From positions 47,352 through 111,351 of the IMG/VR virus record IMGVR_UViG_3300029249_000109: 64,000 nucleotides of DNA; one strand, given 5' to 3'. This stretch comes from a virus. The notes under the pieces are model-generated. The model saw nothing but the letters and a program-made list of their open reading frames with translations. It had not been told where the DNA came from and ran no database searches. Below are positions 1 through 64,000 of the stretch, one piece after another (position 1 is the stretch's first letter; each line of letters starts with the position of its first letter). The position numbers were made by a program, and so were the translations under genes.

Positions 1-1600
1 GCGATATAATAATTGTAGGACAGGGAAGAGTAACGGTCTTTGCGACATCCGGATTTCTCCTTGACCCTGATTACGTTGTTTACTGTTTCGTAGCCCAAAT
101 TGACAAGCTCATTGACTGCAAGCCCGGTGTTGATATACGGCATTTGTAGAGCAGCTCGTTCGCTGGGCGACATTTTATCGTATCCTTTATACAACTTGCG
201 TAGCTGATCTTCGCAGCTATACTCGCTTTGTAAAAGGTGGATTCGCCCCTGTTGGAAACCACTACGCAAGCCAATGGCTACATCGCTGTTAAATTGAGAA
301 CTGCCCATAATGGCCCAAATAACCTTCCTTGCGGCCTTATCAGAACAACGATCGGCAATTTCTGTATTGTTACAACAACTAATGGCGGGATAGGTTTCAC
401 CAGTTTCAGGATCATAGATATCACGCATGAGCAGGTCAATCAGCGGAATACCAACTGAGCGGGCGTCGATGCCGAGATAGTCACAATTAAAATATTCAAA
501 GTAGCGGCGCAGCTTTAGCGCTTGGTCCTGAACACTCATACCTTCAACGTTCTCTGAGTAAACGAAATTACTCGTATAACGTCCAGATTTGTTTGGTATC
601 ATACAATTTAGAAAGATGCTTGTTGCGTCATTGTCGTTTTTCTTGGAACTCATCAGTGCAATATCAGCGGTCAAAATGCGGATTTCTCCGTTTTTCTTCT
701 TTGGAACATCTGTTGCAATGGGGGAGAGCACGATATTTGGCGCATAGTATGCTTTTTCGATAACGCGAGTTTTATTGATATCATCGAATTGGAATAACCC
801 GCCTTCAATTGATCCAATCCATTCGGTCAACATTTCCATGGAGAACTTCAGATCAGAAAAACTTGATTCGGACATTTCATCTTCGACAGCCTCTTTCAAC
901 AACAAACCTTCTTTAATACTCATTCTGTAATCAAAAGCACAACAATAATATTTTTTACTACGATCAATCATATTTACAAAATAGTCCTTACATTTTTCGT
1001 AGCTCCAGTGATTCTGGAACCATGCAGAACTAAGATAAAACTCTTGATTTCGTTCAGCCATGTGTTTATATTCTGGTTTGTCTAAATATCCGGGATGGCG
1101 AACAATATTTAGGAATTTTTTCAAAACCATATTGATGATATCTTCATCCATCATGCGGTATTCGTCGACCAAAATTAAATTTGCTCTCGCACCACGCGCA
1201 GAGTCGGTAGCCGTCACAACTTTAACGTAACTGCCATTTCTGAATATAATTTCTGCTTTCTGATTATTGATATCGACTTTTTTGATTTCGGATTGTAATA
1301 AAGGACTGTTTGGTACAAGTTCCTTCATTATTTTTTCGTCCAAGATATTGATAGATTGTGTTCGCACTTTACATGCAATAATACACTTCGTGCCCGGCCA
1401 CAATAGGCATTTAATCACAATGAAGACAGCGGTCAGAAAAGATTTGCCCAGACCGCGAGCGGCAATAAAGCAGAATCCTGTGCTTCGAACCATTAAATAC
1501 AACAAAATCTGCTGAAATAATTTCAAATTCAGATTCAAATATTCCTTGGCGAAACGTTGCGGATTTTTTCTATAATATCCACAATACCAAGCAACTGCAT
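1..1600 (-). CDS. terL: Terminase large subunit, C-terminally truncated by the window edge (start ATG at 1600, runs past position 1)
   Basis: Not in the ORF track because it has no in-window stop. Translation starts MNAVAWYCGYYRKNPQRF and contains FCFIAARGLGKSFL (Walker A-like) and ANLILVDEYRMMD (Walker B), as in PBSX/Terminase_6 ATPases. The same frame stays open for at least 533 codons. Confidence 0.8.
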
Positions 1601-1657
1601 TCATTATCTTTTCTGATTTACTATTTGCTACTTCTTTGTCTGTTAATTTTTCTTTTG

Positions 1658-2656
1658 TCAAGGAGAACCACCGCCCTCACTGATACCAAAGATGGTTTCA
1701 CGTAAGCTGGTGTCTGCGGTGTCGTCTTCTATAGCTTCTGGTTTATGTGCGGTATACTTTTCCATTTCCTCATCAAATTCGGCTTGATATGGATTGTTTA
1801 AATGAAACATTTTTAAAAGTGAACCAAGTACCCACACTCTAAAATACTTTCCAATCCCATCGACATCCTGCCATTCAGGCGCGGGTTCTGGAATTGGTCT
1901 CTCTTCCTCCCATTTTTGAATCAATGTTCCGAAAGTGTTAGTCTCAGCCAGTGCGTTATCGTTCGTCTGATTCGGCTTAATCTGAGCTGAACCCATTAGA
2001 TTCTGAAGGTTGTCGTTTGCCTCTTTTATTTTCTTTGTGTCGCCGGTAGCGTCTGCCTTTTCACAGTTAAGTTCGCCTTTTGCAATGCGCTTGAAAAGAA
2101 TTTCCTGTGCGGCTGTTTTACACTCGTGGCGCGTAATAAGATTCTGATAGTGATCCTCAAGGAATAAATAGTCCTGCTCCTCCAAACCTGCACCCCAGAA
2201 CCTAATCATTTTTTGGGTGACTTTTGTGTTGCCAGTACGACCAGCAGCCAGCGCATCTTTCTTCTCCTGATCTAATGTATCGTCATAAGACTTCCCAGCA
2301 TGCTGTCGCATATTAAGGCGTCCCATATATGTGTTAATTTTTGGAGAACCTGGAGTAGAGTGATCTGCGGCCTCAAGAAGCCCATCACAGTAAAACATAT
2401 CAAACAGCATAGCTAGTCGCTTAATTGCTTCGTTCTCGTCTCCGTATTTCTTTACATAGAAGTTGAACATTTCTTCTTTGCATTCATTACACCACGGCAG
2501 ATATCCATCGTTGCCCATAAACCACTGACTTTGCGTCTTCGAGAAATTTCCCTTGCGCACATCATAGATCTTTCCGCAGCACATACATTTGCCACCACTC
2601 CATGAGGCAGGGACCTTAATGCGTGGCGATTTCTTTTCAACGGCAGTTCTGGCCAT
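1658..2656 (-). CDS. Hypothetical Cys-rich protein immediately upstream of terL (positional candidate for the small terminase or a packaging accessory)
   Basis: 332-aa ORF with CMCCGK...CNEC zinc-finger-like cysteines. No recognised domain; the role is inferred from position only. Confidence 0.5.
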   Translation of the reverse strand: MARTAVEKKSPRIKVPASWSGGKCMCCGKIYDVRKGNFSKTQSQWFMGNDGYLPWCNECKEEMFNFYVKKYGDENEAIKRLAMLFDMFYCDGLLEAADHSTPGSPKINTYMGRLNMRQHAGKSYDDTLDQEKKDALAAGRTGNTKVTQKMIRFWGAGLEEQDYLFLEDHYQNLITRHECKTAAQEILFKRIAKGELNCEKADATGDTKKIKEANDNLQNLMGSAQIKPNQTNDNALAETNTFGTLIQKWEEERPIPEPAPEWQDVDGIGKYFRVWVLGSLLKMFHLNNPYQAEFDEEMEKYTAHKPEAIEDDTADTSLRETIFGISEGGGSP

Positions 2657-2897
2657 AGTCCTTCACCACCGTTCCGTCATCTGACATATTGTCGAAGCGA
2701 TACTTGATATCGTCCCACAGCTTTAAGATTTCATTGAGCTTTTTTGTTTTGTGGAACTTTGTATATACAGATCCCGTAGTTGGATGCTCACCAATCTCTT
2801 CATAGAAAATTCCCATTGCACGAATAAAGAATGCACAACGGCGAGAATAGCAGTAGAAGTAATCGCCTCCTAAATCTTTATGAAATTTTTCTTCCAT
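2637..2897 (-). CDS. Hypothetical protein (86 aa)
   Basis: ORF whose end overlaps the start of the downstream gene by 20 nt. Confidence 0.45.
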   Translation of the reverse strand: MEEKFHKDLGGDYFYCYSRRCAFFIRAMGIFYEEIGEHPTTGSVYTKFHKTKKLNEILKLWDDIKYRFDNMSDDGTVVKDYGQNCR

Positions 2898-3060
2898 TTT
2901 TGAATTCTGGAACCTCCTTTACAATTTAATTTCATGGGTACAGGTATGCGAGTCAAACGCATCTAAGATTTCTCTTTTGTCTCAGCTTATGAGGCTGGCC
3001 AGCACACCGGCGCTGTCACCTGCGACATATAGGGCTCGCCTTTTCGGACGAGCCGTTTAT

Positions 3061-3240
3061 TTAACTATTGTTGAATTTATCTGACAATTCTTTTAGGATC
3101 TGATAAATCGTTTTCAATTCGCCATCATCGTTTCTAATATCGATCCCTAGTTCTTTAAGACTGGTTTCAATGTCCTTATCGGGACCAGCATAAACAGACT
3201 CGTGTTTGGAACCTGCCAAAACAGAACAAATATCGTCCAT
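3061..3240 (-). CDS. Small hypothetical protein (59 aa, just under the ORF-track length cut-off)
   Basis: ATG at 3240 preceded by gaggagaattatt. Translates to MDDICSVLAGSKHESVYAGPDKDIETSLKELGIDIRNDDGELKTIYQILKELSDKFNNS. Confidence 0.45.
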   Translation of the reverse strand: MDDICSVLAGSKHESVYAGPDKDIETSLKELGIDIRNDDGELKTIYQILKELSDKFNNS

Positions 3241-3302
3241 AATAATTCTCCTCTACAATATAAAAACGCCCTGAGCAGTTAAGCCCAGAGCGTCTAAATC
3301 TG

Positions 3303-4514
3303 TTAAATTACTATCTTTGCTGGTTTTTCAAGCTTCACATCATACAGACAGGTCAAACCATCATCAGCAATAACAGCTACGGCTTGCTGTGGGATATCAT
3401 TCTTACGAATACCAACAGCATAACTATCAGTGCCGCATACGCAGCCGCTTTCAATAACCTTTGTCCCGTGCACAGTTGTCATTCCGTTTGTGTGGCGACG
3501 TCCGAGGAAGACTAAATCAATCGGCTGTTTCACCATCATGGTCAAGTGTTCGACAACGTTGGCAGGGGAGTCTTTATCTCCATGTGCATACATCACCAGA
3601 CTATTACGAGCTTTAAATCCGCCAAACGTAGGATCGAGTTTCTCTGTTTTTACTTCAATGCCAGCCAGATTCTGTAGCCGTGCCTTCATATAGAATGGGA
3701 TCAGCGCTTCGAGTTCGTCTCCGGCAACTTGTTCGTCCTTGTTGGGAAAAACCCGTGAATGATTACCACTGACTGAATACACATCAATATGTTGGCATAC
3801 TTCGTACAGTTCTGCTACAAAGTTGCTCACCAACTCTGCGGCCGTCATAACCTGTTCGATACTATTTTCATTGTTCTGAACACGAGTGTTAATATGAATA
3901 TGACCATTGATTAGATCACCAAGCAACAGCACGTGAATCTTTTCAGCGGCGTGCCGTTCGACGATATTAAACACCTGAGCGACATAACTTTCTAGCCGCG
4001 CCTTTAAGATCTCTTTGTCAAACTTGTTCCATGCAGAATCAATACCGGCACCAGTATGTAAATCCGACAAGCACACAATCACATCATGTCCGCTGCCTTC
4101 ATACTGAACAACATTCAAGAAGTCGTTCTTATCGTAGGGTGCAACAGCACTTGTAATCAGTTCCTTGATAGATTCAGCACGCGCAATGTTACGATAAACC
4201 TTATTCGTTGCCGCTCGTTCGTCACGCATCTTGATTTGTTCGATCTTCAAGCGCTGCAGCTTGTCTGCCACAGTGTCTCTACACATATGTTCAAGTGCAT
4301 AATCGTAGCCGGCCTTCCATGACTTATATTTCTTTCGATAGGCGCACTCCCCAAAATTGGAGTTTGTAGCTTCATTCAAAACAACGGCAGCTTGATCCCA
4401 CGTCAACTTCCGCTCGGAGCACGCATTGCCAATGCGAATCATATACTCGTCAAAAGATTCATCGTCCGCCTTTTTAAATTCATTCTTTTTAATTTCGTCC
4501 ATTCGGCACCTCAA
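3303..4514 (-). CDS. Calcineurin-like metallophosphoesterase (SbcD/Mre11-type or Ser/Thr phosphatase-like)
   Basis: Motifs DVIVCLSDLHTG, LLLGDLINGH, GNHS and AHGD match the metallophosphoesterase signature D-x-H...GD...GNH(D/E). It has an N-terminal extension of about 150 aa. Confidence 0.75.
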   Translation of the reverse strand: MRCRMDEIKKNEFKKADDESFDEYMIRIGNACSERKLTWDQAAVVLNEATNSNFGECAYRKKYKSWKAGYDYALEHMCRDTVADKLQRLKIEQIKMRDERAATNKVYRNIARAESIKELITSAVAPYDKNDFLNVVQYEGSGHDVIVCLSDLHTGAGIDSAWNKFDKEILKARLESYVAQVFNIVERHAAEKIHVLLLGDLINGHIHINTRVQNNENSIEQVMTAAELVSNFVAELYEVCQHIDVYSVSGNHSRVFPNKDEQVAGDELEALIPFYMKARLQNLAGIEVKTEKLDPTFGGFKARNSLVMYAHGDKDSPANVVEHLTMMVKQPIDLVFLGRRHTNGMTTVHGTKVIESGCVCGTDSYAVGIRKNDIPQQAVAVIADDGLTCLYDVKLEKPAKIVI

Positions 4515-4729
4515 ATATCAAAATTCGAATTAGTCCGACTTGTGCGGTTTAGTTCCCGTAATGCTTCTTCGGCTTCAACATTGCCTGGTAGCTGAGTAAG
4601 AACAGACTTGATCTCTTCAACATACCAATGATGAACAGTACGTGTAATATGAACATTTGGGATTACTTTGCGAAGATATTCTGCCTCGCGCTTATTGATT
4701 TCTACCATAAATAATAATCTCCTTTGCAA
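4511..4729 (-). CDS. Hypothetical protein (72 aa)
   Basis: ORF with a 4-nt overlap with the upstream gene. Confidence 0.45.
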   Translation of the reverse strand: MQRRLLFMVEINKREAEYLRKVIPNVHITRTVHHWYVEEIKSVLTQLPGNVEAEEALRELNRTSRTNSNFDI

Positions 4730-4776
4730 TTTAAATTAAAGAGAGCAATTCTCTTTCATATATTAAGAAAATAAAG

Positions 4777-5589
4777 TCAATTTCGGTCAATGACTCTATT
4801 GGCGTTCTTTTTTGCAATACGTAGCTTTTCTTTTTTTGCCCCGCACTCTTTGCAATATAGACTTGCGTTCGGTCTTTTTGCGATATATTTTTCACCACAC
4901 ACTGTACAGTAGCATTCTTTTGGATCGAACAGTTCTTGTGCCACTTTACTGAGATTCAGTCGATTGTTTTCAAGCGTCACATTGAAGGTGAACGCGATTA
5001 TGTCATCTTTATCAAGTGCAAAATTCGGATATGTATATAAGCAGCCAATATCATCCGTTCCAGTGCGATTGAGAAGATGATACACGTCAGATAATTCGTA
5101 CATTCCGCGAACTGTGTTGTATCCGTCGTCCCAGTTGGGTCCACCGTGATACATGATTTCCGTCTGTTCGTCAAAACATTTTCCAAACCGCTTCATCTTA
5201 AAATCAGTGTCTAATGCCACCGTGTCGCTGCCATATAATCGGCAGAAGAAGATAATTCCAAGCAAGACTCTAAGCTGTGCCCAGTTGATATGATAGCGGC
5301 GGCGAGCGTCGGTGATATAATCTAAATCTTTCTGATATAAAACAACTTGATGTACGTCAAGTAGTGGCGCATTATTTTTGTGCCCTCTGCTGAATGCTTG
5401 AATCAGATGGCTACGATCATAACTGACAGATTCGGGGTTTCGCATACGTTCATAATAGATAGTCGCACACTCAATAGGGGAGAGGCTTGTCCTCTTCAAT
5501 AGATTTCGCAACATCAGGTTTGACTCGTGATAGTATTTCCAATTGTCAAGAAGCATATTTTCGTTGCAATAAAATGTCGTATAAGCCAT
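4777..5589 (-). CDS. Hypothetical protein with a C-terminal CxxC...CxxC zinc ribbon
   Basis: 270-aa ORF whose C-terminus reads CTVCGEKYIAKRPNASLYCKECG. Confidence 0.55.
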   Translation of the reverse strand: MAYTTFYCNENMLLDNWKYYHESNLMLRNLLKRTSLSPIECATIYYERMRNPESVSYDRSHLIQAFSRGHKNNAPLLDVHQVVLYQKDLDYITDARRRYHINWAQLRVLLGIIFFCRLYGSDTVALDTDFKMKRFGKCFDEQTEIMYHGGPNWDDGYNTVRGMYELSDVYHLLNRTGTDDIGCLYTYPNFALDKDDIIAFTFNVTLENNRLNLSKVAQELFDPKECYCTVCGEKYIAKRPNASLYCKECGAKKEKLRIAKKNANRVIDRN

Positions 5590-5728
5590 TTAACCTCCTA
5601 TTACAAAACATCCATAGATAAATTTTCTGGTACCAATATAGTAGAGAACCGAAATATGCATCAATAAAAGAATAAGGGTTTGATTTCCAATAAAGGATCT
5701 GCTCAGCTATATTCATTGTAATACCTAC

Positions 5729-6013
5729 TTATTCAATTGGCGTAATTTCGCCATCAACATAACGACAAAGTTGTCCATGTTCGTTATAGTATGGAGCCAT
5801 ATATCCACTATATAGCCAATAGTATACAACTCTTGTGTTCTCATCATAAGCAAGTTCCGTATTGGAAATACTGTACAAAGAGCTTCCATTATAAACAGAT
5901 TTATCGCCTACATTGTTTTTGCGAGGAATAGATGCCCAAATCCCAATACCTAAGCATAAACATAGTGTAGCTATCAAAGCGATAATCGTTGCCTTAAAAC
6001 ACCGATAACTCAT
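5729..6013 (-). CDS. Small membrane or secreted protein
   Basis: 94 aa with an N-terminal hydrophobic segment (IIALIATLCLCLGIGIWASI). Confidence 0.5.
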   Translation of the reverse strand: MSYRCFKATIIALIATLCLCLGIGIWASIPRKNNVGDKSVYNGSSLYSISNTELAYDENTRVVYYWLYSGYMAPYYNEHGQLCRYVDGEITPIE

Positions 6014-6270
6014 TCTGTTTTATCCTCCCAGCCCACAGATTCATGAGCGAATTTTTGAATACGTTGAGCTTCGTCCCAGCTAAACATCATCTCGCCGCAA
6101 TTCGCACATTTCATGGCGGTTACATTTATCGCTTCGAGTTCCTGCCCACGGCAGTGGAATTTATATGTCAGTCCATTTGTCAGGGTCATTGTTCCTCCAC
6201 ACTTGGGGCATTCCATCTGCTGCGGAACCTCATCCTGCTTAGATTTCTTTTTCTTGAATAGATTAAACAT
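6010..6270 (-). CDS. Zinc-ribbon protein (YgiT/MqsA-like CxxC...CxxC)
   Basis: Start moved to the internal Met (MFNLFKKKK), which follows ggaggttcttc. Contains CPKCGG...CANCGE. Confidence 0.5.
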   Translation of the reverse strand: MFNLFKKKKSKQDEVPQQMECPKCGGTMTLTNGLTYKFHCRGQELEAINVTAMKCANCGEMMFSWDEAQRIQKFAHESVGWEDKTE

Positions 6271-6478
6271 GAAGAACCTCCATTCTGTGCAACGTCTCTT
6301 TTTCACATTCCTTGCAAAATACAAACCTCATATCATTTTGGATGTTTTTCAATTCATCCCATTTATATTGTGCAATGCTATGATACCATCCGCATTTTTG
6401 ACAACGAATCCCAACTTCTGTAATATCGTTTCCTTTCATATCGAAAAGTCTTAGTTCTAATAGCTTGAATTTCATCAT
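6263..6478 (-). CDS. Zinc-ribbon protein
   Basis: 71 aa containing CQKCGW...CKECEKE. Confidence 0.5.
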   Translation of the reverse strand: MMKFKLLELRLFDMKGNDITEVGIRCQKCGWYHSIAQYKWDELKNIQNDMRFVFCKECEKETLHRMEVLHV

Positions 6479-9042
6479 TTCACTCTTGCCTCGTAAATTC
6501 TCGGTTCAGCCAAACTATATCGTTGACCAAGGTATTCATACTTGCCATTCGGATCGTGAACTGGCAACTGTACGGGAACTGGTTTGATATTTTCAACTAC
6601 GCCAGCGCCAGCCATGTGCCACAAGAATTTTTTGAACTTGTTGGGGTATTTTTCATAGCACAGCACGACTAGAATATTAGCCAACTCACGAACGTCGGGG
6701 CAGATCAGCTTGCACTTGTTACGATACACGTTATAGATTGCTTGCCAGTTGGTTTCATAGGTCTTTGCTTCTTCTTTCGTCATGATGCCTTCAAGCTCTT
6801 TACGATAAAGTTTCCAGTTTTTGGCTTTCTTTTCTAGTTCTAACTGATTCTTGCGATATTTATTAAAGTCCAGAAAGACGGCTTCGATCTCATCAAATAC
6901 ATCTTGATCATAACCGATTTCCGAATCGTACATTATGTGCCAATCAAAACTGCCAGCGGGCTCTTTATGCCAACGGACTCCACGCTCCCAACGCTCAAGA
7001 TCCATACAAAGAAGATTCATATTACTATGTGCATTACTAAGATTATGTTGCCGTGCATAATAGGGTCCAGCATATTTCATAAATCTAGGCAATGGACGGC
7101 CATATGATGCTATATTTCTAGGAACTGAAAATTTCACTCCTGTTTTAGAAAAATCAATTTCTTTACCCATACAGATACTCAAAATATCTATATAGTTTTC
7201 GTACTCTTTTTTTGTTTTTTCTGTTGTTGCAACCTTATTGTGAAACGCACATCCGTAATTAGCATACTCGCCAATTTGGCTTTTTAATCCACGTAAAACA
7301 CAATCAAGCCGATTTTGTAAATTATCTAATTGAGCAAGCGCAGTGATTTTATCTTGAGTATCGCAGACAATTCTTGCGTTTCTGTCAATACCTTTTAGCA
7401 TAATATCAGAATCAATTACCAGCACGAGATCCCCATCGAAATCCGCGCCATTTAATCTCTGTGGGGTAATTGACTTTACGTTTATCATTGCTACATTTTC
7501 AAGATGACTACAATACTTTTGAGTGAGTTCGTTATTAACACCTTTTAGGACTGCATGTTCTGCAGACGCCAAATGAGGGTTTCGATCCACTACACGCCAT
7601 CCAGATGCCGCACCTCTTCTGTCAAAAGTATAAAATTCATCAGATTCAAGACATCCAACAATCGGAAGACCAGCAGCTCCTTCCATGAATGCAATTAAAT
7701 CAGGTGCTAAAAACTTATATGTAGCATCAAGAAATAATTTTCCACATTTAAAATCATTTCTATATTTATCAAGAAGCGAATGAATATATGCTTTTACACT
7801 TGATTCATGTATCATTTCAGGATTTCGTGCAAGAGCCGCAGCATAGTGAGTTAATGGATTTACGTCGTCCGCCGTTAATCCTAAAAAACAATTTGTATGA
7901 AAAATTCCATCTTCAGTGTTAGAAGTGATTTTCTGATACCAATCAACGCTTTTATCTGCTAGGTGCTTAAACCCGTCATAAGGCAAATCCAACGTCACCA
8001 GTATCTGGTAATTGCTCCTTGTTTCAAGCGGTTCATTTTCAAATTGGTAGTTCCATTTTGCAACACCCATTGCATGGTTATATTTTAAAAGTAGTTGCTT
8101 ATATCTTTCCCAATCGGCAATAGTACCATCCCGTTTAAAATACTTGACGCCTTTAAACATGCTTTCTCCAGCAATAAACATTGGTTCGGCATCACGAGCT
8201 ACAGAATGCTTTACGCCCCAAATATCAGTGATTTCAGTAACGCCACGCTCTTCATAGAACGAAACGTAGTCCATTTCATTGAAAACACCCTTGAAATAAG
8301 GCATACGGAAAATCATGCTGCTGATATGTTCAGAAGTATTTAGCTTTTTTTCAATCTGCCGCATTAAAGAGGGATGAGCTATACCACAACCATCGAAGGC
8401 ATTGATTTCATAATTTATGGTATCTTCTTTAATATCTTTCTGTACCCATTCACGTTTTTTACCAGTCTTTTTGTCAACAAACTCCATTTTTTTATCACAG
8501 AGGCATTTGATTTTTTGATCTGGAATAGTGAGCATGTGATCTGGCACTACAATGATTTTTGGAAACCATTCATTAAGGGGAATACAATGACAACTTGACA
8601 TCATCAGCCCACGATAAGCCATCCATTTAGAAAGTACGACAGGTTTTTCAGAAAATGATACTTCCATACTGATTCGTCTATCAAGTTCAGGCCAAATATG
8701 AGATTCAACCATCGAGAAGATACATTGGCGAACCATGCTTGCGCTTCGTTCTCCAAAGTTAAATTTCCGCTTTCCAATTTTAGCTCCGTGTTGCATAAGA
8801 TGTTTAACCACATCGGGTTTATTTTGAGCACCTGTAGCGTCTATATAGATCAAAAACGGATTATAGTCAGAATCATCATGCGACACCAACCTAATCTGGC
8901 GAAGTAACATTGTATCAGATTGAAGTACTTGATATTGAATATCGTTTGCAACCTCTTCAGGAATATTAAAATTATATTTTATAAATAAACTCAAAGGGTA
9001 TTTACGTACTGTGTAATGCTTAGGAGAAAACATCTGTATCAA
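6475..9042 (-). CDS. Large protein carrying the catalytic Mg-binding motif of multisubunit RNA polymerases (NGADFDGDLVLV); candidate single-chain YonO-like double-psi beta-barrel RNA polymerase
   Basis: 855 aa. The motif NGADFDGD closely matches the universally conserved NADFDGD of the RNAP beta-prime subunit. The size is similar to YonO of SPbeta (about 840 aa). No other polymerase family motifs (DTD, DYSQIELR, T7-like) were seen. Confidence 0.4.
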   Translation of the reverse strand: MIQMFSPKHYTVRKYPLSLFIKYNFNIPEEVANDIQYQVLQSDTMLLRQIRLVSHDDSDYNPFLIYIDATGAQNKPDVVKHLMQHGAKIGKRKFNFGERSASMVRQCIFSMVESHIWPELDRRISMEVSFSEKPVVLSKWMAYRGLMMSSCHCIPLNEWFPKIIVVPDHMLTIPDQKIKCLCDKKMEFVDKKTGKKREWVQKDIKEDTINYEINAFDGCGIAHPSLMRQIEKKLNTSEHISSMIFRMPYFKGVFNEMDYVSFYEERGVTEITDIWGVKHSVARDAEPMFIAGESMFKGVKYFKRDGTIADWERYKQLLLKYNHAMGVAKWNYQFENEPLETRSNYQILVTLDLPYDGFKHLADKSVDWYQKITSNTEDGIFHTNCFLGLTADDVNPLTHYAAALARNPEMIHESSVKAYIHSLLDKYRNDFKCGKLFLDATYKFLAPDLIAFMEGAAGLPIVGCLESDEFYTFDRRGAASGWRVVDRNPHLASAEHAVLKGVNNELTQKYCSHLENVAMINVKSITPQRLNGADFDGDLVLVIDSDIMLKGIDRNARIVCDTQDKITALAQLDNLQNRLDCVLRGLKSQIGEYANYGCAFHNKVATTEKTKKEYENYIDILSICMGKEIDFSKTGVKFSVPRNIASYGRPLPRFMKYAGPYYARQHNLSNAHSNMNLLCMDLERWERGVRWHKEPAGSFDWHIMYDSEIGYDQDVFDEIEAVFLDFNKYRKNQLELEKKAKNWKLYRKELEGIMTKEEAKTYETNWQAIYNVYRNKCKLICPDVRELANILVVLCYEKYPNKFKKFLWHMAGAGVVENIKPVPVQLPVHDPNGKYEYLGQRYSLAEPRIYEARVK

Positions 9043-9049
9043 TTCTCCT

Positions 9050-9406
9050 TTACTTTAATTTATTGTGAAAGTGGTCATCACTATCGGAATCACCATCATC
9101 ATCATCCCACTCGCTATCGCACACAACGTAGTAACAATCAATTGCACTGCTGATATAAAACACAAGAAGAGGAGTAATGACCAGCGCCACGAATAACACT
9201 TTACCTACAATTTGATAGGTCAAGTAGAAGATCACCAGCGTCTCAGCAGCGTGCAGTATCCAATCAAACCAGTCTTTGCTATTGATAAAAGCCGATACCG
9301 CAATAGTCAAAGGAATATTTGTACTCATCATGCCATGCTGGCCGTCTTCGTCTTGTTGGCTGCCTGGCTTCTTAGGATCTTTATCCACTGTTGCATTCCT
9401 CCTCAC
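9050..9406 (-). CDS. Membrane protein with an acidic C-terminal tail
   Basis: Two predicted TM helices, then DSEWDDDDGDSDSDD. Confidence 0.5.
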   Translation of the reverse strand: MRRNATVDKDPKKPGSQQDEDGQHGMMSTNIPLTIAVSAFINSKDWFDWILHAAETLVIFYLTYQIVGKVLFVALVITPLLVFYISSAIDCYYVVCDSEWDDDDGDSDSDDHFHNKLK

Positions 9407-9579
9407 TCTTCATCATCCCACTCGCGGCGCTGCTTGTGGGATTTTTTATTATATTTAGACGCCGGAGCCTCCTGCGCTTTTTCGATCTCCTGCATAAACT
9501 GGTTTTCAATCATGCGCTGTTTGCGGGCTGCTCTCATATATGTACTCTTAGAATTCTTATCTCGTTTGCGGTCACTCAT
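9403..9579 (-). CDS. Small basic protein
   Basis: Start set at MSDRKRDK, which follows gaggagg. Lys/Arg-rich sequence. Confidence 0.4.
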   Translation of the reverse strand: MSDRKRDKNSKSTYMRAARKQRMIENQFMQEIEKAQEAPASKYNKKSHKQRREWDDEE

Positions 9580-9877
9580 TGCCGTAATCCTCCTCACTGT
9601 CATTATCGTATTCTTCCAACCCATATAACTTATGATATAAATATCGGGTCAAAGAAGGGGACATAGGTGTACAGTCTTCCATCCAGAGCGTGTCATACAG
9701 TGAAGCGTCACCAATAACTTCCTGCCAGTCCGCGTATACTTGAATTGCGTCAATGATATCTTCTACCGTGACGCTATAATCGCGCACCGCATCAACTACG
9801 GCGAATCCAATATTAAAAATATCCTGTTTTGAAAATTCTTCTTTCATAATAGTCCTCCTTATAGAAGCGATTTGCAC
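9572..9877 (-). CDS. Hypothetical acidic protein (101 aa)
   Basis: ORF only. Confidence 0.45.
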   Translation of the reverse strand: MQIASIRRTIMKEEFSKQDIFNIGFAVVDAVRDYSVTVEDIIDAIQVYADWQEVIGDASLYDTLWMEDCTPMSPSLTRYLYHKLYGLEEYDNDSEEDYGNE

Positions 9878-10083
9878 CGAAGTGGCTTCTTCATTTTCTC
9901 AATCTGTTCTATTGCTTCTGCAACCTGTTCCTGCAGTATGTTTATTTGATTTTGAATATCTGAGATATTGTCTTTTGTAGCAACATAATCGTTTAATCGC
10001 ATTATTGGATCTGGTACACTAATTCTTGAAATATCTTCTTCTAATGCGGTTGCGTAATATCCATCATTTATATTGATGTCCAT
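9859..10083 (-). CDS. Hypothetical protein ending in -RCKSLL (member of the C-terminal tag set)
   Basis: 74 aa; C-terminus ...KKPLRCKSLL followed by the stop codon. Confidence 0.55.
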   Translation of the reverse strand: MDININDGYYATALEEDISRISVPDPIMRLNDYVATKDNISDIQNQINILQEQVAEAIEQIEKMKKPLRCKSLL

Positions 10084-10095
10084 TTGGTATCTCCT

Positions 10096-10338
10096 TTACA
10101 GTAAACTGTGACATACGAATGATTTCTTTTTCTTTATTTTAATACTTGCTTCAGGACATCGCTCACGAAAAAAATCATATATTGCTTTATCTGAAATGTA
10201 ATCAAGCCCAACGAACTGTCCATCCGAAATTAACAATTCGTCATCATAAGACCTGGTACTGTTTCCGCGAGCGACCGCATCTATCAGAACTCTTGCTTCT
10301 TCTTCTGTCCATTCAATAATCATAAAAGGCTCCTGCAA
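10096..10338 (-). CDS. Hypothetical protein ending in -VCHSLL (tag set)
   Basis: 80 aa; C-terminus KKKKSFVCHSLL. Confidence 0.55.
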   Translation of the reverse strand: MQEPFMIIEWTEEEARVLIDAVARGNSTRSYDDELLISDGQFVGLDYISDKAIYDFFRERCPEASIKIKKKKSFVCHSLL

Positions 10339-10404
10339 ATAAACGGTTTCGGATTTCTAGTCAAATGCACAATTTGATCGTATATTTCTTTATCGGTTCT
10401 CCCC

Positions 10405-10533
10405 TCAAAATCCATAGTATTCAAGGTTTGGTTTAATTTTGTTTTCATCTATATCAAGTGCAAATGGATAAAGATTTTTATATTCTCTGACGAAACCTTT
10501 AATCATACTGAGTTCATCAATCTCGTCTCTCAT
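10405..10533 (-). CDS. Small protein (42 aa) with ATGA start/stop coupling to the upstream gene
   Basis: ATG at 10533 overlaps the TGA of the 10530..10937 gene and follows ggagtctatt. Translates to MRDEIDELSMIKGFVREYKNLYPFALDIDENKIKPNLEYYGF. Confidence 0.35.
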   Translation of the reverse strand: MRDEIDELSMIKGFVREYKNLYPFALDIDENKIKPNLEYYGF

Positions 10534-10937
10534 AATAGACTCCTACATCTGAGTGGATGTCTACTGGCTCGAATAATATCTTCCAAGCATTCTGGTACGA
10601 CAGAAAACTTTTTAAACAAATCAAACGTATTGCGGTACATTAAATCATCTATATTTATCTGCCGCATTTTATTTTCACAGATATATCGAACATCAGCTTC
10701 TCCATACAACTTAGTGAATAATTTGCAATATTCAAACGACTTGGCCAATCCAAGATATTTATCAAAGTAGAACATAGTACACTGTGCGTTCATTTTACTA
10801 TAGTCAAACTTTTCACGGAATTCATCTGGCGATTTGCATATTACGATTACTTTGCGGTGCTTTTGTACAGTGTCTAAATTATCATACCAAGAACATACGG
10901 CATCGTATTTTTCTGGACTTACAAATAAAATTCTCAT
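10530..10937 (-). CDS. Hypothetical protein ending in -RCRSLL (tag set)
   Basis: 135 aa; C-terminus RASRHPLRCRSLL. Confidence 0.55.
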   Translation of the reverse strand: MRILFVSPEKYDAVCSWYDNLDTVQKHRKVIVICKSPDEFREKFDYSKMNAQCTMFYFDKYLGLAKSFEYCKLFTKLYGEADVRYICENKMRQINIDDLMYRNTFDLFKKFSVVPECLEDIIRASRHPLRCRSLL

Positions 10938-10968
10938 TACTAACTCCTTCTGCGACGCTGCGGCACTC

Positions 10969-11385
10969 TTATAATAAGCTGTGACATACTAGATTCTTTT
11001 TATTTCGTTCATACCAAGGTGCTGTGATTTTTACGATACGATCGAAAGTCCATGTATAGTCAAGCTTAATAGGATGCGCTAAATCCAAAAGGTCGTCCTT
11101 ATTAACAAGTCGGTAATAATCCACATCATTGAGCCAATCAAATTCCTTCGCCAGCCGTGTTGCCATATCGCTCATGGAATTATAGGTATATCCGGGTCCA
11201 AACCATATCTGATCGAATATTTTTGAACCATTATCGGCTTTTAAATACCATGCTCTAAAATCAAGATACGATTTGAATGGCTTGACCCATACTGTCTCAT
11301 AATTGTTTAATGAGATGAAGATTCCATTTTTGGCATTATAATTTGCAGAAGTCAACAGGGCAGCAGCTCTAGCAATTACATTCAT
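10969..11385 (-). CDS. Hypothetical protein ending in -VCHSLL (tag set)
   Basis: 138 aa; C-terminus NKKNLVCHSLL. Confidence 0.55.
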   Translation of the reverse strand: MNVIARAAALLTSANYNAKNGIFISLNNYETVWVKPFKSYLDFRAWYLKADNGSKIFDQIWFGPGYTYNSMSDMATRLAKEFDWLNDVDYYRLVNKDDLLDLAHPIKLDYTWTFDRIVKITAPWYERNKKNLVCHSLL

Positions 11386-11726
11386 AGTAAACTCCTACAA
11401 ACAAACGATTTTTTAGATTGCATTGTATACTTGCTAACCAAATCAAGATATCGCTTATAAATTAGTTCTGCAGCGTCACCTTCAATAGTTTCCATCCGTA
11501 ACCCAGATATGATTTCGACTTTGATAAAATCTTTTGGATTAAGAGTAAAAGTTAAATCCCAGTCATAATGTATATATCTGCGATCCATATCAACATGAAT
11601 CATTACTGAATCTACTTTATGTCCACGCTCTTCACTAAGTTCTGCATATAATTTATGCCGAGCCAGGTCTAGTATTTCCTTTTCGTTCTTTTTAAAATTA
11701 CTTGTTCCAAAAATATCTGTTGTCAT
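11382..11726 (-). CDS. Hypothetical protein ending in -VCRSLL (tag set)
   Basis: 114 aa; C-terminus QSKKSFVCRSLL. Confidence 0.55.
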   Translation of the reverse strand: MTTDIFGTSNFKKNEKEILDLARHKLYAELSEERGHKVDSVMIHVDMDRRYIHYDWDLTFTLNPKDFIKVEIISGLRMETIEGDAAELIYKRYLDLVSKYTMQSKKSFVCRSLL

Positions 11727-12190
11727 AGTAAACTCCTACAGGTCAGTTGCACCGTTGGTCTTCCTATGGTTGGATCATCAGCGTCCTCGATTTCTGGATT
11801 TAGTGCAACTTCAGATGGGCCATATGTAGCCATAGAACAAGCGGCAATTAGATTGGAATTTATAACACGCTTCATACATTCATCAATATCGTCGATCACC
11901 ATGGGTTTTCTTCTGGCGGGACCAAACATCGCATGTTGAAAATTAGTAGCATCAATAATATGGATCACAATGGTGTCGTTCCATGTTTTGACCTTGATAT
12001 CATGCAGCCTGTCATTATATCCAATATATTCATATTCACCATTAGAATCATGGCAGATTTGCATTATGATCGTTACAATGTGTTGAATAGAACTCAGAGC
12101 GGGTACAATAATATCGCAGTCATTTTCAATCGCGTATTTACATATTCGATAGGTACGACCGCTGCCGCGCGGAGCTATAATTTTTTCCAT
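11723..12190 (-). CDS. Hypothetical protein ending in -TCRSLL (tag set), with a possible P-loop-like GSGRT near the N-terminus
   Basis: 155 aa; N-terminus IIAPRGSGRTY; C-terminus TVQLTCRSLL. Confidence 0.55.
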   Translation of the reverse strand: MEKIIAPRGSGRTYRICKYAIENDCDIIVPALSSIQHIVTIIMQICHDSNGEYEYIGYNDRLHDIKVKTWNDTIVIHIIDATNFQHAMFGPARRKPMVIDDIDECMKRVINSNLIAACSMATYGPSEVALNPEIEDADDPTIGRPTVQLTCRSLL

Positions 12191-12207
12191 AATGCTGAGC
12201 CTCCCAT

Positions 12208-12492
12208 TTAATCAAATAATTGCACGCATAGTTTTAAAGCTAAATCAATGATCCACTTGGCATCGTCATTGCGCAGGACTTTGTAAATGTTCCCGATAAA
12301 TGCAAATACCGCTGGGCCTTTTTCTTTGTATAAATTGTATTCGACTCCGCGTCTGCCTCCTAAAAAATCCATTAGAAATCCAGAATCGTCTTTCAGTCCA
12401 AGTAATAAAATGTAGTCATCGAAGTGTCTCGACATCTTATAAGTCAAATACTCATCAATCGCCCAAAATGTATTCTCTTTAGTTTCATTCAT
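12208..12492 (-). CDS. Hypothetical protein (94 aa)
   Basis: ORF only. Confidence 0.45.
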   Translation of the reverse strand: MNETKENTFWAIDEYLTYKMSRHFDDYILLLGLKDDSGFLMDFLGGRRGVEYNLYKEKGPAVFAFIGNIYKVLRNDDAKWIIDLALKLCVQLFD

Positions 12493-12496
12493 TTTT

Positions 12497-12925
12497 TTAT
12501 GTCAGCATCCTTTTACCAAACGGTGTAATCAAATATCGATGTAGGGCTGCGTCTTCCAGCTCTTTTTGTAACTGATGGAGCTTAGTCATATTATCGAGAT
12601 AAGAGGGAAGCGATTTTTCTACAATTTCATAGATCAAAGCGTTTATCTGTAACCATTCTTTCATCGTCATTCCACGGTGCACCATAGGACGAATCATCCA
12701 ATCAATCTGGTCGCGGATATAATCAATAGAGAAAGGATCAATTTCGTGTAGCATACTCATTCTTTCTATATAGTTCTTAAATAACTCCACTGTCTGTTCG
12801 GCTTCGGCTTCTCGGTAGCGGTCACACAATTCTTTCGCGAGACTATCAATGGCGTCATAGTTCCATCCGTCGGTAGGAGACCAATAGTCCGCTACTTTCA
12901 GGCCGCTTATTTTTACTTCTATCAT
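12497..12925 (-). CDS. Hypothetical protein (start moved to an internal Met so it no longer overlaps the phoH-like gene)
   Basis: ATG at 12925 follows gaggagtcacgcaag (MIEVKISGL...). Confidence 0.45.
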   Translation of the reverse strand: MIEVKISGLKVADYWSPTDGWNYDAIDSLAKELCDRYREAEAEQTVELFKNYIERMSMLHEIDPFSIDYIRDQIDWMIRPMVHRGMTMKEWLQINALIYEIVEKSLPSYLDNMTKLHQLQKELEDAALHRYLITPFGKRMLT

Positions 12926-12938
12926 CTTGCGTGACTCC

Positions 12939-14285
12939 TCAATCGAGTAGATCGGCCAGACGGGCAGTCTCAGAGCGTTCCGTAATAGGTAAGTAAACCG
13001 TTCCAAAGCGTTCATTTCCTGTCAGCTTATCAATCAACTTTTGAATGCCGTTATTTCGTTCGAAAGCTACATCATCAATCTGTCTCAAATCACCGTTAAT
13101 CCACAGTGTGCTGCCATCACCAACTCGACCAATCAATAACTGAATATGCTGCTTAGTGAGGTTTTCCGCTTCACTGCAATAAATTATAGATCGATTGAAG
13201 CTGCGTCCACGAATAAAGCCGAGCGGCTGAATCTCTACCCATCCATCAGTGATAGCTCGCTCCAATGCAACCTCGCCGCCAAGACAGTCGGCTAGAATTG
13301 CTGCGAATGGATATACCTTTTCAAGCATAGAGCCGGGAAGGAAGCCAATTTCTTTTGTGTCTTTGACCTCGATATTGTTGCGAACCCAAACGATCTTGTC
13401 GTATTTGCCCTTTTCGATCAGATCAACAGCGTGATTAACCATCAGGAAGTCTTTGCCGCTACCATACACACCAAGAAGCAGTTTGATTGTGATGTCGTCG
13501 TTCTGAAGTAGGTCAAAGGCGAGCTTTTGCTGATTGTTGAGCGGCTTGATCTTACCTGAGTAGGCGGTGTTCAGGTTCTTGTATTTAATAGGTACATAGC
13601 GTGAACCATCCCATCGAAGCCCCGCTGTGTTACCGTCTGCGTCTGCATTTGGAATCAATACATAACCGTTTGTGGGTGTATCAAACAAGTTCTTTTGCTC
13701 GATATCTTTGGAGTAGGCCATTGCCAGTGCTTCCTCACCACCCTGATCCATGGGCACCTCTGTCCAGCCAGTGTAGTCATTGTGGGCTCCGCCGCGATCA
13801 AGAGATAGTTCACAGGGCAGTTTCATAATCCGTTGTGCAAGATTGAAGCAGCTTAGGTCACTGGTAACAAAACAGAAGGAATCAACATCAGCGGTCGTTT
13901 TGGCTACGAGTTCATCTGCGGCCGACTTTTCAAACACTCCCGCCCTGGTCTGAATCTTCTCTGCGTCTTCTTTCTTTTCAATCAGCTCATTCAGATACCA
14001 TCGGGCAGCAGCCATAATCGTTCCGTCGTTGTTGTCTTTAGCTGGGATATCATTCAGGATCGAGAGCAGCTGTGGGTAGTCAATAGATACTACTGTATAC
14101 GCTGTGGGATGTTCGGCGAGTAGGCGAGTGACTGTGCGGGCCTTAGCTTTGGTAGCTTCATCCTTCTTTCCACTGGTCTTGATATCTTCCAGCTCATAGA
14201 GAGTGATGTCAGCAATTAGGAACTGCTGTGCAAGTAATGTGTCGGGCGGGAGATCTAGCAGGGCAGAAGTATCGTAAAATTTCAT
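12939..14285 (-). CDS. phoH: PhoH-like ATPase with an N-terminal PIN domain (YlaK-type)
   Basis: N-terminal PIN-like MKFYDTSALLDLP. PhoH motifs GVYGSGKDFL (P-loop), GFLPG, IRGRSFNRSIIYCSEAENLT and GDLRQID. Confidence 0.8.
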   Translation of the reverse strand: MKFYDTSALLDLPPDTLLAQQFLIADITLYELEDIKTSGKKDEATKAKARTVTRLLAEHPTAYTVVSIDYPQLLSILNDIPAKDNNDGTIMAAARWYLNELIEKKEDAEKIQTRAGVFEKSAADELVAKTTADVDSFCFVTSDLSCFNLAQRIMKLPCELSLDRGGAHNDYTGWTEVPMDQGGEEALAMAYSKDIEQKNLFDTPTNGYVLIPNADADGNTAGLRWDGSRYVPIKYKNLNTAYSGKIKPLNNQQKLAFDLLQNDDITIKLLLGVYGSGKDFLMVNHAVDLIEKGKYDKIVWVRNNIEVKDTKEIGFLPGSMLEKVYPFAAILADCLGGEVALERAITDGWVEIQPLGFIRGRSFNRSIIYCSEAENLTKQHIQLLIGRVGDGSTLWINGDLRQIDDVAFERNNGIQKLIDKLTGNERFGTVYLPITERSETARLADLLD

Positions 14286-14394
14286 ACCGATAAATCAACA
14301 TCCTTTCAGAGAATTAAGATTGTTTGATTATTTACTACTGCTGTTTACAAGGCGATAAAAATGATCGTAGCAAGATGGGCGATTCTTGATACGC

Positions 14395-14410
14395 AAACAG
14401 AAGAAGTAAA
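14395..14410 (+). promoter_or_regulatory. Copy of the recurring 16-bp motif AAACAGAAGAAGTAAA in the divergent intergenic hub
   Basis: Exact 16-mer. A partial inverted arm ctgttta lies at 14341-14347. Confidence 0.4.
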
Positions 14411-15980
14411 CTATCATACACCTATTATACAACAAAATCACATGATTATCAAGTGAAATTGCATATATTTTCCGGAGCGATACGTTGTTTTTTGGCGCTA
14501 CTGTGCAGTAGTGTGGCATATAGTGTCGTTTTTGTATGAAATGAGCGGCTTCTGATGCATTTTTAACGATTTTAGGACGAAATTTGACGTTTTTGATCAA
14601 AAATTGTGCGGTATTTAAACAATCAGGAAGGAGAAATTAAGCTTCAGCGGTGCGTCTACAGAGCGAAATTACGATAATAGGCGGATTTTAGTGCGTTGTG
14701 ATAGGAGGATATTTTTAACGATAGTGCGTTGTTTACCGGATTGGGCTTCGGGACGTTTTTGAGCTGCGCAGCAGTGCACGGTGGTATTTGGAAATACTAT
14801 GGCGCAAGGTGTGCTATGTGATCTTGATGGGCAGAAATAGGGGCTGCAGAGCAGTGGTTGACATGGCTGTGGGGATCAAAATAGGGGAGTGAGGTACTGC
14901 ATAGATGGATGTAGAAATGTTGTAAATGCGGTAGTGAACTCGGGAGGTTTGGGACGGGATGGGGAGATAGAACAACTAAGCCCTTCGGGCTTCGCGCGGG
15001 CTGACCCCGGATTTTCAACCTGCCCCCCCTCTTGCCCTGTCTACCATCCATTTTTTCTAGGATTCATGCGGATTTTCGGCTAATATGACCTTTTGTTAAA
15101 AGGTGGGATTAGGTAGTCCCTGAATACGAAATTTATACCTATTTATATATAGGCGACTTCCCATTCTGTTTTTGCGGACAGTGGTTTTTGCTGTTTGTGC
15201 ACTTGTTGCAAAAATAAATGAGTAGGCTATACTGTAGACACTCCAAGGGGAGCGGGAAACACCGGAACGGCACCCGCCACCCGGGGAGTAGTCGCACCTT
15301 GAAAATTGCAAAGTTTGGATTTCTCCATGTGGGCGGTTTATACCGTGCCGGGTTTCCGGTCAAGTGGTTATCCCTTGCCATTCCAAAACATGGGTTTCCC
15401 ATCTGAGCAATTAGTGCGCCCAAACCCCGATGGCCAAACATTACCGGCATAATTCCCAAGAACGTGGGAGAAGTGCGGGGGGCGGAGTACCTTGATAACT
15501 GAACAAAAGGCAGAACCTAAGATAACACCACGGGGACTGTTATGCGCAAGCATAGATTTGTAGAAAACGCCAAGGCCAGAGCTGGCGATAATAGATACAT
15601 TTCCAAAGATAGCAACGGTTGTTTGATGGCGTGGAACCGCCTAGAGGAGAAAAAAGCTCTTGTATCACCCCTACTATAAGCTAGAATAGCGGGCAAGGGT
15701 GCAAGAAAAAGAACACCATTAGTTCCAGATGGGTAAAGTGCGCCAAGACTAACTAACGCACGATGGACAGCACACGGGCTGTATAAGTCCGTGCCATAAT
15801 GGAACACGGGCAACAGTGCAATGGCCTAGAGAAAAGCACATACCCAAAAGCATATAAGCTACAAGTGTAGCTTCACATAAAAGAGACGGTCATCGGTATG
15901 CACTCTCCAAAAGCGTACCGTACCAGAGCGCTAAACAATCCGGTTTGGTGCAAGTTTTTACAAGATGAGAGGTAACTATT

Positions 15981-16832
15981 ATGCTGAAAGTTTATGCTGA
16001 CTATGATGCCATTGCTAAGGCGGGCAAGCTGAACGAACTGACCATTCCCGAACTGGTAAAGTTCTTGAATGACCAGAAAACCGTTCTGACCGCTGAGCAG
16101 TCTCAGAATGTCACCGCCACGCTCAACAAGGCAGTCGAAAATTCCAACAAGGCCGCCTGTGATGCAAAGTGTGGTGAGTTCTGCGCTATGGAGCGCGCTG
16201 AAATGTGGCGTTCTTACGCTCCTAACCCCTACTACAGTGGCGTCAAGATCACCACTGACCCCAAGAGCGGTGCTCTGTCCACCCAAGATGCCAAGATGCT
16301 CATCAAGTTCAAGGCACTGGAGAAGTATTACCAGACCCTGAACGCTGTCGAAACCAACGGCAATGGCGAACCTATGCCCAACAAGGCCGTAACTCTCTGC
16401 CATGATGGCCACTATGAGAAACTGGTCATGCTGTTCAATGGTATGCTTTCTGAAGAGACCGCAAGCGAGCTTTGCGCTGACAAGCTGACTCGTAGCTCCA
16501 AGGTAGAAGAAACCCTCAAAGATATGGGACTGGATTGTTTTGTCGGTCCTGTCAACAAAGGCAAGCGTCTTGCTCAGCTTCAGGCCATTTGGAACGCCAT
16601 GCTCCCCGAAGAACTGGCGGCCAACTGCACTGCGCTGTCTTGCGATATTAAGTATCTCAAGATTGCAGCAAACCGCGCAAAACAGGGCTCTGTCAAGGGT
16701 ATCGGCGACAAGGCCATGATTGACGAGATTGTTGTCACCATCTCTAAGGGTCTGTCTTTTGATGGCAAGGCACGTTCCTCTAAGTACGACTTTGCAAGCA
16801 AGAGCAAGTTCTTTGCCAAGGCTGAACAGTAA
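15981..16832 (+). CDS. Hypothetical protein (283 aa) with GC3-rich codon usage unlike the bulk of the genome, embedded in a long non-coding region
   Basis: ORF with gagagg about 12 nt upstream. The long antisense ORF 15873..16868 is judged a GC-rich artefact (Leu/Gly/Val-rich). Confidence 0.55.
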   Translation: MLKVYADYDAIAKAGKLNELTIPELVKFLNDQKTVLTAEQSQNVTATLNKAVENSNKAACDAKCGEFCAMERAEMWRSYAPNPYYSGVKITTDPKSGALSTQDAKMLIKFKALEKYYQTLNAVETNGNGEPMPNKAVTLCHDGHYEKLVMLFNGMLSEETASELCADKLTRSSKVEETLKDMGLDCFVGPVNKGKRLAQLQAIWNAMLPEELAANCTALSCDIKYLKIAANRAKQGSVKGIGDKAMIDEIVVTISKGLSFDGKARSSKYDFASKSKFFAKAEQ

Positions 16833-17329
16833 CACACACAGTAGTCGGACACCCTTTCGGGGTCGCACCGTTCAAAGCGGCCCCTTTCCAACGCGGTATG
16901 CGTAGCGTCTTAGAGTGTGGCGCATTTTGTACGCTCAGAAAAGAGGTTATTACTGCATTCTAAATGAAATCTAAGAAAGGAACCCGCCGTGTATGAAATC
17001 AAAAATAATAGCTAGTGTCCTGAGCATGACGTTAAACTGCTTATGTCCGCACAATGCTATGAAATAATGGACAATACCATTATATGCGGGTATACGCAGG
17101 GACAAACCATAGCATTCCACCTAAGTCCTGCACTACCAAAGGGCTGAAAAGGCAAGTGCAAAATATATAAATGGCCCTGCTTACATGCAAGTTTATGAGC
17201 GTAGCCTTGTATGTATGAAAGAGGTATGGCAACCAAAAATGCCCGCTCACCCCTGTAATCAGGATGCCTTGACGTGGCGCAGGGGCTTTAAACTAAGAGC
17301 CTGAAAGAAAAGAGAAAGGAGTTATCTCT

Positions 17330-17914
17330 GTGTATCGAAACGAAAATGGGATTGTTATCCAGTGCGTCAAACATAAAGGAATGACGTACAACGGTTGCAA
17401 AGTTCCGTATAAGGGGCTTTACGGCACGTTTAACGGCAGAGAGTTTGTCGCTGAACCGCGTTTGAATCTTGAAACAAAAGAAATGCGGCTCAAACACCGT
17501 GATTTGAAAACAAAAACTCGTTGGGACGACATTCCCGATAGAGGGATCGTGAACCACATCGTCATGGCCGCAAAAGCCGGTTGCATTCAGCTTTACAAGT
17601 GGGATACAAAAATGGCTACTTCTGATCAAAACAAAGCGAGAAAAGAATCTGAGTTTTGGCACAAAGAAGCGGCAAATCCTGATACGATTCGACGGTTCAA
17701 GTATAAATTAAAATACCAAAATGCCCCGACGACTACACATGAATACTCCGTAAGAAGCCGCATACTTTACGGAGAAACTATTGAAATGAACGGCAAAATT
17801 AAAGACATTGGTCAAGTTCAATGTTATATGGATGGAAATGGAATTGGTTCGAGATTTGATAATAGTGACCATCGCCCATTGAATCCTGGTGCTCATGTAA
17901 ATAGTGGCAAATAA
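17330..17914 (+). CDS. Hypothetical protein (GTG start)
   Basis: aaaggag lies 9 nt upstream of GTG; 194 aa. Confidence 0.5.
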   Translation: MYRNENGIVIQCVKHKGMTYNGCKVPYKGLYGTFNGREFVAEPRLNLETKEMRLKHRDLKTKTRWDDIPDRGIVNHIVMAAKAGCIQLYKWDTKMATSDQNKARKESEFWHKEAANPDTIRRFKYKLKYQNAPTTTHEYSVRSRILYGETIEMNGKIKDIGQVQCYMDGNGIGSRFDNSDHRPLNPGAHVNSGK

Positions 17915-17937
17915 TAACCAACCACAACGCCAACTCA

Positions 17938-17972
17938 AACGCCGCTAGGCTAAGTGCTGGCGTTTTCTTTTA
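17938..17972 (+). terminator. Rho-independent terminator candidate
   Basis: Stem aacgcc/ggcgtt with a 15-nt loop, then ttttcttttacctctttt. Confidence 0.5.
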
Positions 17973-18079
17973 CCTCTTTTCTTATACCGTGCGATTGGCG
18001 GTCACGGGGAAGATAGTATACCGCTACCAGTACGCTCATCAACGGACATTTACACACACACACACGAAAGGACAAGAAA

Positions 18080-18406
18080 ATGAAAATTATCAATTGCACA
18101 CCTCATGAGATTTCTTTTGTTGCCGATAACGGTGACATCATTCGCACCATTTCTGCAAGCGGTATTCTGCCTCGTGTGGCTACCTCTTACACGGTAGCGG
18201 CCACTGTTGACGGCGTCCCTGATGAAATCACTGTGTATGGTGATGTCGAAGGACTTCCAGCAGAAGAGCCCGAAACAATTCTGGTCGTGTCTGCTCTCGT
18301 GGCAAATGCGTGCAAGAACCGCAAGGATCTTCGCATTCCCGGGCGACAAGTTCGTGATGAAGCTGGCCATGTTATCGGATGCAAGAGCCTGAGCCGCCCT
18401 TGCTAA
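18080..18406 (+). CDS. Hypothetical protein ending in ...GCKSLSRPC (degenerate relative of the C-terminal tag)
   Basis: RBS gaaaggacaag; 108 aa. Confidence 0.5.
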   Translation: MKIINCTPHEISFVADNGDIIRTISASGILPRVATSYTVAATVDGVPDEITVYGDVEGLPAEEPETILVVSALVANACKNRKDLRIPGRQVRDEAGHVIGCKSLSRPC

Positions 18407-18419
18407 AGAGGTGTAACTC

Positions 18420-18576
18420 ATGGCAATTATTGCAATCGAGTCTGCTCTCGATGTCGCAATTATGTTTGGAGACAAAGAGTTGGCGGAAATTTATAGTGAA
18501 GCCCTTAAAGAAGCAGGTGTCCACTATGAAAGCTCTGCCAAGTGCTGGGCGGGATGAAAGGAGAATGCGAAAATGA
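18420..18576 (+). CDS. Small hypothetical protein (52 aa)
   Basis: ATG after aaagaggtgtaactc; ATGA overlap with the next gene. Confidence 0.4.
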
Positions 18577-18827
18577 ACGAAAGCATTATTTTTAAAACCG
18601 TTGCAAATGGTCACGAGATTGTCGTGTACCGTTATCCCACCGGCCATCCCGCGTATTCTAAGACCGTATACGTCTCTAATAACGTTAGGGACGAAAGGGG
18701 CGGCCTGTTCGACCTGGCCGCGTTTCGCGATTACGACGGCTACCCCGTTGAACGGGGTTTTAACAGCGCGGCAGATGCGCTTCATTACGCACGAAAGTGT
18801 TTAATGAACGCAAAAATGCCGTTTTAA
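18573..18827 (+). CDS. Hypothetical protein (84 aa)
   Basis: ORF; RBS ggagaatgcgaaa. Confidence 0.5.
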   Translation: MNESIIFKTVANGHEIVVYRYPTGHPAYSKTVYVSNNVRDERGGLFDLAAFRDYDGYPVERGFNSAADALHYARKCLMNAKMPF

Positions 18828-18841
18828 GGGGGTGCGACGTT

Positions 18842-19240
18842 ATGGGAACCACGAGAATCGTTTGTTTGATTGACTTGAATGCTTTGAGTATCGTCGAAGC
18901 ATCTCTGTGTGAAAATTCGCACGGAGCAAGCAACGAATACCAACGGCTCAAAAAAGAAGCGGCACGACTTCAGAAAGTGAACAAGACTCACACGTATTCT
19001 GTTCTTCGGTATGAGATGCCACGCGTTATGCGAGGCAAGAACGTGTCCAACACTATCATTGAGCAGGGTGGGCAATACACTCTGCTGAAACGAAAGAATA
19101 CGTTGTGCCCATATATCGTAGCGTTTTGCTACGATGAAGAAGATGGGACATGGACACAAGGTCACTACTTCAATGACCTGAAATCCGCTGTCAATTTTCT
19201 GTATGAAAATGATCCTTGGTTTAAAAATAAGGAGGATTAA
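18842..19240 (+). CDS. Hypothetical protein (132 aa)
   Basis: Start moved to MGTTRIV, which follows aagggggtgcgacgtt. Confidence 0.5.
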   Translation: MGTTRIVCLIDLNALSIVEASLCENSHGASNEYQRLKKEAARLQKVNKTHTYSVLRYEMPRVMRGKNVSNTIIEQGGQYTLLKRKNTLCPYIVAFCYDEEDGTWTQGHYFNDLKSAVNFLYENDPWFKNKED

Positions 19241-19243
19241 ATT

Positions 19244-19351
19244 ATGTGGTGGTATTTTGTACTTATCAAATGGTTTCCCCCGATTGTTATCGCGCTGTCT
19301 TTTATCGGTGGCGCGTATGCAGCATGGGACCTTATTCATAATAACGACTGA
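19244..19351 (+). CDS. Small single-pass membrane protein (35 aa)
   Basis: Strong RBS aataaggaggattaaatt. Translates to MWWYFVLIKWFPPIVIALSFIGGAYAAWDLIHNND. Confidence 0.5.
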   Translation: MWWYFVLIKWFPPIVIALSFIGGAYAAWDLIHNND

Positions 19352-19370
19352 CTTGAAAGGAGCAGCGCAT

Positions 19371-19949
19371 ATGAAAGCCAAAAATAAAACTCTTCGCGGT
19401 ATGACCGTAATTCTGATGGCTGTGATTTTGTTTACAACTATCTTCGCAATCCCTGTCCCTAACGCAAACGCTGCCGACGCCATGCCTCAGCAGCTGCAGA
19501 CGTACACCAAGCTCGGAACAATCTGGAGCAAAATCAACGGTGGATTTACTGCACTGGATGAACGCGGCCAGCTTTGGGCTTTTGATGCCGACCCTGATTC
19601 GTTTATCGTTGGGCAAGAAACGGAGCTCGTAATGAGTGATGCTGGTACACCCGAGTATATCTACGACGACGAAGTCGTAGCAGCAAATCCGATTCAAAGT
19701 CCCTATGTCGATGTGGTTGTTGGACCGCTCGGCCGTTATATTTTGCAGGGGACTGTCTCCGGCGTCTATAATCAAAATGAATGCGTCTGGATTTCCGACC
19801 AGTACGGTGAAGATTGGTTCTTTTACGGGTTCTGCCCACTGCAGCGTGGTGAAAGCGCGACACTCGTCATCAATTCAAATGGAACCCCGAATGATTTTAG
19901 TGATGACTATATCGAGGACGTACTGTTCTCTGATTGTGATGTCGATTAA
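19371..19949 (+). CDS. Secreted protein with an N-terminal signal peptide
   Basis: RBS gaaaggagcagcgcat. Signal peptide MKAKNKTLRGMTVILMAVILFTTIFAIPVPNANA, then ADA. Confidence 0.55.
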   Translation: MKAKNKTLRGMTVILMAVILFTTIFAIPVPNANAADAMPQQLQTYTKLGTIWSKINGGFTALDERGQLWAFDADPDSFIVGQETELVMSDAGTPEYIYDDEVVAANPIQSPYVDVVVGPLGRYILQGTVSGVYNQNECVWISDQYGEDWFFYGFCPLQRGESATLVINSNGTPNDFSDDYIEDVLFSDCDVD

Positions 19950-19964
19950 AGAGAGGTAAATATT

Positions 19965-20441
19965 ATGACTCAGTTGAAGATTCTCAATTATGCTCAGAAA
20001 GCCGCTATGAATAACTGGTGGCTTTACGACGAGTTGGCTGATAAGTTCGTTGGCGAAAAGGCTGGCGAGATGGCGAGAAATATTGCAAATGAAATCATGA
20101 ATGACGTCAAAGAAATCGGCGTCATGATTGATGCAGAAGAAAAGCGTCTCCGTGCAGAAGCTGAAAAGCAGCGCAGGCAGGAGCAGGCCGTAAAAGCACA
20201 GCAGGCACAGCAGCCGGAGCGCCCCACTGCTGGACGTATCGTGGATGACGGTACTAAATGGACTGTTACAATCCAGTACAAGGATGGTCTCGAAACGGCG
20301 TCCCAATTTTCTCGTGAGGATGGGGCGCGCAAGGCATACGAGACGATTCGTATGCTGGATAAGGGGATTGCCAAATCGAATCTTTCCAGAATGACCCTGA
20401 CCAACAAGGATGCCGTCGTGAAATCATACGAGAGAGACTGA
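19965..20441 (+). CDS. Hypothetical protein with a Gln/Glu-rich low-complexity segment
   Basis: Contains EKRLRAEAEKQRRQEQAVKAQQAQQPERP. Confidence 0.5.
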   Translation: MTQLKILNYAQKAAMNNWWLYDELADKFVGEKAGEMARNIANEIMNDVKEIGVMIDAEEKRLRAEAEKQRRQEQAVKAQQAQQPERPTAGRIVDDGTKWTVTIQYKDGLETASQFSREDGARKAYETIRMLDKGIAKSNLSRMTLTNKDAVVKSYERD

Positions 20442-20452
20442 GAGGCGCAGCG

Positions 20453-20791
20453 ATGTATTCCAACTTCTTTTGCGAAGACAATGCAGGGGATATCTTTGTG
20501 TTTGTCTATTATCGCGATGATCTTATCAACGTGATCCATTTGCACGGTGACGAAAGTATCGAAGCCGTAATGGATTCCTGTGAAACTGGTTGGCCGTTTG
20601 CTGACGAGTACAACCCGGAAGATTACGGCGGGCTGAGTATGACCGCATTCCTTGCTGAGCTCGACATTATGGGTGCAGAAATCATCGCTGAAATCAATGG
20701 TCGTGAGCCGATTCTGTATCCCGAAGATATGGGCGAAGCAGGTCGCAAGCTGTTTCAGAGTTTGATTGCGGAAAGGGGCGCAGCTGTATGA
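20453..20791 (+). CDS. Hypothetical acidic protein
   Basis: ORF only. Confidence 0.5.
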   Translation: MYSNFFCEDNAGDIFVFVYYRDDLINVIHLHGDESIEAVMDSCETGWPFADEYNPEDYGGLSMTAFLAELDIMGAEIIAEINGREPILYPEDMGEAGRKLFQSLIAERGAAV

Positions 20792-21192
20792 TTGTCAGCG
20801 AAATCTATGAAACCATGGCTGGCGACCTCTATGGTGTAGTTCTGAATGAAGACATCAAAATCATTCGGATTGTCAAAATCAACGATCGCGAACTTACCCC
20901 TGACTTTTTCCGGCGAGCAAGAATGGGGTTCCTTACCGAGCATTCGTATGACCAGCTGCCCAAGGAAAAGATGTGGCGGTATATTGAATCGAACTGCCGT
21001 CTGGTGGCAACCATCACAAACTGTCACGGCTTCATTGTACATGGCGATCACGATATGACACGCAGCAGTCGTAAGATGTTCGGCAAGAGAGCTCGAATGA
21101 ATTACGATCGCAGATACAATGGAGGTGCTAATTATGGCGGAACAATTCACAGTCGAGCCAACTACTGCCACAAAGCAAACCAGTTCGCCTAA
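20788..21192 (+). CDS. Hypothetical protein
   Basis: ORF with a 4-nt overlap. Confidence 0.5.
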   Translation: MIVSEIYETMAGDLYGVVLNEDIKIIRIVKINDRELTPDFFRRARMGFLTEHSYDQLPKEKMWRYIESNCRLVATITNCHGFIVHGDHDMTRSSRKMFGKRARMNYDRRYNGGANYGGTIHSRANYCHKANQFA

Positions 21193-21394
21193 AGCAATCG
21201 CAGTGTGTCCCATGTCGAATTTCGGAGGTTATGAAATCTACGAATGTGACGATGAGCGCGTTCATGTAGGTATCAACAACGGCGATACGATCGAGGACTG
21301 TGGGACACGCCAAGTCAAATATACGTTAAGCGGGCGTCCGTACTTCAATCTGGGCGGACAGCGCCACTATATCGACGATTTCATCAGAATCTAA
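21137..21394 (+). CDS. Hypothetical protein
   Basis: Start moved to MAEQF, which follows ggaggtgctaatt. Confidence 0.45.
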   Translation, partial: AEQFTVEPTTATKQTSSPKAIAVCPMSNFGGYEIYECDDERVHVGINNGDTIEDCGTRQVKYTLSGRPYFNLGGQRHYIDDFIRI

Positions 21395-21406
21395 GGAGAG
21401 CAGAAA

Positions 21407-21685
21407 ATGCTTGAATGGCAAGAGCTTTGTAGCCGCGCCATCTGGGTCACGGTTGGAATCTTTGTTGTTCCATATGCTGGGCTTCAGATTTGTCGTGGGT
21501 TTTACTACCTAGATGAGTTCCCGCGATTCAATCGAATTTGTCGGGGCTTGTATCATGCGTGGAAAAATCTGGTAAACGGCATCGTAGGTGTCTATCTGGA
21601 TTGTCCGTGCGAATTCGTTTTGTATAGCACAGCGGTGATTGTGATTATCGCTGTTGCGATAAATAACATGGTGGCACCCATTTAA
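21407..21685 (+). CDS. Membrane protein (two TM helices)
   Basis: Hydrophobic segments; RBS aaggagagcagaaa. Confidence 0.5.
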   Translation: MLEWQELCSRAIWVTVGIFVVPYAGLQICRGFYYLDEFPRFNRICRGLYHAWKNLVNGIVGVYLDCPCEFVLYSTAVIVIIAVAINNMVAPI

Positions 21686-21732
21686 GGGCGCCGCTATAAA
21701 AACAATTCAATCAAAAGAGAGAGGTAACAAAA

Positions 21733-22164
21733 ATGCTATTCTTCCGTACCAAAATTTCCGCCAACAATGAGATGATGTACCGCAAGGGTAGGAAAAAGAA
21801 TGAGGAGGGTTGGAGCTACTATGTTGCAGACGAGCTCTTCACCGAAAGAGAAGTTCAAGACATGAACCTGAATATGGATTATCTCGAGCCCGTTGAGATT
21901 TCCCGGCGACAGACCCATTATCAGGGCTGCTATCGTGTGGCGAATTTTGATGCCAATATTTCTCCCGTAAAATACCCGCAGAAGCATGCCGAGCCGACGC
22001 TGAGCCCGCAGGCAAAGGCCGAAATCAAAAAGCGTTTGAGCAACCGTTCTCTATATAAGCCCCATAAGAAGTTGCGTCCTACTAGCCGTCCGACTATTTG
22101 GGTTGCTCGTTACAGGACGGATGAGAAAAAATCCGCTAAGGCCATCAGTGCGGCGAATAAGTAA
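21733..22164 (+). CDS. Hypothetical basic protein
   Basis: RBS agagaggtaacaaaa. Confidence 0.5.
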   Translation: MLFFRTKISANNEMMYRKGRKKNEEGWSYYVADELFTEREVQDMNLNMDYLEPVEISRRQTHYQGCYRVANFDANISPVKYPQKHAEPTLSPQAKAEIKKRLSNRSLYKPHKKLRPTSRPTIWVARYRTDEKKSAKAISAANK

Positions 22165-22781
22165 AGTGATTTCCAGAAATCTCCTATATACATAACAAAG
22201 TCGCGGATGATATCATAACAAAAAGTATTCGCAGAGGGAACTCCGGTAGTACAACAGCTGTGCTGCCGGGGTTTAATGCGGCTGCGGGTTCTGCAGAGCC
22301 TGTACTGGTCCCAAGCCCAGAACGCGAGCAGCGTAAACAGAAGGGCGCTCCACCGCTCTAGTGAAATTTGATTTGATTTTGAAGCAAAGGCCACGCGGAT
22401 AAATCAATGATAAAAGTAAACTAGAGGGTGTTACTTGAAGTGAGCGAAACTAAACGAAAGGAGGGTTTATAGCTTGAATTGTAAAATCAGTTACCGCTCG
22501 CTAGGAGTGGTCTTTGGTGCAGGAGTCGCGTCTTGCTCCACTGAGCGAAATTTCATGGGATGGCGATACAAGCTGTTCTGACACGCAGCGGCTGAAATTT
22601 TTCAAATTAAATAGAATTAACGCTGTAAGTGATCGTTGCATCCGAATAAGCGCACACATACATACGAGATCGACGGGAGTCGCAACTAGGCATAATCGAC
22701 CCGTAAGTCTCTTATAGAGCTGGGTGGTTCCCGAACGGACAAGTTGACCGTATGTTAAGGAGTTTTCAGAAACCGGGCGAC

Positions 22782-22809
22782 TGGTGGTACCGGGGCAGAC
22801 GTAACCACA
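22782..22809 (+). ncRNA. Conserved hairpin element (motif family 2): short covarying stem around the loop GGUACCGGGGCAGACGUAACC
   Basis: Near-identical loop at 51855-51879. The flanking stems differ (tggt/acca here, gcggt/accgc there), i.e. they covary. Confidence 0.35.
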
Positions 22810-22861
22810 TCCAATATATGAGTAGTAAATGTAATAAAACGAATAGGGGAAAGTTGTAACA

Positions 22862-23131
22862 ATGATGGTACATATTTTGGATAATTCCTATTCCAAGCGA
22901 ACCAAAGGTCAACCGTGGGTGATGTTCAATCGTTACAATGGGGATGTTTATAGCAGTCGCAAGCGTGCAATGAAGATGCTGAGTGAGATGGCAAAATCGG
23001 TGAGTGCAGACCCGGAGTGCTATGACGTTGAATTTGATGCTGATGGCCGCAATCTTCATTATCGTTGGAAGAATTTGGACGGCGATGAGTTCGAACGCTA
23101 TATTCAGATCGAATCAAGAGAAGTGAAGTGA
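22862..23131 (+). CDS. Hypothetical protein
   Basis: ORF only. Confidence 0.5.
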   Translation: MMVHILDNSYSKRTKGQPWVMFNRYNGDVYSSRKRAMKMLSEMAKSVSADPECYDVEFDADGRNLHYRWKNLDGDEFERYIQIESREVK

Positions 23132-23142
23132 GGGCCCGCAGT

Positions 23143-23337
23143 ATGAGTGATTATGCAGACGCTGGCTATCGACTCCAGCATTACAAGATTACATTTCATG
23201 GAGAACTTGAAGGTAATTGGCTGAATTTTAAAACATATCACCGTGCATTCGCCAGCTACGATTGTGCACGAAAGTGGGCGGCTAATGTGTTATATCGAAA
23301 TCGCAAATATCGCGGCGTTAAGATCGAGATGGAATGA
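23143..23337 (+). CDS. Hypothetical protein
   Basis: Start moved to the first ATG (MSDYADAG). Confidence 0.45.
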   Translation: MSDYADAGYRLQHYKITFHGELEGNWLNFKTYHRAFASYDCARKWAANVLYRNRKYRGVKIEME

Positions 23338-23352
23338 AAGGAGCACACTACT

Positions 23353-23634
23353 ATGAATGTACCCGTATATATCGTTGAAGATTCTTATCGTAAGCAGAAC
23401 GATAACTTATCTTGGGACGAATACGCTCATGCTATTAAGTCTGTACATAAGAACCGCGAAGATGCACTAAAGGTTCTCCGCGATATTTATAACATTGTAA
23501 TTCATGATCACGGCATTTATGATGCAAAGCTCGATGAAAATGCATATAGTCCGTATGTGTCTTATTGCTGGAAAAACGCAGAAGGTATTCAGTATGAATC
23601 TTTTGTAGAGATTATCACTCGCGACCTGATTTGA
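23353..23634 (+). CDS. Hypothetical protein
   Basis: RBS aaaggagcacactact. Confidence 0.5.
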   Translation: MNVPVYIVEDSYRKQNDNLSWDEYAHAIKSVHKNREDALKVLRDIYNIVIHDHGIYDAKLDENAYSPYVSYCWKNAEGIQYESFVEIITRDLI

Positions 23635-23649
23635 AAGGAGCTACGCAGT

Positions 23650-23986
23650 ATGGTTCTCAATATGACTGAACTTTCTATTGCCCCAGTGGTCCAACGCTCA
23701 GCTCGATGCAGCTCGCAAGTTGTGTACGGATGGCGTTCTTCATGATGGGCCATTGCCTACAATTTTCCCTACGGACGCATCTGTCAAAGTAAGACATATG
23801 GCATGGCAGATGGCCGAACAAATTGAGAAGTTGAAGCCGGAAGCAATCATCATCCAGGGTGAACCTGTTTTCGTGGCCACCTTCGTAAACAACTATCGTG
23901 ACTTGCAGTGTTGCTCTCCTGATTACGCTGAGTGTTACTCTCCTTGCTATGATGACGGTAAGTTCGTGCAGTTCAGGAGGTTTTAA
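23650..23986 (+). pseudogene. Gene whose RBS-proximal ATG (23650) is in a different frame from the long downstream ORF (23678..23986); the frames meet at a CCCC run
   Basis: gaaaggagctacgcagtATG opens a 31-codon frame. The 102-aa ORF begins about 28 nt downstream in the +1 frame with only TTG/CTG starts. The frames meet at attgCCCCagtgg, so either a homopolymer indel or a programmed frameshift. Confidence 0.35.
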
Positions 23987-24014
23987 CCCGGCGGGCTTGC
24001 GCAGAAAGGAGGAC

Positions 24015-24335
24015 ATGAATATGATGATTTATTTGGTCGTTGAAACATTTCGAACAGAATGTAAAGGTTTTATTTGGCATACTGAATACACTCATACCGT
24101 GAAATCGTTTGCCAATAGAGAAGATGCTTGCAATTTTATTTATAATAATTATCGAAAAATTCGTGAGAAAAAGAATGTTCGATCCGCTGAATTTTCTGAT
24201 TGTAAATACGGCGCACATTCCGAATATCTCTTTGAAGATGAAGTTCATAAAACGAGGCATCGTGTATTTCATACGCTTCAGCCGATTGAATTAGAACAAA
24301 AGGAGGTTTCGCTGAATGTATTGGAAGCTTGGTAA
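24015..24335 (+). CDS. Hypothetical protein
   Basis: Start moved to MNMMIYL, which follows gaaaggaggac. Confidence 0.5.
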   Translation: MNMMIYLVVETFRTECKGFIWHTEYTHTVKSFANREDACNFIYNNYRKIREKKNVRSAEFSDCKYGAHSEYLFEDEVHKTRHRVFHTLQPIELEQKEVSLNVLEAW

Positions 24336-24579
24336 AGACTTACTCACCAGCGATACGATTCTTGATCCTGTCACGTTCGATGATCTGATTCTGGCTCTGA
24401 AATGCAATTGTAAGTGCATTACGAAGGGCGCAGTTATTGCTCAAGCGACGGCAATTATCAGTCAGCGGCTGGAAGATTGGAAGTATCTAATTGAAAACAA
24501 CATCGACGAAATCATTGCACTGGCAGCGGATGAACCCAATGAGGACGCTGGCCACGATGATATCACTCTCGAAGAGTAG
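24316..24579 (+). CDS. Hypothetical protein
   Basis: RBS aaaggaggtttcgctga. Confidence 0.5.
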   Translation: MYWKLGKDLLTSDTILDPVTFDDLILALKCNCKCITKGAVIAQATAIISQRLEDWKYLIENNIDEIIALAADEPNEDAGHDDITLEE

Positions 24580-24588
24580 GAGTAAGAT

Positions 24589-24861
24589 ATGTTTGTCTTG
24601 ACTGAAATTGTGGCCAATAATGTTTCTGCATACGTTGGCAATATCCATGTATCAAACAATGTGGAAGAGCTTCAGAAAATTATGAATGCCGATTTTGACC
24701 ACGATTTGAAAGAAGCAAATGATCTTTGGATGGATTGCGGATCTAATCTCAATGATAAGCCGCTGTCTATTTGTCACACATATTCTGCAAGAATCAAAAC
24801 GTTTAAAGAATTCAAAAGCTGGTCGATTATGAAAGTGCAAGGTGAGGTGAAGCAGTCGTGA
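24589..24861 (+). CDS. Hypothetical protein
   Basis: RBS agtaggagtaagat. Confidence 0.5.
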   Translation: MFVLTEIVANNVSAYVGNIHVSNNVEELQKIMNADFDHDLKEANDLWMDCGSNLNDKPLSICHTYSARIKTFKEFKSWSIMKVQGEVKQS

Positions 24862-25145
24862 GAAACTTATCTAAACAGAATCGCAAAAAGATCTTTGATC
24901 TGATCAAACGTGATTGCACATTTGTTGGTTCTTACGATTTGGAACATTCTGAAGAAACTGTTTTGACCTATCTCCCGAAGCCCGGCACACAGATTCACAA
25001 AGATGTTGAGGAAGTTCGTGTCGTAAAGAATCGTAAGACCGGGAACTGGGTCGAATCCGTTGTTGACATTCGGTGGAAGCACGGTATGACTTGTGCTGAA
25101 GCTGAACTAGTTGAGCGAAAATATCAGTGCAAATCTAACAAGTAA
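24858..25145 (+). CDS. Hypothetical protein (GTG start)
   Basis: ORF with a 4-nt overlap. Confidence 0.45.
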   Translation: MRNLSKQNRKKIFDLIKRDCTFVGSYDLEHSEETVLTYLPKPGTQIHKDVEEVRVVKNRKTGNWVESVVDIRWKHGMTCAEAELVERKYQCKSNK

Positions 25146-25158
25146 GGAGAGCGCAGCA

Positions 25159-25530
25159 ATGACACTTGAACAGGCATGCGGCATTGTTTGCAATACCGTT
25201 GACAAGCGAACAGGCAGAGAACTCGATCATCGTGAAATTTATGCTCGTTATATCGACTATCTGGGCGGTCTGGATAAGGTCAAACAGTACATTCCTATTT
25301 CACTGAAAGAGCTGCGGCGAGCCTACAAAAAGGACAAGCTGTTCAATAACACAGGACTTGGCTTGTGGCAGAATGCAGCTGGTTATACTGCTGGCGACCC
25401 GGTATGTTTCTTTGGCGGGATTTGGATGCTGTATAGACAAAACGATATTGATGTGGCGAGTTGTGCACAGGGTGTCTGCCTCCTGAAAGAGGCGGCAAGA
25501 CTCCTAATTGAAAGGGGAGATAAAGCATAA
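25159..25530 (+). CDS. Hypothetical protein
   Basis: Start at MTLEQ, which follows aagtaaggagagcgcagca. Confidence 0.5.
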   Translation: MTLEQACGIVCNTVDKRTGRELDHREIYARYIDYLGGLDKVKQYIPISLKELRRAYKKDKLFNNTGLGLWQNAAGYTAGDPVCFFGGIWMLYRQNDIDVASCAQGVCLLKEAARLLIERGDKA

Positions 25531-25808
25531 TGAAATCGATTCTGGTTACATATGACGTTGCTAAGTGGAACGGCGAAACAGGTCATTGGGAAGACGGCAA
25601 GGCTGGTGCTAGACTGAACTTCCTTGATGATTATATTGTTGGAGAACTTCTGGCGGCTCTGAGCGCAGGGGCAAAACAGAAGTATAAGCCGACTAGTTGG
25701 CATACGCTGCTCGATTTTCTGTCGAACTTGGAAGAACTTCGCGGACGGAGCTTTACGCCGGATTCAATCAAGACAATCGAAGTAATTTCTGAGGGAGGTC
25801 CCCGCTGA
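25530..25808 (+). CDS. Hypothetical protein
   Basis: ORF only. Confidence 0.5.
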   Translation: MKSILVTYDVAKWNGETGHWEDGKAGARLNFLDDYIVGELLAALSAGAKQKYKPTSWHTLLDFLSNLEELRGRSFTPDSIKTIEVISEGGPR

Positions 25809-26224
25809 TGAAAGTATCAATCGAAGAGAAGCGTGCCGAAGCCATCAAGCGAATGAAAGCGTTTGGATTCTTTTCTGATACGGTCAAACTGTTTGAGAAG
25901 AATGGTACACCGTTGTCCAGTGAACCGCCTTGGGGTGCATTTTACGCTCTGAACGATCAACAGAAAACAGCTGTCCACAAACTCGAAGAACAGTATGACT
26001 GCCTTGTGTACAGTGTGATCCGGTCATTCCATCAGGAGCTCGGCGTCATTGACAATCTGCTTTATGTCAGCGACGAGAAAGATGAATGGCCGTGGGATTG
26101 GGGCGACATTGAAAATATGTGTCCTTGTGTCTATGCTGTCAATTACAATACGCCAGAATTCAGCGAGTTTGGTTCAATCGGCGTGAAAATGGGTGTTGGA
26201 GCAGGGCTGATTCGCATTAGTTAA
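25808..26224 (+). CDS. Hypothetical protein
   Basis: ORF only. Confidence 0.5.
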   Translation: MKVSIEEKRAEAIKRMKAFGFFSDTVKLFEKNGTPLSSEPPWGAFYALNDQQKTAVHKLEEQYDCLVYSVIRSFHQELGVIDNLLYVSDEKDEWPWDWGDIENMCPCVYAVNYNTPEFSEFGSIGVKMGVGAGLIRIS

Positions 26225-26291
26225 ACATATTTAAGTGTTGCTTAATTCACCCCATACAGTTGTAAAATCTTCAAAAACTACGCCGATTCAC

Positions 26292-26320
26292 TTGACCGAA
26301 ACATCAAGTAGTTGTATAAT
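26292..26320 (+). promoter_or_regulatory. Near-consensus sigma-A/sigma-70 promoter
   Basis: TTGACC, 17-bp spacer, tgTATAAT (extended -10). Confidence 0.6.
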
Positions 26321-26696
26321 AGAGGCTGGAAAGCTATATATTTTGATCAGTTTGGGCGAATTGATCAATATGCAACGAAATGTATAATTATTCAATTATT
26401 CAATTCACAATTCAAAAAAAATCAGAAACGAAATCACGAACGGGTTTGGGCGAAGTCCAATCGCGAAGCGCCTCTGATTTGAAGCCGTGGCGAGCGATGA
26501 GCGAGTGGCGGCGAAAAGAATTTTGGAAAAAGAAAAGGATGTTTGATGTAGTGATGATGATGTGATAGTGATGGATGTGTAAGAGGATTATAGGAGTTAA
26601 AAGGATTGTTAAGGGAAAAAGAACCATCAGGGAGAACGAGAAGGAAGCGAAAGCGAAGAAGCAGCGGAGAAGAAAGCAGGGAAGGAGAAAACCTTT

Positions 26697-27056
26697 ATGA
26701 CCGATATGACCAAGTTTGAGTGCGGCCGATATGAATTCACCCTCGATAAGTTCGTCGGGCTTGTCCAACAGTACGATCAGTTTTCGATTCGGAGCGGTGA
26801 CGATTCGTCGTTCGCTCTGATTCGGGTTCCGACCAAGTGGGTTAAGATCGAGAAGGGCGCGGCGAATGAGGACTTTATCACTTGCCGAAACAAACGTAAG
26901 CGCGACGGCCATCTGTTCGAGATCAACGGCGACAAGGTGACTTTCGAGATCAAAAGCACTACTGGCGGCTTGGAGGGGTATCTTAAGTCGGATCTCGGTG
27001 GAGCTGTGTTTTATGTTTCGATGTGGTCGGATAAAGATGTCGCGGAACGCAGTTGA
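26697..27056 (+). CDS. Hypothetical protein
   Basis: RBS agggaaggagaaaaccttt; 119 aa. Confidence 0.5.
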   Translation: MTDMTKFECGRYEFTLDKFVGLVQQYDQFSIRSGDDSSFALIRVPTKWVKIEKGAANEDFITCRNKRKRDGHLFEINGDKVTFEIKSTTGGLEGYLKSDLGGAVFYVSMWSDKDVAERS

Positions 27057-27336
27057 TACCGGTACACGTCGCCAGAACGGCATAGACGGCGATATACGCT
27101 GTTTTGATGTGCTGTAATGGAATTTCATTACGAAGAACGGAAAAGCTGCTGTAGGGCTTCTTAGCCGCCTTAGAGGGCGTGCACACTGTAAGATTGACAT
27201 CGTGTATGTATCATATGTACGAAATGAGGTGATATTATGACCGCGTTCGATAACACATCTTAGGCGAATACACTCGTGACAAGTACCGCAAGACAGTTAT
27301 CGTAAGACATCGAGATGAATACGTATTTCAGTTACG

Positions 27337-27356
27337 GCTGCCGGATAACCGACAGT
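27337..27356 (+). ncRNA. Conserved hairpin element (motif family 1, copy A): GCUGCCGGAUAACCGACAGU
   Basis: Three copies in the window (also 39121 and 41000) share a CUG/CAG stem and the loop CCGGNUNACCGA. The closing pair is G.U here versus C-G in copy B, which fits RNA-level pairing on the plus strand. Confidence 0.35.
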
Positions 27357-27657
27357 TTCGAAAAGGTAGGATGAAAGGAGGGTAGAGGCGGACAGGCGTC
27401 AGGCGAGTGAGTCGAGGACCAAACGGCGTGGCCAGTGCCACGAAGCAGCGGAGATTAAGCGAACTCCGTATTCCCAGGGTCCAACTCACAAACTCGGGAC
27501 AGAAAGAGAAGTGTTTACCTGGCAAGGCAACCAAATAGGCAGGCACTAGTACCCGCCGATGCCCAGCCTCGACATCTTAAACGCCCCGTACGTAGATTAT
27601 AAAAACTTGGTAGTATATCTTTAGATCTCGATGATAGCAAAAAAGAAACAAAAAATA

Positions 27658-27736
27658 TTTACTTCTTCTGTTAATAATCACGATTGACATCTGCTCGTGG
27701 ATGTGCTAATCTAGTCGTGCAAACAGAAGAAGTAAA
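27658..27736 (+). promoter_or_regulatory. Promoter (TTGACA-17-TAATCT) bracketed by a perfect 15-bp inverted repeat of the recurring motif (TTTACTTCTTCTGTT ... AACAGAAGAAGTAAA)
   Basis: Arms at 27658-27672 and 27721-27736; -35 at 27684-27689; -10 at 27707-27712. Lies upstream of the antirepressor-like gene. Confidence 0.5.
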
Positions 27737-27752
27737 TGAGAAAGAGGAAAAA

Positions 27753-29153
27753 ATGAATGCTAAAGTAGAAAACACGTTGGTGCTGGCGGATACAAAAAAA
27801 TTCGGCACACTCGACATTCGGGTCTATGAGAATCCGGCGGTCGATCACACCAGAGTTCAGGATGATTTCTGGATGACACGTGAGCAGATCGGCTTGGCGT
27901 TGGAATATAAGAATCCTTCAATTTCGATTGGAACGATTCATAAGCGCAATGCCAAGCGTCTTGACCCGCTTTCAGGGTTAATCAATTTGATTACCCCTGG
28001 CGGAAAACAGCAAACCTACGTATATAATATGCGTGGCGTCATGGAAATCTGCCGTTACAGCACTCAGCCCAAAGCAGATGCCTTCATGGATTTCTGCTGG
28101 GATGTGATCGCCGCTCTGATGCGTGGTGAAACTGTATCACTGAAAGCCAATCAAGCTGAGCTCAAGCGGCAGGAGCGATTCGACCAGATGATTCAGACGC
28201 TGACGGAGATTCATTCCAAGATGGACGCTCTCGAAGCCGCCCGCCAGCAGGACCGCAACGCTCTCGACAATGTGCTGTTTGTCTGCAAGCAGCTGGAAAG
28301 AAAACTAAACGCAAATCAGCCGACGAAGCAGCCTGAGCAGACCACCACATCCACCACAAACGAAACCAACAAGGTTACATACAAAGGGCGTAGCGAATGG
28401 CGGACTGAGATTTATAAGCTCGGAAACTCTATCGCTCGCATGTCTGGCTCGACACTAAATGCGGTTCTGAAACAGGCTTATGATTATATCGGCCGCAACT
28501 ATGGCTGGTATTTCAAAGATGAGCGCCGGATGTATGTTGAGCGGGTTGGCTACAAAGGTGACATTAAGAACCTAAGCGGCCTGGATATCATCGAGGACAG
28601 CGAAACATGGAAGTCGATCTTTATGTCGATCATGAAGGATCGGTATGAGAACGAAAAGCATGACGCTGAGGCCCGAAAGGGGATTAAGTCGGCACTCACC
28701 AAGAAGCCGCCTATGATCCCTGCAGATATGATTCCTACTCGCCATAAATTTGAAGATTTCCCGCCTGTATTGTCTCCTGAAACTCCGGGCGGCGATGATA
28801 TCAAGGTTGTGGCAGAGGTTCAGGCGGTTGAAGTTGAAACACCGGCGGTCGAAGCTCCTGCGGTTAATGAGCCGAAAAAGGAGTCTCGTCGCTGCAATAC
28901 GAAAGTAAAAAGCATCACATTTCCAATTGTTGAGCCAATTGCCAAGAAACTAGGCGATAAGACGGTTGGATGTTGGATCACCTATGCAAAGATTTACGAC
29001 ACGATTGGCGTTGTCAAGATGGACCGAATGCGTAAAGCATATGTACGTTCTCACAATAAGCCGCCTAAGTGTACTCCTGATATCTTCCAATATTCTGACA
29101 AGAATATGAAAGTGTTTAAGGAGGCCGCAAAGATCGTGGCGGCATCAATCTAA
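27753..29153 (+). CDS. Phage antirepressor-like protein (Bro-N/ORF6N-type N-terminal domain)
   Basis: Start moved to MNAKVEN, which follows gagaaagaggaaaaa. N-terminus FGTLDIRVYENPAVDHTRVQDDFWMTREQIGLAL resembles Bro-N/KilA-N antirepressors. 466 aa. Confidence 0.55.
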   Translation: MNAKVENTLVLADTKKFGTLDIRVYENPAVDHTRVQDDFWMTREQIGLALEYKNPSISIGTIHKRNAKRLDPLSGLINLITPGGKQQTYVYNMRGVMEICRYSTQPKADAFMDFCWDVIAALMRGETVSLKANQAELKRQERFDQMIQTLTEIHSKMDALEAARQQDRNALDNVLFVCKQLERKLNANQPTKQPEQTTTSTTNETNKVTYKGRSEWRTEIYKLGNSIARMSGSTLNAVLKQAYDYIGRNYGWYFKDERRMYVERVGYKGDIKNLSGLDIIEDSETWKSIFMSIMKDRYENEKHDAEARKGIKSALTKKPPMIPADMIPTRHKFEDFPPVLSPETPGGDDIKVVAEVQAVEVETPAVEAPAVNEPKKESRRCNTKVKSITFPIVEPIAKKLGDKTVGCWITYAKIYDTIGVVKMDRMRKAYVRSHNKPPKCTPDIFQYSDKNMKVFKEAAKIVAASI

Positions 29154-29821
29154 GCTATCTACTTCCTCCATGGCCCTTGGGGCTGACAGCCGGGAAAGAC
29201 CGGCATATAACCAGGTGTGGCGAAGTTGGTATCGCGCTAGTTTTGGGAACTAGAGACCGTGGGATCGTGCCCCACCACTTGGACCATAGCACAAGGCTTT
29301 CCTTTCTCCTTGTGCAAAATTAAACGACTTGTCCTTCTCTTTTTTGCTGTGTGTTGGTTGACAATCTTTTGGACTAAGTTGCGTGGCTGAAAATGCCTGG
29401 CAGGTACGATAACCCTGCTTTTATATGGAGCCGATGGTCGTACAACAGTTCGATTCTGTTGGGTTCCAGCTAGGTTCGATGCGACAGCGTAGTGTAGTGC
29501 GAGGTCGCTGGGTGGCGCAATTCCACCGTGGATGCAATGCATTCATAACGCTCTGACCGAAAATAATAACCATGATGCAACGGGAGTAGCTACCTGCCAT
29601 AGTGAATGTGCATGGCTCTGTTATGAGTAGGCGAATATGGCACTGCCTGCGTAAGTGGCATAGATGCTCGGTGCCCAGAGTATCGGAGAGAGTATTTAAA
29701 AGGGCAGTCTTTGAGGATGGACACCAAAGGTCGTGAGGCATTAGCCGCTTTGGTTGTATCCACTGATGCTGTAAGTTGCATTTCGCAAAGTTCGTAAGTC
29801 GAATGCAATGCACTCAGCTGG

Positions 29822-29850
29822 TGTCGTTACATGGTTAAATCCTCCTCTCT
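29822..29850 (+). repeat. 29-bp direct repeat (copy 1) immediately 5' of an atypical tRNA
   Basis: tgtcgttacatggttaaatcctcctctct; the second copy at 30221-30249 differs by one base. Confidence 0.6.
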
Positions 29851-29942
29851 GGGACGTTAGCTTAGTTGGTTAAAGCTCCTGGCTCATAACCGGGTAATGA
29901 GGATAACACCTCACGGGGGTTCGAATCCCTCACGTCCCACCA
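29851..29942 (+). tRNA. tRNA with anticodon CAU (Met/Ile2-type) carrying an unusually long variable arm (about 20 nt)
   Basis: Manual fold: acceptor gggacgt/acgtccc, A73, encoded CCA, D-arm tagcttagttggttaaagc (elongator Met-like), anticodon stem cctgg/ccggg with loop ctCATaa, variable hairpin tgagg-ataaca-cctca, T-loop ttcgaat. Confidence 0.55.
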
Positions 29943-30220
29943 TTGTATAAAAATACACAAAAAATGAATAAAGAGGTGAAAACAATGAAACGATATCTTG
30001 TAGGCGTATTTACAAGTCAGTCGTATTTTAAATGGATTGATGCCCGAAGATGAGGCTAAAAACTCGCTGAGGATGCCTGGGAAAACAACAATATGAATCA
30101 TGGATGCGACGAAGAAATTTCCGAAATCTACGTTGTGGAAGACGAAGATGAGTAAAGGAGTAACCTATGAAGGAACATATTTGCGCGGTATGAGTTCGTC
30201 AGCCGTTTGCTCCTTGCCAA

Positions 30221-30249
30221 TGTCGTTACATGGTTAAATTCTCCTCTCT
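30221..30249 (+). repeat. 29-bp direct repeat (copy 2) immediately 5' of an atypical tRNA
   Basis: tgtcgttacatggttaaattctcctctct. Confidence 0.6.
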
Positions 30250-30333
30250 TATGCCGGTATCGCTCAGCGGCTAGAGCACTGGGTTTATACCCCTTGGTCC
30301 AGATAAGACAGAGGCGCGGGTTCGAGTCCTGCT
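30243..30333 (+). tRNA. tRNA-like gene with canonical acceptor, D and T arms but an aberrant anticodon region (possible UAU anticodon on a weak stem, or a 14-nt loop) and a 13-20-nt extra region
   Basis: Acceptor gccggta/taccggc, A73, encoded CCA, D-stem gctc/gagc, T-arm gcggg-ttcgagt-cctgc. Between them, ctgggtttataccccttggtccagataagacagaggc does not form a standard 5-bp stem with a 7-nt loop. Confidence 0.35.
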
Positions 30334-30375
30334 ACCGGCACCATTTTAGTAACATTTTGAAAGAAGGTATGAATC

Positions 30376-30630
30376 ATGGCAAATCTGAATATCAAAGAAA
30401 TCGTTGAATGGATGATTGAAAAAGCGAAAGATAAGGCTTCCGATAGCATCGCAGTCATTGATGAAGGAGAAATCGTTAAAGAGTTCGGAGTGGAGTCTGG
30501 ATGGCTTCAGAGCCATGGTCCAGAGATTTATCACGAGTGTGATCAGCACTCAGAAGTTTTGGACTCTTTGATTTACACTGGAAACGATAGAGATTATTGG
30601 TCTATTCAGTTTACTATTAACAAGGAGTAA
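30376..30630 (+). CDS. Hypothetical protein
   Basis: RBS gaaagaaggtatgaatc. Confidence 0.5.
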   Translation: MANLNIKEIVEWMIEKAKDKASDSIAVIDEGEIVKEFGVESGWLQSHGPEIYHECDQHSEVLDSLIYTGNDRDYWSIQFTINKE

Positions 30631-30636
30631 ATTAAA

Positions 30637-31329
30637 ATGGATGACAAATATCTCAGCATCATCACGAACTTCGGTTGCCATTACAGCTGCCCTGAGTGTA
30701 TCGTCCGCAATAACAATCTTAAGATGACGCAGACAGAAGAGTATTCTTCCTATATGCAGTTGGAGCATGTTCTGAAAAACGAATGTAATGACTGCAATTG
30801 GGTGTCTGTGTCTGGTGGCGGTGACCCACTGTATCACTGGTGGGAACATCAGGCGTGGTGGACAGGATTCTTTTCGGTGTGTAAAGAACTTGGTCGCAAG
30901 ATTGAGTTACATACGAGCTATTATGATTTTGGTCATGATGATGGAATTTTAATGTTCCCATTCGAACGGTTTGATAGAGTTGTGTATCATTTGCATTGTG
31001 CAGAGGAGCTTTACCAGATTTGTCGCCGGGGGAAAGAAATCGTTCGAGTAGTATTCGTTGTGGACGATTCTATGGACGAATACGAAGTTAGCAAGATTTC
31101 AGCTATTGTTCAAGAAAGCGACGATATCGACGAGCTTACATTCCGGCAGTATGTAGATGAAAACTACAAAGAAACCTATCATCTGCACGGCCTCATGCTG
31201 GCGGGGCATAAAAAGGCTTGGTGGTATGTAACTCAGCGCGATTACAACACCTACTATCATAACGGTAAACTGTTCACGAAGTATACCGATATCTTTGATT
31301 CTGAGGTGGTAAGTCATGAAAAAACATAA
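30637..31329 (+). CDS. Radical SAM enzyme (QueE/NrdG-like small radical SAM)
   Basis: GCHYSCPEC is the CX3CX2C signature; VSVSGGGDPL is a GGE-type SAM-binding motif. 230 aa. Confidence 0.65.
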   Translation: MDDKYLSIITNFGCHYSCPECIVRNNNLKMTQTEEYSSYMQLEHVLKNECNDCNWVSVSGGGDPLYHWWEHQAWWTGFFSVCKELGRKIELHTSYYDFGHDDGILMFPFERFDRVVYHLHCAEELYQICRRGKEIVRVVFVVDDSMDEYEVSKISAIVQESDDIDELTFRQYVDENYKETYHLHGLMLAGHKKAWWYVTQRDYNTYYHNGKLFTKYTDIFDSEVVSHEKT

Positions 31330-31540
31330 AGATTTATTGCTGGCAGTCTGCGCATCAGTTGTTTCGTTTTTGAGTCTCGATGTCATTTCTGAGAAACTTT
31401 TACGGCACATCTCACTTGTTCAAATGGCGACAGGAAGTATAAGTTCTCTTTACGGACGTGTCAGCGAGCTGGCCCTTTCGGCATCTGTAGCTCTGTCGCT
31501 TGCGATTGGAGTTGTAGTATATATTCTATTCAAAAATTAA
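31316..31540 (+). CDS. Small membrane protein
   Basis: Hydrophobic 74-aa ORF. Confidence 0.45.
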   Translation: MKKHKDLLLAVCASVVSFLSLDVISEKLLRHISLVQMATGSISSLYGRVSELALSASVALSLAIGVVVYILFKN

Positions 31541-31552
31541 AAGGAGGAACAA

Positions 31553-32464
31553 ATGAAGAAGTTCAAAAAGATTTTCGTGGTTTCGTGTGCAATTGTGATG
31601 GCGATGACCTTTACGGGGTGTACCAAGAAAGAGGTGTATACAATTGAACCTCATGAAACTGCATTTCTGATTTCACTCTCTGAGGGCGGGGGAAAACAGG
31701 CGTCCTTTGAGAGTGAGGCAATGCTCGCCGAGGCAAAGGTAGCAGCCAAGCAGGTGTATATTACTTACTCGAAGCGACATCTGTCGCCGACTGACATCAT
31801 TGGTACTTGGGTTCCGGATAATATGTTGGTCGTCGTCAATAGAACTCCTGTTACTCGTGAATGGTCCGAGGGCAAGGATAGTGGCACCAGCACTGTCAAC
31901 CAGTCCATCTCTGCCGAAAGCAAGGAGTCCATTGGCTTCTCCGTCGGTATGAACTGCTCTGCTCAGATCTACACTGAAAATGATGCAGTCAAGTTCCTGT
32001 ATTCCTACAACAACAAGCAGCTCTCCGAGATTATGGATACTGAAATCCGTGCTCGTGTTGAAGCTGACTTTGTTGAGATGTGCGCCAAGTACACCATGAA
32101 TGAGATCCTTGAGAAGAAGGCCGAGATCATGGAGTATGTTCGCAAGGATGTGACTGAGTATTTTGCAGAGCGCGGTATCACGATTACTGTCCTTGGCATG
32201 AAGGATGGCATTGAGTACGACGATGCGTCTGTTCAGGCTGCTATTAACAAGTCCTTTGTGGCCGAGCGCAATGACGAAGCGCAGGAGATTGAGAATCAGA
32301 CCAAGATTTCCAAGGCGAACGCAGAAGCCGAGGCGAATAAAATCATCTCTGAGTCTCTGACTGACCGGCTGATTCAGCAGCAGATGTATGAAAAGTGGGA
32401 TGGTAAGCTTCCTACTTATGTCGGCGGTGATGCCAGTATCCCTGTACTGAACGATATGAAGTGA
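31553..32464 (+). CDS. Lipoprotein with an SPFH/band-7 (stomatin/prohibitin/HflC-like) domain
   Basis: Lipobox AMTFTGC. SPFH-like region with coiled-coil (...NEILEKKAEIMEYVRKDVTEYFAERGITITVLGMKD...AEAEANKIISESL). Confidence 0.6.
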   Translation: MKKFKKIFVVSCAIVMAMTFTGCTKKEVYTIEPHETAFLISLSEGGGKQASFESEAMLAEAKVAAKQVYITYSKRHLSPTDIIGTWVPDNMLVVVNRTPVTREWSEGKDSGTSTVNQSISAESKESIGFSVGMNCSAQIYTENDAVKFLYSYNNKQLSEIMDTEIRARVEADFVEMCAKYTMNEILEKKAEIMEYVRKDVTEYFAERGITITVLGMKDGIEYDDASVQAAINKSFVAERNDEAQEIENQTKISKANAEAEANKIISESLTDRLIQQQMYEKWDGKLPTYVGGDASIPVLNDMK

Positions 32465-32553
32465 CCCCGTCGGGACGGAGACGTTAAACCCGTGTCCTGA
32501 GATCAACACAAGATCTAAAAACTGTGTGGCAGCTCGGAAAGACGAGCAAGTAT

Positions 32554-32636
32554 GTTTCGGTGCTGGAATCGGCAGACAGGGGAGTCTCAAAAACTTCTGC
32601 GAAAGCATGTGGGTTCAAGTCCCATCCGAAACACCA
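32554..32636 (+). tRNA. tRNA-Leu (anticodon CAA)
   Basis: Acceptor gtttcgg/ccgaaac, A73, CCA, anticodon stem ggagt/acttc with loop ctCAAaa, long variable arm, T-loop ttcaagt. Confidence 0.75.
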
Positions 32637-32756
32637 TGGGTGAGTTGCGTCGCCCAAAAATCTCCTTTTCCTCACAAATGCTTAGTGGCTCATGGGTTCC
32701 AGACATGAATCACCGTGACTGAACAAGTCGTAGCAGGTACGCAATCCTGCTTTTGA

Positions 32757-32839
32757 GCGGAAGTGGTGGAACGGCAGACACGCTGGTTTTAGGCACCAGT
32801 TCTTTACGAGTGAGGGTTCAAATCCCTTCTTCCGCACCA
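32757..32839 (+). tRNA. tRNA-Leu (anticodon UAG)
   Basis: Acceptor gcggaag/cttccgc, A73, CCA, stem ctggt/accag with loop ttTAGgc, long variable arm. Confidence 0.75.
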
Positions 32840-32911
32840 TCGAGAATGAGCATCACACATCATTCCCGTCCCTATAGCCGCTTTACCTGGTCGCAACAGG
32901 TAAGGCATTAT

Positions 32912-32983
32912 GCAACCATCGTATAGTTGGTTAGTACGTTTTGTTCTTGACAAAGAGGACGAGTTCGATTCTCGTTGGTTGCT
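32912..32983 (+). tRNA. tRNA-Lys (anticodon CUU)
   Basis: Acceptor gcaacca/tggttgc, stem ttttg/caaag with loop ttCTTga, T-arm acgag-ttcgatt-ctcgt, no encoded CCA. Confidence 0.65.
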
Positions 32984-33102
32984 CCGATGCCCGCTTATAG
33001 GGTCTCATTCCTCCTATTCGGGCTTTACCTCTTTTCTTCCTTGTTATTCCCGGCTCCATGGCACATGCTGTGGCAATAAGGCGTAGTAAGCCGGGCTCTT
33101 GT

Positions 33103-33177
33103 GCAGCGGTCGTATAACGGTTAGTACATCGTCCTTCCAAGTCGATGGCGTGGGTTCGACTCCCATTCGCTGCTCCA
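33103..33177 (+). tRNA. tRNA-Gly (anticodon UCC)
   Basis: Acceptor gcagcgg/tcgctgc, anticodon loop ctTCCaa, T-loop ttcgact, CCA. Confidence 0.65.
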
Positions 33178-33485
33178 TGGTGTGCGACGGTTTGAGACTC
33201 CTACATACAAATCCAGCCGGGTAAGTCCGTCCACAACCGGTGTAGGTAGACAGCTTTGCCCATTAGGTCTCTAACAAAATGGGGAACAGAAAATCAGTTG
33301 TTTCAGCTCGATCGGGGATTGGCCGTTCATTGGCAAACGACAGGCATCACACCGGTAAATGATGCTGAGCCAAATAAGAAGGGAAATAAGGTGCAAGCCG
33401 AGTAGCTGTCGGACGAATACTCTTCAGGTAGCCAGTAAACTGGAACGTAAAACGAATGTTGGCTGTTTCTGATTTTCTTTTATAT

Positions 33486-33561
33486 GCGACTGTAGTTCAA
33501 TTGGTAGAGCGTCGGATTTCCATTCCGAATGTTGCGGGATCGTACCCCGTCAGTCGCTCCA
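33486..33561 (+). tRNA. tRNA-Gly (anticodon UCC), second copy
   Basis: Acceptor gcgactg/cagtcgc, stem tcgga/tccga with loop ttTCCat, T-arm gcggg-atcgtac-cccgt, CCA. Confidence 0.7.
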
Positions 33562-33564
33562 TAT

Positions 33565-33650
33565 GCTACCGTGGTGGAATGGCAGACACCGGAGACTTAA
33601 AATCTCCTGTTGGCAACAACGTGCCCGTTCAAGTCGGGTCGGTAGCACCA
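33565..33650 (+). tRNA. tRNA-Leu (anticodon UAA)
   Basis: Acceptor gctaccg/cggtagc, A73, CCA, stem ggaga/tctcc with loop ctTAAaa, long variable arm tgttggcaacaacgt. Confidence 0.75.
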
Positions 33651-33693
33651 TTGTTCGAATGTCAACACACAAAAATGAAAGGAACAAAGTATT

Positions 33694-34083
33694 ATGAATT
33701 CTATTATCAGTCCGTGGGTGTTTTATCTGATTGGTATGGCTGACACCATTCAGATTTTGGCGCTTTTCGCTTTTATTAGTTTTATTGCCATCTCTGGTTA
33801 TTTGTGGTTTGATTGGCTGGAAACTCGCAATCGCTATGGAGAAAAGGACGAAGACGTCTTAAAGGGACGCAAGACTGCCGTCAAGGTGTCAATTGCGACA
33901 ATTGTAAGTCTATTAGTCCTTGTCTTTACTCCTTCTTCCAAGACCTGTTATAAGATGCTCGCTGCTGATATGTTTACACAAGATAATATCAACAACGCAA
34001 CTGAATATGTCACTGATGTAATCGACTATGCAGTTGACAAAGCAAAAGAACTTAACCCTGCAACTGAAAATGAAAGGAGCTAA
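33694..34083 (+). CDS. Membrane protein
   Basis: TM segments; RBS aaaggaacaaagtatt. Confidence 0.5.
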   Translation: MNSIISPWVFYLIGMADTIQILALFAFISFIAISGYLWFDWLETRNRYGEKDEDVLKGRKTAVKVSIATIVSLLVLVFTPSSKTCYKMLAADMFTQDNINNATEYVTDVIDYAVDKAKELNPATENERS

Positions 34084-34088
34084 ACATT

Positions 34089-34355
34089 ATGATCATCATG
34101 TCACATGATGAGGTTCTCGAGACGATTCCGTTTATGTTTGTTTGTGAAACTCGGGAAGGCACTCGTTGGAACAGTGGCACTCGCCGTAGGCTCTGGAACG
34201 AACAGTTTACCAAACAGGAACAAGCGGCGTGTGCAAGTTTGTTTAAGAGAGCGCATGAGTGGGCGCTTATTCGCGGTGTTCCTGATGTTGTTCGAATGGA
34301 TCAGTCTACATATTGGCTGTGGATCAAGCTTGGCGAGTTTTGTGAAATGCTTTGA
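34089..34355 (+). CDS. Hypothetical protein
   Basis: ORF only. Confidence 0.45.
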   Translation: MIIMSHDEVLETIPFMFVCETREGTRWNSGTRRRLWNEQFTKQEQAACASLFKRAHEWALIRGVPDVVRMDQSTYWLWIKLGEFCEML

Positions 34356-34370
34356 TTAGGAGGTGCCAGT

Positions 34371-34628
34371 ATGGAGGTTTATGTCCTTTATGACTGTGTC
34401 GAAAATCCCGACGAATGGGCGTTTTCGGGTGTGGAACATGTTTATGCGAATCATGCAGACGCGGTAGATCGGATGCAAGATTTGTTCTTAGAGTGTTTGA
34501 ACGAACACGACATAAATGATGCAGAAAGTATGCAAGATACCTACATTGACGATTGGGGAGCGCGTGTTGCAGACGTTCCTGCTGGCTATCGTCACACATG
34601 GACAATTACGGAGGAGACAGTTGTATGA
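34371..34628 (+). CDS. Hypothetical protein
   Basis: RBS taggaggtgccagt. Confidence 0.5.
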   Translation: MEVYVLYDCVENPDEWAFSGVEHVYANHADAVDRMQDLFLECLNEHDINDAESMQDTYIDDWGARVADVPAGYRHTWTITEETVV

Positions 34629-34849
34629 AATACGATTTACATGTTGGACAATTAGTAAGAATCGGCAATGAAGTGTCTAAAACCGATGCGAATCGCCACA
34701 AAAGAGGGCGTATCGTAAGATTTAATGGAGATTGCCCAATCGTAGAGATGTTAGATCCATTTGAGAGTGGACAAACAACGATTACTTGGTGTCCGCAGAG
34801 ATTTTGGGAGCCGTGTCCAACAAAACTTACTTGCAAATCACTTTTGTGA
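34625..34849 (+). CDS. Small protein of the YK-x-K-VGDKVRIR-like paralog family ending in -TCKSLL (tag set)
   Basis: Start at MKYDLHVGQLVRIGNEV (ATGA overlap); C-terminus PTKLTCKSLL. Confidence 0.55.
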   Translation: MKYDLHVGQLVRIGNEVSKTDANRHKRGRIVRFNGDCPIVEMLDPFESGQTTITWCPQRFWEPCPTKLTCKSLL

Positions 34850-34866
34850 TTTTATTTTTTGCCACT

Positions 34867-34882
34867 AAACAGAAGAAGTAAA
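34867..34882 (+). promoter_or_regulatory. Copy of the recurring 16-bp motif AAACAGAAGAAGTAAA
   Basis: Exact 16-mer, 15 nt upstream of the ATG at 34897. Confidence 0.4.
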
Positions 34883-34896
34883 ATGGAGTGATGCTT

Positions 34897-35022
34897 ATGA
34901 ATATCAAGTATGTCGACGGCCACTATGAAATTGTATCGGCGGATAGTGGTCAGTTTATTCAGTCGGCCGATACATGGGACGAAGCTCTGGATGATATGAA
35001 GGAGCTACTGCAAACCGCATAA
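34897..35022 (+). CDS. Small hypothetical protein (41 aa)
   Basis: Translates to MNIKYVDGHYEIVSADSGQFIQSADTWDEALDDMKELLQTA; weak RBS. Confidence 0.35.
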   Translation: MNIKYVDGHYEIVSADSGQFIQSADTWDEALDDMKELLQTA

Positions 35023-35081
35023 GGTACAACGGGTGGTTGCCCGTTTACATATCAATCTTTAATTACAAAGGAGAAAAAATC

Positions 35082-35504
35082 ATGAAGGCTAATGTTAAGA
35101 TCAATACCCTGTTCGTCACTTCCGCTTACAATGTCGCCACCCTGAAGAAGGTCGAGAAGTTCCGTCCCGAGGCTCTGAAGCTGTATGAAGGCGAGGGCAA
35201 GGAGAAGAAGATTGTGAGCGCCATTGCTGTTGCTTCTAAGGATGATATCAGCAAGTTCGGCGTGGCTTTTGCTCAGGATGCAGTCACTGGCGATAAGGTT
35301 GCCGCTCTGAGCCGCCCTGTTCCTGCTGGCATGAAGTCCGAGGCAGAGATCAAGGAGTGGGTTCGCGACATGATCGGTCTGACTATCGTTCACGGCACCA
35401 AGATCGAGGAGCAGATCGCAGCCGCTATGGAGTCCATCAACGCTGATGAGGCCGCCATGAATGCTGCAATCACTATCGATGGTGAGGACGCAGACGCCGA
35501 GTAA
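35082..35504 (+). CDS. Hypothetical protein with GC3-rich (high-expression-like) codon usage
   Basis: RBS aaaggagaaaaaatc; 141 aa. Confidence 0.55.
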   Translation: MKANVKINTLFVTSAYNVATLKKVEKFRPEALKLYEGEGKEKKIVSAIAVASKDDISKFGVAFAQDAVTGDKVAALSRPVPAGMKSEAEIKEWVRDMIGLTIVHGTKIEEQIAAAMESINADEAAMNAAITIDGEDADAE

Positions 35505-35601
35505 GAGCGTCGCTGAGGTTCCACGCCGGATGTTCCTGCGCAATACGTCCGGCATTTTAACGAGTAAACGATATTTTTTAAATTAAAAAGGAGTACATAC
35601 T

Positions 35602-35841
35602 ATGATTAAGATTTGGGTTACCACTAATGACGACAAGATCGAGGACGTTGTTGCTACCAGCATGACCCCGAAGGACGTGTTCGCAAAGCATGGCGTGAAT
35701 TACGCAAATGGCCAGAGCACCCTGGATGGCTGCATTCTGACGGTGGCACAGCTGAACACTCCGCTGTCTGAGCTGGGCGTCGGCGATGAGGTGTATCTGG
35801 CCTCCATCTCCAAGCACGACAATGCGACTGGTATGAACTAA
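35602..35841 (+). CDS. Hypothetical protein with GC3-rich codon usage
   Basis: RBS aaaaaggagtacatact. Confidence 0.55.
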   Translation: MIKIWVTTNDDKIEDVVATSMTPKDVFAKHGVNYANGQSTLDGCILTVAQLNTPLSELGVGDEVYLASISKHDNATGMN

Positions 35842-35984
35842 TCGCACTGATTCGAAAATAAACAACTGAATTCGTTATTGGTTACAACGATATTCTAAAC
35901 ACTGCAGCCGCTGGCAGGCCGGTTAAAGTCTGCCTTATATGTGTCCAGTATCTGGGCTTTGAAATTAAATAGGAGGAAATACGT

Positions 35985-37502
35985 ATGGCTTTCACAGCTT
36001 ATTTCAGCAAGATCGGTTCGAGAGATTGCGACGAAGCATATCCGTTGATTCTGAATTGTGACAACAGCAATCTCAACGATAATGTGGTGTTGTCTGTACT
36101 GCGCGTTCTGATCAATGATGACCGCATTAAACATTCTATTTCGAGAGGACATTGCATTCAGTCGATTATTGATTGTCAGCAGTTCTATATGGGCGATGAC
36201 GAAAAGTTCACTAAGGACATGTTCGTTCATGAAGATAATGCTTTCAATCAGATGAAGTATGGCATCATGTTTCAGGCAATCGACGATAAGAAAGCAGACG
36301 CCATTATCTCTGAGTTCAAGAAGTATAATGCGGATTACGAAGCTGTCGGTTGGAAGATCATGGATGTTGCAGCTAAGTACATCGATAAGAATGGCAACGT
36401 CTATGTATATCAGAACGAAAAGAAGCAGGGTGTTGTCGTTGTTTGTGCCAAGAAGAATCTGATTCAGGCCATGCACATGGCGGCGAGTTGTTTGCCCAAT
36501 CTGATGCCGTGGCTTTTCGCGGATCAGCCGTTGACTGATGATGAGAAGGCAATGCTGCGCACTCTTTATGATCAGGACAACGAAGCTTTCGGCAAATACA
36601 TGGAGAAGGCATATGAGACCGGCGACTTCTATGGTAAGAAGTTGCGTGGCGCTCTGAAGGGATTTTGCAAGAAGGACTACGCCAACGAAATTTCTCGGCA
36701 GGAGCGATACATTCGTGAAATCCAAAATGATATCGAAGATAAATATAACGCTATCCGTGATAGAAATAAAAGTCTTGAAGAAGCTCAATTTAAACTTACT
36801 ATGATCATGGACCGTTCTTGCTGCACTGAGGATGACGAAGCTGCAATTGTTAATTTCCTGAAGCGCTGCAAGACGCTGGTTTATCTTGGCTCCGATAGTG
36901 ATCGAATCTATATTGGTTATGTTGGCACGCTGAACGATTGTGATGAGGGCGAGTTCCGCACTTGTGTTGAGAAAAAGGCAAATAGTCGAAGCTACATTTT
37001 TCAGCGTTCGCCGTATGACACGGAACTTACGAAAGATTTCTTTGTTTCAATTTGGAAGACCCATCGGTTCGCCATTCGCACCTACTGTGAATGGCGACTG
37101 TATTCCAGCTGCAAGGTTGAAGCAATTCGTGGTTCTGATATGCAAGGCCGCTCTGATTTAATGAAGGATCGTATTCGTCAGCCTCATATCGATCGGCATG
37201 CGTGCTATAGCGGTTATCGAGAGATGCTCAATGCGCTTAGTGTAAAACACGATTACATTGGCGTCCTGACTACGATTATTGGTTCAAGTGCATCTCTCAA
37301 CTGGAAGGATAGCACCGTTGTAAGCGATCTCATGTACGATTTGTTTGACGAATCCTATATCAAAACTCGGAAGTGTATCGAGGATAACGCGGGCAACCTG
37401 TACACGGTGGCAGAGGTGTTCGACATTCTTAAGAACGAGAAGAGCGCAGCAGCACCAGCAGAAGCAGTAAAGAAGGAGGTCGTTGAAGATGAAGCCCATT
37501 AA
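35985..37502 (+). CDS. Hypothetical large protein (505 aa) upstream of the JAB/E1 pair
   Basis: RBS ataggaggaaatacgt; no recognised motif. Confidence 0.55.
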   Translation: MAFTAYFSKIGSRDCDEAYPLILNCDNSNLNDNVVLSVLRVLINDDRIKHSISRGHCIQSIIDCQQFYMGDDEKFTKDMFVHEDNAFNQMKYGIMFQAIDDKKADAIISEFKKYNADYEAVGWKIMDVAAKYIDKNGNVYVYQNEKKQGVVVVCAKKNLIQAMHMAASCLPNLMPWLFADQPLTDDEKAMLRTLYDQDNEAFGKYMEKAYETGDFYGKKLRGALKGFCKKDYANEISRQERYIREIQNDIEDKYNAIRDRNKSLEEAQFKLTMIMDRSCCTEDDEAAIVNFLKRCKTLVYLGSDSDRIYIGYVGTLNDCDEGEFRTCVEKKANSRSYIFQRSPYDTELTKDFFVSIWKTHRFAIRTYCEWRLYSSCKVEAIRGSDMQGRSDLMKDRIRQPHIDRHACYSGYREMLNALSVKHDYIGVLTTIIGSSASLNWKDSTVVSDLMYDLFDESYIKTRKCIEDNAGNLYTVAEVFDILKNEKSAAAPAEAVKKEVVEDEAH

Positions 37503-38385
37503 CATCACGGAGCAGGTTGCAGCAGATATGGCACGAGAGTTCATTCAGGAACTGTATAAGACCGGTAGGGTTAAGACGGATTCCTTCTCATACAAGAAAA
37601 ATTTTGCGTCTGTTAAGAAGGACGCCGTCGAGGTGAATTTCACCTACGAAGCGTATTCTCAGATGTTTGCGTTGATTGATCACTTCGATTGTGAGGTTGC
37701 ATGGCGCGGCATCGTGAATCGCATCGATAAGACGCATTTTCAGATTACCAAGATTCTGCTGTATCCTCAGACTGTAACCGGCACTACCGTAGACACCGAT
37801 CAGGAAGAATTCTCAAAGTGGTTTCAGGCGCTGCCTGTTGAAACGATTCGCAACCTGAGATTTCAGGGACACAGCCATGTCGATTTCGGTGTAACGCCGA
37901 GCAGCCGCGATATGGAGGATCAGTGGCGATTCATTGACGGACTCAAGCCGACGAGTTATCAGATTTTTATGATCTGGAACAAGAAGCGGCAGTATAACGT
38001 TCGCGTCATTGATCTGGCCGACAATGTTATCTATGAGGGAGCCGATGTCAAGGTTACTGTTGGAGATTTTGACTCGACTCGATTTCTCGAGGATGCAGAC
38101 AAAACGGTTCGAAAGCGCCCTGTATATGTCGCAAGCACAGCCGCAAATTACGGAGCTTATGGAGCAGGCACCTATTATGGTAAAGCAGTTACGCCGCAAA
38201 AAACATACCCGCAAACAGTTGCCACGCAAACGCCAGTGCCGCAAATCAAGACGGTAACTGGTGCAGCGGCTCCGAAAGTCAAAGAAACGTCTGAGAGTCG
38301 GTATCCGCTGGTCAATTATTATAAGGAGAATCCAGAAGATCTTGATGCATGCTGGAATTCCAGCTGTTTCCCGTATGACAATTAA
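37483..38385 (+). CDS. JAB/MPN+ (JAMM) metallopeptidase
   Basis: GHSHVDFGVTPSSRD matches the JAMM motif H-x-H-x7-S-x2-D. Confidence 0.7.
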   Translation: MKMKPINITEQVAADMAREFIQELYKTGRVKTDSFSYKKNFASVKKDAVEVNFTYEAYSQMFALIDHFDCEVAWRGIVNRIDKTHFQITKILLYPQTVTGTTVDTDQEEFSKWFQALPVETIRNLRFQGHSHVDFGVTPSSRDMEDQWRFIDGLKPTSYQIFMIWNKKRQYNVRVIDLADNVIYEGADVKVTVGDFDSTRFLEDADKTVRKRPVYVASTAANYGAYGAGTYYGKAVTPQKTYPQTVATQTPVPQIKTVTGAAAPKVKETSESRYPLVNYYKENPEDLDACWNSSCFPYDN

Positions 38386-38400
38386 AGAAAGGACTACAAA

Positions 38401-39075
38401 ATGAATCTGAGTAAGCTTGAAATGGTATTCAATCCCGATGATATCAGCGGCCAGATCCACATTATTGGTTGTGGCTCGGTTGGCTCTACTGTGGCAGAAC
38501 TTCTCGCACGGTATGGCCTGAAGAATTTCACGCTGTGGGATATGGACGAGGTTGAAAGCAAGAATATTGTCAACCAGATGTTCTTCGCCAACAATATTGA
38601 GGCTCCAAAAGTCGAGGCGGTTCGCGATATTATCTGCGCCATCAATCCTGATGCCAAAGATGAAATCGTTCTGAAGCCGAATGGTTGGCAGGGCGAGATG
38701 ATTCGCGGTTATGTATTCCTCGCAGTCGACAATATCGAAATTCGCAAGCAGTTCATGGAAGTGAACAAGTACAATCCGAATATCAAGGGTGTGTTTGATA
38801 TCCGCACTGGGTTCCATGATGCACAGTGCTGGGCAGCAGATTGGAGCAAGGAAAAAGATCGAGAGAATTTATGGAACTCTATGAATTTCTCTCATGAAGA
38901 TGCGCAGGCTGGAACTCCGGTTTCCGCATGTGGTATCGTTCAGGGTCTTGCCCCGACTGTTCGTTTTGTGTGTTGTTTGGCGGTTACAAACTTTATCAAT
39001 TTCGCAACTAATATCGCACCTTTGAAGAAAATGATCGTTGCAAATCCGTATACTTTTAACGTTACGGCTGCATAA
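38401..39075 (+). CDS. E1/ThiF/MoeB-like adenylyltransferase (ubiquitin-activating-enzyme-like Rossmann domain)
   Basis: IIGCGSVGSTVAELLARYGL (GxGxxG) and DMDEVESKNIVNQ match the ThiF/MoeB/E1 nucleotide-binding core. Confidence 0.7.
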   Translation: MNLSKLEMVFNPDDISGQIHIIGCGSVGSTVAELLARYGLKNFTLWDMDEVESKNIVNQMFFANNIEAPKVEAVRDIICAINPDAKDEIVLKPNGWQGEMIRGYVFLAVDNIEIRKQFMEVNKYNPNIKGVFDIRTGFHDAQCWAADWSKEKDRENLWNSMNFSHEDAQAGTPVSACGIVQGLAPTVRFVCCLAVTNFINFATNIAPLKKMIVANPYTFNVTAA

Positions 39076-39120
39076 AGAATAAATAAAAAATCGTGATGAA
39101 TTACTGTTGAAATATACAGT

Positions 39121-39140
39121 CCTGCCGGATGACCGACAGG
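39121..39140 (+). ncRNA. Conserved hairpin element (motif family 1, copy B) in the structured intergenic region upstream of the reverse transcriptase
   Basis: CCUGCCGGAUGACCGACAGG. Further hairpins follow (acccg-caag-cgggt; ggtatcc...ggatacc), consistent with an RT-associated ncRNA. Confidence 0.35.
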
Positions 39141-39379
39141 TTCGTAAAGGTAAGAGCATGTACGCCCCACCGGTCAGCCGTGATCATGATCGACCGGCCG
39201 CGCCCGGCGACTCTGCAGGTATATAGATTTGTTGACCGAAATAATTAACGAAGACACGTACCCGCAAGCGGGTTCAAATGCAAAACTCGCAGGAAGGTAT
39301 CCACTGAAGGCGGATACCTTGAGGAGGCAACCACTAACAACCACTGTTTAGATCACGATTTAGAAGAAGAGGTAAACAT

Positions 39380-40615
39380 ATGTACGTTACTTATTGGAAT
39401 CCACCGAGAACAAGGCAGATTACGTTTGACGAAATCCTTAGCGGAGTCGTTGATGTGAATCAGTTGAAATATGCTGGCGATGAAACTTCTACTCGAACCG
39501 TACAGCGCGAGGGTTTGAATGATCGTTTAGTGGCTATCACAAATGTCACTAGTATGATCACACAGCTGACGGAATTTAATCAGAAATATGCTCGTCTTGA
39601 AGCAGTACATGACCTGTCGACGTATTACTACCACTTTGAAATCCCTAAGAAAACTGGTGGATTTCGACCGATTGATGCCCCGACAAACGAACTGAGTGAT
39701 GCGTTGGTTGAGTTGCGGACGCTATTAAAAAGTTTCATGATTGCTGATTATCACACGGCAGCACACGCATATATCAACGGGCGCGGCACTCTGAGTGCGA
39801 TTAAAAAGCATCAGGCGGGGCACAGATATACAGTAAAAGATCGCGAAACTGGAAAAGAAAAGATCGTCACTTATGAAAATAACTGGGCTGTCAAGTTTGA
39901 CTTTCATGGATTCTTTCCGAGTTCCACTCCTGAGTTTATCTACGGTATGTTCAGCAAGATTTATCCGTTTTCTCTTATTATGAAAGATCGAAATGGATAC
40001 AACCAGCTGACTAAAGCGATGCGCTTGTGCTTCTTGAACGGCGGTCTTCCGCAGGGAACGCCAATCAGTCCGTGGATCACGAACGTTATGATGATCCCGT
40101 TTGATTATATGTTAAACAAGAAGCTTTCTTACAAATATACCATGAAAGACGGCATTTCTCGCACTTTTACATATACCAGATATGCAGACGATATCACTAT
40201 CAGTTGTTATCTGAGTTTTGACCCGATGGAAATGCAGGATATTATCAAAGAGACGTTGGATGCAATCAATGCTCCGTTTACTTTGAATGAAGAAAAAACG
40301 CATTATGGCAATCGGCATTCGAGCGAAAACTGGATGCTCGGTCTGATGTGGAACGCCAATAACGATATCACAGTTGGATGGCGTAATTTTAAGGACTTCA
40401 AGAAGATGGCATCTAATTACATCGTCTGCAAGAAAGAAGGAAAAACGTGGGATCTTGAAGACCTGCAGCAGTTTAATGGCAAGTTGAATTACTACCGTAT
40501 GGTTGAAAAAGAATCAGTTGATGCGGTAATCTCTCGATACAATGAAAAATATCGTGTTGACATGATGGCAATGCTCAAAGCTGACTTAAAACCAAAAGAA
40601 GGAGTTGTTTTCTAA
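39380..40615 (+). CDS. Reverse transcriptase (retron/Abi/UG-like bacterial RT, RT domain only)
   Basis: KKTGGFRPIDAP (RT motifs 1/2), TAAHAYINGRGTLSAIKKH (matches the Ec86 retron DAAHGFVPGRSIITNAKKH region), LNGGLPQGTPISPWITNVMM (motif B, QGxxxSP) and YTRYADDITIS (YADD catalytic motif). Confidence 0.85.
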   Translation: MYVTYWNPPRTRQITFDEILSGVVDVNQLKYAGDETSTRTVQREGLNDRLVAITNVTSMITQLTEFNQKYARLEAVHDLSTYYYHFEIPKKTGGFRPIDAPTNELSDALVELRTLLKSFMIADYHTAAHAYINGRGTLSAIKKHQAGHRYTVKDRETGKEKIVTYENNWAVKFDFHGFFPSSTPEFIYGMFSKIYPFSLIMKDRNGYNQLTKAMRLCFLNGGLPQGTPISPWITNVMMIPFDYMLNKKLSYKYTMKDGISRTFTYTRYADDITISCYLSFDPMEMQDIIKETLDAINAPFTLNEEKTHYGNRHSSENWMLGLMWNANNDITVGWRNFKDFKKMASNYIVCKKEGKTWDLEDLQQFNGKLNYYRMVEKESVDAVISRYNEKYRVDMMAMLKADLKPKEGVVF

Positions 40616-40953
40616 TGATTGAAATGATGTGTAGAGATGGCGGCACTCCAGTTGAATTGCTCGATCAGGCGGCAAATGTCGTAGAGGAATCCATTGGGTG
40701 TCCAGTTGACCTGTTGGATATCGACGACCACAGAGCAATGGTCTATTGGGGGCCGTCTGATGTTGCAAGCGCAATCAAGGAACTTGGCATCAAAGAAATC
40801 GATGCAGAGGATATGAGCTTATGTGCAGATCTTTTGTGTGATTTTGAAGTGAAAATTCATCAGGCAATGCTTGAGGCCGGACACGACGCTTTACAGACTT
40901 GTTTGGAGTGTCTTGTTGATGAACTGCGAGAGCAGGACAAAGAATCAAAGTAA
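40615..40953 (+). CDS. Highly acidic small protein translationally coupled to the RT (TAATG overlap)
   Basis: 112 aa rich in Asp/Glu; could be an RT accessory or effector. Confidence 0.5.
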   Translation: MIEMMCRDGGTPVELLDQAANVVEESIGCPVDLLDIDDHRAMVYWGPSDVASAIKELGIKEIDAEDMSLCADLLCDFEVKIHQAMLEAGHDALQTCLECLVDELREQDKESK

Positions 40954-40999
40954 TTATATATTGTAATCTCTTTTGAATATCGGGCGTTCTACGTCGCGA

Positions 41000-41019
41000 G
41001 CTGCCGGTTGACCGACAGT
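41000..41019 (+). ncRNA. Conserved hairpin element (motif family 1, copy C) downstream of the RT operon
   Basis: GCUGCCGGUUGACCGACAGU, followed by the hairpin ggctgcc-aaccaca-ggcagcc. Confidence 0.35.
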
Positions 41020-41297
41020 TATGAAGAATACCACAGCACGCTCATACGGGCTCTAGGGCTGCCAACCACAGGCAGCCTCGCCCTCCTGAGCTATGGATTA
41101 AATTAGTTCGCAAGAGGAGTCTCCGTTCTGCAGCCTAGATCCCAGCAGAGCTGGAGATCGCGGCTGCCATCACTGCGACTCATTGGCCATCAGAACATTT
41201 ACTCGATAATGCTTCCGGGATCGAAGATCCCTCCAAATTATCTCGCAAATGTTCTTCCAGCCAAACTATTACTCACAATTTAGAAAAGAGATTGATT

Positions 41298-41561
41298 ATG
41301 GATTACAAATATAAAGTTGGCGATAAAGTAAGAATTCGGAAAGACTTGACAGCCGGCGCAGAATATCCAATGCAAAGCGGAGAAAAGTATGGTTACGATC
41401 CGGGAGTCAATGAGGCTATGGAAACGTATCGTGGACAGATTATGACAATCGACCATCAAATCTGCGGTGTTTATATGCTCTGCGAGGACAGCCACTATTG
41501 GAGTTGGACTGACACGATGTTTGAATCACCAAAATCGCTTACATGTAAAAGTCTTTTGTAA
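41298..41561 (+). CDS. Small protein of the YKYKVGDKVRIR paralog family ending in -TCKSLL (tag set)
   Basis: MDYKYKVGDKVRIRKDL...KSLTCKSLL. Confidence 0.6.
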   Translation: MDYKYKVGDKVRIRKDLTAGAEYPMQSGEKYGYDPGVNEAMETYRGQIMTIDHQICGVYMLCEDSHYWSWTDTMFESPKSLTCKSLL

Positions 41562-41575
41562 AGGAGTGAATTTAA

Positions 41576-42391
41576 ATGGCAGAAACCGCCAAAAAGACGG
41601 TGCAAAAAACCATTCTTTTCCCCGTTGAAGATCAGCTCGCAAAACTCATTGTTACAGAGGACGATATTGAACGAATTATTCAGCAGGCCGTTAAAAGTGC
41701 TAATGAAACGAAAAAAGCACGGAAACCTCGTCGGACGGACAGTCTTTATCTCAAGGATGGGCGCAGAAAGCCAACTCCGGCAGACCCTATCAAGTCAAAG
41801 GAAGATTTTAAGAAGATTGTTGATTACCTTGGGTCTAACGGACGTGAAGAAATCGCGTTAAGAAACAAAACGATGTTTATTCTCGGTTGTTCAATTGGCG
41901 TTCGATGTGGCGATTTGTTGAAACTTAAAACGGCTGATGTTTATTATGAGAACGCTCATGTAAAAGATCATGTTGAGCTGATCGAGCAGAAGACCGGCAA
42001 GCGAAACGTGTGTAAAATTTCTCACATGGCAAAAGAATCTTTAAGAGAATATTATCAGGCAATTGGTTTTCGAATTGACCGCGACACACTTCTTTTTCAG
42101 AGTAAGAAAGGTGGACAGCTTAACGTTAGATCGGTGAGCAACCTTTTGAAGAAAGCTGGTAAGGCGTGTGGTTTGGACATTGAGTTGTCGACTCATAGTA
42201 TGCGTAAAACTTATGCTATGGCCGCGTTACAGAGTGCCGAGGGTACAGTTGATGGCGCGAATATCTTGAATATTCTCCAAACAAAATTTAATCACAGCGA
42301 CCAGCGTATTACGATGAGATATATCAAAATGGATCAGGAAAAACTTGATGAAATCGCTGAGAATGTTTCCAACTGGTTTGAAGGAGAATGA
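41576..42391 (+). CDS. Tyrosine recombinase/integrase (XerD-like)
   Basis: GVRCGDLL (box I Arg), THSMRKTYA (HxxR) and ITMRYIKMD (catalytic Tyr region). RBS aaaggagtgaatttaa. Confidence 0.7.
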   Translation: MAETAKKTVQKTILFPVEDQLAKLIVTEDDIERIIQQAVKSANETKKARKPRRTDSLYLKDGRRKPTPADPIKSKEDFKKIVDYLGSNGREEIALRNKTMFILGCSIGVRCGDLLKLKTADVYYENAHVKDHVELIEQKTGKRNVCKISHMAKESLREYYQAIGFRIDRDTLLFQSKKGGQLNVRSVSNLLKKAGKACGLDIELSTHSMRKTYAMAALQSAEGTVDGANILNILQTKFNHSDQRITMRYIKMDQEKLDEIAENVSNWFEGE

Positions 42392-42394
42392 ACT

Positions 42395-42667
42395 ATGAAC
42401 TATAAGTTTAAACCCGGAGATAAAGTAACGGTTAGAAAAGATTTATCAAATCGTGAAGCATACAAGATGTTGTCAGGAGAAACTCCAAATGATGCTATTC
42501 TTGCTACTTCTTCTATGGAAAATTTTCGAGGAAAACAAGTCACAATCGAGGGCTATGATTGTTGTTGTAGTTCAATGTGTTACAGGGTAAAAGAAAGCTC
42601 CAGATATTGGGCAGATGAAATGTTTGAAGAATCTAAAAAACCGTTTACATGTAAAAGTCTATTATGA
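42395..42667 (+). CDS. Paralog ending in -TCKSLL (tag set)
   Basis: MNYKFKPGDKVTVRKDL...KKPFTCKSLL. Confidence 0.6.
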   Translation: MNYKFKPGDKVTVRKDLSNREAYKMLSGETPNDAILATSSMENFRGKQVTIEGYDCCCSSMCYRVKESSRYWADEMFEESKKPFTCKSLL

Positions 42668-42683
42668 AAAGAGGTAAGAGAAC

Positions 42684-42968
42684 GTGTCGAAAAGCAAGTA
42701 CAAATATAAGAATGGAGAAGTGGTTCGCGTCAGGGAAGATCTTCAATCTGGAGTAGTTTATTACATGAAATCTGGTCCAGAACCGAATGCCAATGGCATT
42801 GAGACGTCATGGAGCGGACGCGGACAAGTAGGTTATCGTGGACAAATTGTACATATTTCTCATAAAGCAAACGGTCGATACAAAATTCTTGAGGATGGAA
42901 AAACATATTATTATACGGATGAAATGTTTGATCGTCCTAAGAATCTGATTTGCAAAAGTTTGCTGTGA
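42684..42968 (+). CDS. Paralog ending in -ICKSLL (tag set), GTG start
   Basis: MSKSKYKYKNGEVVRVREDL...PKNLICKSLL; RBS aaagaggtaagag. Confidence 0.6.
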   Translation: MSKSKYKYKNGEVVRVREDLQSGVVYYMKSGPEPNANGIETSWSGRGQVGYRGQIVHISHKANGRYKILEDGKTYYYTDEMFDRPKNLICKSLL

Positions 42969-42977
42969 GGATTTGAA

Positions 42978-43232
42978 ATGGATTACAAATATAAAGTTGG
43001 ACAAAAAGTAAGAATTCGTCGTGACCTTGGTTGTCAAGAAAGTTACAAAATGGTAAGTGGACCAAAACCAGGCTATGATCCTGGGTTTTCATTTAGTATG
43101 TGTAAATACGCTGGCAAAATTACAACTATCTTAAATTGTAACATTACGTACGAAGTAGAAGGATGTAACTGGACGTGGTCCGACGAGATGCTTGAACCGG
43201 TAAACCAGTTTTGTTGTAAATCATTATTATAA
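42978..43232 (+). CDS. Paralog ending in -CCKSLL (tag set)
   Basis: MDYKYKVGQKVRIRRDL...VNQFCCKSLL. Confidence 0.6.
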   Translation: MDYKYKVGQKVRIRRDLGCQESYKMVSGPKPGYDPGFSFSMCKYAGKITTILNCNITYEVEGCNWTWSDEMLEPVNQFCCKSLL

Positions 43233-43244
43233 AGGAGAATGAAA

Positions 43245-45317
43245 ATGTCTGATTTTAAGAAATTTCGTGCACTGCTGCAGGACCACTTTAATGAGATGGT
43301 GAAGAGTGGGAATCCACTGTTTATCACCGATGCAGACGAGGATGAACTGTACAATCTGTATCTCGACAGTTTCCCGGCCGGCACGAATGAGTTGTTCCGT
43401 AAGCGGCGCGAGTATGATTGCTCCTGCTGCCGCCGTTTTGTAAAGAATATCGGCAAGCTGGTGGCGTTTAACAAGAATTATAATTTGATTTCCATCTGGG
43501 ATTTCGATGCAAAGTCTGCCAAGTATCAGCCTGTTGTTGATGCGCTGGCTGCCTATGTAAAGAGCCGCGCCATTGTGAATCCATACTTTGTCAGCCGTAA
43601 TATGATCGGTTCTGGCGATATGTTCGGCACCGAGATGAACTACGAGTATGACGAAAACCACAAGGATGTGCATACTTGGGATCATTTCGCAGTCAAGATT
43701 CCGCAGCGTTTTATTATGCGGCCTGATGACGTGTCTACTAAGATGGCACAGTGGCGTGACTCCGCAAACGTGTTCAAGCGTTCTCTGGAAGGGCTAACCA
43801 TGGAGGCTGTTGATACTGTGCTGGAGCTGATTGCTCAGAATAGTCTGTATCGCGGCAAGGAGTTTGAGCGGTCTGTAAAGGAGTTTAAGCATGATAAGCT
43901 TGATTATGACAAGCTGTCTGTTAATGAAAAGCTTGCCTTTGTATGGCTTGCCCCTACGTATGCTACGGCGGCACAGCTTCGCATTCGTAACACCGCTATC
44001 GGCACCCTTCTTATCAATTTGAGTGAGGGCATGGATGTGGATTCCGCCGTTACCGCCTTTGAGAAGGTTGTTGCTCCTGCAAACTATAAGCGTCCCAAGG
44101 CGATTTTCACCAAGAAGATGCTGGAAGACGCACAGAAGACCGTTACCGAGCTGGGCTATATGAGCAGTCTGGGTCGTCGGTTTGCTACTCTGGACGATAT
44201 CACCGCCAATAATATCCTGTTCTGCAACCGGGATGCTGCCCCTCGTATTGCTGGTGCTACAAATCCGTTTGAAGCAATGGCTAAGACTGTTGCGATCGAT
44301 CCCAAGAAGTTTGGCCGCGCAGAGGAAATTGGCATCGACAAGTTCATCAAGGACGTGCTGCCGACTGCGACTGGGCTGGAGCTGTTCATGGAAAATCGTT
44401 TCGAGAAGAATATGATGTCTCTGATTGCGCCTCAGGATAAGAGTGCGCCGAGTATGTTCAAGTGGCCTAATGGTTTCAGTTGGGCATATACCGGCAATAT
44501 GGCAGACAGCGATATTCGCGAAAACGTTAAGGCTGCTGGCGGCAAGGTCGATGGCGTGCTGCGTTTTTCTATTCAGTGGAACGATAAGCCGGGCGAGTGG
44601 GATGAAAACGATGAGGATGCTCATTGCATTGAACCCGATAACAATCACATCTATTTCGGAAACTGTTGGAATCATTATACTGATGGCCGCCTGGATGTGG
44701 ATATCACTCATCCTAATCAGGGTAAGGCTGCGGTCGAAAATATTACATGGCCTGATATCAAAAAGATGAAGGAAGGCGAGTACAGCTTCTATGTGAGATG
44801 CTTTGCTAGTCGTGGCGGTAAAACTGGTTTCCGTGCTGAGATCGAATTCGATGGCAACATTTACTCGTTTAATTACGATAAGCCGCTACATCAGGCTCAG
44901 AGTGTCGCTGTGGCAAAAGTCATGCTGAAGGATGGTAAGTTCTCTATCAAGGAGCTGCTGCCCAGTTCTACCAGCACCCGCGAAATCTGGGGTGTGAATT
45001 CCAATCAGTTCGTACCTGTGTCTGTGGCGATGTATTCTCCGAACTACTGGGATGAACAGACTGGTAATGGTAATCGTCACTACTTCTTCATGCTCAAGGA
45101 TTGTGTCAACCCTGAAAAGCCCAATGGTTTCTACAATGAATTTCTGAAGGCGGAACTGTTACAGCATAAGCGAGTATTTGAGGCTCTTGGTTCTCAGATG
45201 GCGGTTCAGTCGGTAGATGACCAGCTGTCTGGCGTTGGCTTCTCTGAGACGAAGCATGATTCCTTTATTGTCAAGGTTCAGGGCGCTACTGAGAGAGTTC
45301 TGAAAGTGGTGATTTAA
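43245..45317 (+). CDS. Large hypothetical protein (about 690 aa)
   Basis: RBS aaaggagaatgaaa; no recognised motif. The long antisense ORF 43794..44711 is judged an artefact. Confidence 0.6.
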   Translation: MSDFKKFRALLQDHFNEMVKSGNPLFITDADEDELYNLYLDSFPAGTNELFRKRREYDCSCCRRFVKNIGKLVAFNKNYNLISIWDFDAKSAKYQPVVDALAAYVKSRAIVNPYFVSRNMIGSGDMFGTEMNYEYDENHKDVHTWDHFAVKIPQRFIMRPDDVSTKMAQWRDSANVFKRSLEGLTMEAVDTVLELIAQNSLYRGKEFERSVKEFKHDKLDYDKLSVNEKLAFVWLAPTYATAAQLRIRNTAIGTLLINLSEGMDVDSAVTAFEKVVAPANYKRPKAIFTKKMLEDAQKTVTELGYMSSLGRRFATLDDITANNILFCNRDAAPRIAGATNPFEAMAKTVAIDPKKFGRAEEIGIDKFIKDVLPTATGLELFMENRFEKNMMSLIAPQDKSAPSMFKWPNGFSWAYTGNMADSDIRENVKAAGGKVDGVLRFSIQWNDKPGEWDENDEDAHCIEPDNNHIYFGNCWNHYTDGRLDVDITHPNQGKAAVENITWPDIKKMKEGEYSFYVRCFASRGGKTGFRAEIEFDGNIYSFNYDKPLHQAQSVAVAKVMLKDGKFSIKELLPSSTSTREIWGVNSNQFVPVSVAMYSPNYWDEQTGNGNRHYFFMLKDCVNPEKPNGFYNEFLKAELLQHKRVFEALGSQMAVQSVDDQLSGVGFSETKHDSFIVKVQGATERVLKVVI

Positions 45318-45589
45318 TGGCTCGTTACAAAGTTGGGGATAAGGTGCGGGTGATTGATAACTTTATGCAATATGGGAACTATTTTATGCGAGACCGGAGT
45401 AATAAACCCGGATATGCTATAACAGTCAAGTGGTCATTAGAAGAAAGAATGAAACTTGCTGGAAAAATTGTGACGATTGCTGAAGTTGGAGAATACTACC
45501 GAATCGAAGAAGACAACCATAGTAAACATTGGACTGATGATATGTTTGTTGGCACAGCAAAATGTCTTGTTTGTCGGTCGTTACTGTAA
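45317..45589 (+). CDS. Paralog ending in -VCRSLL (tag set)
   Basis: MARYKVGDKVRVIDNF...AKCLVCRSLL; ATGA overlap with the upstream gene. Confidence 0.6.
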   Translation: MARYKVGDKVRVIDNFMQYGNYFMRDRSNKPGYAITVKWSLEERMKLAGKIVTIAEVGEYYRIEEDNHSKHWTDDMFVGTAKCLVCRSLL

Positions 45590-45609
45590 TTTTGAAAGGG
45601 GAAATTATT

Positions 45610-45993
45610 ATGGAGAAGAATTTATTTGAAATCGCAACTCGTAATCGTTACCGTTTTACCTACAAGGGCGTCATGACTGTTGAGGATCTGTGGGATCTGA
45701 ATGTTGAGGCTCTGGATGCAATCTTTAAGACTCTGAACCGCCAGAAGAAGACTGCTGACGAGGATTCTTTGCTGGCTGTTAAGAGCGCCGAAGATACCGA
45801 ACTGGCAAACAAGATTGAGCTGGTAAAGTACATCGTATCTGTTAAGCTGGCTGAGTCCGAGGCACGTGTGAATGCTGCCGAGAAGAAGGCGCAGCGCGAT
45901 AAGATTATGAAGATCGTGGCTAAGAAGAGAGACAAGGAGCTGGAAGACATGGATGTCGAGCAGCTGATGAAGAAGCTGGAAGAGCTGAACTGA
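45610..45993 (+). CDS. Coiled-coil protein
   Basis: Start at MEKNLFEIA, which follows gaaaggggaaattatt; heptad-like charged repeats. Confidence 0.5.
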   Translation: MEKNLFEIATRNRYRFTYKGVMTVEDLWDLNVEALDAIFKTLNRQKKTADEDSLLAVKSAEDTELANKIELVKYIVSVKLAESEARVNAAEKKAQRDKIMKIVAKKRDKELEDMDVEQLMKKLEELN

Positions 45994-46006
45994 GAGGTGG
46001 TTAGTC

Positions 46007-46210
46007 GTGAAAGATAATGAAGCGGCTGGCATTGTACGATTCAGAGATTTGAAAGAACCCACTGACGAACATATGGGCATTCTTTTTGGAGACGGAAAGA
46101 TTTTGTGCTTGTGCTGCGGCGGGTGGGTTCCTCTTGGAGAATATGAGATCATTGAGGATTACAATGGCTTTGAATATGTTGAAGAAAGTTTAATGGAGGC
46201 GTTACGATGA
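46007..46210 (+). CDS. Small Cys-containing protein (GTG start)
   Basis: RBS gagaggtggttagtc; CLCCGG motif. Confidence 0.45.
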   Translation: MKDNEAAGIVRFRDLKEPTDEHMGILFGDGKILCLCCGGWVPLGEYEIIEDYNGFEYVEESLMEALR

Positions 46211-47310
46211 AAATTGTCGAAAGTTCTGGCCGTTTACATCTGTATGGCGACGATATGCAGGCTTACGATCAGATCCCAGCTGGCACATATGACATTTGTT
46301 TCGCTAAGATGACCGGTTTTTATTTGACTCGTCGTCCAGATATGGTTGTCGATGAAAAGGTGTACGGTGTTGCCAATGAGAAGGCAGCCAAGGTAATGAG
46401 TACGTTTAAGGTGTTTACTCGGAATCTTGGTGTGATCCTCAGCGGTGATAAAGGCATTGGTAAGTCTCTGACTGCTAAAATGATTGCTAAGACTGCGGTT
46501 GATGCAGGCTATCCTGTTATTTTGGCAAACGAGTACATTCCTGGTATTGCTAGTTTTATTGAATCCATTACGCAGGAAGTTATGGTTCTGTTTGATGAGT
46601 TTGATAAAACTTTCCGTTCTACAGACAACGAAAATCCGCAGGATACTATGCTGAGTCTGTTTGACGGAACTACGACTGGAAAGAAGTTGTTTGTTGTTAC
46701 TTGCAATCAGTTGCGTAGTCTGAACGATTATCTTGTAAACCGTCCGGGTCGCTTTCATTATCATTTTCGTTTCGATTATCCGCAGGCTGAAGAGATTCGT
46801 ACTTATCTACAGGATAAGCTTGATCCAAAGTATTATGGCGAAATTGAATCTGTTATCCAGTTCTCTTCTCGCGTCACTTTGAATTACGATTGTCTGCGAT
46901 CCATCGCTTTTGAGTTGAATCTCGGTACCTCATTTAAGGATGCCATCATGGATCTGAATATCATCAATCTGGACGACATGGCCTATACCGTCACGGCAGT
47001 AACTGAAAGTGGCAAAAAGTCTGTTAGCCATGGTAGTTATGATTTGTTTAATGGCGGTCATGATTATTCTGATTACTTCACCCCAATTGTGGGCAAGGAC
47101 AGTTATTTGATTCGGTTCAATACGGATAATATTGAATTCGATCAGAAGACTGGAAAATGTATGATTTCTGGTGAGAATCTCAGAGTCGAAAACCCGTATG
47201 ACCGAGATTATGAGTGGGAAAAGGCAGATTACGCTGAATTTGAAAAGGAAACGGTTAAGTACATTATGTTTGAACGTCGTGGTGGGCGTAGCCTACATTA
47301 CGCGGTTTAA
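46207..47310 (+). CDS. AAA+ ATPase
   Basis: GDKGIGKS (Walker A), VLFDEFDK (Walker B) and RPGRF (sensor/Arg-finger-like). Confidence 0.7.
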   Translation: MKIVESSGRLHLYGDDMQAYDQIPAGTYDICFAKMTGFYLTRRPDMVVDEKVYGVANEKAAKVMSTFKVFTRNLGVILSGDKGIGKSLTAKMIAKTAVDAGYPVILANEYIPGIASFIESITQEVMVLFDEFDKTFRSTDNENPQDTMLSLFDGTTTGKKLFVVTCNQLRSLNDYLVNRPGRFHYHFRFDYPQAEEIRTYLQDKLDPKYYGEIESVIQFSSRVTLNYDCLRSIAFELNLGTSFKDAIMDLNIINLDDMAYTVTAVTESGKKSVSHGSYDLFNGGHDYSDYFTPIVGKDSYLIRFNTDNIEFDQKTGKCMISGENLRVENPYDRDYEWEKADYAEFEKETVKYIMFERRGGRSLHYAV

Positions 47311-47321
47311 GGAGGCTCAAT

Positions 47322-48149
47322 ATGGTCAAAGCAAATCATTATGAAATCAGTTCTTTTCCTGATGGCACCCCGCTGATCAAGAAGGATCTGACCATCAATT
47401 ATCTCAATGTAATCAGCATTGTCTGGACGTTTGAATCCATGGCCGAGCTTCCCACGGTCATTATGATCGCGAAGGACGCAAAGGATAACGGGGCAGAAGT
47501 CGAGCTGTTTATGCCGTATATTCCGAACGCTCGTATGGATCGCGCCTATCACGACGAAGACGTGTTCACTCTCAAGTGGTTTGCTGACGAGATCAACCGG
47601 TGTGAATTCAGCCGCGTTGTCGTTTTTGATCCTCATAGTGATGTGGCTCCCGCTCTGATCGATCGGTGTGAAGTACGCACTCCGATTCGTGAGATCTGTC
47701 AGGTAATCGAAGAAAGCAAGCCTGATGTAATCTACTTCCCAGATGCAGGAGCAATGAAACGATACGAGGAAACTGTTCACTGGGCACTCGATCGTGTGGG
47801 TTGTAAGGCTTACATCATTCACGGTGACAAAAAGCGTGAGTGGAAGACCGGCAAGATTCTTGGTTTGGACGTCACGGGATATCCTCCAAAGAAAGGCAAG
47901 GTCCTTATGATCGATGATATCTGCTCTTACGGTGGCACTATGTTTTATTCGGCTGAAAAGCTGAAAGAACTGGACGTAGGTGATATCGACATGTATGTCA
48001 GTCATTGTGAGAACAGTATTCTGGATAAAGAACGCGGCCATCTGTTTGATGATCCGGAGCTGATTCATATGGTCTATACCACGGACAGTATCTTCACCGG
48101 CCATCACGACAAGATCACTGTTTTGGAACACAGGTGGGATGAGGATTGA
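47322..48149 (+). CDS. Ribose-phosphate pyrophosphokinase (Prs)-like phosphoribosyltransferase-fold enzyme; candidate ADP-ribose pyrophosphokinase of a NARP1-type NAD+ reconstitution pair
   Basis: GKVLMIDDICSYGGT is the PRPP-binding motif. Sits next to the NAMPT-like gene. Confidence 0.65.
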   Translation: MVKANHYEISSFPDGTPLIKKDLTINYLNVISIVWTFESMAELPTVIMIAKDAKDNGAEVELFMPYIPNARMDRAYHDEDVFTLKWFADEINRCEFSRVVVFDPHSDVAPALIDRCEVRTPIREICQVIEESKPDVIYFPDAGAMKRYEETVHWALDRVGCKAYIIHGDKKREWKTGKILGLDVTGYPPKKGKVLMIDDICSYGGTMFYSAEKLKELDVGDIDMYVSHCENSILDKERGHLFDDPELIHMVYTTDSIFTGHHDKITVLEHRWDED

Positions 48150-48150
48150 T

Positions 48151-48303
48151 ATGAAATTTAATAAAGAAGAAATCTATAACGCACTTGATATTCTGACTTG
48201 TCAAATCCAAGAGTCTGACGAGCTCGGATGGTGTTGTAAGCAGGAACTGAAAAATGTCCTTGACGATTACTTCCGACTAATTGAAAAGGAGAATATGAAA
48301 TGA
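48151..48303 (+). CDS. Small hypothetical protein (50 aa) between the Prs-like and NAMPT-like genes
   Basis: RBS gggatgaggattgat; ATGA overlap with the downstream gene. Confidence 0.4.
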   Translation: MKFNKEEIYNALDILTCQIQESDELGWCCKQELKNVLDDYFRLIEKENMK

Positions 48304-49778
48304 TCAATATTAACCCGATGCTGCTGTGTGACTTTTACAAGACAACGCACAGTAAGCAGTTTCCGGCCGGCACTACCAAGCTGGTCAGTTACTTCACGCC
48401 TCGTATGAGTCGGTTGGATGGCGTGGATGAAGTTGTTGTGTTTGGCGTTCAGGCATTTTGCAAGGATTATCTGGTGCAGTATTTCAACGACAACTTTTTC
48501 GACGAACCAAAAGAAATGGTCGTTCCTCAGTATAAGCGATATCTGGATGCGACCATTGGTAAGGATGCTTACGATCTGAGCAAGATTGCAGCGCTACATG
48601 ATCTGGGATATCTTCCTGTTGAAATCAAGGCACTGCCAGAAGGCACTCGTTGCCCCATCCATGTGCCGTTCCTTGAGATGAGCAATACGCACCCTGATTT
48701 CGCATGGGTTCCGCAGTTCCTTGAATCCTTTATGAGCTCTGAGCTGTGGCATCCGATGATTTCTGCAACGGTCGGAACTCTGTATCGCGATATCGTGGAC
48801 AAGTATTACGATGAAACAGTGGAGGATGGCGTGCCACATGCTCGTGCTCTGGGTGATTTCAGTTTCCGTGGTCAGGAGTGTATGCAGTCGGCAGTTAAGT
48901 CAAGCGCCGGTTGGTGCTTGAGCTTTCTGAATACGGCTACTGTCCCTGCGATTCCGTATCTGGAAGAAATGTATCGTTGCAATTGTGAAGAAGAGCCCGT
49001 TGCATTCGGCGCTGTTAGTACCGAGCATAGTGTGATGTGTTCCAACTTCGCAGTCGATGGCGATGAGATCACTTTCATCCGCCGGGCGCTGACTGAGCTG
49101 TATCCCAATATGAATTTCAGCATGGTGTCTGACTCCTACGACTATTGGAATCTGGTTGATAACATTCTACCGCAGCTCAAGGATGAGATCATGGCACACA
49201 ATGGCACACTGCTGATTCGTGGCGATTCTGGCGACCCGGTCGAAATTGTTACGCAGACGGTTTATCATCTGTGGGATATCTTCGGCGGCACGGTCAACAG
49301 CAAGGGTTATAAGGTGCTCGACCCTCATGTAAAGGCTCTGTATGGCGACTCTATCACTGTGCAACGCTGTGAAAAGATTTATGCCGAGCTCAAAGCACAC
49401 GGTTTTGCCTGCAACAATGTCAGTCTTGGCGTTGGTTCTTTCTCCATGCAGTGCATCGAGCAGAATGGTCAGTTGAAGCCGTTCACTCGCGATACTTTTG
49501 GCATGGCAGTCAAGGCAACTTATGGCGTGGTCAATGGCAAGGAGATTCAGATCTTCAAGGACCCCAAGACCGACACCGATCACTTTAAGAAGAGTCTGAA
49601 GGGTATGTGTTATGTCACTAAGGATGATTCTGGAAAGCTGGTTTGTACTGATGGCCTGATGGATCACGCTGCTCATTCTGACGGAAACATGCTGCAGCCT
49701 GTATTCCGCAATGGCGCGATGATTAAAGAATACAGTTTGAAGGAAGTCCGCGACCGACTGTGGGGAGGGAAGTTCTGA
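48300..49778 (+). CDS. nadV: Nicotinamide phosphoribosyltransferase (NAMPT/NadV)-like enzyme; candidate nicotinamide-ADPR transferase
   Basis: 492 aa of NadV-like length. The N-terminus MININPMLLCDFYKTTHSKQFP resembles phage NadV proteins. Confidence 0.65.
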   Translation: MININPMLLCDFYKTTHSKQFPAGTTKLVSYFTPRMSRLDGVDEVVVFGVQAFCKDYLVQYFNDNFFDEPKEMVVPQYKRYLDATIGKDAYDLSKIAALHDLGYLPVEIKALPEGTRCPIHVPFLEMSNTHPDFAWVPQFLESFMSSELWHPMISATVGTLYRDIVDKYYDETVEDGVPHARALGDFSFRGQECMQSAVKSSAGWCLSFLNTATVPAIPYLEEMYRCNCEEEPVAFGAVSTEHSVMCSNFAVDGDEITFIRRALTELYPNMNFSMVSDSYDYWNLVDNILPQLKDEIMAHNGTLLIRGDSGDPVEIVTQTVYHLWDIFGGTVNSKGYKVLDPHVKALYGDSITVQRCEKIYAELKAHGFACNNVSLGVGSFSMQCIEQNGQLKPFTRDTFGMAVKATYGVVNGKEIQIFKDPKTDTDHFKKSLKGMCYVTKDDSGKLVCTDGLMDHAAHSDGNMLQPVFRNGAMIKEYSLKEVRDRLWGGKF

Positions 49779-50251
49779 TGGCTGGTGTAATCAAAGAAGG
49801 CAACGTATTTGATTCTGACGCAGATATTATTTGCCATCAGGTGAATTGTCAGGGTGTAATGGGATCAGGCGTTGCTAAAGAAGTTCGCGAACGGTTTCCG
49901 AATGTGTATGAGGAATATCACACTTACTGCGAAACCAACAAGGACTATCCGGGACGAATGCTTGGTATCGCTCAGATGGTGCCAGTCGATGAAAAAGGTT
50001 CACGATGGATCATCAATTGTTTTGGTCAGAACAGTTATGGATATGACGGAAAGCAGTACACGTCTGTTGGCGCACTGATGGAGGCATTTCAAGAAGTTGC
50101 AAAATTCGCTAAGATGACTGGAACTAAAGTGGCTATGCCATATGGAATCGGCTGTGTTCGTGGTGGTGCTGATTGGGAGACCGTCAAGAAGATCATTGAT
50201 GTTACATTTCAAGACGTAGATGTTGAGCTATGGAGATTGAAGGAGAAGTAA
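49778..50251 (+). CDS. Macro domain protein (ADP-ribose / O-acetyl-ADP-ribose binding or hydrolase)
   Basis: ADIICHQVNCQGVMGSGVAKEV fits the macro-domain core NAAN...GGGV. Start coupled to the NAMPT stop (tgATGg). Confidence 0.65.
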   Translation: MAGVIKEGNVFDSDADIICHQVNCQGVMGSGVAKEVRERFPNVYEEYHTYCETNKDYPGRMLGIAQMVPVDEKGSRWIINCFGQNSYGYDGKQYTSVGALMEAFQEVAKFAKMTGTKVAMPYGIGCVRGGADWETVKKIIDVTFQDVDVELWRLKEK

Positions 50252-50252
50252 T

Positions 50253-51011
50253 ATGCGCAATTATGAATTTGATGCATCAAAGACAAAAGATGAAATCATT
50301 ACGTGGATTCGGAATTATTTCCGCAAGAATGGTCCTGACTGCAATGCTGTGGTTGGTATTTCTGGCGGCAAGGATTCCAGTATTGTGGCAGCTTTGTGCT
50401 GTGAAGCGCTTGGTAATGGTCGAGTGATCGGCGTTCTGATGCCGCAGGGGGTGCAGGACGACATTGATGTAGCGCGGGATCTGGTCAAGCATCTGGGTAT
50501 CAAGTCGTTCGAGGTCAATATTGCGGAAACTGTGAATGCGTTACTGGCTAGGGGTCGAATTGCTGGTCTGTGTGATTCCAAGCAGGCTCGTGTAAATCTG
50601 CCGGCACGAATCCGTATGGCAACCCTGTTCATGGTATCTCAGAGTATGAATGGGCGGGTAGCGAACACCTCTAATTTTTCGGAGGACTATGTTGGATTTG
50701 CCACTCTTTTTGGAGACGGAGCTGGTCAGTTTAGCCCTCTTGGCAAGCTAACTGTTACCGAAGTAAAGGCTATCGGTCGTGAACTGGGTCTCCCTGAAAA
50801 GTTTATTGAGAAAGCACCTGCTGATGGTCTGACCGGTAAGACTGATGAAGACAACTTCGGCTTTACCTATGATTTCCTTGACAAGTATATCCGTACTGGA
50901 GATTTCGGGGGCGATACTGCAACCGCAGCCAAGATTGATCGGATGCATGATGCAAACACGTTCAAGCTATTGCCGATGTCGGTATATAATTCAAACCCGT
51001 TTGACTGGTGA
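50253..51011 (+). CDS. nadE: NH3-dependent NAD+ synthetase (NadE)
   Basis: VVGISGGKDSSIVAAL is the PP-loop SGGxDS signature. Confidence 0.75.
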   Translation: MRNYEFDASKTKDEIITWIRNYFRKNGPDCNAVVGISGGKDSSIVAALCCEALGNGRVIGVLMPQGVQDDIDVARDLVKHLGIKSFEVNIAETVNALLARGRIAGLCDSKQARVNLPARIRMATLFMVSQSMNGRVANTSNFSEDYVGFATLFGDGAGQFSPLGKLTVTEVKAIGRELGLPEKFIEKAPADGLTGKTDEDNFGFTYDFLDKYIRTGDFGGDTATAAKIDRMHDANTFKLLPMSVYNSNPFDW

Positions 51012-51034
51012 GTCTAATTAAGGAGGATTTAGCA

Positions 51035-51604
51035 ATGGAAAAGACAAAAGTCGATATCTTGGTTGTTGTTGATATGCAGAACGATTTCGTAACCGGCGCT
51101 CTTGGTACTCCTGAAGCTCAAGCTATTGTGCCAAAGGTTGTGAAGAAGATCAAAGGCTGGAGCGGTAAGGTTCTGTATACCAGAGACACTCACCATGAAA
51201 ACTATCTCGAAACTCAGGAAGGTAAACATCTCCCTGTGAAGCACTGTTTAGAGGAGACGTGGGGGTGGCAGTTGATCGATGAGGTTGACGCGACAATCAC
51301 TGACGAGATGTGGGAATCTGACAATCCCATCTACGACAAAGAAGTGTTCGGCTCTTATTATATGATGCAGGACTTACGAGAAACTCTTCTTTGGTATTCT
51401 GACGTGGAAATTAACTCAATCACACTGGTCGGACTTTGCACGGACATCTGTGTTATCTCCAATGCAATTATGCTGAAGAATGTGCTCCATGAGGTTCCTA
51501 TCATTGTGGATGCAAGCTGCTGTGCTGGTGTAACTCCTGAGTCTCATAAGAACGCACTGGCTGCCATGAAGATGTGTCAGATTGAAATTGTAAACGAGGA
51601 ATAA
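51035..51604 (+). CDS. Isochorismatase-family cysteine hydrolase, likely nicotinamidase (PncA-like)
   Basis: VVVDMQNDF and LVGLCTDICV (catalytic Cys). RBS aaggaggatttagca. Confidence 0.65.
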   Translation: MEKTKVDILVVVDMQNDFVTGALGTPEAQAIVPKVVKKIKGWSGKVLYTRDTHHENYLETQEGKHLPVKHCLEETWGWQLIDEVDATITDEMWESDNPIYDKEVFGSYYMMQDLRETLLWYSDVEINSITLVGLCTDICVISNAIMLKNVLHEVPIIVDASCCAGVTPESHKNALAAMKMCQIEIVNEE

Positions 51605-51605
51605 A

Positions 51606-51800
51606 ATGCACTACGTTAATGAAGATATTGTTTTGAGTGATGATGGAGCAAAACGACTCCGGTATCTTCTAAGTCATCCGGATGTAGAGAACACGCAAAA
51701 GAAGTTAAAGGAGTGTATGGACTCTCTCGCTGAAATGAACTATCAAGAGAATGAAGACGGAACTTCTTCTTTTGATATTGACATTGACATTGAGGTGTAA
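51606..51800 (+). CDS. Small acidic hypothetical protein
   Basis: ORF only. Confidence 0.4.
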   Translation: MHYVNEDIVLSDDGAKRLRYLLSHPDVENTQKKLKECMDSLAEMNYQENEDGTSSFDIDIDIEV

Positions 51801-51854
51801 TCAATGGAAGAAATTATGATTTTCGGTTAATTCGTAGCGGATGCCAGGTGAGTA

Positions 51855-51879
51855 GCGGTACTGGGGCAGACATAACCGC
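51855..51879 (+). ncRNA. Conserved hairpin element (motif family 2, second copy)
   Basis: gcggt-ACUGGGGCAGACAUA-accgc; same loop as 22782-22809 with a covarying stem. Confidence 0.35.
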
Positions 51880-51910
51880 CGCCAGAATAGTTTAAATGGA
51901 GGTGCACAAT

Positions 51911-52165
51911 ATGTTTTTACTTATCAATATTTATGAAAGTCAGGAAACATCAGCTTATGTTGCCAGCGCAAGCAAGTTTGAAAGTAATGAGGCGGCTCAA
52001 GAAGAAATGCAGAAATGTATTCGACGCACCTACCGGGATTACTATAGAACGTGGAAAGACGACAAAGAAGACGAGGGTTGCAAACCATATATAGATGGTG
52101 ATGACACGACAATGATGATCGTTGGACGTGATTATAAGGACATTTGGCAGATTTATCATTTGTAA
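51911..52165 (+). CDS. Hypothetical protein
   Basis: Start after aatggaggtgcacaat. Confidence 0.5.
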   Translation: MFLLINIYESQETSAYVASASKFESNEAAQEEMQKCIRRTYRDYYRTWKDDKEDEGCKPYIDGDDTTMMIVGRDYKDIWQIYHL

Positions 52166-52177
52166 GGAGATCTGATT

Positions 52178-52591
52178 ATGTGGACTCTTATTCAAACCGA
52201 AACTTCTGGCGGGAATAACAAAATCGGATACATTGACGCTAATAATCCAGAGTGCGGGATTGTCACGGCAATGTATCGAATTGACAAATATGGCGAACTC
52301 GATTTCTATTACCAGTACGAGATGGACGATGATGTTGTGGCGAGTTTTGAACGCTGGGCAAAGAGAGTTATTGGTGAAGCTAAAAATAAAAAGGATAATG
52401 TCACAAAATGTGCGGATTGCTGCTATTTGGGAGATAAATATAGTTTTCCACTTCACGATAACAAGATTGATGTCGATGATAAAAATCCGTTTCTAAAGCA
52501 TTATTATTGCTGTTGCGGAGATTCTGAGAGATACGAGAAAGATGTTACGAACGAAATCGTATCTGACTGTGACTGTTTTGAGGAGATTTGA
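52178..52591 (+). CDS. Cys-rich hypothetical protein
   Basis: CADCCYLG...YYCCCGDSE...CDCFEE. Confidence 0.5.
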   Translation: MWTLIQTETSGGNNKIGYIDANNPECGIVTAMYRIDKYGELDFYYQYEMDDDVVASFERWAKRVIGEAKNKKDNVTKCADCCYLGDKYSFPLHDNKIDVDDKNPFLKHYYCCCGDSERYEKDVTNEIVSDCDCFEEI

Positions 52592-52857
52592 TTATGTTTG
52601 TAATTGATGAAACGACTCCCAAGATTGCAATTCCTGACGGATATTTTGTGTGTCTACCAACTGGAGCCACGGACGATTATCCGGGTCTTGGCATTTTTTT
52701 CTCTAAAGACGGAAAAACAGTTGATTGGAATGACCTAATTTCAATCACTGAATACAATTCTGTATTTAAAAATATCCAAACGGTTGGCTTTCGGCAGGGG
52801 CAAGAAAACTATGTCGCCGCAATTCGTTTTGAAGATGGAAACATTATTGGAGAATGA
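52588..52857 (+). CDS. Hypothetical protein
   Basis: ORF only. Confidence 0.45.
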   Translation: MIMFVIDETTPKIAIPDGYFVCLPTGATDDYPGLGIFFSKDGKTVDWNDLISITEYNSVFKNIQTVGFRQGQENYVAAIRFEDGNIIGE

Positions 52858-52870
52858 GGGGTATGTGCAA

Positions 52871-53674
52871 ATGGGAGTTTCAAAAAATGTTTATAAAATT
52901 GCAAAAGCAAAGAAAATTTCTTTGAAAAAATTAAGCCGTATGGTTGATATGCCATACACGACTTTGTATAACGAAATAAAACGTGATACAAATGTTAAAA
53001 ATATAGTTCGAATCGCAGAAGCTCTAGAGTGTAGTGTATACACTTTATATGACGATAAAGCAACGGATGAACTGATGGACAAGTTACTTGGTAAAAAGGG
53101 CTGTGTTGAAATTTTGCCTATTAAAATGAATGATGGGAATATCAAAGACGAAGCACATCAACTGATTGATAAATATTTCATGCCAGCTAAAGCAATTATT
53201 GTAAAGGATTTTCTTAATACATACGGATTCTGGGACGCTCCGGCTTCTACCAAATATCATGGCAACCACCCCGGCGGCTTAGCTGAACACAGTCTGGCAG
53301 TTGCAAAAAATCTTTTGATGTTAACAGAGAAGCTTGGTTTGAAGTGGGATAATCCCGGGTCTCCAGTTGTTGTTGGTCTGCTACATGATGTTTGTAAAAT
53401 GGATCAATACAAGTTGATTAGCGCAGAAAATGGTTATCAGTACGCTTATACAAATGATTCAATCTACAGTCATCACGGTGAAAAATCTATTTGTATGCTG
53501 GCGAGTTGTGTCACCTTGACCCAAGAGGAAATTGCTTGTATCCGCTGGCACATGGGCGCATATGAGACCGATACAAACGAGTGGAAATATTATGGCAACG
53601 CCATTGCAAAATATCCAAATGTGCTCTGGACGCACACGGCGGACATGATGGCAAGTCATATCGAAGGAGTGTAA
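52871..53674 (+). CDS. Xre-type HTH domain fused to an HD-domain phosphohydrolase
   Basis: N-terminus LKKLSRMVDMPYTTLYNEIKRD...IVRIAEALECSV (HTH_XRE-like). C-terminus HGNHPGGLAEHSLAV...VVGLLHDVCK (H...HD motif). Confidence 0.55.
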   Translation: MGVSKNVYKIAKAKKISLKKLSRMVDMPYTTLYNEIKRDTNVKNIVRIAEALECSVYTLYDDKATDELMDKLLGKKGCVEILPIKMNDGNIKDEAHQLIDKYFMPAKAIIVKDFLNTYGFWDAPASTKYHGNHPGGLAEHSLAVAKNLLMLTEKLGLKWDNPGSPVVVGLLHDVCKMDQYKLISAENGYQYAYTNDSIYSHHGEKSICMLASCVTLTQEEIACIRWHMGAYETDTNEWKYYGNAIAKYPNVLWTHTADMMASHIEGV

Positions 53675-53676
53675 AC

Positions 53677-53925
53677 ATGCTTGCATATGGGGAGATTTAT
53701 TGTCAACGATGTGGGACTACATGGTATGGCCCTAAGTGTGGAGTGAAATATTGCAAAGAGTGCAAACGCATTGTCGACATAGAAAAAGTTAACAGTTGTA
53801 ATCAGAAAAAGCAGGCAGAAAAAGAATCTAAAGACAAAACTCGTGAAGCCCTCCTAGACATTGTAAGAAAGGCCGACGCAGAAGGATTATCTTATGGGCA
53901 CTATTGTTTAAAGCATGGAATTTGA
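53677..53925 (+). CDS. Zinc-ribbon protein
   Basis: Start at MLAYGEIYCQRCG after gaaggagtgtaaac; CxxC...CxxC. Confidence 0.45.
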   Translation: MLAYGEIYCQRCGTTWYGPKCGVKYCKECKRIVDIEKVNSCNQKKQAEKESKDKTREALLDIVRKADAEGLSYGHYCLKHGI

Positions 53926-53933
53926 GGTGTCAT

Positions 53934-54107
53934 ATGGAATATACAGTATGCGCTAAAGTAATTCGAACATACGAAGAAATAATTGAAGCTGATTCCATTG
54001 AAGAAGCCGAACGCATTATGAAGATCATGTACGATGAGGGAAGTTTGGATAATTACGATGACGAACTCACTCAAATTGAATCTTATGATTTGGAGGAGAA
54101 CCGATAA
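53934..54107 (+). CDS. Small hypothetical protein
   Basis: Start after gaggtgtcat. Confidence 0.4.
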   Translation: MEYTVCAKVIRTYEEIIEADSIEEAERIMKIMYDEGSLDNYDDELTQIESYDLEENR

Positions 54108-54448
54108 TGAATAACGATATTCTTGTTGTAAGCAACGTAACGGGCGCAAGTTATGTAATGAATGAAGATCAGATCGAAGCAGCATATCAGTATCAGGAAC
54201 TCAAACATCGAGTTGAGGACGCAAAGGGTCATATTTACGACATGTTTAACGAGTGTGATTGTGACGAAGAAGCGTTTAAGGAGGCTCATGGTGTTACCTA
54301 TAAGGAAATTCTTGATTGCGCAGAAGATATTGCCGAGCAGTTTTTAAATGATTATGATTGCAACATTCCGGAAAAGGATGAGTTCACTTTTATCATTTGG
54401 AATCAGATGAAACAGCTTTGCAAGGCAAAAGAGGCTGTTGATGCCTAA
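54107..54448 (+). CDS. Hypothetical acidic protein
   Basis: ORF only. Confidence 0.45.
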   Translation: MNNDILVVSNVTGASYVMNEDQIEAAYQYQELKHRVEDAKGHIYDMFNECDCDEEAFKEAHGVTYKEILDCAEDIAEQFLNDYDCNIPEKDEFTFIIWNQMKQLCKAKEAVDA

Positions 54449-54755
54449 CAAATGGAGAACTCTAAGGCTTTCCGAAGCACAAGATCGCCGTGTGAAACTT
54501 ACTGTTGAAAAGAAAAACGAAATTCTTCGCAAATATCAAACCGGAGCGTATTCGCTTAGAGGTCTGGCTAGAGAATATAATGTAAGCCACAAAACAATTG
54601 CTTTAATTGTAAATCCAGAATCAAAAGCAAAAAACGATCAATACATAAAGGACCACTGGATGTTTTACGCTCTCGACTCAGAATCTCAAAGATTGGCACA
54701 TCGGCGAACAGAAGAATATAAAAAACGATTATATCAAAAAGGAGAATTAAAGTAA
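54438..54755 (+). CDS. Hypothetical protein
   Basis: ORF only. Confidence 0.45.
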   Translation: MMPNKWRTLRLSEAQDRRVKLTVEKKNEILRKYQTGAYSLRGLAREYNVSHKTIALIVNPESKAKNDQYIKDHWMFYALDSESQRLAHRRTEEYKKRLYQKGELK

Positions 54756-55339
54756 TGGGACAGAGATTGGTTATTACGGTTCATGCTTTTGACGAAGACA
54801 TCGCAACGATTTACTATCACTGGTCTGCATATACCACGAACGCTCTTCAGGAAGCAAAAGATATCATTGATAATGTGGATTGGTCTAATTCTACTAATAA
54901 AGATGAATTGATTCTTCGCATTACAAAGTACCTTGAAAGTTGTGGCGGTGGCGTAGATTTCAATGATCGAAAAACGTTTGAAGAAAAATATCCAGGCAAG
55001 AAGCTTAGCGATGATGTTAGTAGAAACTATGGGCTGATTGCTATTTCAGAAGATTCTATGGCAAAACAGCAAAACTGGTCTGCAGGAGACTTGACGATTG
55101 ACTTCGATGCGGAAAAAGTCTACAACGATGTAATGTTTACATATGAATCTGATGAAGAATTTAAACAGGAAAGAGCAGACGCTGGATTTGAAGATGACGA
55201 TATCGACGTAAAAGATATCGAGCAGCTTTTGTTTGACCCGACAGAGGTGAATTTCTTTGCACTCGATTCGGCAATCGAAACTCTGGATGATTTACAGTTC
55301 TGTCGCTACTTTGGTCAGATTTATGAACTGATTATTTGA
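54755..55339 (+). CDS. Hypothetical protein
   Basis: ORF only. Confidence 0.5.
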   Translation: MGQRLVITVHAFDEDIATIYYHWSAYTTNALQEAKDIIDNVDWSNSTNKDELILRITKYLESCGGGVDFNDRKTFEEKYPGKKLSDDVSRNYGLIAISEDSMAKQQNWSAGDLTIDFDAEKVYNDVMFTYESDEEFKQERADAGFEDDDIDVKDIEQLLFDPTEVNFFALDSAIETLDDLQFCRYFGQIYELII

Positions 55340-55347
55340 GGTGGATT

Positions 55348-56193
55348 ATGACACACGAATGGGTTGAACAAGAAAAGAAACGGCTGGCTGAAAAGTTTGA
55401 AAATTATCCACAGCAACTTCTCGATGAATGGTATGCAATCCCTGAAGAGTATCGGGATGTTCGCTTGAAGAAATATAATCTCTGGCCAGAAATCACTAAC
55501 ATTGAAGCATCTATCAGAGAGGGAAGTCCTGTAAAACCAGTTGTTATCCACCTGCTTTTTACATATACAGATGAAGATTTCCTTGATTTTTATTTCAAAG
55601 ATAGAGAGGCGTTTATTCCTGCTGCGGCAAAGTATTACGCTCATTTTCATAAAAATTTAGGGCAATATTATGAGTATCTGGAGTACGGCACAGTGTCGGT
55701 TGAAGAGGCCGAAGATAAGGTTATGGATTTCAATGGTGATATTGTCATTACAGATCCGTGTTATCTGTCTGTAAATATGACGAACGAAGAGCGCCGCAGT
55801 TTTGATTGTACTTGTATGATCAATTATGGAATTATCGGCATTGAATCTGATACTTATTATGGCGATTGGAGCTGTACGACTTACGACAAGCTCTCTTTTA
55901 ACAAAAACAGCCGTCCAAAAGTAATCGGCAGATTCTGTGCAGACAGTGGTATGGTCTGTGTAGCGGATTTGCGGTCTGTCCTCAAGTTTAACCCGAAGTA
56001 CGATTATCACATCAAGAATGATCGGACTACTACATTAATAAGAAATTTCAAAGGTACGGTTCGTATTAAGATTGACCTGGTTGATGGCGGTAATGAAATC
56101 TATCCTGCTTATAGCGCTAGTGTAATTGGTCAGGGCGTCAACATCAAAACTGGTGAACCGATCGAATTTTATACGAGGCAAACGGGACTATGA
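55348..56193 (+). CDS. Hypothetical protein
   Basis: Start after gaggtggatt. Confidence 0.5.
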   Translation: MTHEWVEQEKKRLAEKFENYPQQLLDEWYAIPEEYRDVRLKKYNLWPEITNIEASIREGSPVKPVVIHLLFTYTDEDFLDFYFKDREAFIPAAAKYYAHFHKNLGQYYEYLEYGTVSVEEAEDKVMDFNGDIVITDPCYLSVNMTNEERRSFDCTCMINYGIIGIESDTYYGDWSCTTYDKLSFNKNSRPKVIGRFCADSGMVCVADLRSVLKFNPKYDYHIKNDRTTTLIRNFKGTVRIKIDLVDGGNEIYPAYSASVIGQGVNIKTGEPIEFYTRQTGL

Positions 56194-56306
56194 TGAATTA
56201 TATTTTGAGATTATTATCTCGATTTATTGATTTCTGCCTTGATTGGGCATGGTTAATTGTTCCGATTTGGGCATTTTGTTTTATTGCTGTGATGTTAATA
56301 ATCTAA
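56190..56306 (+). CDS. Small membrane protein (38 aa)
   Basis: Translates to MMNYILRLLSRFIDFCLDWAWLIVPIWAFCFIAVMLII; ATGA coupling. Confidence 0.35.
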   Translation: MMNYILRLLSRFIDFCLDWAWLIVPIWAFCFIAVMLII

Positions 56307-56326
56307 AGCGTAAAAAGGTGGTAAAA

Positions 56327-57130
56327 ATGACACGAGAAGAATTACAACGTATCATTGCGAGTGAACCGTATGATTTTCTACGTACTGATCCTCACCTTGG
56401 TAAGCATTTGATGTTTCTGACTATTGGCGGCAGCCATGCTTATGGAACGAATGTAGCAGGATCAGATGTTGATATTCGCGGTGTCGCTTTGAACTCCAAA
56501 GAGGATCTACTCGGGTTGGGTGAGTTTGAACATCATGTAGATACGGTGACGGATACAACGGTATTTAGTTTCAATAAAGCTGCGAAGTTATTGTGTAGCG
56601 GGAATCCAAACATGTTAGAACAACTCGGTAACGCAGATGAACTAGTTATCGATTATCATCCTACTACTAGACTGTTGACGGAAAATAAAAATTTATTCCT
56701 GTCGAAAAGGGTAATCTATTCATTTGGTGGATTTGCAGGAAAGCTGATCAAAGAAGCAGATGCTAAATGGCGTGCGTACCTGTATGAAGTTGAAGAATCT
56801 GGCGTGAATCCAAATGTTAAACCGTATATTCCATATGGAGAAAAACGTTTCAATAAGACTGTAATGAATGCGATTCGTTTATATCATATGTTGTTTGACA
56901 TTTTAGAAAAATGTGAAATCAACACTTATCGTGGGGCCGAGCACGATGTTTTGATGCAGATTCGAAACAGTGACTACGACTATGAAGAGTTGCGTAACCA
57001 TGTGATTCCTGTGTATGAGGCTAGACTGCAAGTTGACAAAAAGGAAAGTGAATTGCCAAATCACGTCAATATGAAGTTGGTCAATGAGTTAGTTGCGGCT
57101 ATCAATGAGCAGGCGCTAAAGGTGGTGTAA
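56327..57130 (+). CDS. Pol-beta-superfamily minimal nucleotidyltransferase (KNTase/Lnu/ANT-like)
   Basis: LTIGGSHAYGTNVAGSDVDIRGV fits G[GS]x9-13Dh[DE]h. RBS aaaggtggtaaaa. Confidence 0.6.
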   Translation: MTREELQRIIASEPYDFLRTDPHLGKHLMFLTIGGSHAYGTNVAGSDVDIRGVALNSKEDLLGLGEFEHHVDTVTDTTVFSFNKAAKLLCSGNPNMLEQLGNADELVIDYHPTTRLLTENKNLFLSKRVIYSFGGFAGKLIKEADAKWRAYLYEVEESGVNPNVKPYIPYGEKRFNKTVMNAIRLYHMLFDILEKCEINTYRGAEHDVLMQIRNSDYDYEELRNHVIPVYEARLQVDKKESELPNHVNMKLVNELVAAINEQALKVV

Positions 57131-57131
57131 A

Positions 57132-57278
57132 ATGAAAATCGAAGACTATTCGCCAGATGAATTGGCTGAAATTTTTAAGGAAGAATTAGATCGTCTTGGC
57201 ATCCCATATCATTATGATTTGGATGTGGAATCGAAATTTGAGCCCTTAATGCCTGATGAGCCGATTTTGAAAGTGTAA
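57132..57278 (+). CDS. Small hypothetical protein (48 aa)
   Basis: Overlaps the upstream stop codon. Confidence 0.35.
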   Translation: MKIEDYSPDELAEIFKEELDRLGIPYHYDLDVESKFEPLMPDEPILKV

Positions 57279-57353
57279 TTTATTGTACTATTAGGATGGT
57301 ATAATTATAAGAAAGGAGTGCGCCCTCCTAAAGTGAGGGTGTAAAAATTGAAT

Positions 57354-57956
57354 ATGTTGAAGCTGTCAGTGTCGAGTTCGAACAGCAAGATGGGTAATAT
57401 CAAATCCATCTCTATGCCTCGTGTGGTGACTTGTGCACCTGATGTGCCGTGTGCTAAGACGTGCTATGTTCGCCATTTTGATTGGCGCGGTGTGGTTCGA
57501 GACGCATACGAAAACAATCTGAATCTGTGGTTGACCGACCCTGATGGCTTTGAATTGCAGGCAACTGCTGCAGCTTATGGGTCTTTTTATTTTAGATGGC
57601 ACGTTAGCGGAGATATCATCAGTCAGGACTATCTTGCTATGATGTGTCGAGTCGCTCGTAAGTTGCCGCGCACTCATTTCTTGGCATTTACAAAACAGTA
57701 TAAAATCGTTAACCAGTATTTAGCAGCAAAAAAGAAAATTCCCAGCAATTTACATATTTTGTTTTCAGAATGGCCAGGGTATAATATGGATAACATCTAC
57801 AATTTACCAGTTGCTTATGTATCGTTCAAAAATGGAGTTTGCGATGCACCGGCAGACGCAAACGAATGTGGCGGTCACTGTGAAGATTGTGCATATGCCG
57901 GCAAGAACTGCTGGGTGTTGAAAAAGGGGCAATCTGTAGTGCTGCGCGAGCATTGA
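57354..57956 (+). CDS. Cys-rich hypothetical protein
   Basis: GGHCEDCAYAGKNC; RBS gagggtg. Confidence 0.5.
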   Translation: MLKLSVSSSNSKMGNIKSISMPRVVTCAPDVPCAKTCYVRHFDWRGVVRDAYENNLNLWLTDPDGFELQATAAAYGSFYFRWHVSGDIISQDYLAMMCRVARKLPRTHFLAFTKQYKIVNQYLAAKKKIPSNLHILFSEWPGYNMDNIYNLPVAYVSFKNGVCDAPADANECGGHCEDCAYAGKNCWVLKKGQSVVLREH

Positions 57957-57994
57957 TCTGCAGGCCCCTATTATAATAAGGTAGGAGGATGCAC

Positions 57995-58618
57995 ATGAAC
58001 TGTGTTATTACAAACGGTGCGTGCTACATTAAAAGAAACAGCGAGAACTTATTGGTTGCAACGGACAGCCTTGGAGACGCACTGTTGCAACCAGCTGAAA
58101 AGGCACAAGCGACAATCACGTGTCTACCAAAGGCATTACAGGACAAAGGATTCAAAGTAAAAAGTGTCTCGGAGATTCTTGGGCGAATAGAAACGACCAT
58201 GATGGCCGAGGTTGGAAGGGCTGAACAGGAACAGTATGATGCCGGCATTCCCATCAAAGAAGGGGAGACATTACATAATCTGAAACAGGCGCTGTTGATT
58301 GTAGACGAGACTCTTGGATCGATTCAGTCATTATATGTTGATGCTTGTAAAGAGCTAAACGATGTAAGCCTCGAAATTATTGATCTTCAGCATGCCATTG
58401 AATTCGCAAAGGCAAATGCGGTTAGAAAGTGCTATCTTGAAACAGAATTGCAAAAAGCGTTGCTTAAACGACGAGAATGCAAAGATGTAAAAGTGCTTGT
58501 CGAGTGTGTTATGGAGTTTGACAAAGGAGATTGGGGCACAGGAAAACTGCAGAAGGTTTTTGATCGATCTGAAAAGCGGTCTTATATGCCACGTATTCGC
58601 AACGACTTGTTTGAATAA
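57995..58618 (+). CDS. Hypothetical protein
   Basis: Strong RBS gtaggagg; the second ATG was chosen for spacing. Confidence 0.5.
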   Translation: MNCVITNGACYIKRNSENLLVATDSLGDALLQPAEKAQATITCLPKALQDKGFKVKSVSEILGRIETTMMAEVGRAEQEQYDAGIPIKEGETLHNLKQALLIVDETLGSIQSLYVDACKELNDVSLEIIDLQHAIEFAKANAVRKCYLETELQKALLKRRECKDVKVLVECVMEFDKGDWGTGKLQKVFDRSEKRSYMPRIRNDLFE

Positions 58619-58638
58619 AAACATAAAGGAGTACTATC

Positions 58639-59037
58639 ATGAGTGGAGTAGGTTCGTTCTTTTTAGGGTTGTTCGGTTTGGGTGCTTCTGCAGGTATTAG
58701 TGCAGGACAGTCCATCAGTCAGAAGAAAGCAGTTCGTGAAGCTGTTGCTGAGATGGGTTATGTTGGCACCCCTGATGTTCTGCGGATGAGGGAGCGCGTC
58801 CGTAAGGAATGGTGGGATATGTGCGGCGATTATTATAATGCATGTCACAAGTCCAAATTAGATTACGGTAATCCTTGGAAGACGCCTATGTGCTATCTGA
58901 CCAAGCGCTGGTTCGTTGCCCATCTAAAAGAGAAGGAGATTCCTTATGACGATGTGGTTGTGAACGATGTGACTGGCGTTTGCTATTATGAGCACCAGAA
59001 AAAAGTTTCGCAGGAGTGGATACGAAAGTTGGGTTAA
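58639..59037 (+). CDS. Hypothetical protein with an N-terminal glycine-zipper-like hydrophobic segment
   Basis: MSGVGSFFLGLFGLGASAGISAG. Confidence 0.5.
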   Translation: MSGVGSFFLGLFGLGASAGISAGQSISQKKAVREAVAEMGYVGTPDVLRMRERVRKEWWDMCGDYYNACHKSKLDYGNPWKTPMCYLTKRWFVAHLKEKEIPYDDVVVNDVTGVCYYEHQKKVSQEWIRKLG

Positions 59038-59051
59038 GAAGGAGTGTTAAC

Positions 59052-59270
59052 ATGAAAGTTTATGACGCATTAACGGCTGTACTTAGGGCTGTTGAAACGA
59101 ATCATGCCAAGTTACGAGCTGAGCCAGATTCCGATGGAAATACTCATGATAAATGGGAAGCGGAAGAAGATATTCTTTGTGATTTGGAGGAGACACTTGA
59201 GGAAGCCGTTGATAAATATGAAGAAGCAATGGAGATTCGGAAAAGTTTAAGAACAGCGATTTTAAAATAA
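59052..59270 (+). CDS. Hypothetical protein
   Basis: Start after aagaaggagtgttaac. Confidence 0.45.
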   Translation: MKVYDALTAVLRAVETNHAKLRAEPDSDGNTHDKWEAEEDILCDLEETLEEAVDKYEEAMEIRKSLRTAILK

Positions 59271-59382
59271 CAACCAATCGTGCTAATAAGGCTTGATTAT
59301 TAGTGAACTGTGTGGTAAAATAACAACCAGAGAAGAACGGCCGCAGCCATCAAAACTACAATTAGTTGTACCGGAGGATGAA

Positions 59383-59709
59383 ATGGTAAAAACTTTCACT
59401 GCGGATGAGTTTTTTGAATTCATCAAAAAATTTCGCTACATAGTCATAGGAGGATCATCCGATAGAGAATCCGGCGTATATGTGGAAACAAGAACCGATA
59501 ATTTAACGCTAGTTGAACGTTTAAGGAGCAAAAGCATTCAAGCTGATTTGTTTTCAGGAGGAACAAATCAAATCCAGGCTCGATTTGCGATAACAGGGAA
59601 TACTTTCCATTGTGATTTCGAAAATGAGCTTCTGGATCAAAATCAAAATTCTTTATTGGTCCATACAGATTTGAGCGGTGTTAAGATGCCAATCATATTA
59701 TATAATTGA
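59383..59709 (+). CDS. Hypothetical protein
   Basis: Start after accggaggatgaa. Confidence 0.45.
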   Translation: MVKTFTADEFFEFIKKFRYIVIGGSSDRESGVYVETRTDNLTLVERLRSKSIQADLFSGGTNQIQARFAITGNTFHCDFENELLDQNQNSLLVHTDLSGVKMPIILYN

Positions 59710-59712
59710 ATC

Positions 59713-59766
59713 TAAACAGAAGAAATACAAAATACTATTGACTTCTACTGTTTAAGGTGGTATAAT
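59713..59766 (+). promoter_or_regulatory. Consensus promoter (TTGACT-17-TATAAT) overlapped by an inverted pair of the recurring motif (TAAACAGAAGAAA ... ACTTCTACTGTTTA)
   Basis: -35 at 59738-59743, -10 at 59761-59766. Palindromic arms at 59713-59725 and 59741-59754. Confidence 0.6.
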
Positions 59767-59807
59767 GGGACCATAGAAAACAAGCCATAAACAAGGAGGT
59801 CATAAAT

Positions 59808-60203
59808 ATGTTCGTGGCTGGAAAAAGTGTCCCGAAGATTGGCGAAATTCGATTTGGATACGTCGTAGCGAATGACGATCGAGCCGCAACACACAAGTAC
59901 GTCGGAGTGCATCCGTATCTTGTGGTATCAAACAACATCTATAACAAATGTGCTGGACAGTGCGAAGTGATTCCATTCACGACAAAAAGAATTGGAAAGC
60001 ATAATCCGGTTCATGTTGATTATAAGGTTGGAGAGGTTAGCGGTTTGGTAAAAGACTCGACTCTTGTGATTGAGGGGAGAGACACCTTATTAAATTCACA
60101 ACTCAGCGAACCAATTGGAGAATTTACCGAGGACAATTGGAATAGAGCTGTTGAAGCGATGATGGTCCAGTGTCCGCTTCTAAAAAAGAAAAATGCCAGT
60201 TGA
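59808..60203 (+). CDS. MazF/PemK-like toxin-fold protein (type II TA endoribonuclease family), apparently solitary
   Basis: PKIGEIRFGYVVANDDRAATHKYVGVHPYLVVSNNIYNK...IPFTTKR resembles PemK/MazF. No obvious antitoxin ORF upstream. Confidence 0.5.
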   Translation: MFVAGKSVPKIGEIRFGYVVANDDRAATHKYVGVHPYLVVSNNIYNKCAGQCEVIPFTTKRIGKHNPVHVDYKVGEVSGLVKDSTLVIEGRDTLLNSQLSEPIGEFTEDNWNRAVEAMMVQCPLLKKKNAS

Positions 60204-60236
60204 GCTGCTCGAATTAACATAATTTGCACAATTCCA

Positions 60237-60270
60237 TTGCAAAATTCTTCTACATAGTGTAAAATACAAT
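60237..60270 (+). promoter_or_regulatory. Promoter candidate TTGCAA-17-TAAAAT
   Basis: Upstream of the AT-rich recombinase gene. Confidence 0.45.
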
Positions 60271-60304
60271 TGAGTGATTGCGACACCGTGTAGGAGCGTA
60301 AATT

Positions 60305-61375
60305 ATGGATATTAGTCAGCAGCTTTACAACGCAGAACAGAAAAACCTTTTTATAGAAGATTACATTGTCACAACAGGAAAATCAAAGCAATGTAATGAA
60401 ATCGAGAAGAGAAAGAGGGCTGTTAAGTTTCTGCGTGGGGTATCAAGTTTCGAATACCAGCACAACAAAGACTTTTGTACGTTTAAGATTGGCAGCGAAG
60501 AAATGAGATCCGTTTATGTTGGATGGCTTAACAATTGTTCGGAATCTACGGTTCGAATTGCCATATCAATTCTTCGTCAATATGTAAAATGGTGCTATAA
60601 AAAAGAGATCATTGATTATGCAACATATGCTAGTCATGCCTTGATTTCAAAGAATTCGGAACTATATATAAAGAGCGATACGGAAATGTCAATTCCAACA
60701 AAAATCACTTCTCCAGTGTTTTTAGCACAAAATATATCAGCGATGGAGAACGAATCAAGTGTTGGAGATGATTTTGTTTTTAAAACCGAAAATGGTTACT
60801 TTAACTATTTAAACGTCTTATTTGAAGACGATAAATATACAATGCCGGCTGCCGTTATGACTTTGTTCTACTACGGATTTTCAATTGAAGAAATACGTAG
60901 TCTGTACAGAAGAGATGTCGATTCTTCTGAAAGACGCATTCGAAACGTTATAATCGAAAACGAAACGGCAATGAAGCTGATTGAACGTGCAAAAAATTTG
61001 GATTCTTATGTCATTATTAAAGAAGATGGATATAAGAGAACAGAATATTTCATGGACTCAACACGTCTGATTCGCAATACTAGCAGAGGATGTGGAATGG
61101 TTTCCGAAGACCAAAAGATACCGAAAGAGTATTGCCACAAAATGAGGCAGTATCAGCTGATGGCATCAAAAAAACTTCCTCGAAATTCGAAATATAAAAA
61201 CGTCTTCATAAAGATGCCAACCGTGCAAAAACTTAGAGATTTTTATAAAATCTATAGAGACGAGCAGGAATTAGGCATCGAAGAGGTTAGACGTCGTTTC
61301 AACAATGGAACGTATAATGTGCAATTTGACTTTTATGCATATAAGATAATGGCATCTAAAGCGCGTGATATATAA
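60305..61375 (+). CDS. Tyrosine recombinase/integrase (second one; AT-rich gene)
   Basis: LFYYGFSIEEIRSLYRRDVD (box I Arg region), CHKMRQYQL (HxxR) and C-terminal FDFYAYKIM (Tyr). Confidence 0.55.
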   Translation: MDISQQLYNAEQKNLFIEDYIVTTGKSKQCNEIEKRKRAVKFLRGVSSFEYQHNKDFCTFKIGSEEMRSVYVGWLNNCSESTVRIAISILRQYVKWCYKKEIIDYATYASHALISKNSELYIKSDTEMSIPTKITSPVFLAQNISAMENESSVGDDFVFKTENGYFNYLNVLFEDDKYTMPAAVMTLFYYGFSIEEIRSLYRRDVDSSERRIRNVIIENETAMKLIERAKNLDSYVIIKEDGYKRTEYFMDSTRLIRNTSRGCGMVSEDQKIPKEYCHKMRQYQLMASKKLPRNSKYKNVFIKMPTVQKLRDFYKIYRDEQELGIEEVRRRFNNGTYNVQFDFYAYKIMASKARDI

Positions 61376-61381
61376 TACATC

Positions 61382-61404
61382 CGGGGCGAAAGCCCCGATG
61401 TTTA
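61382..61404 (+). terminator. Hairpin terminator with a GAAA tetraloop
   Basis: cggggc-gaaa-gccccg followed by atgtttat. Confidence 0.45.
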
Positions 61405-61413
61405 TCGAATTGT

Positions 61414-61429
61414 AAACAGTAGAAGTAAA
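61414..61429 (+). promoter_or_regulatory. Copy of the recurring motif AAACAGTAGAAGTAAA
   Basis: 16 nt upstream of the SLT gene's ATG. Confidence 0.4.
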
Positions 61430-61445
61430 CGAGAAAGGAGGAAAA

Positions 61446-62051
61446 ATGAAAAAGTTAATTTGTTCGATATTTTTAATATGTATCGGAATGAGTTTCTCGG
61501 TAGTAGCCAAAGCAGAAGATCCAATCGCCACTTATCAAGAGTGGCCATTATATTTAAAAACGTATACAGAAGAAGTAAGCAATGAATATGGAGTCGATTA
61601 CAGTTTGGTACTCGCAGTCATATACAACGAAAGCCGATTTAAAAGCGGACTGACTCATATGAACTCAAACGGAACAACCGATTATGGGCTGATGCAAGTC
61701 AATGAGGTTAATTTCAAATATTTGAACAAAACGCTCGGGATTGCATCAATGAATCAACTTTTGGATGATCGAGTGGGGATTAAATGCGGGGTACATCTTC
61801 TTGCTTATCATAAAAACGCTACAGGAAACGATTCCGCAGCCCTTTTACGGTATCAAGTAGGAGAGGGTACTTATAAAAAGTATATAAAACGTGGTAAATA
61901 TACAAATGATACGCATACGAGGGTGTGGCAATACAGAGATATTTATCATGAATATCTGAATCAAACGATTGCTGAATCAAAACTAGATGGATTCGTGAAG
62001 AGAGATCCGATTGAATCTATTTTAAATATGTGGGCAGAGATGCTCACTTGA
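61446..62051 (+). CDS. Secreted lytic transglycosylase (SLT domain)
   Basis: Signal peptide MKKLICSIFLICIGMSFSVVAKA. SLT motif ESRFKSG...DYGLMQVN. RBS gagaaaggaggaaaa. Confidence 0.7.
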   Translation: MKKLICSIFLICIGMSFSVVAKAEDPIATYQEWPLYLKTYTEEVSNEYGVDYSLVLAVIYNESRFKSGLTHMNSNGTTDYGLMQVNEVNFKYLNKTLGIASMNQLLDDRVGIKCGVHLLAYHKNATGNDSAALLRYQVGEGTYKKYIKRGKYTNDTHTRVWQYRDIYHEYLNQTIAESKLDGFVKRDPIESILNMWAEMLT

Positions 62052-62053
62052 TA

Positions 62054-62128
62054 AGCTGGTGTAGCTCAGAGGCAGAGCACGGTACTTGTAATGCCGGGGT
62101 CGAGATTCCGAAATTCTCCACCAGCTCC
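62054..62128 (+). tRNA. tRNA-Thr (anticodon UGU)-like with an atypical T-arm (T-loop tccgaaa, mismatch in the T-stem); could also be a phage attP core
   Basis: Acceptor gctggtg/caccagc, D-arm tagctcagaggcagagc, stem cggta/tgccg with loop ctTGTaa, encoded CCA. Confidence 0.5.
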
Positions 62129-62180
62129 ATTGAACGGCGGTAGCCGCATTAAAGATTACATATTTTAAAGGAGTAAGATT

Positions 62181-62822
62181 ATGACTACTGAAACTATGAC
62201 AATTCATCGCGGTCTGGCAGAGTTGAAGGTTATTGAAGATCGCATCAACAAGCTTCTTCGTGAAGCTAAGTTTTGTGCACCAGCTAAAAAGAGTATGAAG
62301 AAGTTGGATGGTGTGGATATCGATGAGTTTAAAACAAATGCTCAGTCCGTTTTCGATAAGATCACTGCACTGATTTCAAAGCAGGCAGCACTTAAGCGAG
62401 CGATTTCCGAATCCAACGCAAAGACTTATGTTACTGTGGCCGGGGTCAATTTCACCGTTGCAATGGCAATTTGGATGAATCAGCATGGCATTGATTTCCA
62501 GAGTGCACTGCTTAATGTAATCGATCGCCAGTACTCTAATGCCACTGCCGTAATTGAAAATGCAAACGCTCGTCTGAGTGATCGTGCTGACGCTTTTGTG
62601 AGCGCTACGAATTCCGCTTCAGATAAGAACAACATGGATGCTGAGACTCTGAAGGAAATCCGCCAGGATTACATGGATCGCGAGACTATGGCCCTGGTTG
62701 ATGGTATCGATGTTAAGAAGGTAAAGAGCGAACTGGCTGATAAGATCGATAAGTTCAAGGCCGAAGTCGATGCGGCACTGTCTGCTTCTAATGCTGTGAC
62801 TGAGATCACGATTGAATACTAA
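62181..62822 (+). CDS. Hypothetical protein with GC3-rich codon usage
   Basis: RBS aaaggagtaagatt; 213 aa, helical/coiled-coil character. Confidence 0.55.
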   Translation: MTTETMTIHRGLAELKVIEDRINKLLREAKFCAPAKKSMKKLDGVDIDEFKTNAQSVFDKITALISKQAALKRAISESNAKTYVTVAGVNFTVAMAIWMNQHGIDFQSALLNVIDRQYSNATAVIENANARLSDRADAFVSATNSASDKNNMDAETLKEIRQDYMDRETMALVDGIDVKKVKSELADKIDKFKAEVDAALSASNAVTEITIEY

Positions 62823-63129
62823 GTTGTAACACCGCAAGGTGTCTACATAATCACTGTTTATCGAAAATGACAAACCGTAATAGTTCGCTTTTGTTTGTAG
62901 GGACTTGCTTAAGCGAAATCAAAATATAAAAAGCTAACACCTATATAAAAGTGGCCTCATAAGCCTCCAAGATGAAAAAGCAAGTTTATATAAATAATAC
63001 TTGACTTTCTGATTTGCTAAATGGCTAAAGCGACAGACAGAAAATCTGTAACTGTAGGTTCGAATCCTGCATCAGAAAACAAAATCGATCAGTAAGCGGA
63101 ATCAACCCAAGGGAAGATACGAGCTGATC

Positions 63130-63210
63130 AAATTCATCCGGAAAGGTTAAAGTTTACGATTAAAGGTTAAAGGTTGAAAGTTCAAAGCTTAAACTTCTAG
63201 CTAAAGATTA
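63130..63210 (+). repeat. Degenerate tandem 8-9-bp repeats (aaaggttaa/aaggttgaa/aagttcaaa)
   Basis: ggaaaggttaaagtttacgattaaaggttaaaggttgaaagttcaaagcttaaacttc; iteron-like. Confidence 0.4.
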
Positions 63211-63352
63211 ACGTATAACGAATACAGGTCAAAGAATATTAAAATCCATGAGTTTGTGTTTGTGGATCAATTACGTAAGTCCCGTCGTTTACCACATGGC
63301 TGATAAATGGTGAACGCCTTGGCAGGGGCGTAACAATACCTGCCGTTTATAT

Positions 63353-63426
63353 GGTTCGGTAGCTCAGAAGGATAGAGCACTAGCCTGTCACGCTAGGGGT
63401 CGTGGGTTCAATCCCCATCCGAATCG
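63353..63426 (+). tRNA. tRNA-Asp (anticodon GUC)
   Basis: Stem ctagc/gctag with loop ctGTCac, T-arm gtggg-ttcaatc-cccat, acceptor ggttcgg/ccgaatc. Confidence 0.8.
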
Positions 63427-63431
63427 CTTAT

Positions 63432-63505
63432 GGTCCTATAGTTCAGTTGGTTAGAACGAGAGACTGTTAATCTCTATGTCACCTGTTCGAGTCAGGTTAG
63501 GACCT
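63432..63505 (+). tRNA. tRNA-Asn (anticodon GUU)
   Basis: Acceptor ggtccta/taggacc, stem agaga/tctct with loop ctGTTaa, T-arm acctg-ttcgagt-caggt. Confidence 0.8.
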
Positions 63506-63511
63506 CTTCGT

Positions 63512-63587
63512 GGTTCTGTAGCTCAGTCGGTAGAGCAGGGGACTGAAAATCCCCGTGTCGCCTGTTCAATTCAGGCCGGAACCACCA
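63512..63587 (+). tRNA. tRNA-Phe (anticodon GAA)
   Basis: Acceptor ggttctg/cggaacc, stem gggga/tcccc with loop ctGAAaa, encoded CCA. Confidence 0.8.
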
Positions 63588-63842
63588 ATGTGCAAGTTGA
63601 TTTGATGATTGAATTTGGTCGAAATCCTCCATAAAAGGTAGTCCGCCAAGGGCGAAAAATCAATATGAATTTTACCAATATGATGTTATCAATGGCGTTT
63701 GCAATAGGATTAGCGAGGTAGTCACACTCCTGATCAGGGGTTTATGTAGCAAGTTTGGTCAAACTGCGTGCCCTGACGATGTAAGATCCGCATTCCGAGC
63801 GCAACTGTGCGTGAGTCTCACCAGCTCGAAAACAGTTTATAT

Positions 63843-63916
63843 GGTCGTGTAGCTCAGACAATGGTAGAGCAAGGTGAGACCCACCCATTGCCGCTGGTTC
63901 GAGTCCAGCCACGACA
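63843..63916 (+). pseudogene. Degenerate tRNA-like element (intact D and T arms, disrupted anticodon arm with no U33, G1-A72 mismatch)
   Basis: D-arm tagctcagacaatggtagagc and T-arm gctgg-ttcgagt-ccagc are canonical. The anticodon region aggtgagacccacccat does not fold. A tRNA pseudogene or att-derived remnant. Confidence 0.35.
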
Positions 63917-64000
63917 AGACCGAAAGTTTCTTGTAGTTAATTATGTCGTTGAAAGTGCGCATTATCGTTGGCATCCTGAAACGAAGTAGGCATGGTGAAG

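What the first reader, a model, noticed from the sequence alone, without database searches (positions are those of the whole stretch)
39076..41290. Phage-borne reverse transcriptase operon flanked by two copies of a conserved hairpin element, with a third copy 12 kb away
The 39380-40615 gene is an unmistakable RT (KKTGGFRPIDAP, AAHAYINGRGTLSAIKKH, LPQGTPISP, YADD). It has no maturase or endonuclease domains and is translationally coupled to a 112-aa highly acidic protein. The 300-nt region upstream contains several stable hairpins. The ~20-nt element cugccggNuNaccgacagNu is present just upstream (39121) and just downstream (41000) of the operon, and again at 27337. The three copies preserve a CUG/CAG stem whose closing pair is C-G in one copy and G.U in the others, so pairing is kept only if read as RNA on the plus strand. 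This architecture (ncRNA-like structured leader, RT, small effector-like protein) resembles retron or DRT-type systems. It sits in a phage early region, next to a tyrosine recombinase, and interrupts an array of tagged paralog genes. It could be a phage-carried defence or counter-defence retroelement, a mobile insertion, or an RT used by the phage itself.
Basis: partly seen in the sequence, partly recalled or inferred. Interest (0 to 1): 0.8.

Follow-up and report, generated by a model that had tools for sequence, protein, structure and literature searches.

The report
Phage retron with three template RNAs
A large gut phage carries a retron-type reverse transcriptase with three separate template-like RNAs that share its recognition hairpin, inside a conserved gene module with ubiquitin-conjugation-like enzymes, a combination I could not find described in the literature I could search.

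Summary
The 18-nt element occurs exactly three times in the window (0 expected). It is not a free-standing hairpin or a terminator. In each copy it is the second stem-loop of a 274-329-nt non-coding element with the layout of a retron msr-msd RNA. That layout is: a 9-10-bp closing stem, an invariant G directly after the 5' arm, two covarying hairpins, a G+C-rich variable body, and UUUAG directly before the 3' arm. The RT matches retron RTs best in PADLOC, NCBIfam and PDB searches. It is not DGR-like or group II-like.

Relatives with 36-99% RT identity keep this architecture. The hairpin type follows the RT clade and is shared by all ncRNAs of one genome. Some genomes carry four or more ncRNAs.

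The conserved unit is not RT plus the acidic protein. It is X (about 500 aa, weakly UBC/E2-like), a JAMM peptidase, a ThiF/E1-like enzyme, the ncRNA and the RT, found in phages and other mobile elements of gut Clostridia.

msDNA synthesis and the biological role (defence or counter-defence) are inferred, not shown. I found no description of this type in the literature searched. I rate it a new variant of a known kind.

The parts
35985..37502 (+). Protein X (505 aa), first gene of the conserved module. It has two alpha/beta domains joined by a long helix. The C-terminal domain is weakly UBC/RWD (E2)-like, with a conserved P-H-I-x4-C motif.
37483..38385 (+). JAMM/JAB-type metallopeptidase-like protein (300 aa).
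   Evidence: The motif E...HSHV(x5)PSxxD (HxHx7Sx2D) is conserved in 54 homologues. PADLOC JAB hits are weak, E = 0.003.
38401..39075 (+). ThiF/E1-like adenylating enzyme (224 aa).
   Evidence: Pfam ThiF 1.6e-20. PADLOC E1-E2 (CBASS Cap2-type) 1.6e-15. GCGxxGS, DxDxVxxxNxxNQ and AC are conserved in 58 homologues.
39088..39361 (+). ncRNA B (274 nt), retron msr-msd-like. 5' arm 39088-39097; putative priming G 39098; hairpin 1 39103-39120; hairpin 2 (the reported element) 39121-39140; variable body about 39166-39340; UUUAG 39347-39351; 3' arm 39352-39361.
   Evidence: CM hit of 66 bits. The variable body is 66-69% identical to close relatives, while the flanks are 93-96%.
39380..40615 (+). Retron-type reverse transcriptase (411 aa), with a YADD active site, an N-terminal extension of about 80 aa and a C-terminal thumb/region Y.
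   Evidence: Pfam RVT_1. PADLOC retron RT_II-A 2.9e-37, with all of the top 25 being retron RT models. All 12 PDB hits are retron RTs. NCBIfam retron_St85_RT 4.4e-43 against group II 3e-16. Y268, D270, D271, H144 and G321 are invariant in 32 homologues.
40615..40953 (+). Acidic 112-aa protein (pI 4.1), translationally coupled to the RT. Lineage-specific accessory of unknown role.
   Evidence: No family hit. Homologues occur only in the close phage clade.
40965..41293 (+). ncRNA C (329 nt), msr-msd-like. 5' arm 40965-40974; G 40975; hairpin 2 41000-41019; UUUAG 41279-41283; 3' arm 41284-41293.
   Evidence: CM hit of 50 bits. The arms covary among relatives: TCTCTTTT, TCACTTT, TCATTTT and CTCTCTT, each with its complement.
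27308..27633 (+). ncRNA A (326 nt), msr-msd-like, 12 kb upstream of the RT and in front of an Ant/Bro-like gene. 5' arm 27308-27316; G 27317; hairpin 2 27337-27356; UUUAG 27620-27624; 3' arm 27625-27633.
   Evidence: CM hit of 65.8 bits. It is conserved at this position in relatives, and is two tandem elements in the 65%-RT clade.

Best explanation
This is a phage-borne retron of an undescribed type.

Shown:
- One retron-type RT (39380-40615) is accompanied by three dispersed RNAs of about 300 nt (A 27308-27633, B 39088-39361, C 40965-41293).
- Each RNA has the msr-msd layout: complementary 9-10-nt ends close the molecule, an invariant G follows the 5' arm, and two hairpins follow the G. The second hairpin is the reported 18-nt element. 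Then come a variable G+C-rich body and a conserved UUUAG that abuts the 3' arm.

Inferred, by analogy with canonical retrons:
- The RT's C-terminal region binds the shared hairpin.
- The RT primes from the 2'-OH of the G next to the closing stem.
- It copies the variable body starting at UUUAG, giving three different branched RNA-DNA molecules (msDNAs) from one enzyme.

Context:
- The RT and ncRNA B are the last part of a conserved operon, X (E2-like) - JAMM peptidase - E1-like ThiF - ncRNA - RT. These proteins therefore take the place that effector proteins hold in known retrons.
- I think the most likely role is a conflict system, either exclusion of competing phages or counter-defence, in which the reverse-transcribed DNA senses or regulates a ubiquitin-like conjugation module. 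This role is inference only.
For: RT class:
- PADLOC retron RT models score best (2.9e-37; all top 25 are retron types).
- All 12 PDB hits are retron RTs (Ec83, Ec78, Ec67, Ec86, Kva2).
- In NCBIfam, retron_St85_RT scores 4.4e-43, group II 3e-16 and Drt2 3e-10.
- The YADD motif and the most conserved residues of retron regions X (H144) and Y (G321) are invariant.

ncRNA layout:
- The pattern arm(>=9)-G...TTAG-reverse-complement arm occurs 3 times on the + strand, against 0.165 expected on both strands.
- These three sites are exactly the three hairpin sites.
- The covariance model finds exactly three hits in the window (66, 65.8 and 50 bits; the next best is 14 bits).
- The complete genome of about 150 kb of a near-identical phage has three copies.

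Structure under selection:
- Hairpins 1 and 2 are 89.8% paired, against 28-35% when the partners are slid. The covariation score is 0.80 against about 0.1, and 0 of 500 shuffles reach it.
- For the closing stem, 199 of 202 distinct elements have an 8/8 pairing partner downstream, against 35/202 and 33/202 in two controls. Nine different arm sequences occur.
- T-G-N-A-T after the 5' arm is invariant.

RT-RNA co-variation:
- All ncRNAs of one genome share a hairpin type that changes with the RT clade. The window clade has CUG-C-CGG-NUNA-CCG-A-CAG. The 65% clade has N5-A-GGC-YAA-GCC-N5.

Breadth:
- The same layout is seen next to RTs of 36-50% identity, sometimes as two tandem copies.

Module:
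- X-JAB-E1-gap-RT occurs in the same order and strand in L224-L228 and in about 50 of 69 MAG loci, in at least three different surrounding contexts.
- The catalytic motifs are conserved.
Against: - No msDNA, branch point or RT activity has been observed. Everything downstream of the sequence is inference.
- The NAXXH and VTG motifs are only partly kept (A-I/V-K-K-H and x-L-G). The NCBIfam retron score is below the family cut-off (147.6 < 235), so the RT is a divergent lineage.
- The variable body does not fold into one long conserved stem-loop as a classical msd does.
- The RNAs are longer than most retron ncRNAs (my recollection; not checked here).
- A few RT homologues (L245, L253, L260, L261) have no E1, JAB or X within 5 kb.
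- Synteny among related phages could inflate the apparent linkage.
Confidence: 0.66

Rival explanations
1. The RT and the three RNAs form a non-retron, template-directed system of the DRT/UG kind. For example, cDNA synthesis could be primed differently (protein-primed or 3'-end-primed, possibly repetitive), with no 2'-5' branched msDNA. The closing stem and the G would then serve only RNA folding or processing.
For: Weak HMM similarity to Drt2 (3e-10) and Drt3a. The RNAs are long and multi-branched rather than a single msd hairpin. The retron motifs NAXXH and VTG are only partly kept.
Against: Retron RT models score more than 25 orders of magnitude better than DRT models. Every solved relative is a retron RT. 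The arm-G and AG-arm geometry is the retron one and is invariant over 200 elements. No stop-free frame spans the elements in either sense: the longest are 57-82 codons of about 90-110.
Confidence: 0.15
2. The three elements are structured regulatory or processing RNAs of the phage, such as leaders, sRNAs or RNase sites. They happen to share a protein-binding hairpin, and the RT has an unrelated template or role.
For: Each element lies directly in front of a gene (the RT, a CxSLL paralog, an Ant-like gene). The 3' arm overlaps or abuts the ribosome-binding region. No own promoter or terminator is evident for B or C.
Against: The hairpin type changes together with the RT clade and is shared by all elements of one genome. 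In distant genomes the elements always lie beside the RT, upstream or downstream, whatever the neighbouring gene. The invariant G and UUUAG at the stem junction have no obvious regulatory rationale.
Confidence: 0.1
3. A diversity-generating retroelement or a group II intron remnant. Either the variable RNA bodies are template repeats for mutagenic homing, or the RT is an intron maturase.
For: The body of ncRNA B is far more diverged than its flanks (66-69% against 93-96%). Group II RT/maturase gives a weak hit (3e-16).
Against: No second copy of any variable body exists in the window. The RT has LPQGTPISP rather than the DGR-type motif (DGR motif recalled from memory, not tested), and no DGR family matched. 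Rfam finds no intron ribozyme domains, and there is no maturase or endonuclease domain. The group II score of 59.5 is far below the cut-off of 300.
Confidence: 0.03
4. The elements are miniature inverted-repeat mobile elements (MITE-like). They would have been scattered by transposition, and their terminal inverted repeats would mimic a closing stem.
For: Terminal inverted repeats of 9-13 nt flank about 300 nt, with several copies per genome.
Against: The copies share only the 5' 75 nt, and each has different terminal repeats. Positions are syntenic across phages with 63-99% RT identity. G.U pairs and compensatory changes show selection at the RNA level on one strand.
Confidence: 0.03

Closest known systems
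Bacterial retrons (msr-msd ncRNA + retron RT + effector; 13 types of Mestre et al. 2020, PMC7736814)
   Same: - The RT is most similar to retron RTs.
- The ncRNA lies beside the RT on the same strand.
- The RNA ends pair, a conserved G follows the 5' arm, and one to three 5' hairpins are specific for the RT.
- The template part is variable.
- Accessory protein genes sit in the same operon.
- The system is carried on mobile elements.
   Different: - There are three ncRNAs per RT (up to four or more in relatives): upstream, downstream and 12 kb away.
- The RNAs are 264-337 nt, with a multi-branched body instead of one long msd hairpin.
- The partner proteins are an E2-like protein, a JAMM peptidase and an E1-like enzyme. 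None of these is among the 13 types.
- It is encoded by 100-150-kb gut Clostridia phages.
- The NAXXH and VTG motifs are only partly kept.
Type II CBASS accessory genes Cap2 (E1-E2) and Cap3 (JAB), and the Bil (BilABCD) ubiquitin-like defence system
   Different: The partner enzyme is a reverse transcriptase with template RNAs, not a CD-NTase. E1 and E2 are separate genes. No beta-grasp ubiquitin-like protein was recognised. The candidate substrates are proteins ending in C[KRH]SLL, which is untested.
Prophage-borne E. coli retrons (for example Ec67 and Ec73, recalled from memory)
   Same: A retron carried by a phage genome as accessory cargo.
   Different: Those retrons have a single ncRNA, known effector types (Toprim, NDT) and small temperate phage hosts. 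Here the retron sits in a large phage among tRNA genes and putative anti-defence genes.

Membership tests
Retron | RT belongs to the retron/retron-like RT clade | tested here: met
   Best PADLOC models are retron RTs (2.9e-37). All PDB hits are retron RTs. NCBIfam retron_St85_RT is the top hit but below its cut-off. No full phylogeny was made.
Retron | Region X NAXXH (H most conserved) and region Y VTG (G most conserved) (PMC7736814) | tested here: inconclusive
   The aligned residues are A-I/V-K-K-H and x-L-G. H144 and G321 are invariant, but N, A, V and T are not kept.
Retron | ncRNA next to the RT whose ends (a1/a2 inverted repeats) pair | tested here: met
   Arms of 9-10 nt in all three window copies. 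199 of 202 elements pair 8/8, against about 17% in controls, with nine arm variants.
Retron | Conserved branching G at the junction of the 5' arm | tested here: met
   A G directly after the arm is invariant in 32 diverse elements and is present in distant loci. Its use as a primer is not testable here.
Retron | One to three msr hairpins specific for the cognate RT | tested here: met
   Two hairpins with strong covariation. The hairpin 2 type follows the RT clade and is shared within a genome.
Retron | msd forms a long stable stem-loop | tested here: inconclusive
   The bodies fold stably (z -2.1 to -6.4), but as several helices. No conserved single stem was found.
Retron | Production of msDNA with a 2'-5' branch | not testable with these tools
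   Needs nucleic-acid analysis of infected or expressing cells.
Retron | Associated effector of one of the 13 described types | tested here: not met
   The partners are X, JAB and ThiF. None is listed in PMC7736814, and no paper linking retrons with ThiF/JAB was found.
Diversity-generating retroelement | Template repeat / variable repeat pair and a DGR-type RT | tested here: not met
   The variable bodies have no second copy in the window. The RT matches retron models, not DGR models. The rest of the genome, outside the window, was not searched for repeats.
Group II intron | Ribozyme domains and an RT with a maturase (X) domain | tested here: not met
   No Rfam intron hit. group_II_RT_mat scores 59.5 bits against a cut-off of 300.
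DRT / UG-Abi reverse transcriptases | RT belongs to a UG/Abi class | tested here: not met
   Only weak hits to Drt2 (3e-10) and Drt3a (8.8e-06), far below their cut-offs. Retron models fill the top of the PADLOC list.
E1-E2-JAB conjugation modules (type II CBASS Cap2/Cap3, Bil) | E1-like adenylation domain with its nucleotide-binding and Cys motifs | tested here: met
   Pfam ThiF 1.6e-20 and PADLOC E1-E2 1.6e-15. The motifs are conserved.
E1-E2-JAB conjugation modules (type II CBASS Cap2/Cap3, Bil) | JAMM peptidase with E...HxHx7Sx2D | tested here: met
   The motif is present and conserved in 54 homologues. The HMM hits are weak.
E1-E2-JAB conjugation modules (type II CBASS Cap2/Cap3, Bil) | E2 (UBC fold) with a catalytic Cys | tested here: inconclusive
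E1-E2-JAB conjugation modules (type II CBASS Cap2/Cap3, Bil) | A conjugated substrate (CD-NTase C-terminus or a beta-grasp Ubl) | tested here: not met
   No CD-NTase or Ubl was recognised. The candidate substitutes are proteins ending in C[KRH]SLL, untested.

The most novel reading that the evidence does not exclude
The module is a new class of conflict system in which a retron is wired to a ubiquitin-like conjugation machine. Several reverse-transcribed DNAs made from dispersed templates would act as sensors, scaffolds or even acceptors. These would control E1/E2/JAMM-dependent conjugation of phage proteins carrying the C-terminal tag C[KRH]SLL, of which the window has 12. The phage would use this to exclude rivals or disarm host immunity.
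Probability: 0.2. Interest if true: 0.92.

Novelty: new variant of a known kind. Interest (0 to 1): 0.78.

Why it matters
As far as I know, retrons are described as one RT with one template RNA and one toxic effector, studied mainly in Proteobacteria.

- Here a single RT appears to serve three or more dispersed templates. If true, this shows that retron RTs can be naturally multiplexed through a shared recognition hairpin. That is directly useful for retron-based DNA production and genome editing.
- The conserved link to E1-, E2-like and JAMM enzymes would extend ubiquitin-like regulation, known so far for CBASS and Bil, to reverse-transcriptase systems.
- The family is abundant in uncultured large phages of human and animal gut Clostridia. 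In the collections searched here it has no member from an isolated phage or cultured host (the one GenBank phage record is metagenomic), so it marks an unexplored part of phage-host or phage-phage conflict.

Tried and rejected
- Rfam at gathering and at permissive thresholds: nothing in 38900-41400.
- Terminator reading of the hairpin: no U-run on the + strand. The scan only reports it on the minus strand, weakly.
- DGR: blastn of the three elements against the window gives only the shared 5' part.
- Coding potential of the cDNA (DRT2-like gene synthesis): no frame is open through an element.
- Consensus structure of the variable body: not alignable, and only the ends and the two hairpins are conserved.
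- Hypervariability as a general property: true for B (66-69% against 93-96%) but not for C (92-94%).
- Function of X: Pfam, NCBIfam, PADLOC and PHROGs are empty. Foldseek against PDB is empty. BFVD gives one uncharacterised phage protein. AFDB50 was not available.
- Acidic protein: only five close homologues, so no structure search was attempted.
- Cultured relatives: GenBank phages hold only the metagenomic MT835544. Plasmids hold only a 35%-identical RT, split by a group II intron, on B. thuringiensis pBTHD789-2, without E1 or JAB.
- Literature: six searches found no phage-encoded multi-ncRNA retron and no retron-ThiF/JAB link. The library lacks most subscription journals, so a prior description cannot be excluded.
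Full report
**Observation.**
Its only Pfam domain is RVT_1.
- A 112-aa acidic protein (27 D+E, 8 K+R, pI 4.1) starts on the last base of the RT stop codon.
- The element CTGCCGGNTNACCGACAG occurs at 27338, 39122 and 41001, all on the + strand. No match occurred in 100 shuffles, even with two mismatches allowed.
- The extra closing pair is C-G in one copy and G.U in two.

**What the hairpin belongs to.** Each copy lies in a non-coding stretch, and all three stretches share one layout:
- a 9-10-nt arm;
- a G directly after the arm, then AAUA;
- a first hairpin;
- the reported hairpin;
- a short conserved single-stranded stretch (GUUCGNAAAGGUA in A and B; C differs here: GUUAUGAAGAAUA);
- a G+C-rich body of 170-250 nt (52-55% G+C against 43% for the window);
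- UUUAG, and then the exact reverse complement of the first arm.

The elements are A 27308-27633, B 39088-39361 and C 40965-41293. Evidence that they are real and complete:
- A scan for arm(>=9)-G...TTAG-complement finds exactly these three on the + strand, against 0.165 expected on both strands.
- A covariance model of the 5' domain finds exactly these three in 64 kb (66, 65.8 and 50 bits; the next hit is 14 bits).
- In IMG/VR, the near-identical genome of about 150 kb has three copies in total. About 30 other exact matches to the 18-mer lie in unrelated contigs without the surrounding motifs, as chance predicts.
- All three elements fold with the ends paired and both hairpins formed.
- The hairpin has no U-run on the + strand, so it is not a terminator.

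**Comparative evidence.**
- The RT has thousands of homologues in metagenomes. In 60-odd IMG/VR phage loci with 63-99% RT identity, nearly all keep an element upstream and one downstream of the RT operon.
- The closing arms differ between lineages and always stay complementary. Upstream of the Ant/Bro-like gene, the 65% clade has two tandem elements where the window has one.
- On an alignment of 32 diverse 5' domains, the two hairpins are 89.8% paired, against 28-35% when the partners are slid. The covariation score is 0.80 against about 0.1, and no shuffle of 500 reaches it.
- G.U pairs fix the strand.
- I also ran a test that does not presuppose pairing. The 5' domains were found by nhmmer. 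Then 199 of 202 distinct elements had an 8/8 partner for the 8 nt before the G, 150-420 nt downstream. Two controls gave 35 and 33 of 202. Nine different arm sequences occur.
- The type of hairpin 2 follows the RT clade and is shared by all elements of a genome. The window clade has CUG-C-CGG-NUNA-CCG-A-CAG. The 65% clade has a 5-bp variable outer helix, a bulged A, GGC-YAA-GCC.
- RTs of only 36-50% identity still have arm-G(A/U/C)AU...AG-arm elements beside them, sometimes two in tandem.

**The enzyme.**
- PADLOC's best 25 models are all retron RTs (top 2.9e-37).
- All 12 solved relatives are retron RTs.
- In NCBIfam, retron_St85_RT ranks first (4.4e-43, below its cut-off). Group II follows at 3e-16 and Drt2 at 3e-10.
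- YADD is invariant. Of the retron signature motifs (PMC7736814), the most conserved residues are invariant here: the H of NAXXH and the G of VTG. The other positions differ.
- No copy of any variable body exists elsewhere in the window, and Rfam reports no intron ribozyme. DGR and group II readings are therefore rejected.

**The real operon.**
- Looking at where distant homologues are encoded changed the picture. In a related phage (L224), another phage (L227), an integrative element in an Oscillospiraceae MAG (L225/L226) and a plasmid- or ICE-like contig (L228), the RT is always preceded by three genes. These encode a protein of 450-505 aa (X), a protein of 250-300 aa and a ThiF protein of about 226 aa, followed by a gap of 300-370 nt.
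- Among 69 loci from GTDB species genomes, almost all MAGs of gut Clostridia, about 50 show X-JAB-E1-RT in this order and strand. Four or five have the RT alone.
- In the window these genes are 35985-37502, 37483-38385 and 38401-39075. They are tightly packed with ncRNA B and the RT.
- The second protein keeps an intact JAMM motif. The third keeps the ThiF/E1 motifs and hits PADLOC's Cap2-type E1 models.
- The acidic protein, the tyrosine recombinase and the downstream element C are confined to the close phage clade.

**How it most likely works.**
- Shown: a retron-type RT under purifying selection; three RNAs with retron geometry whose hairpins covary and co-vary with the RT; and a conserved operon with E1-like, JAMM and E2-like genes.
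- Inferred from established retron biology (PMC7736814): the RT recognises hairpin 2 through its C-terminal region. It primes from the 2'-OH of the G next to the closing stem and copies the body from UUUAG towards the 5' end, producing three different msDNAs.
- Also inferred: the E1/E2-like/JAMM proteins occupy the effector position. By analogy with Cap2/Cap3 in type II CBASS, they may conjugate and deconjugate a protein whose activity depends on the RT-DNA.
- Whether the system protects the infected or lysogenic cell from other phages, or counters host immunity, cannot be decided. The body of element B is replaced by a different allele among phages whose flanks are 93-96% identical (66-69%). 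That fits an arms race, but C does not show it.

**Comparison and novelty.**
- The system works like a retron and passes the sequence-level membership tests: RT class, paired ends, junction G and cognate hairpins.
- It departs from all 13 described types in its partner proteins, in having several dispersed templates per RT, and in the form of the template body.
- Six literature searches found no description of a phage-encoded multi-template retron or of a retron linked to ThiF/JAB. The library is incomplete.
- GenBank phages contain only one unannotated metagenomic relative.
- I rate it a new variant of a known kind.

**Things that led nowhere** are listed under Tried and rejected. Side observations are listed separately. 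The most striking one is the C[KRH]SLL tail on 12 otherwise diverse proteins of the window.

Noticed in passing
window 9859-12211 (-), 34550-34849, 41292-41561, 42395-42667, 42684-42968, 42978-43232, 45293-45589 (+): Twelve ORFs end in C[KRH]SLL. Six of them, on the minus strand, have unrelated bodies. Six are SH3-like paralogs with a WxDEMFE motif. In distant RT loci (L248, L285, L250), SH3-like homologues lie between the JAB/E1 genes and the RT. In L248 and L285 they end in ...ESLLGIGSK or ...GALLGERG, like a ubiquitin-like precursor tail; the L250 homologue ends differently and shows no such tail. The tail may be the recognition tag of the neighbouring E1/JAMM enzymes.
   Followed up: partly
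L154-L214 about 660-956 and 1051-1335 (upstream of the Ant/Bro-like gene); also L239, L241, L270, L281, L294: Relatives carry two msr-msd-like elements in tandem where the window has one (element A). Distant loci have one upstream plus two downstream of the RT. The number of templates per RT is therefore variable.
   Followed up: partly
window 39166-39340: The variable body of ncRNA B exists as at least two alleles (the 274-nt and 264-nt forms of the element; 280 and 270 nt in the extracts, which carry 3 nt of flank on each side). They are only 66-69% identical, in phages whose flanking genes are 93-96% identical. The body of ncRNA C is not more diverged than its flanks.
   Followed up: yes
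window 22230-22320 (+): Type-P5 twister ribozyme, above the Rfam gathering score (46.5 bits).
   Followed up: no
window 29211-33558 and 62055-63584 (+): Thirteen tRNA genes in two clusters.
   Followed up: no
window 6475-9042 (-), 12939-14285 (-), 46207-47310, 48300-49778, 56243-57130, 60305-61375 (+): Accessory genes typical of large phages: a YonO/RdRP-family RNA polymerase-like protein (PF05183), PhoH, a STAND/AAA NTPase, NAMPT (NAD salvage), an RlaP nucleotidyltransferase and a second, larger tyrosine recombinase. DUF8224 (43239-45317) and an RNA ligase appear in the syntenic relative L224.
   Followed up: no
L298 5815-8745 (B. thuringiensis HD-789 plasmid pBTHD789-2): The only plasmid relative of the RT (35% identity) appears to be split by a group II intron. 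It lies next to dnaE and ligA and has no E1 or JAB genes.
   Followed up: partly
L001 8236-8713 (MT835544): The related phage has an extra ORF of about 159 aa between the RT and the acidic protein that is absent from the window.
   Followed up: no

Follow-up and report, generated by a model that had tools for sequence, protein, structure and literature searches.

Several routes by which phages restore NAD+ have been described. NARP1 pairs Adps with Namat, and the validated Adps makes ADP-ribose pyrophosphate (ADPR-PP), not PRPP (Osterman et al., bioRxiv 10.1101/2024.02.11.579819). In the Namat of SpβL1, for which structures are available (9w5x/9w5w), D215 is a nicotinamide-pocket residue, and the D215A substitution cuts nicotinamide-dependent NAD+ output 8.1-fold (PMC12774641); the equivalent D219 of human NAMPT binds the amide of nicotinamide, whereas human NaPRTase has a serine at this position, which steers its specificity to nicotinate (PMC4442680). 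NARP1-AP adds Adpp, a phosphatase of ADPR-1''-phosphate that acts against the aRES defense (bioRxiv 10.64898/2026.01.28.702374). NARP2, mislabeled as NadV/Prs in the preliminary description of the locus considered here, consists of Nampt and Nmnat (phage KVP40; bioRxiv 10.1101/2024.02.11.579819), and NARP3 of PnuC and NadR (PMC13464706). Among bacteria, NARP1 activity has been shown for Paenibacillus foliorum, in assays with nicotinamide (PMC12774641), and Clostridium acetobutylicum carries the operon nrtR-pncA-pncB-nadD-nadE (PMC2330246).

Gene content and layout of the phage operon

The 64-kb stretch of DNA analyzed here (the window) belongs to a large gut phage and holds a tightly packed operon of six co-directional genes (Table 1), adps-like, a small ORF, namat-like, macro, nadE and pncA, the ends of which overlap or almost touch. 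The five-gene cluster given in the preliminary description is real: all five main ORFs were recovered at their coordinates and strand, each with a strong family match (Pfam, NCBIfam, PHROG). Shine-Dalgarno motifs precede the starts at 47322 (AAGGAGG, 8 nt 5' of the ATG), 48300 (AAGGAG), 49778 (GGGGAGGG) and 51035 (AAGGAGG); the true starts of the macro and pncA genes are likely ATG 49778 and ATG 51035, rather than GTG 49760 and GTG 51008. The cluster was found again at more than 140 viral and 85 bacterial loci and is, therefore, no chance juxtaposition. The small ORF, left out of the preliminary description, gave no match in Pfam, NCBIfam and PHROG searches; among 83 closely related phage loci, just 9 have a counterpart, and the adps-namat gap is a variable slot of 154 to 1621 bp.

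Table 1. Features of the operon (window coordinates)
Feature	Coordinates	Strand	Evidence or remark
Adps-like protein (Prs-fold), 275 aa	47322..48149	+	phrog_619, E 1.4e-58; predicted ADP-ribose -> ADPR-PP
Small ORF, 54 aa (50 aa from ATG 48151)	48139..48303	+	between adps and namat
Namat-like ADPR-transferase variant, 492 aa	48300..49778	+	PF04095, PF18127, phrog_448 E 2e-163
Codons N211-T212-A213 (= SpβL1 Namat G213-T214-D215)	48930..48938	+	alignments
Codon S240 (= SpβL1 A242)	49017..49019	+	3 positions before the catalytic His (window H243)
9-aa insertion I386-P394, adenine "selectivity clamp" helix	49455..49481	+	alignment to SpβL1
Adpp/Poa1p-type macro protein, 163 aa (GTG 49760), probably 157 aa (ATG 49778)	49760..50251	+	
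NadE, NH3-dependent, 252 aa	50253..51011	+	PF02540 E 6e-54
PncA-type nicotinamidase, 198 aa (GTG 51008), probably 189 aa (ATG 51035)	51008..51604	+	

The Prs-like and NAMPT-like pair belongs, as had been proposed, to the Adps/Namat lineage of NARP1 and not with housekeeping Prs and Nampt, as judged from profile, PDB and Gary Adps comparisons. The Adps-like protein, which carries MIDDICSYGGT, falls in the same PHROG family as the validated Adps of Vibrio phage Gary (34% identity, E 3e-27) and shares the motifs PYIPNARxDR, DPHS and DDICSxGGT with the Adps partners of Asp-type Namat; none of the NCBIfam Prs models scores it above cut-off, the cellular Prs model included (TIGR01251, 69 bits against a cut-off of 113), and the top cellular Prs in PDB reaches just 46.7 bits. 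The Namat-like protein matches the SpβL1 Namat crystal structures at 452 bits, compared with 187 bits for the Nampt of Xcc and about 180 bits for human Nampt.

The assignment of the macro domain to ADP-ribose handling likewise stands, and the three-gene form that includes such a domain has meanwhile been described as NARP1-AP (bioRxiv 10.64898/2026.01.28.702374). The macro protein matches PF01661 at 35 bits (cut-off 22) and phrog_335 at E 3e-42 and 146 bits, sharing family and profile region with the validated Gary Adpp (171 bits), to which it is only 24% identical; its PDB matches include the macro domain of DarG (E 1e-10) and yeast Poa1p (E 2.5e-6). It is predicted to be an ADPR-1''-phosphate phosphatase that supplies ADPR to Adps. 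NadE (TIGR00552, 183 bits, cut-off 64) contains SGGKDSS, is devoid of a glutaminase domain and finds its top PDB matches among NH3-dependent NadE enzymes; it is predicted to convert NaAD to NAD+, its sequence being compatible with a preference for either NaAD or NaMN. In the PncA-like protein (PF00857, E 1.7e-25), the Asp-Lys-Cys triad (D22, K111, C148) and the Asp-His-His metal site (D60, H62, H79) are invariant across the family alignment, and the top solved match of its profile is the pyrazinamidase/nicotinamidase of P. horikoshii (1ilw, E 4e-20).

The Namat pocket and its linkage to PncA and NadE

Three positions of the pyridine pocket are switched in the Namat-like protein relative to SpβL1, G213 to Asn, D215 to Ala and A242 to Ser, the latter two belonging to the seven published nicotinamide-pocket residues, and the remaining catalytic core is intact in the alignment. 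The A242 position is Ser in all 21 Ala-class representatives aligned and at every Ala/Ser-type locus but one, which has Thr, and is Ala in all Asp/Glu-type sequences and in Nampt of Xcc, the outgroup. At the D215 position, a bacterial clade of the variant (KTST) carries Ser, as human NaPRTase does.

This switch covaries with gene neighborhood. Across 320 related loci, some of which are duplicates of one contig, with neighbors identified by tblastn within ±7-8 kb, both PncA and NadE accompany 143 of the 145 viral Ala-type Namats, and PncA and/or NadE accompany 84 of 85 bacterial Ala/Ser-type ones (19 of the 85 lack an adjacent NadE), the sole Ala/Ser-type locus with neither gene being a truncated contig; neither is found at any of the 90 Asp/Glu-type loci. 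Clustering at 70% identity leaves 23 Ala/Ser clusters, of which 20 have both genes and 3 a single one, and 46 acidic clusters, none of which has either; the association persists despite changes in gene order and divergence down to 33% identity. In a neighbor-joining tree rooted on Xcc Nampt, monophyly of the Ala/Ser class has 37/100 bootstrap support, rising to 84/100 when the Phass-1 clade is omitted; the class arose just once or twice, so that the covariation reflects few independent events followed by long-term retention. Viral loci centered on PncA are of two types, one with Adps, Namat(Ala) and NadE, and the other with PncB, usually NadE and sometimes an NMNAT-like gene, as in phage Phosso.

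Taken together, the remodeling of G/D/A to N/A/S, observed directly, like the covariation itself, and the PncA/NadE adjacency point to a single, putatively obligate deamidated route. The preliminary description had instead proposed a canonical nicotinamide-using NARP1 feeding both amidated and deamidated routes, which is at odds with the loss of the amide-binding Asp, with the two further pocket changes, and with the confinement of these changes to loci with adjacent PncA and/or NadE.

The adenine clamp presents another facet of this enzyme. The window protein retains clamp residues F381 (= F392) and R38 (= R40), but Y396 is replaced by Cys and its clamp helix reads GSFSMQC-IEQNGQLKP-FTRD where SpβL1 has GSFTYQY-NTRD; throughout the NTAT clade, in phage and bacterial members, this insertion measures 9-40 aa. 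The Clostridium (GTAT) and Phass-1 (RTAT) clades retain the canonical signature (GSYTYQYNTRD and GAYTYQYVTRD, respectively). Because the window clamp is non-canonical, a preference for ADPR-PP is less secure here than in those clades.

A putative deamidated NAD+ reconstitution route

With moderate confidence, we read the cluster as a phage-borne "deamidated" NARP1-AP that would rebuild NAD+ from its breakdown products via nicotinic acid, a route of which we found no description in the searchable literature. The substrates and products are inferred and would be as follows. A host NADase would cleave NAD+ into nicotinamide and ADP-ribose or ADPR-1''-phosphate; the macro protein would take off the 1''-phosphate where present, and the Adps-like enzyme would convert ADPR and ATP into ADPR-PP, whereas PncA would hydrolyze nicotinamide to nicotinate and NH3. 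The Namat-like enzyme, with its N/A/S pocket, would then join nicotinate and ADPR-PP directly into NaAD, to be amidated to NAD+ by the NH3-dependent NadE. The window as a whole yielded no NMNAT- or PncB-like gene. The route would cost at least one extra ATP compared with NARP1, with no demonstrated advantage.

The distribution of the genes in bacteria bears on this scheme. The pncA-adps-namat-nadE operon, with the variant namat, is present in the chromosomes of many Clostridia, often with NrtR (pncA-adps-namat-nadE-nrtR), an occurrence missed in the preliminary description; about half of the bacterial loci are linked to NrtR, for which ADPR is the predicted effector, and macro or PARG genes are present in many Adps/Namat-variant operons. 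These linkages, along with the canonical clamp of the GTAT and RTAT clades, argue for ADPR as the substrate. The phage and clostridial operons have common ancestry, and Clostridia are the probable host group. The contrast between pncB-nadD in C. acetobutylicum and adps with variant namat in other Clostridia, as well as the two viral locus types, implies that the latter pair fills the slot of pncB-nadD, the pair that converts nicotinate into NaAD.

In the phage, by analogy, the operon most likely serves to maintain the NAD+ supply during infection, also in the face of NAD+-depleting defenses: all tested Adps/Namat systems defeat such defenses, ADPR-based rebuilding pays only after NAD+ cleavage, and the only explanation so far for the Adpp-type macro gene is that it counters aRES. 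These considerations make it less likely, though still plausible, that the same biochemistry instead serves as a general auxiliary metabolic module, derived from a clostridial host, that raises NAD+ for replication and is not specifically directed at defense, notwithstanding the chromosomal location of the operon in many Clostridia, amid ordinary genes and often adjoining the NAD regulator NrtR, and the fact that the genes beside it in the window include none identified as defense or anti-defense.

It seems unlikely that ADPR is not a substrate at all and the operon is a PRPP-based Preiss-Handler hybrid, in which a dedicated PRPP synthetase would serve a NadV-like Asp-to-Ala enzyme making NaMN from nicotinate, host NadD would make NaAD and phage NadE would complete the synthesis. 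The Prs-like protein clusters with validated Adps, which is not a PRPP maker, and sister clades of the Namat variant retain the full clamp signature, even though the window clamp is altered and PRPP is usable by Namat in vitro. Nicotinate use with PRPP as the donor would suit the switched pocket and the linkage to PncA/NadE equally well, and NadD is present in hosts, but a PRPP route gives no rationale for the linkage to macro, PARG and ADPR-sensing NrtR; moreover, some PncB-using phage loci (L159, L160, Phosso) bring their own adenylyltransferase, whereas none of about 150 viral Adps/Namat(Ala) loci does, bar a weak match at 24% identity in L165. The NCBI label of the bacterial homologs, "nicotinate phosphoribosyltransferase", fits the hybrid but is a generic family name.

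Quite improbable is a canonical nicotinamide-using NARP1(-AP) running in parallel with independent PncA and NadE that boost host deamidated salvage: all five families are present, SpβL1 D215A retains some nicotinamide activity and some phages without Adps/Namat also have PncA and NadE, but the joint G213/D215/A242 switch and its restriction to PncA and/or NadE neighborhoods (0 of 90 acidic-type loci) would be left unexplained, Namat and PncA would compete for nicotinamide, and the parallel branch would still need host PncB and NadD.

Comparison with described NAD+ pathways

NARP2 and NARP3 resemble the window operon as phage-encoded means of NAD+ restoration but employ other enzymes and NMN-based intermediates; no homologs of Nmnat, NadR or PnuC were detected in the window. 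In γ-proteobacteria, the prs-nadV operons under NrtR control (PMC2330246) likewise are chromosomal and combine a Prs paralog and a NadV-like enzyme with an ADPR-sensing regulator; by their published descriptions, neither these nor P. foliorum NARP1 has a reported PncA/NadE linkage. With NARP1, the operon shares neighboring Adps- and Namat-family genes, the predicted conversion of ADPR to ADPR-PP, the Namat catalytic core and the clamp Arg and Phe; it differs in the three pocket substitutions, the Tyr-to-Cys change and insertion in the clamp helix, the company of PncA and/or NadE (with the one truncated exception), and the predicted product, NaAD as opposed to NAD+. NARP1-AP comes closer, with a Poa1p-like macro gene of the same PHROG family within the operon, but has the order adps-macro-namat, in contrast to adps-namat-macro in the window, where the macro protein is divergent and set in a putative deamidated pathway. 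With Preiss-Handler operons (pncA-pncB-nadD-nadE of the C. acetobutylicum NrtR regulon, PMC2330246; Sinorhizobium phage Phosso), the operon shares entry through PncA, exit through NadE, nicotinate and NaAD as intermediates and, in bacteria, linkage to NrtR; however, the place of PncB and NadD, which use PRPP and ATP to proceed from nicotinate via NaMN to NaAD, is taken by Adps and the Namat variant, and ADP-ribose would be the ribosyl-adenylate donor.

Gene families of the operon and its surroundings

The five-gene composition given in the preliminary description is borne out, with a strong family match for each substantial ORF. Stop/start pairs in the operon overlap or nearly abut, adps and namat lie 154 bp apart, the macro gene directly follows namat, and Shine-Dalgarno motifs precede those gene starts that were read; the true starts of the macro and PncA genes are likely the ATG codons at 49778 and 51035, respectively. 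Promoter and terminator scans across 45-53 kb of the window yielded no more sites than shuffled sequence and are, for this reason, uninformative. In the PncA-like protein, the triad D22, K111, C148 and the metal site D60, H62, H79 are invariant across the family alignment, and the best PDB match to the profile is the P. horikoshii nicotinamidase. For the window NadE, PDB matches do not discriminate between NaAD and NaMN preference.

Features of the window, with the operon genes and their family matches
Feature	Position	Strand	Family match or detail
Operon	47322-51604	+	five substantial ORFs and one small ORF
Prs-fold protein (Adps-like)	47322-48149	+	phrog_619 E 1.4e-58; TIGR01251 69 bits vs cut-off 113
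Small ORF	48139-48303	+	54 aa
NAMPT-family protein (Namat-like)	48300-49778	+	PF04095 + PF18127; phrog_448 E 2e-163
Macro domain	49760-50251	+	PF01661 35 bits (cut-off 22); phrog_335 "phosphatase" E 3e-42
Single-domain NadE	50253-51011	+	PF02540 E 6e-54; TIGR00552 183 bits vs 64-bit cut-off
Isochorismatase-fold protein (PncA-like)	51008-51604	+	PF00857 E 1.7e-25
tRNA genes, first block	29211-33650
Reverse transcriptase	39380-40615	+	PF00078 RVT_1 E 2e-13; phrog_2825, phrog_1423
Conserved phage protein, function unknown	43239-45317	+	692 aa; phrog_1735 E 1e-255
AAA/STAND-like ATPase	46207-47310	+	phrog_2376
HD/HTH protein	52784-53674		RNA-repair type
RlaP nucleotidyltransferase	56243-57130		RNA-repair type
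Integrase-like protein	60305-61375	+	N-terminal MrpR_N_CB, Phage_int_SAM_5
tRNA genes, second block	62055-63587

In the NAD+ reconstitution pathway NARP1, Adps converts ADPR and ATP to ADPR-PP, from which Namat, with nicotinamide, produces NAD+; Adps proteins form a phage clade apart from Prs, 97% of the members adjoin Namat, and a validated Adps assayed for PRPP synthesis gave no product (10.1101/2024.02.11.579819). The window Prs-like protein shares phrog_619 with the validated Adps of Vibrio phage Gary (34% identity, E 3e-27, 94 bits; the best PDB Prs match reaches 46.7 bits), and the motifs PYIPNARxDR, DPHS and DDICSxGGT with the Adps partners of Asp-type Namat. The preliminary description had left the choice between Adps and housekeeping Prs to a profile comparison, which comes out on the Adps side: the protein is nearer to the validated Adps and misses every curated NCBIfam Prs cut-off, so that a housekeeping Prs can be set aside. 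The extended system NARP1-AP includes the macro phosphatase Adpp, which converts ADPR-1''-phosphate, generated by the RES-type defence aRES, to ADPR, and a macro gene is present in ~15% of NARP1 phages (January 2026 preprint, 10.64898/2026.01.28.702374). The window macro protein and the validated Gary Adpp both belong to phrog_335, with an identity of only 24%; yeast Poa1p is matched at E 2.5e-6, but the DarG macro domain is a better match, at E 1e-10.

The window comes from a large phage with 14 tRNA genes in two blocks, PhoH, an exonuclease and RNA-repair genes, the last lying near the tRNA blocks; near-identical IMG/VR contigs measure ~140-150 kb, and the sole related GenBank phage record found by megablast is MT835544 (unannotated). 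The integrase-like gene beside a tRNA block is unexpected in an otherwise large, lytic-type-looking phage, and the reverse transcriptase could be part of a diversity-generating retroelement or another retroelement. The conserved 692-aa protein and the AAA/STAND-like ATPase are encoded immediately 5' of the operon; in the relative L002, the ATPase again precedes adps, with an RNA-ligase-like ORF between them, adjoining adps on its 5' side.

Across 83 phage loci with Namat at least 90% identical, the small ORF is found in 9, and the spacing varies: 154-1621 bp between adps and namat, -15 or ~+207-238 bp between namat and the macro gene, and 0-25, 320-418 or 1259 bp between nadE and pncA. The small-ORF slots, which vary among related loci L005-L125, could, by analogy with RyDEP in the NARP1 operon of phage DyoEdafos, be sites for accessory anti-defence genes. 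The small ORF and the extra L002 ORFs, scanned for RyR/RyDEP-like and other known families, gave no RyR/RyDEP-like match; the scan yielded only the RNA-ligase-like ORF and weak matches to a PHROG family of unknown function and to a DNA-binding-protein PHROG family.

The nicotinamide pocket and its covariation with gene neighbours

The Namat-like protein scores 452 bits against the SpβL1 Namat crystal structures and 340 bits against 9ke8, compared with 187 bits (Xcc) and ~180 bits (human) against Nampt. Together with the Gary Adps family, these scores fit the earlier assignment of the Prs-like/NAMPT-like pair to the NARP1 type; a true Nampt, as in the Nampt-Nmnat pathway NARP2, is ruled out by the same similarity scores and by the lack of an Nmnat in the 64-kb window.

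The nicotinamide pocket of Namat comprises F189, R192, D215, A242, R306, D13' and Y15', and D215A lowers NAD+ synthesis 8.1-fold (PMC12774641); the equivalent human residue, Asp219, forms a hydrogen bond with the nicotinamide amide and defines specificity (PMC4442680). The window protein keeps five of these seven residues, with Ala (A213) in place of D215 and Ser (S240) in place of A242; G213 is additionally replaced by Asn (N211), and all other catalytic residues are kept. The adenine selectivity clamp of NARP1 is marked by a stacking Arg/Lys in SCL and, in SCH, by the motif GSXΦXΦXΦTRD, whose third and seventh residues are aromatic. R38, F381 and TRD are retained in the window protein; position 7, the second aromatic, is Cys and is followed by a 9-residue insertion. 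Two sister variant clades, designated by the four residues around position 215, have the canonical clamp along with the loop Arg/Lys, namely, the Clostridium GTAT clade (GSYTYQYNTRD) and the RTAT clade of phage Phass-1 (GAYTYQYVTRD), in which the change is confined to the pyridine side of the pocket. Because its clamp is altered, the use of ADPR-PP is more doubtful for the window protein than for these clades.

We collected 320 loci that contain a Namat-family gene with 7-8 kb of flank and scored the neighbours by tblastn; the viral loci came from searches with the window protein, Phass-1 Namat, a PncA profile and an Asp-type Namat profile, and the bacterial loci from genomes and assemblies. 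PncA and NadE are both present in 143 of the 145 viral Ala-type loci (one of the two in the other 2) and in 60 of the 85 bacterial Ala/Ser-type loci (one in 24, none in 1, a short contig), and neither occurs in any of the 90 Asp/Glu-type loci. As some contigs are represented twice among these loci, counts of clusters at 70% identity are the fairer measure: both genes occur in 20 of the 23 variant clusters and one in the other 3, and neither occurs in any of the 46 acidic clusters. The association persists through differing gene orders, such as pncA-adps-namat-x-nadE in the human-gut phage Phass-1, and through divergence down to 33% identity. The three pocket positions switch together, from G/D/A to [N/K/R/G]/[A/S]/S; in one locus, the third residue is Thr instead. 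One Namat clade (GSET/GGET) has Glu for Asp at the amide-binding position and is found with Adps, never with PncA or NadE (L083, L084, L279, L283-L286, L289, L303, L305, L315, L317, L322, L337).

Clostridial operons and the Preiss-Handler gene set

Among the best 120 database homologues, all those with a readable motif have the Ala state (NTAT or NTAS), and the named ones are Lachnospiraceae, Clostridiales or Clostridium assemblies. A genome scan located the operon in isolates including C. beijerinckii, C. intestinale, C. manihotivorum, Dysosmobacter segnis, Lachnospiraceae bacterium A4 and Thomasclavelia cocleata. The bacterial operons are flanked by ordinary chromosomal genes (for example, those for ABC transporters, SecDF and radical-SAM enzymes), and their products are 64-67% (Namat), 62% (NadE), 52-56% (PncA) and 41-44% (Adps) identical to those of the phage. 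In trees built by neighbor joining only and rooted on Xcc Nampt (G/D/A state), phage and bacterial variant sequences are interleaved, and the variant class, whose monophyly has bootstrap support of 37/100, or 84/100 without the Phass-1 clade, is nested within the Namat radiation; from this nesting and the state of the root, it follows that the acidic state is ancestral and switched once or twice. The module has passed between Clostridia and their phages, and this phage probably infects a clostridial bacterium of the gut.

Of the 80 PncA-centred viral loci, 74 combine PncA with Adps, Namat(Ala) and NadE, whether or not a macro gene is present; in the remaining 6, including that of Sinorhizobium phage Phosso, PncA is accompanied by PncB without Adps or Namat, usually with NadE and sometimes with an NMNAT-like gene. 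The classical Preiss-Handler set (L004 of Phosso, L158-L160, L170, L174, L175) looks like another phage NAD+ route, for which we found no name within the NARP1-3 literature.

PncB and NadD together convert nicotinate to NaAD, and in C. acetobutylicum their genes lie in the order nrtR-pncA-pncB-nadD-nadE (PMC2330246). Many other Clostridia possess pncA-adps-namat*-nadE, where namat* denotes the Ala/Ser variant, often with nrtR before or after, and adps and namat* occupy the exact place of pncB and nadD. This placement is the strongest evidence that adps and namat* would serve the same purpose via ADPR-PP. No viral or bacterial locus of the Adps/Namat(Ala/Ser) type gave a PncB-like match, and NMNAT-like matches in these loci are limited to a weak one in a viral locus (L165; 24% identity). 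Likewise, tblastn, with a phage NMNAT query for NMNAT, recovered no PncB- or NMNAT/NadD-like match in the 64-kb window, where the sole nucleotidyltransferase is of the RlaP type.

Macro or PARG genes are frequent in the variant operons of phages and bacteria, and roughly half of the bacterial loci have a linked NrtR, the predicted effector of which is ADPR (PMC2330246). In some clostridial loci, a microbial PARG (PF10021) stands in place of the Poa1p-type macro protein: L179 (13574-14419), where NadE is glutamine-dependent, and L252 and L255, both without a NadE match. The PARG and macro operons suggest that one pathway draws on ADP-ribose from different sources.

A putative deamidated route and its relation to known pathways

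Given the observed gene identities, substitutions, covariation and distribution, the best-supported reading of the window operon is a linear, deamidated form of NARP1-AP, for which we infer the substrates, the products and the anti-defence role. PncA would convert nicotinamide to nicotinate and NH3, the macro protein would release ADPR from ADPR-1''P, Adps would make ADPR-PP from ADPR, the variant Namat would join nicotinate and ADPR-PP into NaAD, and NadE would complete NAD+ from NaAD, NH3 and ATP. On balance, we lean slightly toward the view that the Namat-like protein is a nicotinate ADP-ribosyltransferase that forms NaAD in one step, and that, with PncA, Adps and NadE, it would make up a fourth phage pathway of NAD+ reconstitution as well as an unrecognised ADPR-recycling salvage of Clostridia, often encoded beside NrtR and replacing PncB and NadD.

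The main alternative is that the enzymes use PRPP, by a route to NaMN that relies on the host NadD. The altered clamp of the window protein leaves this route more room than it has in the GTAT and RTAT clades, where the canonical clamp speaks against it, as do the Adps motifs of the window protein, given the failure of a validated Adps to make PRPP, the linkage to macro/PARG genes and to NrtR, and the lack of NMNAT- and PncB-like genes in the window. The idea in the preliminary description that the five genes feed both amidated and deamidated routes leaves the pocket switch unexplained, and the operon is more interesting than merely a richer NARP1. In the searchable literature, we found no description of the one-step reaction of nicotinate and ADPR-PP to NaAD, nor of a NARP1 variant tied to nicotinamidase, NadE, NaAD or nicotinate; NARP3, considered as a prior description, is a different and unrelated system of PnuC and NadR.

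Depletion of NAD+ is among the commonest bacterial anti-phage strategies, and NARP1, NARP1-AP, NARP2 and NARP3 make up an active field. Should the deamidated NARP1-AP reading hold, it would add a new enzyme specificity, a three-residue specificity switch directly open to mutagenesis, and a counter-defence pathway adapted to hosts with nicotinate-based NAD metabolism. Hundreds of clostridial genes annotated as "nicotinate phosphoribosyltransferase" or "ribose-phosphate pyrophosphokinase" would then be reassigned to ADP-ribose recycling, a change that would affect metabolic models of abundant gut bacteria.

Compared with the known systems, the window operon shares PncA and NadE with Preiss-Handler salvage but lacks the PncB and NadD components. 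As in NARP1, a gene of the Adps clade adjoins a Namat homologue, in which, however, the NARP1 nicotinamide pocket is not preserved, D215 and A242 both being replaced. The likeness to NARP1-AP, defined by a PF01661, PF14519 or PF20016 protein encoded at most two genes from the Adps/Namat pair, lies in the PF01661 macro gene that adjoins namat.

Follow-up and report, generated by a model that had tools for sequence, protein, structure and literature searches.

Genes and features of the segment

The segment studied here (positions 59713–62128) belongs to IMG/VR virus record IMGVR_UViG_3300029249_000109; the whole stretch of DNA that was analysed, 64,000 nucleotides long, is referred to below as the window. 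The genes and control elements of the segment, with the ORF that precedes it, were as follows.

59383–59709, plus strand: 108-aa ORF directly upstream of the module
59713–59729, minus strand: operator copy O1, TGTATTTCTTCTGTTTA, with two mismatches, upstream of the −35 box of P1
59738–59754, plus strand: operator copy O2, TTGACTTCTACTGTTTA, overlapping the −35 box of P1
59738–59766, plus strand: promoter P1, TTGACT-17-TGgTATAAT, with an extended −10 TG
59808–60203, plus strand: gene of a MazF/PemK-like protein of 131 aa, no antitoxin gene nearby
60237–60265, plus strand: internal promoter P2, TTGCAA-17-TAAAAT, reading into the repressor-like gene
60247–60296, plus strand: RNA hairpin (predicted fold), 5′ arm 60247–60260 and 3′ arm 60283–60296
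60305–61375, plus strand: MrpR/SroF-like integrase-fold protein of 356 aa, catalytically dead, putative repressor of the 17-bp motif
61382–61397, plus strand: terminator-like GC hairpin 3′ of the repressor-like gene, seen in the sequence
61413–61429, minus strand: operator copy O3, TTTACTTCTACTGTTTA, past the terminator and ahead of the ribosome-binding site (RBS) of the following gene
61446–62051, plus strand: predicted secreted SLT-type lytic transglycosylase (PF01464, 2e-15)
62055–62129, plus strand: complete tRNA-Thr(UGU) gene with an atypical T arm (ARAGORN; Rfam)

Seventy-six related loci were used for comparison, and their repressor-like proteins were sorted into eight groups (cl0, cl1 and so on, where they have to be told apart). 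The module was syntenic in every relative examined. The consensus promoter proposed from the sequence alone was confirmed at 59738–59766 (TTGACT-17-TATAAT with TG, 11/12) and scored highest among 19 promoter-like sites between 56 and 64 kb; a near-consensus promoter occupied the place of P1 in the representatives of all eight groups, and in the same representatives an equivalent GC-rich hairpin followed the repressor-like gene.

The assignment of ORF 59808–60203 to the MazF/PemK family also held, with matches to PF02452 (6.4e-9, 36.4 bits; cut-off 23.1) and to phrog_1936, “MazF-like growth inhibitor.” Structures of EndoA and MazF matched at 4e-4, the best being that of Bacillus subtilis EndoA. 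In the EndoA alignment, R25 corresponds to His35, whereas T48 has an identical counterpart in Thr58; His35 could still take part in catalysis. The gene is solitary, as had been suggested: no MazE/PemI, AbrB or RHH antitoxin gene adjoins it, the upstream ORF has no Pfam match and is separated from it by the promoter, and the downstream neighbor is the integrase-fold gene. The MazF-like and repressor-like genes lay side by side in the same orientation in every group, and the pair recurred in a more distant lineage. Between groups, the MazF-like proteins were 52–95% identical.

The flanking genes were conserved to varying degrees. Homologs of the 108-aa ORF were found in 7/8 groups, with no significant match in cl1; where matched, its identity between groups was 22–58%, a divergence as rapid as that of the repressor-like protein. 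No Pfam model was matched, and a single-sequence AF2 model was poor (pLDDT 49.5). The protein is a candidate for a specific antirepressor-like partner. The secreted lytic transglycosylase recognized in the sequence was verified in ORF 61446–62051 by its SLT domain, an N-terminal signal-like sequence, MKKLICSIFLICIGMSFSVVAKA, and the motifs ...NES... and GLMQ. This gene is absent in cl1, and LemA/Band_7 genes take its place in the distant lineage; it is a neighbor that lies outside the conserved pair.

The segment had been described as an AT-rich island. It is indeed richer in AT, but modestly, with a GC content of 37.8% against a window mean of 43.2% (5.8th percentile of windows of equal length). 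Two genes account for this, the repressor-like one at 35.5% GC and the SLT one at 37.0%; the mazF-like gene has 43.2%.

An integrase fold without catalytic residues

The sequence-only reading regarded 60305–61375 as a second tyrosine recombinase. An integrase fold is present; however, the catalytic Arg and His are absent, and the closest structures are those of MrpR and SroF, the non-recombining master repressors of SPbeta and phi3T. In Pfam, the protein matched only the MrpR core-binding domain (PF22822, MrpR_N_CB; 9.6e-8, 33 bits against a cut-off of 27 bits), as did 30/32 family members, whereas none of the 32 matched Phage_integrase (PF00589). The C-terminal model PF22823 (MrpR_C_cat) was not matched by 60305–61375 and was matched by one member of the 32. 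Searching the PDB with the family profile gave YopR/MrpR as the only significant match (overall E 7e-9), and the alignment extended over positions 211–331 of the YopR CAT region. The AF2 model (pLDDT 88.5, pTM 0.80) predicted two domains, core-binding and CAT, in a tyrosine-recombinase fold nearest to MrpR/SroF (reference structures PDB 8A0A, 9RD5, and 9RGL). The best three Foldseek matches in the PDB were SroF-Sar, SroF-DNA, and MrpR (6.8e-8 to 1.1e-6), with Cre and XerA behind them. Identity with MrpR and SroF was just 12–18%, and the global TM-scores against their structures were low (0.38–0.51), plausibly because of the inter-domain hinge.

The catalytic columns were mapped in the 32 family members through the alignment with MrpR and Table 3 of PMC10516654. 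No member had Arg in the Arg I column, which contained S, D, E, T, P, N, K or A instead, and none had His in the His II column; the Arg II region contained Gln or Lys. The Tyr column was mostly preserved (Y in 28, F in 3, W in 1). Thus, the family lacks the R-K-H-R-H/W-Y signature of active tyrosine recombinases. A genuine Phage_integrase gene lies elsewhere in the window (PF00589, 3.9e-17).

The tRNA-like element at the end of the segment proved to be a complete tRNA-Thr(UGU) gene and not a 3′ fragment (ARAGORN, tRNA-Thr(tgt); RF00005, 50.6 bits against a threshold of 29). The oddity noticed in its T arm is real (GAGAT-TCCGAAA-TTCTC): the G53–C61 pair and the T54-Psi55-C56 loop of a canonical T arm are not found in it, while other groups have an allele with the canonical GGTTCAAGCC. 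The tRNA occupied the same place in 7/8 groups, in two different alleles, and its acceptor stem showed a compensatory G-C to A-T change among the copies in relatives. It is one of 14 tRNA genes in the window, and more are located downstream.

These data bear on the proposal of a mobile island or moron, or else of a lysogeny module, with an active integrase beside an attP core in the tRNA-Thr-like sequence. The integrase-fold gene does lie 0.7 kb from tRNA-Thr, the segment is somewhat richer in AT than its flanks, and a true Phage_integrase gene is available at 41576–42391. However, Arg I and His II are missing in 32/32 family members, and the tRNA is an intact member of a large phage set; an attP core is not borne out. 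The context was identical at 76/76 loci, and the adjoining genes diverge along the same tree. An unchanged context in all relatives had been named beforehand as evidence against an island or moron, and the result speaks against this suggestion. A search of bacterial genomes, as had been proposed, gave a single related stretch among 185,579 species genomes, scanned with the MazF-like protein as the anchor, and this stretch was located on a 12-kb MAG contig; a search of plasmids yielded none. We consider the insertion of an island or an attP function extremely improbable. Most probably, the segment is a conserved control module of an uncultured gut phage of about 150 kb, and neither an island that was inserted nor a site of integration. 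Annotating such genes as “integrase,” and deducing lysogeny or attP sites from them, calls for caution.

Motif sites and their co-variation with the protein

The operator motif is a non-palindromic 17-mer, TTTACTTCTTCTGTTTA, with the consensus TTTACTTCTwCTGTTTA. Nine copies with up to three mismatches were found in the window against 0.36 expected, and no shuffle gave nine. The long asymmetric motif is repeated at dispersed intergenic and promoter sites, some of them at promoters 25–45 kb from the module. Besides O1–O3, the sites and associated promoters were:

14331–14347 (plus strand) and 14394–14410 (minus strand): inverted operator pair just downstream of the leftward promoter into the PhoH-like operon
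14452–14424, leftward: promoter TTGATA-17-TATAAT of the PhoH-like operon
27658–27674 (plus strand) and 27720–27736 (minus strand): inverted operator pair flanking the Bro-N/Ant-like promoter
within the region 27658–27736: promoter TTGACA-17-TGcTAATCT of the 466-aa Bro-N/Ant-like gene, with its ATG at 27753
34866–34882, minus strand: operator copy without mismatches, preceding a conserved ORF of 41 aa (34898–35022) by 16 nt

A further copy, at 61563–61579, falls within the SLT ORF and could be a chance occurrence. The palindromic operator reported at P1 stood in part: the inverted pair at 59713–59729 (minus strand) and 59738–59754 (plus strand) is real, each copy departing from the 17-mer consensus at two positions and the plus-strand copy overlapping the −35 box, but the motif itself is asymmetric, with copies scattered along the genome. 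In cl0, cl2, and cl5, too, cognate copies could be seen upstream in the minus orientation, like O1.

The inverted pairs flank promoter segments at 14.3 and 27.7 kb as well as the whole two-gene cassette, an arrangement resembling invertons. An active recombinase could accordingly be imagined to invert the DNA between the copies, with phase-variable promoters or an invertible mazF cassette as the outcome. Apart from the absence of catalytic residues, the promoter-flanking pairs are just about 45 bp apart, a distance that we judge too short for synapsis. The cassette had one orientation relative to the tRNA and the downstream genes at 76/76 loci, and MrpR showed no recombination activity in vitro (PMC10516654). 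Inversion thus appears very unlikely.

Comparison of the related loci demonstrated that the motif changes together with the repressor-like protein. Between the eight groups these proteins were only 20–47% identical, and each group had its own motif at identical syntenic positions. The cognate 12-mer core was present upstream of the mazF-like gene (O2 site) and downstream of the repressor-like gene (O3 site) at 75/76 loci each, upstream of the Ant-like gene at 50/50 loci and at the PhoH site at 41/41 loci, the latter two in six groups; non-cognate cores were essentially absent from the four sites. Co-variation at the four syntenic sites extended to up to seven groups. Groups cl0 and cl7 have different motifs, with MazF-like proteins 95%, Ant-like proteins 84–85% and repressor-like proteins 47% identical. 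Phages of cl2 with a PhoH protein 95–97% identical to that of the window still carried cl2 operators at the PhoH site, and in MT835544 the motif was swapped at three sites, with the 18-mer of the other group preceding a near-identical 41-aa ORF. The enrichment of the motif and its co-variation with the protein at four syntenic sites are therefore well established; DNA binding and repression by the protein we infer from this co-variation together with homology. On these grounds, 60305–61375 is most likely a repressor that acts via the 17-bp motif scattered over the genome.

A different factor could in principle read the motif, leaving the integrase-fold protein with another function. The 108-aa ORF diverges at the pace of the repressor-like protein, and Bro-N is a DNA-binding domain; a phage sigma factor might also be considered. 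Yet the Ant-like proteins of cl0 and cl7 are highly similar despite their different motifs, and a homolog of repressors proven to bind their motifs is a better candidate than the 108-aa protein, which bears no signature of DNA binding. As for a sigma factor, the motif occurs in both orientations before genes of the same strand, and therefore is not a directional promoter element. A reader other than the integrase-fold protein seems quite unlikely.

P1 had also been interpreted as an autoregulated promoter of the toxin–antitoxin type. Autoregulation through the repeated motif is very probable, but the motif tracks the repressor-like protein and not a toxin–antitoxin pair. An unconventional pair would consist of the MazF-like toxin and the integrase-fold protein as antitoxin and autorepressor, with the toxin gene first as in higBA, and would serve addiction or abortive infection. 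The constant adjacency and co-orientation of the two genes, in the distant lineage as well, the presence of the motif in their promoter and the failure to find any other antitoxin candidate are consistent with it. However, the motif is also found at unrelated promoters 25–45 kb away, unlike the behavior of such systems, and the repressor-like gene has a promoter of its own. The MazF-like protein can be 95% identical where its partner is 47% identical, and therefore a tight specific interface between them is not suggested; with His at the position of EndoA Arg25, the toxicity of the MazF-like protein is only putative. We regard a toxin–antitoxin pair as unlikely.

The best explanation, and in our opinion a probable one, is that the segment forms the regulatory core of an uncultured phage family of about 150 kb from human-gut-type metagenomes and functions through the repressor circuit described below. 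The earlier proposal of a control module of the lysis/lysogeny type is plausibly supported.

Proposed circuit and comparison with known systems

According to the proposed circuit, 60305–61375, a distant relative of MrpR (YopR)/SroF, would bind the asymmetric 17-bp motif; the asymmetry fits monomeric binding, the mode in which SroF occupies its box. Copies of the motif overlap or flank a few strong host-type promoters, namely P1 of its own operon, the leftward promoter of the PhoH operon and that of the Bro-N/Ant-like gene, all of which would be shut by the bound repressor; the remaining copies lie directly before the RBS of downstream genes. With the motif on P1, the repressor would be expected to regulate its own operon and, with it, the MazF-like gene. 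P2, which contained no copy of the motif, would also express the repressor-like gene, free of operator control. It was nearly invariant across 8/8 groups, including the spacer ...ACATAGTG.

The 5′ arm of the predicted hairpin lies within the P2 spacer and contains UACAU, which we take to be the cleavage site of Firmicute MazF/EndoA enzymes, and the 3′ arm contains the Shine–Dalgarno sequence AGGAG of the repressor-like gene. The hairpin had an MFE of −20.2 kcal/mol (z −2.7), and RNAalifold recovered the same helix in 12 variants, with mostly G-U/A-U/G-C transitions and two compensatory pairs. Because the 5′ arm is upstream of the P2 start, the hairpin would form only on the long P1 transcript and hide the RBS of the repressor-like gene. 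Thus, P1 RNA would yield mainly the MazF-like protein and P2 RNA the repressor. Such a circuit may either keep a dormant (lysogenic or episomal) state or time the shut-off of early genes in a lytic cycle; the existence of eight specificity groups favors an immunity-type role. The phage genome also carries many tRNAs and metabolic genes, which are common in virulent phages.

A more elaborate and rather improbable scenario is a self-contained decision timer composed of the phage MazF-like RNase and the integrase-fold repressor. At infection, strong transcription from P1 would give the MazF-like protein while the hairpin masks the repressor RBS. Cleavage at the invariant UACAU, or transcription from P2, would then unlock synthesis of the repressor, which would in turn switch off the early promoters, P1 included. 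A specific antirepressor might be supplied by the rapidly evolving 108-aa neighbor, and the protein/operator specificity groups, at least eight in number, would correspond to heteroimmunity types within a large gut phage that is possibly episomal.

Parts of this arrangement recall known systems. As in type II mazEF/pemIK loci, a PemK-family protein is encoded behind a promoter overlapped by a repeated operator; unlike them, the locus has no MazE/PemI gene and no palindromic operator bound by an antitoxin, and the general-acid Arg of EndoA is His. As in lambdoid immunity regions, close relatives differ sharply in repressor and operators while flanking genes are similar. In lambdoid phages, however, the operators are clustered by the gene of a dimeric HTH repressor and can be swapped as one cassette, whereas in the present phages the operators that changed in step with an integrase-fold repressor occupy four or more sites, as much as 45 kb from one another. 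In phage phi3T, host MazF activity promotes lysogeny, and the toxin is controlled through AimX, YosL, and phi3T_93 (PMC10769878). That arbitrium/host MazEF system likewise links a MazF-family RNase with repression of the MrpR/SroF type, a link suggested here by conserved adjacency; the difference is that our MazF-like protein is encoded by the phage without MazE, as the first gene of an operator-controlled operon. The constant pairing with this gene echoes the role of host MazF in the lysis–lysogeny decision of phi3T and makes the link testable in a compact two-gene module.

MrpR (YopR), from the Bacillus prophage SPbeta, and its phi3T counterpart SroF offer the closest parallel. The target of MrpR is a 15-bp repeat found at some 10 scattered positions (PMC10516654); SroF, which attaches to DNA as a monomer, recognizes a long box lacking symmetry, copies of which are distributed over the genome (bioRxiv 10.1101/2025.11.27.690993). 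Integrase-fold repressors were described only in 2023–2025 and have been treated as peculiar to SPbeta-like arbitrium Bacillus phages (PMC10516654; bioRxiv 10.1101/2025.11.27.690993); our literature search found no report of them outside this group. MrpR and SroF are the best structural and profile matches of the protein studied here and resemble it in several respects: a tyrosine-recombinase fold of two domains; an active site from which Arg and His are gone, although the Tyr column is largely preserved; a long motif without symmetry that recurs near promoters in separate parts of a large phage genome; and several specificity variants in related phages. On the other hand, the present protein is only 12–18% identical to them and leaves the C-terminal Pfam model unmatched; its gene forms a two-gene operon with a MazF-like gene and has other neighbors, unlike the six-gene sro (yopMNOPQR) operon of arbitrium (AimR/AimP) SPbeta-like prophages, in which the repressor gene is last. 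In addition, the motif is 17–22 bp long and overlaps the −35 box of the protein's own promoter, no Sar homolog was recognized, and a search for enrichment of LexA boxes found none. Finally, the carrier is an uncultured phage of about 150 kb with many tRNAs and not an SPbeta-like Bacillus prophage. We regard the module as a probable variant, not seen before, of the MrpR/SroF integrase-fold repressor system. The locus would represent a distant branch of this design in an abundant uncultured family of gut-type phages, and its eight protein/operator pairs at four or more syntenic sites provide a dataset on how a monomeric recombinase fold may read 17–22 bp.

Gene content of the 59713-62128 segment and the 356-aa protein

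The window covers part of a large phage genome. Besides 14 tRNA genes, it carries genes for PhoH, an exonuclease, NAMPT and other proteins typical of phages; further tRNAs lie just downstream in close relatives, and contigs carrying the identical 356-aa protein reach up to 149-156 kb. At the DNA level, only tRNA-level matches to known phages were found, apart from the fragment MT835544. Two of the tRNA genes, tRNA-Met (29851-29942, +, 92 nt) and tRNA-Ile(UAU) (30253-30343, +, 91 nt), are unusually long for their isotypes and may contain insertions or introns. A type-P5 twister ribozyme was detected at 22230-22320 (+) (Rfam, 46.5 bits; gathering score 37.6), and the genes for NAMPT, a Macro domain protein, NAD synthase and an isochorismatase-family protein form an NAD+ salvage cluster at 48300-51604.

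The segment 59713-62128 had been read from the sequence alone as an AT-rich island, suggestive of an attP core (lysogeny module) or of a mobile element inserted at a tRNA. Its GC content is indeed lower than that of the window (37.8% vs 43.2%), but this places it only at the 5.8th percentile among equal-length windows; thus, the AT-richness is real but unremarkable. The segment comprises the following features:

59738-59766: promoter P1, TTGACT-17-TGgTATAAT, near-consensus (11/12)
59808-60203 (+): PemK/MazF-family ORF (Pfam, 6.4e-9; phrog_1936)
60237-60265: promoter P2, TTGCAA-17-TAAAAT, between the mazF-like and repressor-like genes
60305-61375 (+): repressor-like ORF, 356 aa
61382-61397: terminator, GC hairpin
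61446-62051: SLT-domain ORF with a signal-like N-terminus
62055-62129: tRNA-Thr(UGU)

The near-consensus promoter, the secreted SLT and the solitary MazF/PemK-like gene, which no antitoxin-like gene adjoins, were thereby borne out.

The ORF 60305-61375 had been taken for a second tyrosine recombinase. The only Pfam match of its product was the MrpR N-terminal core-binding domain (PF22822, 9.6e-8), and Phage_integrase was not matched. A HMMER search, exhaustive over 1.84 billion representative proteins, recovered only 35 relatives; these were 23-39% identical, except for three that are short pieces of this very protein. PF22822 was matched by 30 of the 32 aligned family members and PF00589 by none. 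When the family profile was compared with the PDB, YopR/MrpR of SPbeta was the sole significant match (7e-9), the alignment spanning the N-terminal domain and the C-terminal region. A PDB sequence search with the 356-aa protein found nothing and a word-indexed protein search returned only its own cluster; the homology was detectable only by full HMMER, the family profile and structure. The AlphaFold2 model was confident (pLDDT 88.5, pTM 0.80); its best three Foldseek matches were phi3T SroF in complex with its antirepressor, SroF on DNA and MrpR, followed by Cre and XerA.

The catalytic positions of Table 3 of PMC10516654 were transferred via the YopR/MrpR profile alignment. The Arg I and His II columns are occupied by Ser193 and Pro305, with Arg and His, respectively, absent throughout the family; the Arg II region reads Gln308/Lys309, and the Tyr column holds Tyr346, replaced by Phe or Trp in four family members. 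The same pattern is reported for MrpR, the SPbeta master repressor, which performs no DNA recombination (PMC10516654). The supposed recombinase is an MrpR/SroF-like protein. A true Phage_integrase gene is located elsewhere in the window, at 41576-42391 (3.9e-17). It follows a reverse transcriptase gene (RVT_1, 2e-13) within 39380-43018 and lies between paralogous ORFs of ~90 aa, with repeats at 41298/42395/42978 and 41523/42629; its setting resembles that of an insert within a small family of tandem genes.

The putative operator motif and its co-variation with the repressor-like protein

The palindromic operator ascribed to P1 turned out to be a dispersed asymmetric 17-mer, TTTACTTCTTCTGTTTA, present in nine copies in the window at <=3 mismatches against 0.36 expected, a count unmatched by any shuffle. 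The copies are placed as follows:

P1: two inverted copies, one 5' of the -35 element, the other overlapping it
Past the terminator: one copy, 17 nt ahead of the SLT start codon
14452..14424 (leftward): near-consensus promoter TTGATA-17-TATAAT driving into the PhoH-like operon, with two inverted copies just 3' of it
Ahead of the 466-aa Bro-N/Ant-like gene: two inverted copies flanking TTGACA-17-TGcTAATCT (27685-27713)
Upstream of the 41-aa ORF starting at 34898: a perfect copy, 16 nt 5'
61563-61579: ninth copy, within the SLT ORF, which may be a chance occurrence

No further operator copies were found in the 7 kb past the window end, and LexA (Cheo) boxes were not enriched (22 vs 23.4 expected).

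MT835544, a fragment from human faeces, has the same gene order as the window; its MazF-like protein is 70-72% identical, whereas its repressor-like protein is only 32% identical. The window motif is absent from MT835544, which carries the 18-mer ATTGAAAAGTGACTTTGT at two corresponding positions and before the conserved 41-aa ORF; that 18-mer is in turn absent from the window. With the conserved MazF-like protein as an anchor, 78 IMG/VR loci (contigs of ~75-150 kb) were retrieved. The repressor-like gene was present in 76 loci, the window and MT835544 included, and its products formed eight groups (cl0-cl7) at >=80% identity. Between groups, identity was 20-47% for the repressor-like and 52-95% for the MazF-like proteins. 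Every group has its own motif at unchanged positions, and the matrix of cognate and non-cognate motifs was essentially diagonal at four syntenic sites (5' of mazF, 3' of the repressor gene, 5' of the Ant-like gene and 5' of PhoH), which lie up to 45 kb from one another. Between groups cl0 and cl7, identity is 95% for the MazF-like and 84-85% for the Ant-like proteins, but 47% for the repressor-like proteins, and each of the two groups has a different motif; in addition, cl2 operators precede PhoH even where the cl2 PhoH is 95-97% identical to that of the window, a cl3 phage. Thus, the repressor-like protein is the component that tracks motif identity, and these sequence comparisons are strong, if indirect, evidence for its reading of the motif.

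The PhoH-like gene of the window (12939-14285, -) shares 90-97% identity with its counterpart in most cl2 phages but only 74-80% with those of other cl3 phages. Despite this mosaicism (window vs L271-L297), the operators upstream of the gene go with the repressor group of the phage in which they lie. The acidic 41-aa ORF that follows the operator at 34866 was considered as an antirepressor and ruled out, since it is ~90% conserved between groups with repressors 32% identical.

The mazF-like/repressor-like pair and its neighbours

The module context was identical in all relatives examined, which speaks against a mobile island. Far more distant family members (17-23% identical to the protein of the window) again have a PemK-family gene immediately 5'; in this distant lineage other genes follow (LemA, Band_7), and each side bears a short inverted motif. 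The conserved unit is the mazF-like/repressor-like pair rather than an island; the SLT gene and the tRNA adjoin this pair without belonging to it. Two loci of the distant lineage (L268, 3155-3376; L270, 2027-2248, -) carry, two genes 5' of the pair, a divergently oriented 73-aa HTH_3/HTH_19 gene that may be an additional regulator.

The MazF-like protein is a clear PemK-family member, with B. subtilis EndoA as its best solved relative (4e-4). Arg25 of EndoA aligns to His35 and Thr48 is retained as Thr58; therefore, MazF-like activity is plausible but unproven. Phage sense strands showed no strand-specific avoidance of any 5-mer that could mark a MazF target site; TACAT was over-represented on them (z +3.25), and the palindromic CCWGG was the sole depleted 5-mer. 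Over the window as a whole, no 5-mer falls further below expectation than CCWGG on either strand (z -4.1 and -3.3). This points to a host restriction or Dcm-type site that the phage avoids.

P2 is nearly invariant in all eight groups, spacer included, which is unusual for a promoter spacer. Positions 60247-60260 of the spacer are complementary to 60283-60296, which bear the Shine-Dalgarno sequence AGGAG of the repressor-like gene. The resulting hairpin is both the minimum-free-energy fold (-20.2 kcal/mol, z -2.7) and the RNAalifold consensus. Its substitutions are mostly transitions among G-U, A-U and G-C, with two compensatory pairs; because wobble pairs are tolerated solely on RNA of this strand, an RNA-level helix is argued for. 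Since the 5' arm lies upstream of the necessary P2 start, the hairpin is confined to the long P1 transcript. P1 transcripts would thus yield mainly the MazF-like protein, and the repressor would be translated from P2 transcripts. Within the 5' arm lies an invariant UACAU, the cleavage site of B. subtilis-type MazF, which is treated only as a lead.

The tRNA-Thr(UGU) gene occupies this position in seven of the eight groups, as two alleles with an odd (window) or a canonical T arm. The odd T arm had thus been noticed correctly. Copies of this allele show a compensatory G-C to A-T change in the acceptor stem; judging from these patterns, it is most likely a working phage tRNA gene rather than the proposed attP remnant. 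Between the tRNA-Thr and a 213-aa gene, some near-identical relatives (L002, L003, L005 and L006, ~11855-12019) contain ~164 bp more than the window, including an ORF of 49-54 aa. The 213-aa gene (62181-62822, +; phrog_1491 'tail fiber protein', 1.4e-48) lies amid tRNA and regulatory genes, distant from any structural module seen in the window. Just upstream of the pair, a 108-aa ORF (59383-59709, +) has no family match and keeps pace with the repressor-like protein in its divergence (22-58% identity between groups), while the MazF-like protein encoded between the two is conserved. This ORF may encode a specific partner, and it has the same size as the SroF antirepressor Sar; its single-sequence structure model was poor, below use for structure search.

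Phage lifestyle and relation to known repressor systems

Two roles were weighed for the system. An immunity-type, lysogeny-like role agrees with the diversification of phages that are otherwise similar into at least eight repressor/operator specificities, an Ant/Bro-like gene under putative operator control, a repressor promoter without an operator and a true integrase gene elsewhere in the genome. However, there is nearly no trace of these phages in bacterial genomes or plasmids: the prophage search gave one 12-kb MAG contig as the sole match among 185,579 species genomes, and PLSDB gave no match. The gene content, as in large virulent phages, also counts against immunity. On balance, the immunity-type role appears to have a modest edge over a lytic switch that shuts off early genes.

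The sequence-only reading was largely correct in its observations, and its island, attP and integrase interpretation was not. On the computational evidence, the locus, which belongs to an uncultured phage family, is best placed with the MrpR/SroF integrase-fold repressor system as a new variant. It offers a mapped putative operator set and eight natural specificity classes, with an obligate MazF-like partner gene and a predicted promoter-dependent, RBS-sequestering hairpin. In phi3T, the host MazF favours lysogeny and is under the control of phage proteins (PMC10769878), a suggestive parallel, not evidence, for a phage-borne MazF-like protein directly under an MrpR-type repressor. A 15-bp repeat present at about ten promoter regions is bound by MrpR (PMC10516654), and monomeric SroF binds a long asymmetric box whose sites are spread over the genome (bioRxiv 10.1101/2025.11.27.690993); the motif layout in the window agrees with this dispersed-site pattern of the SPbeta family.
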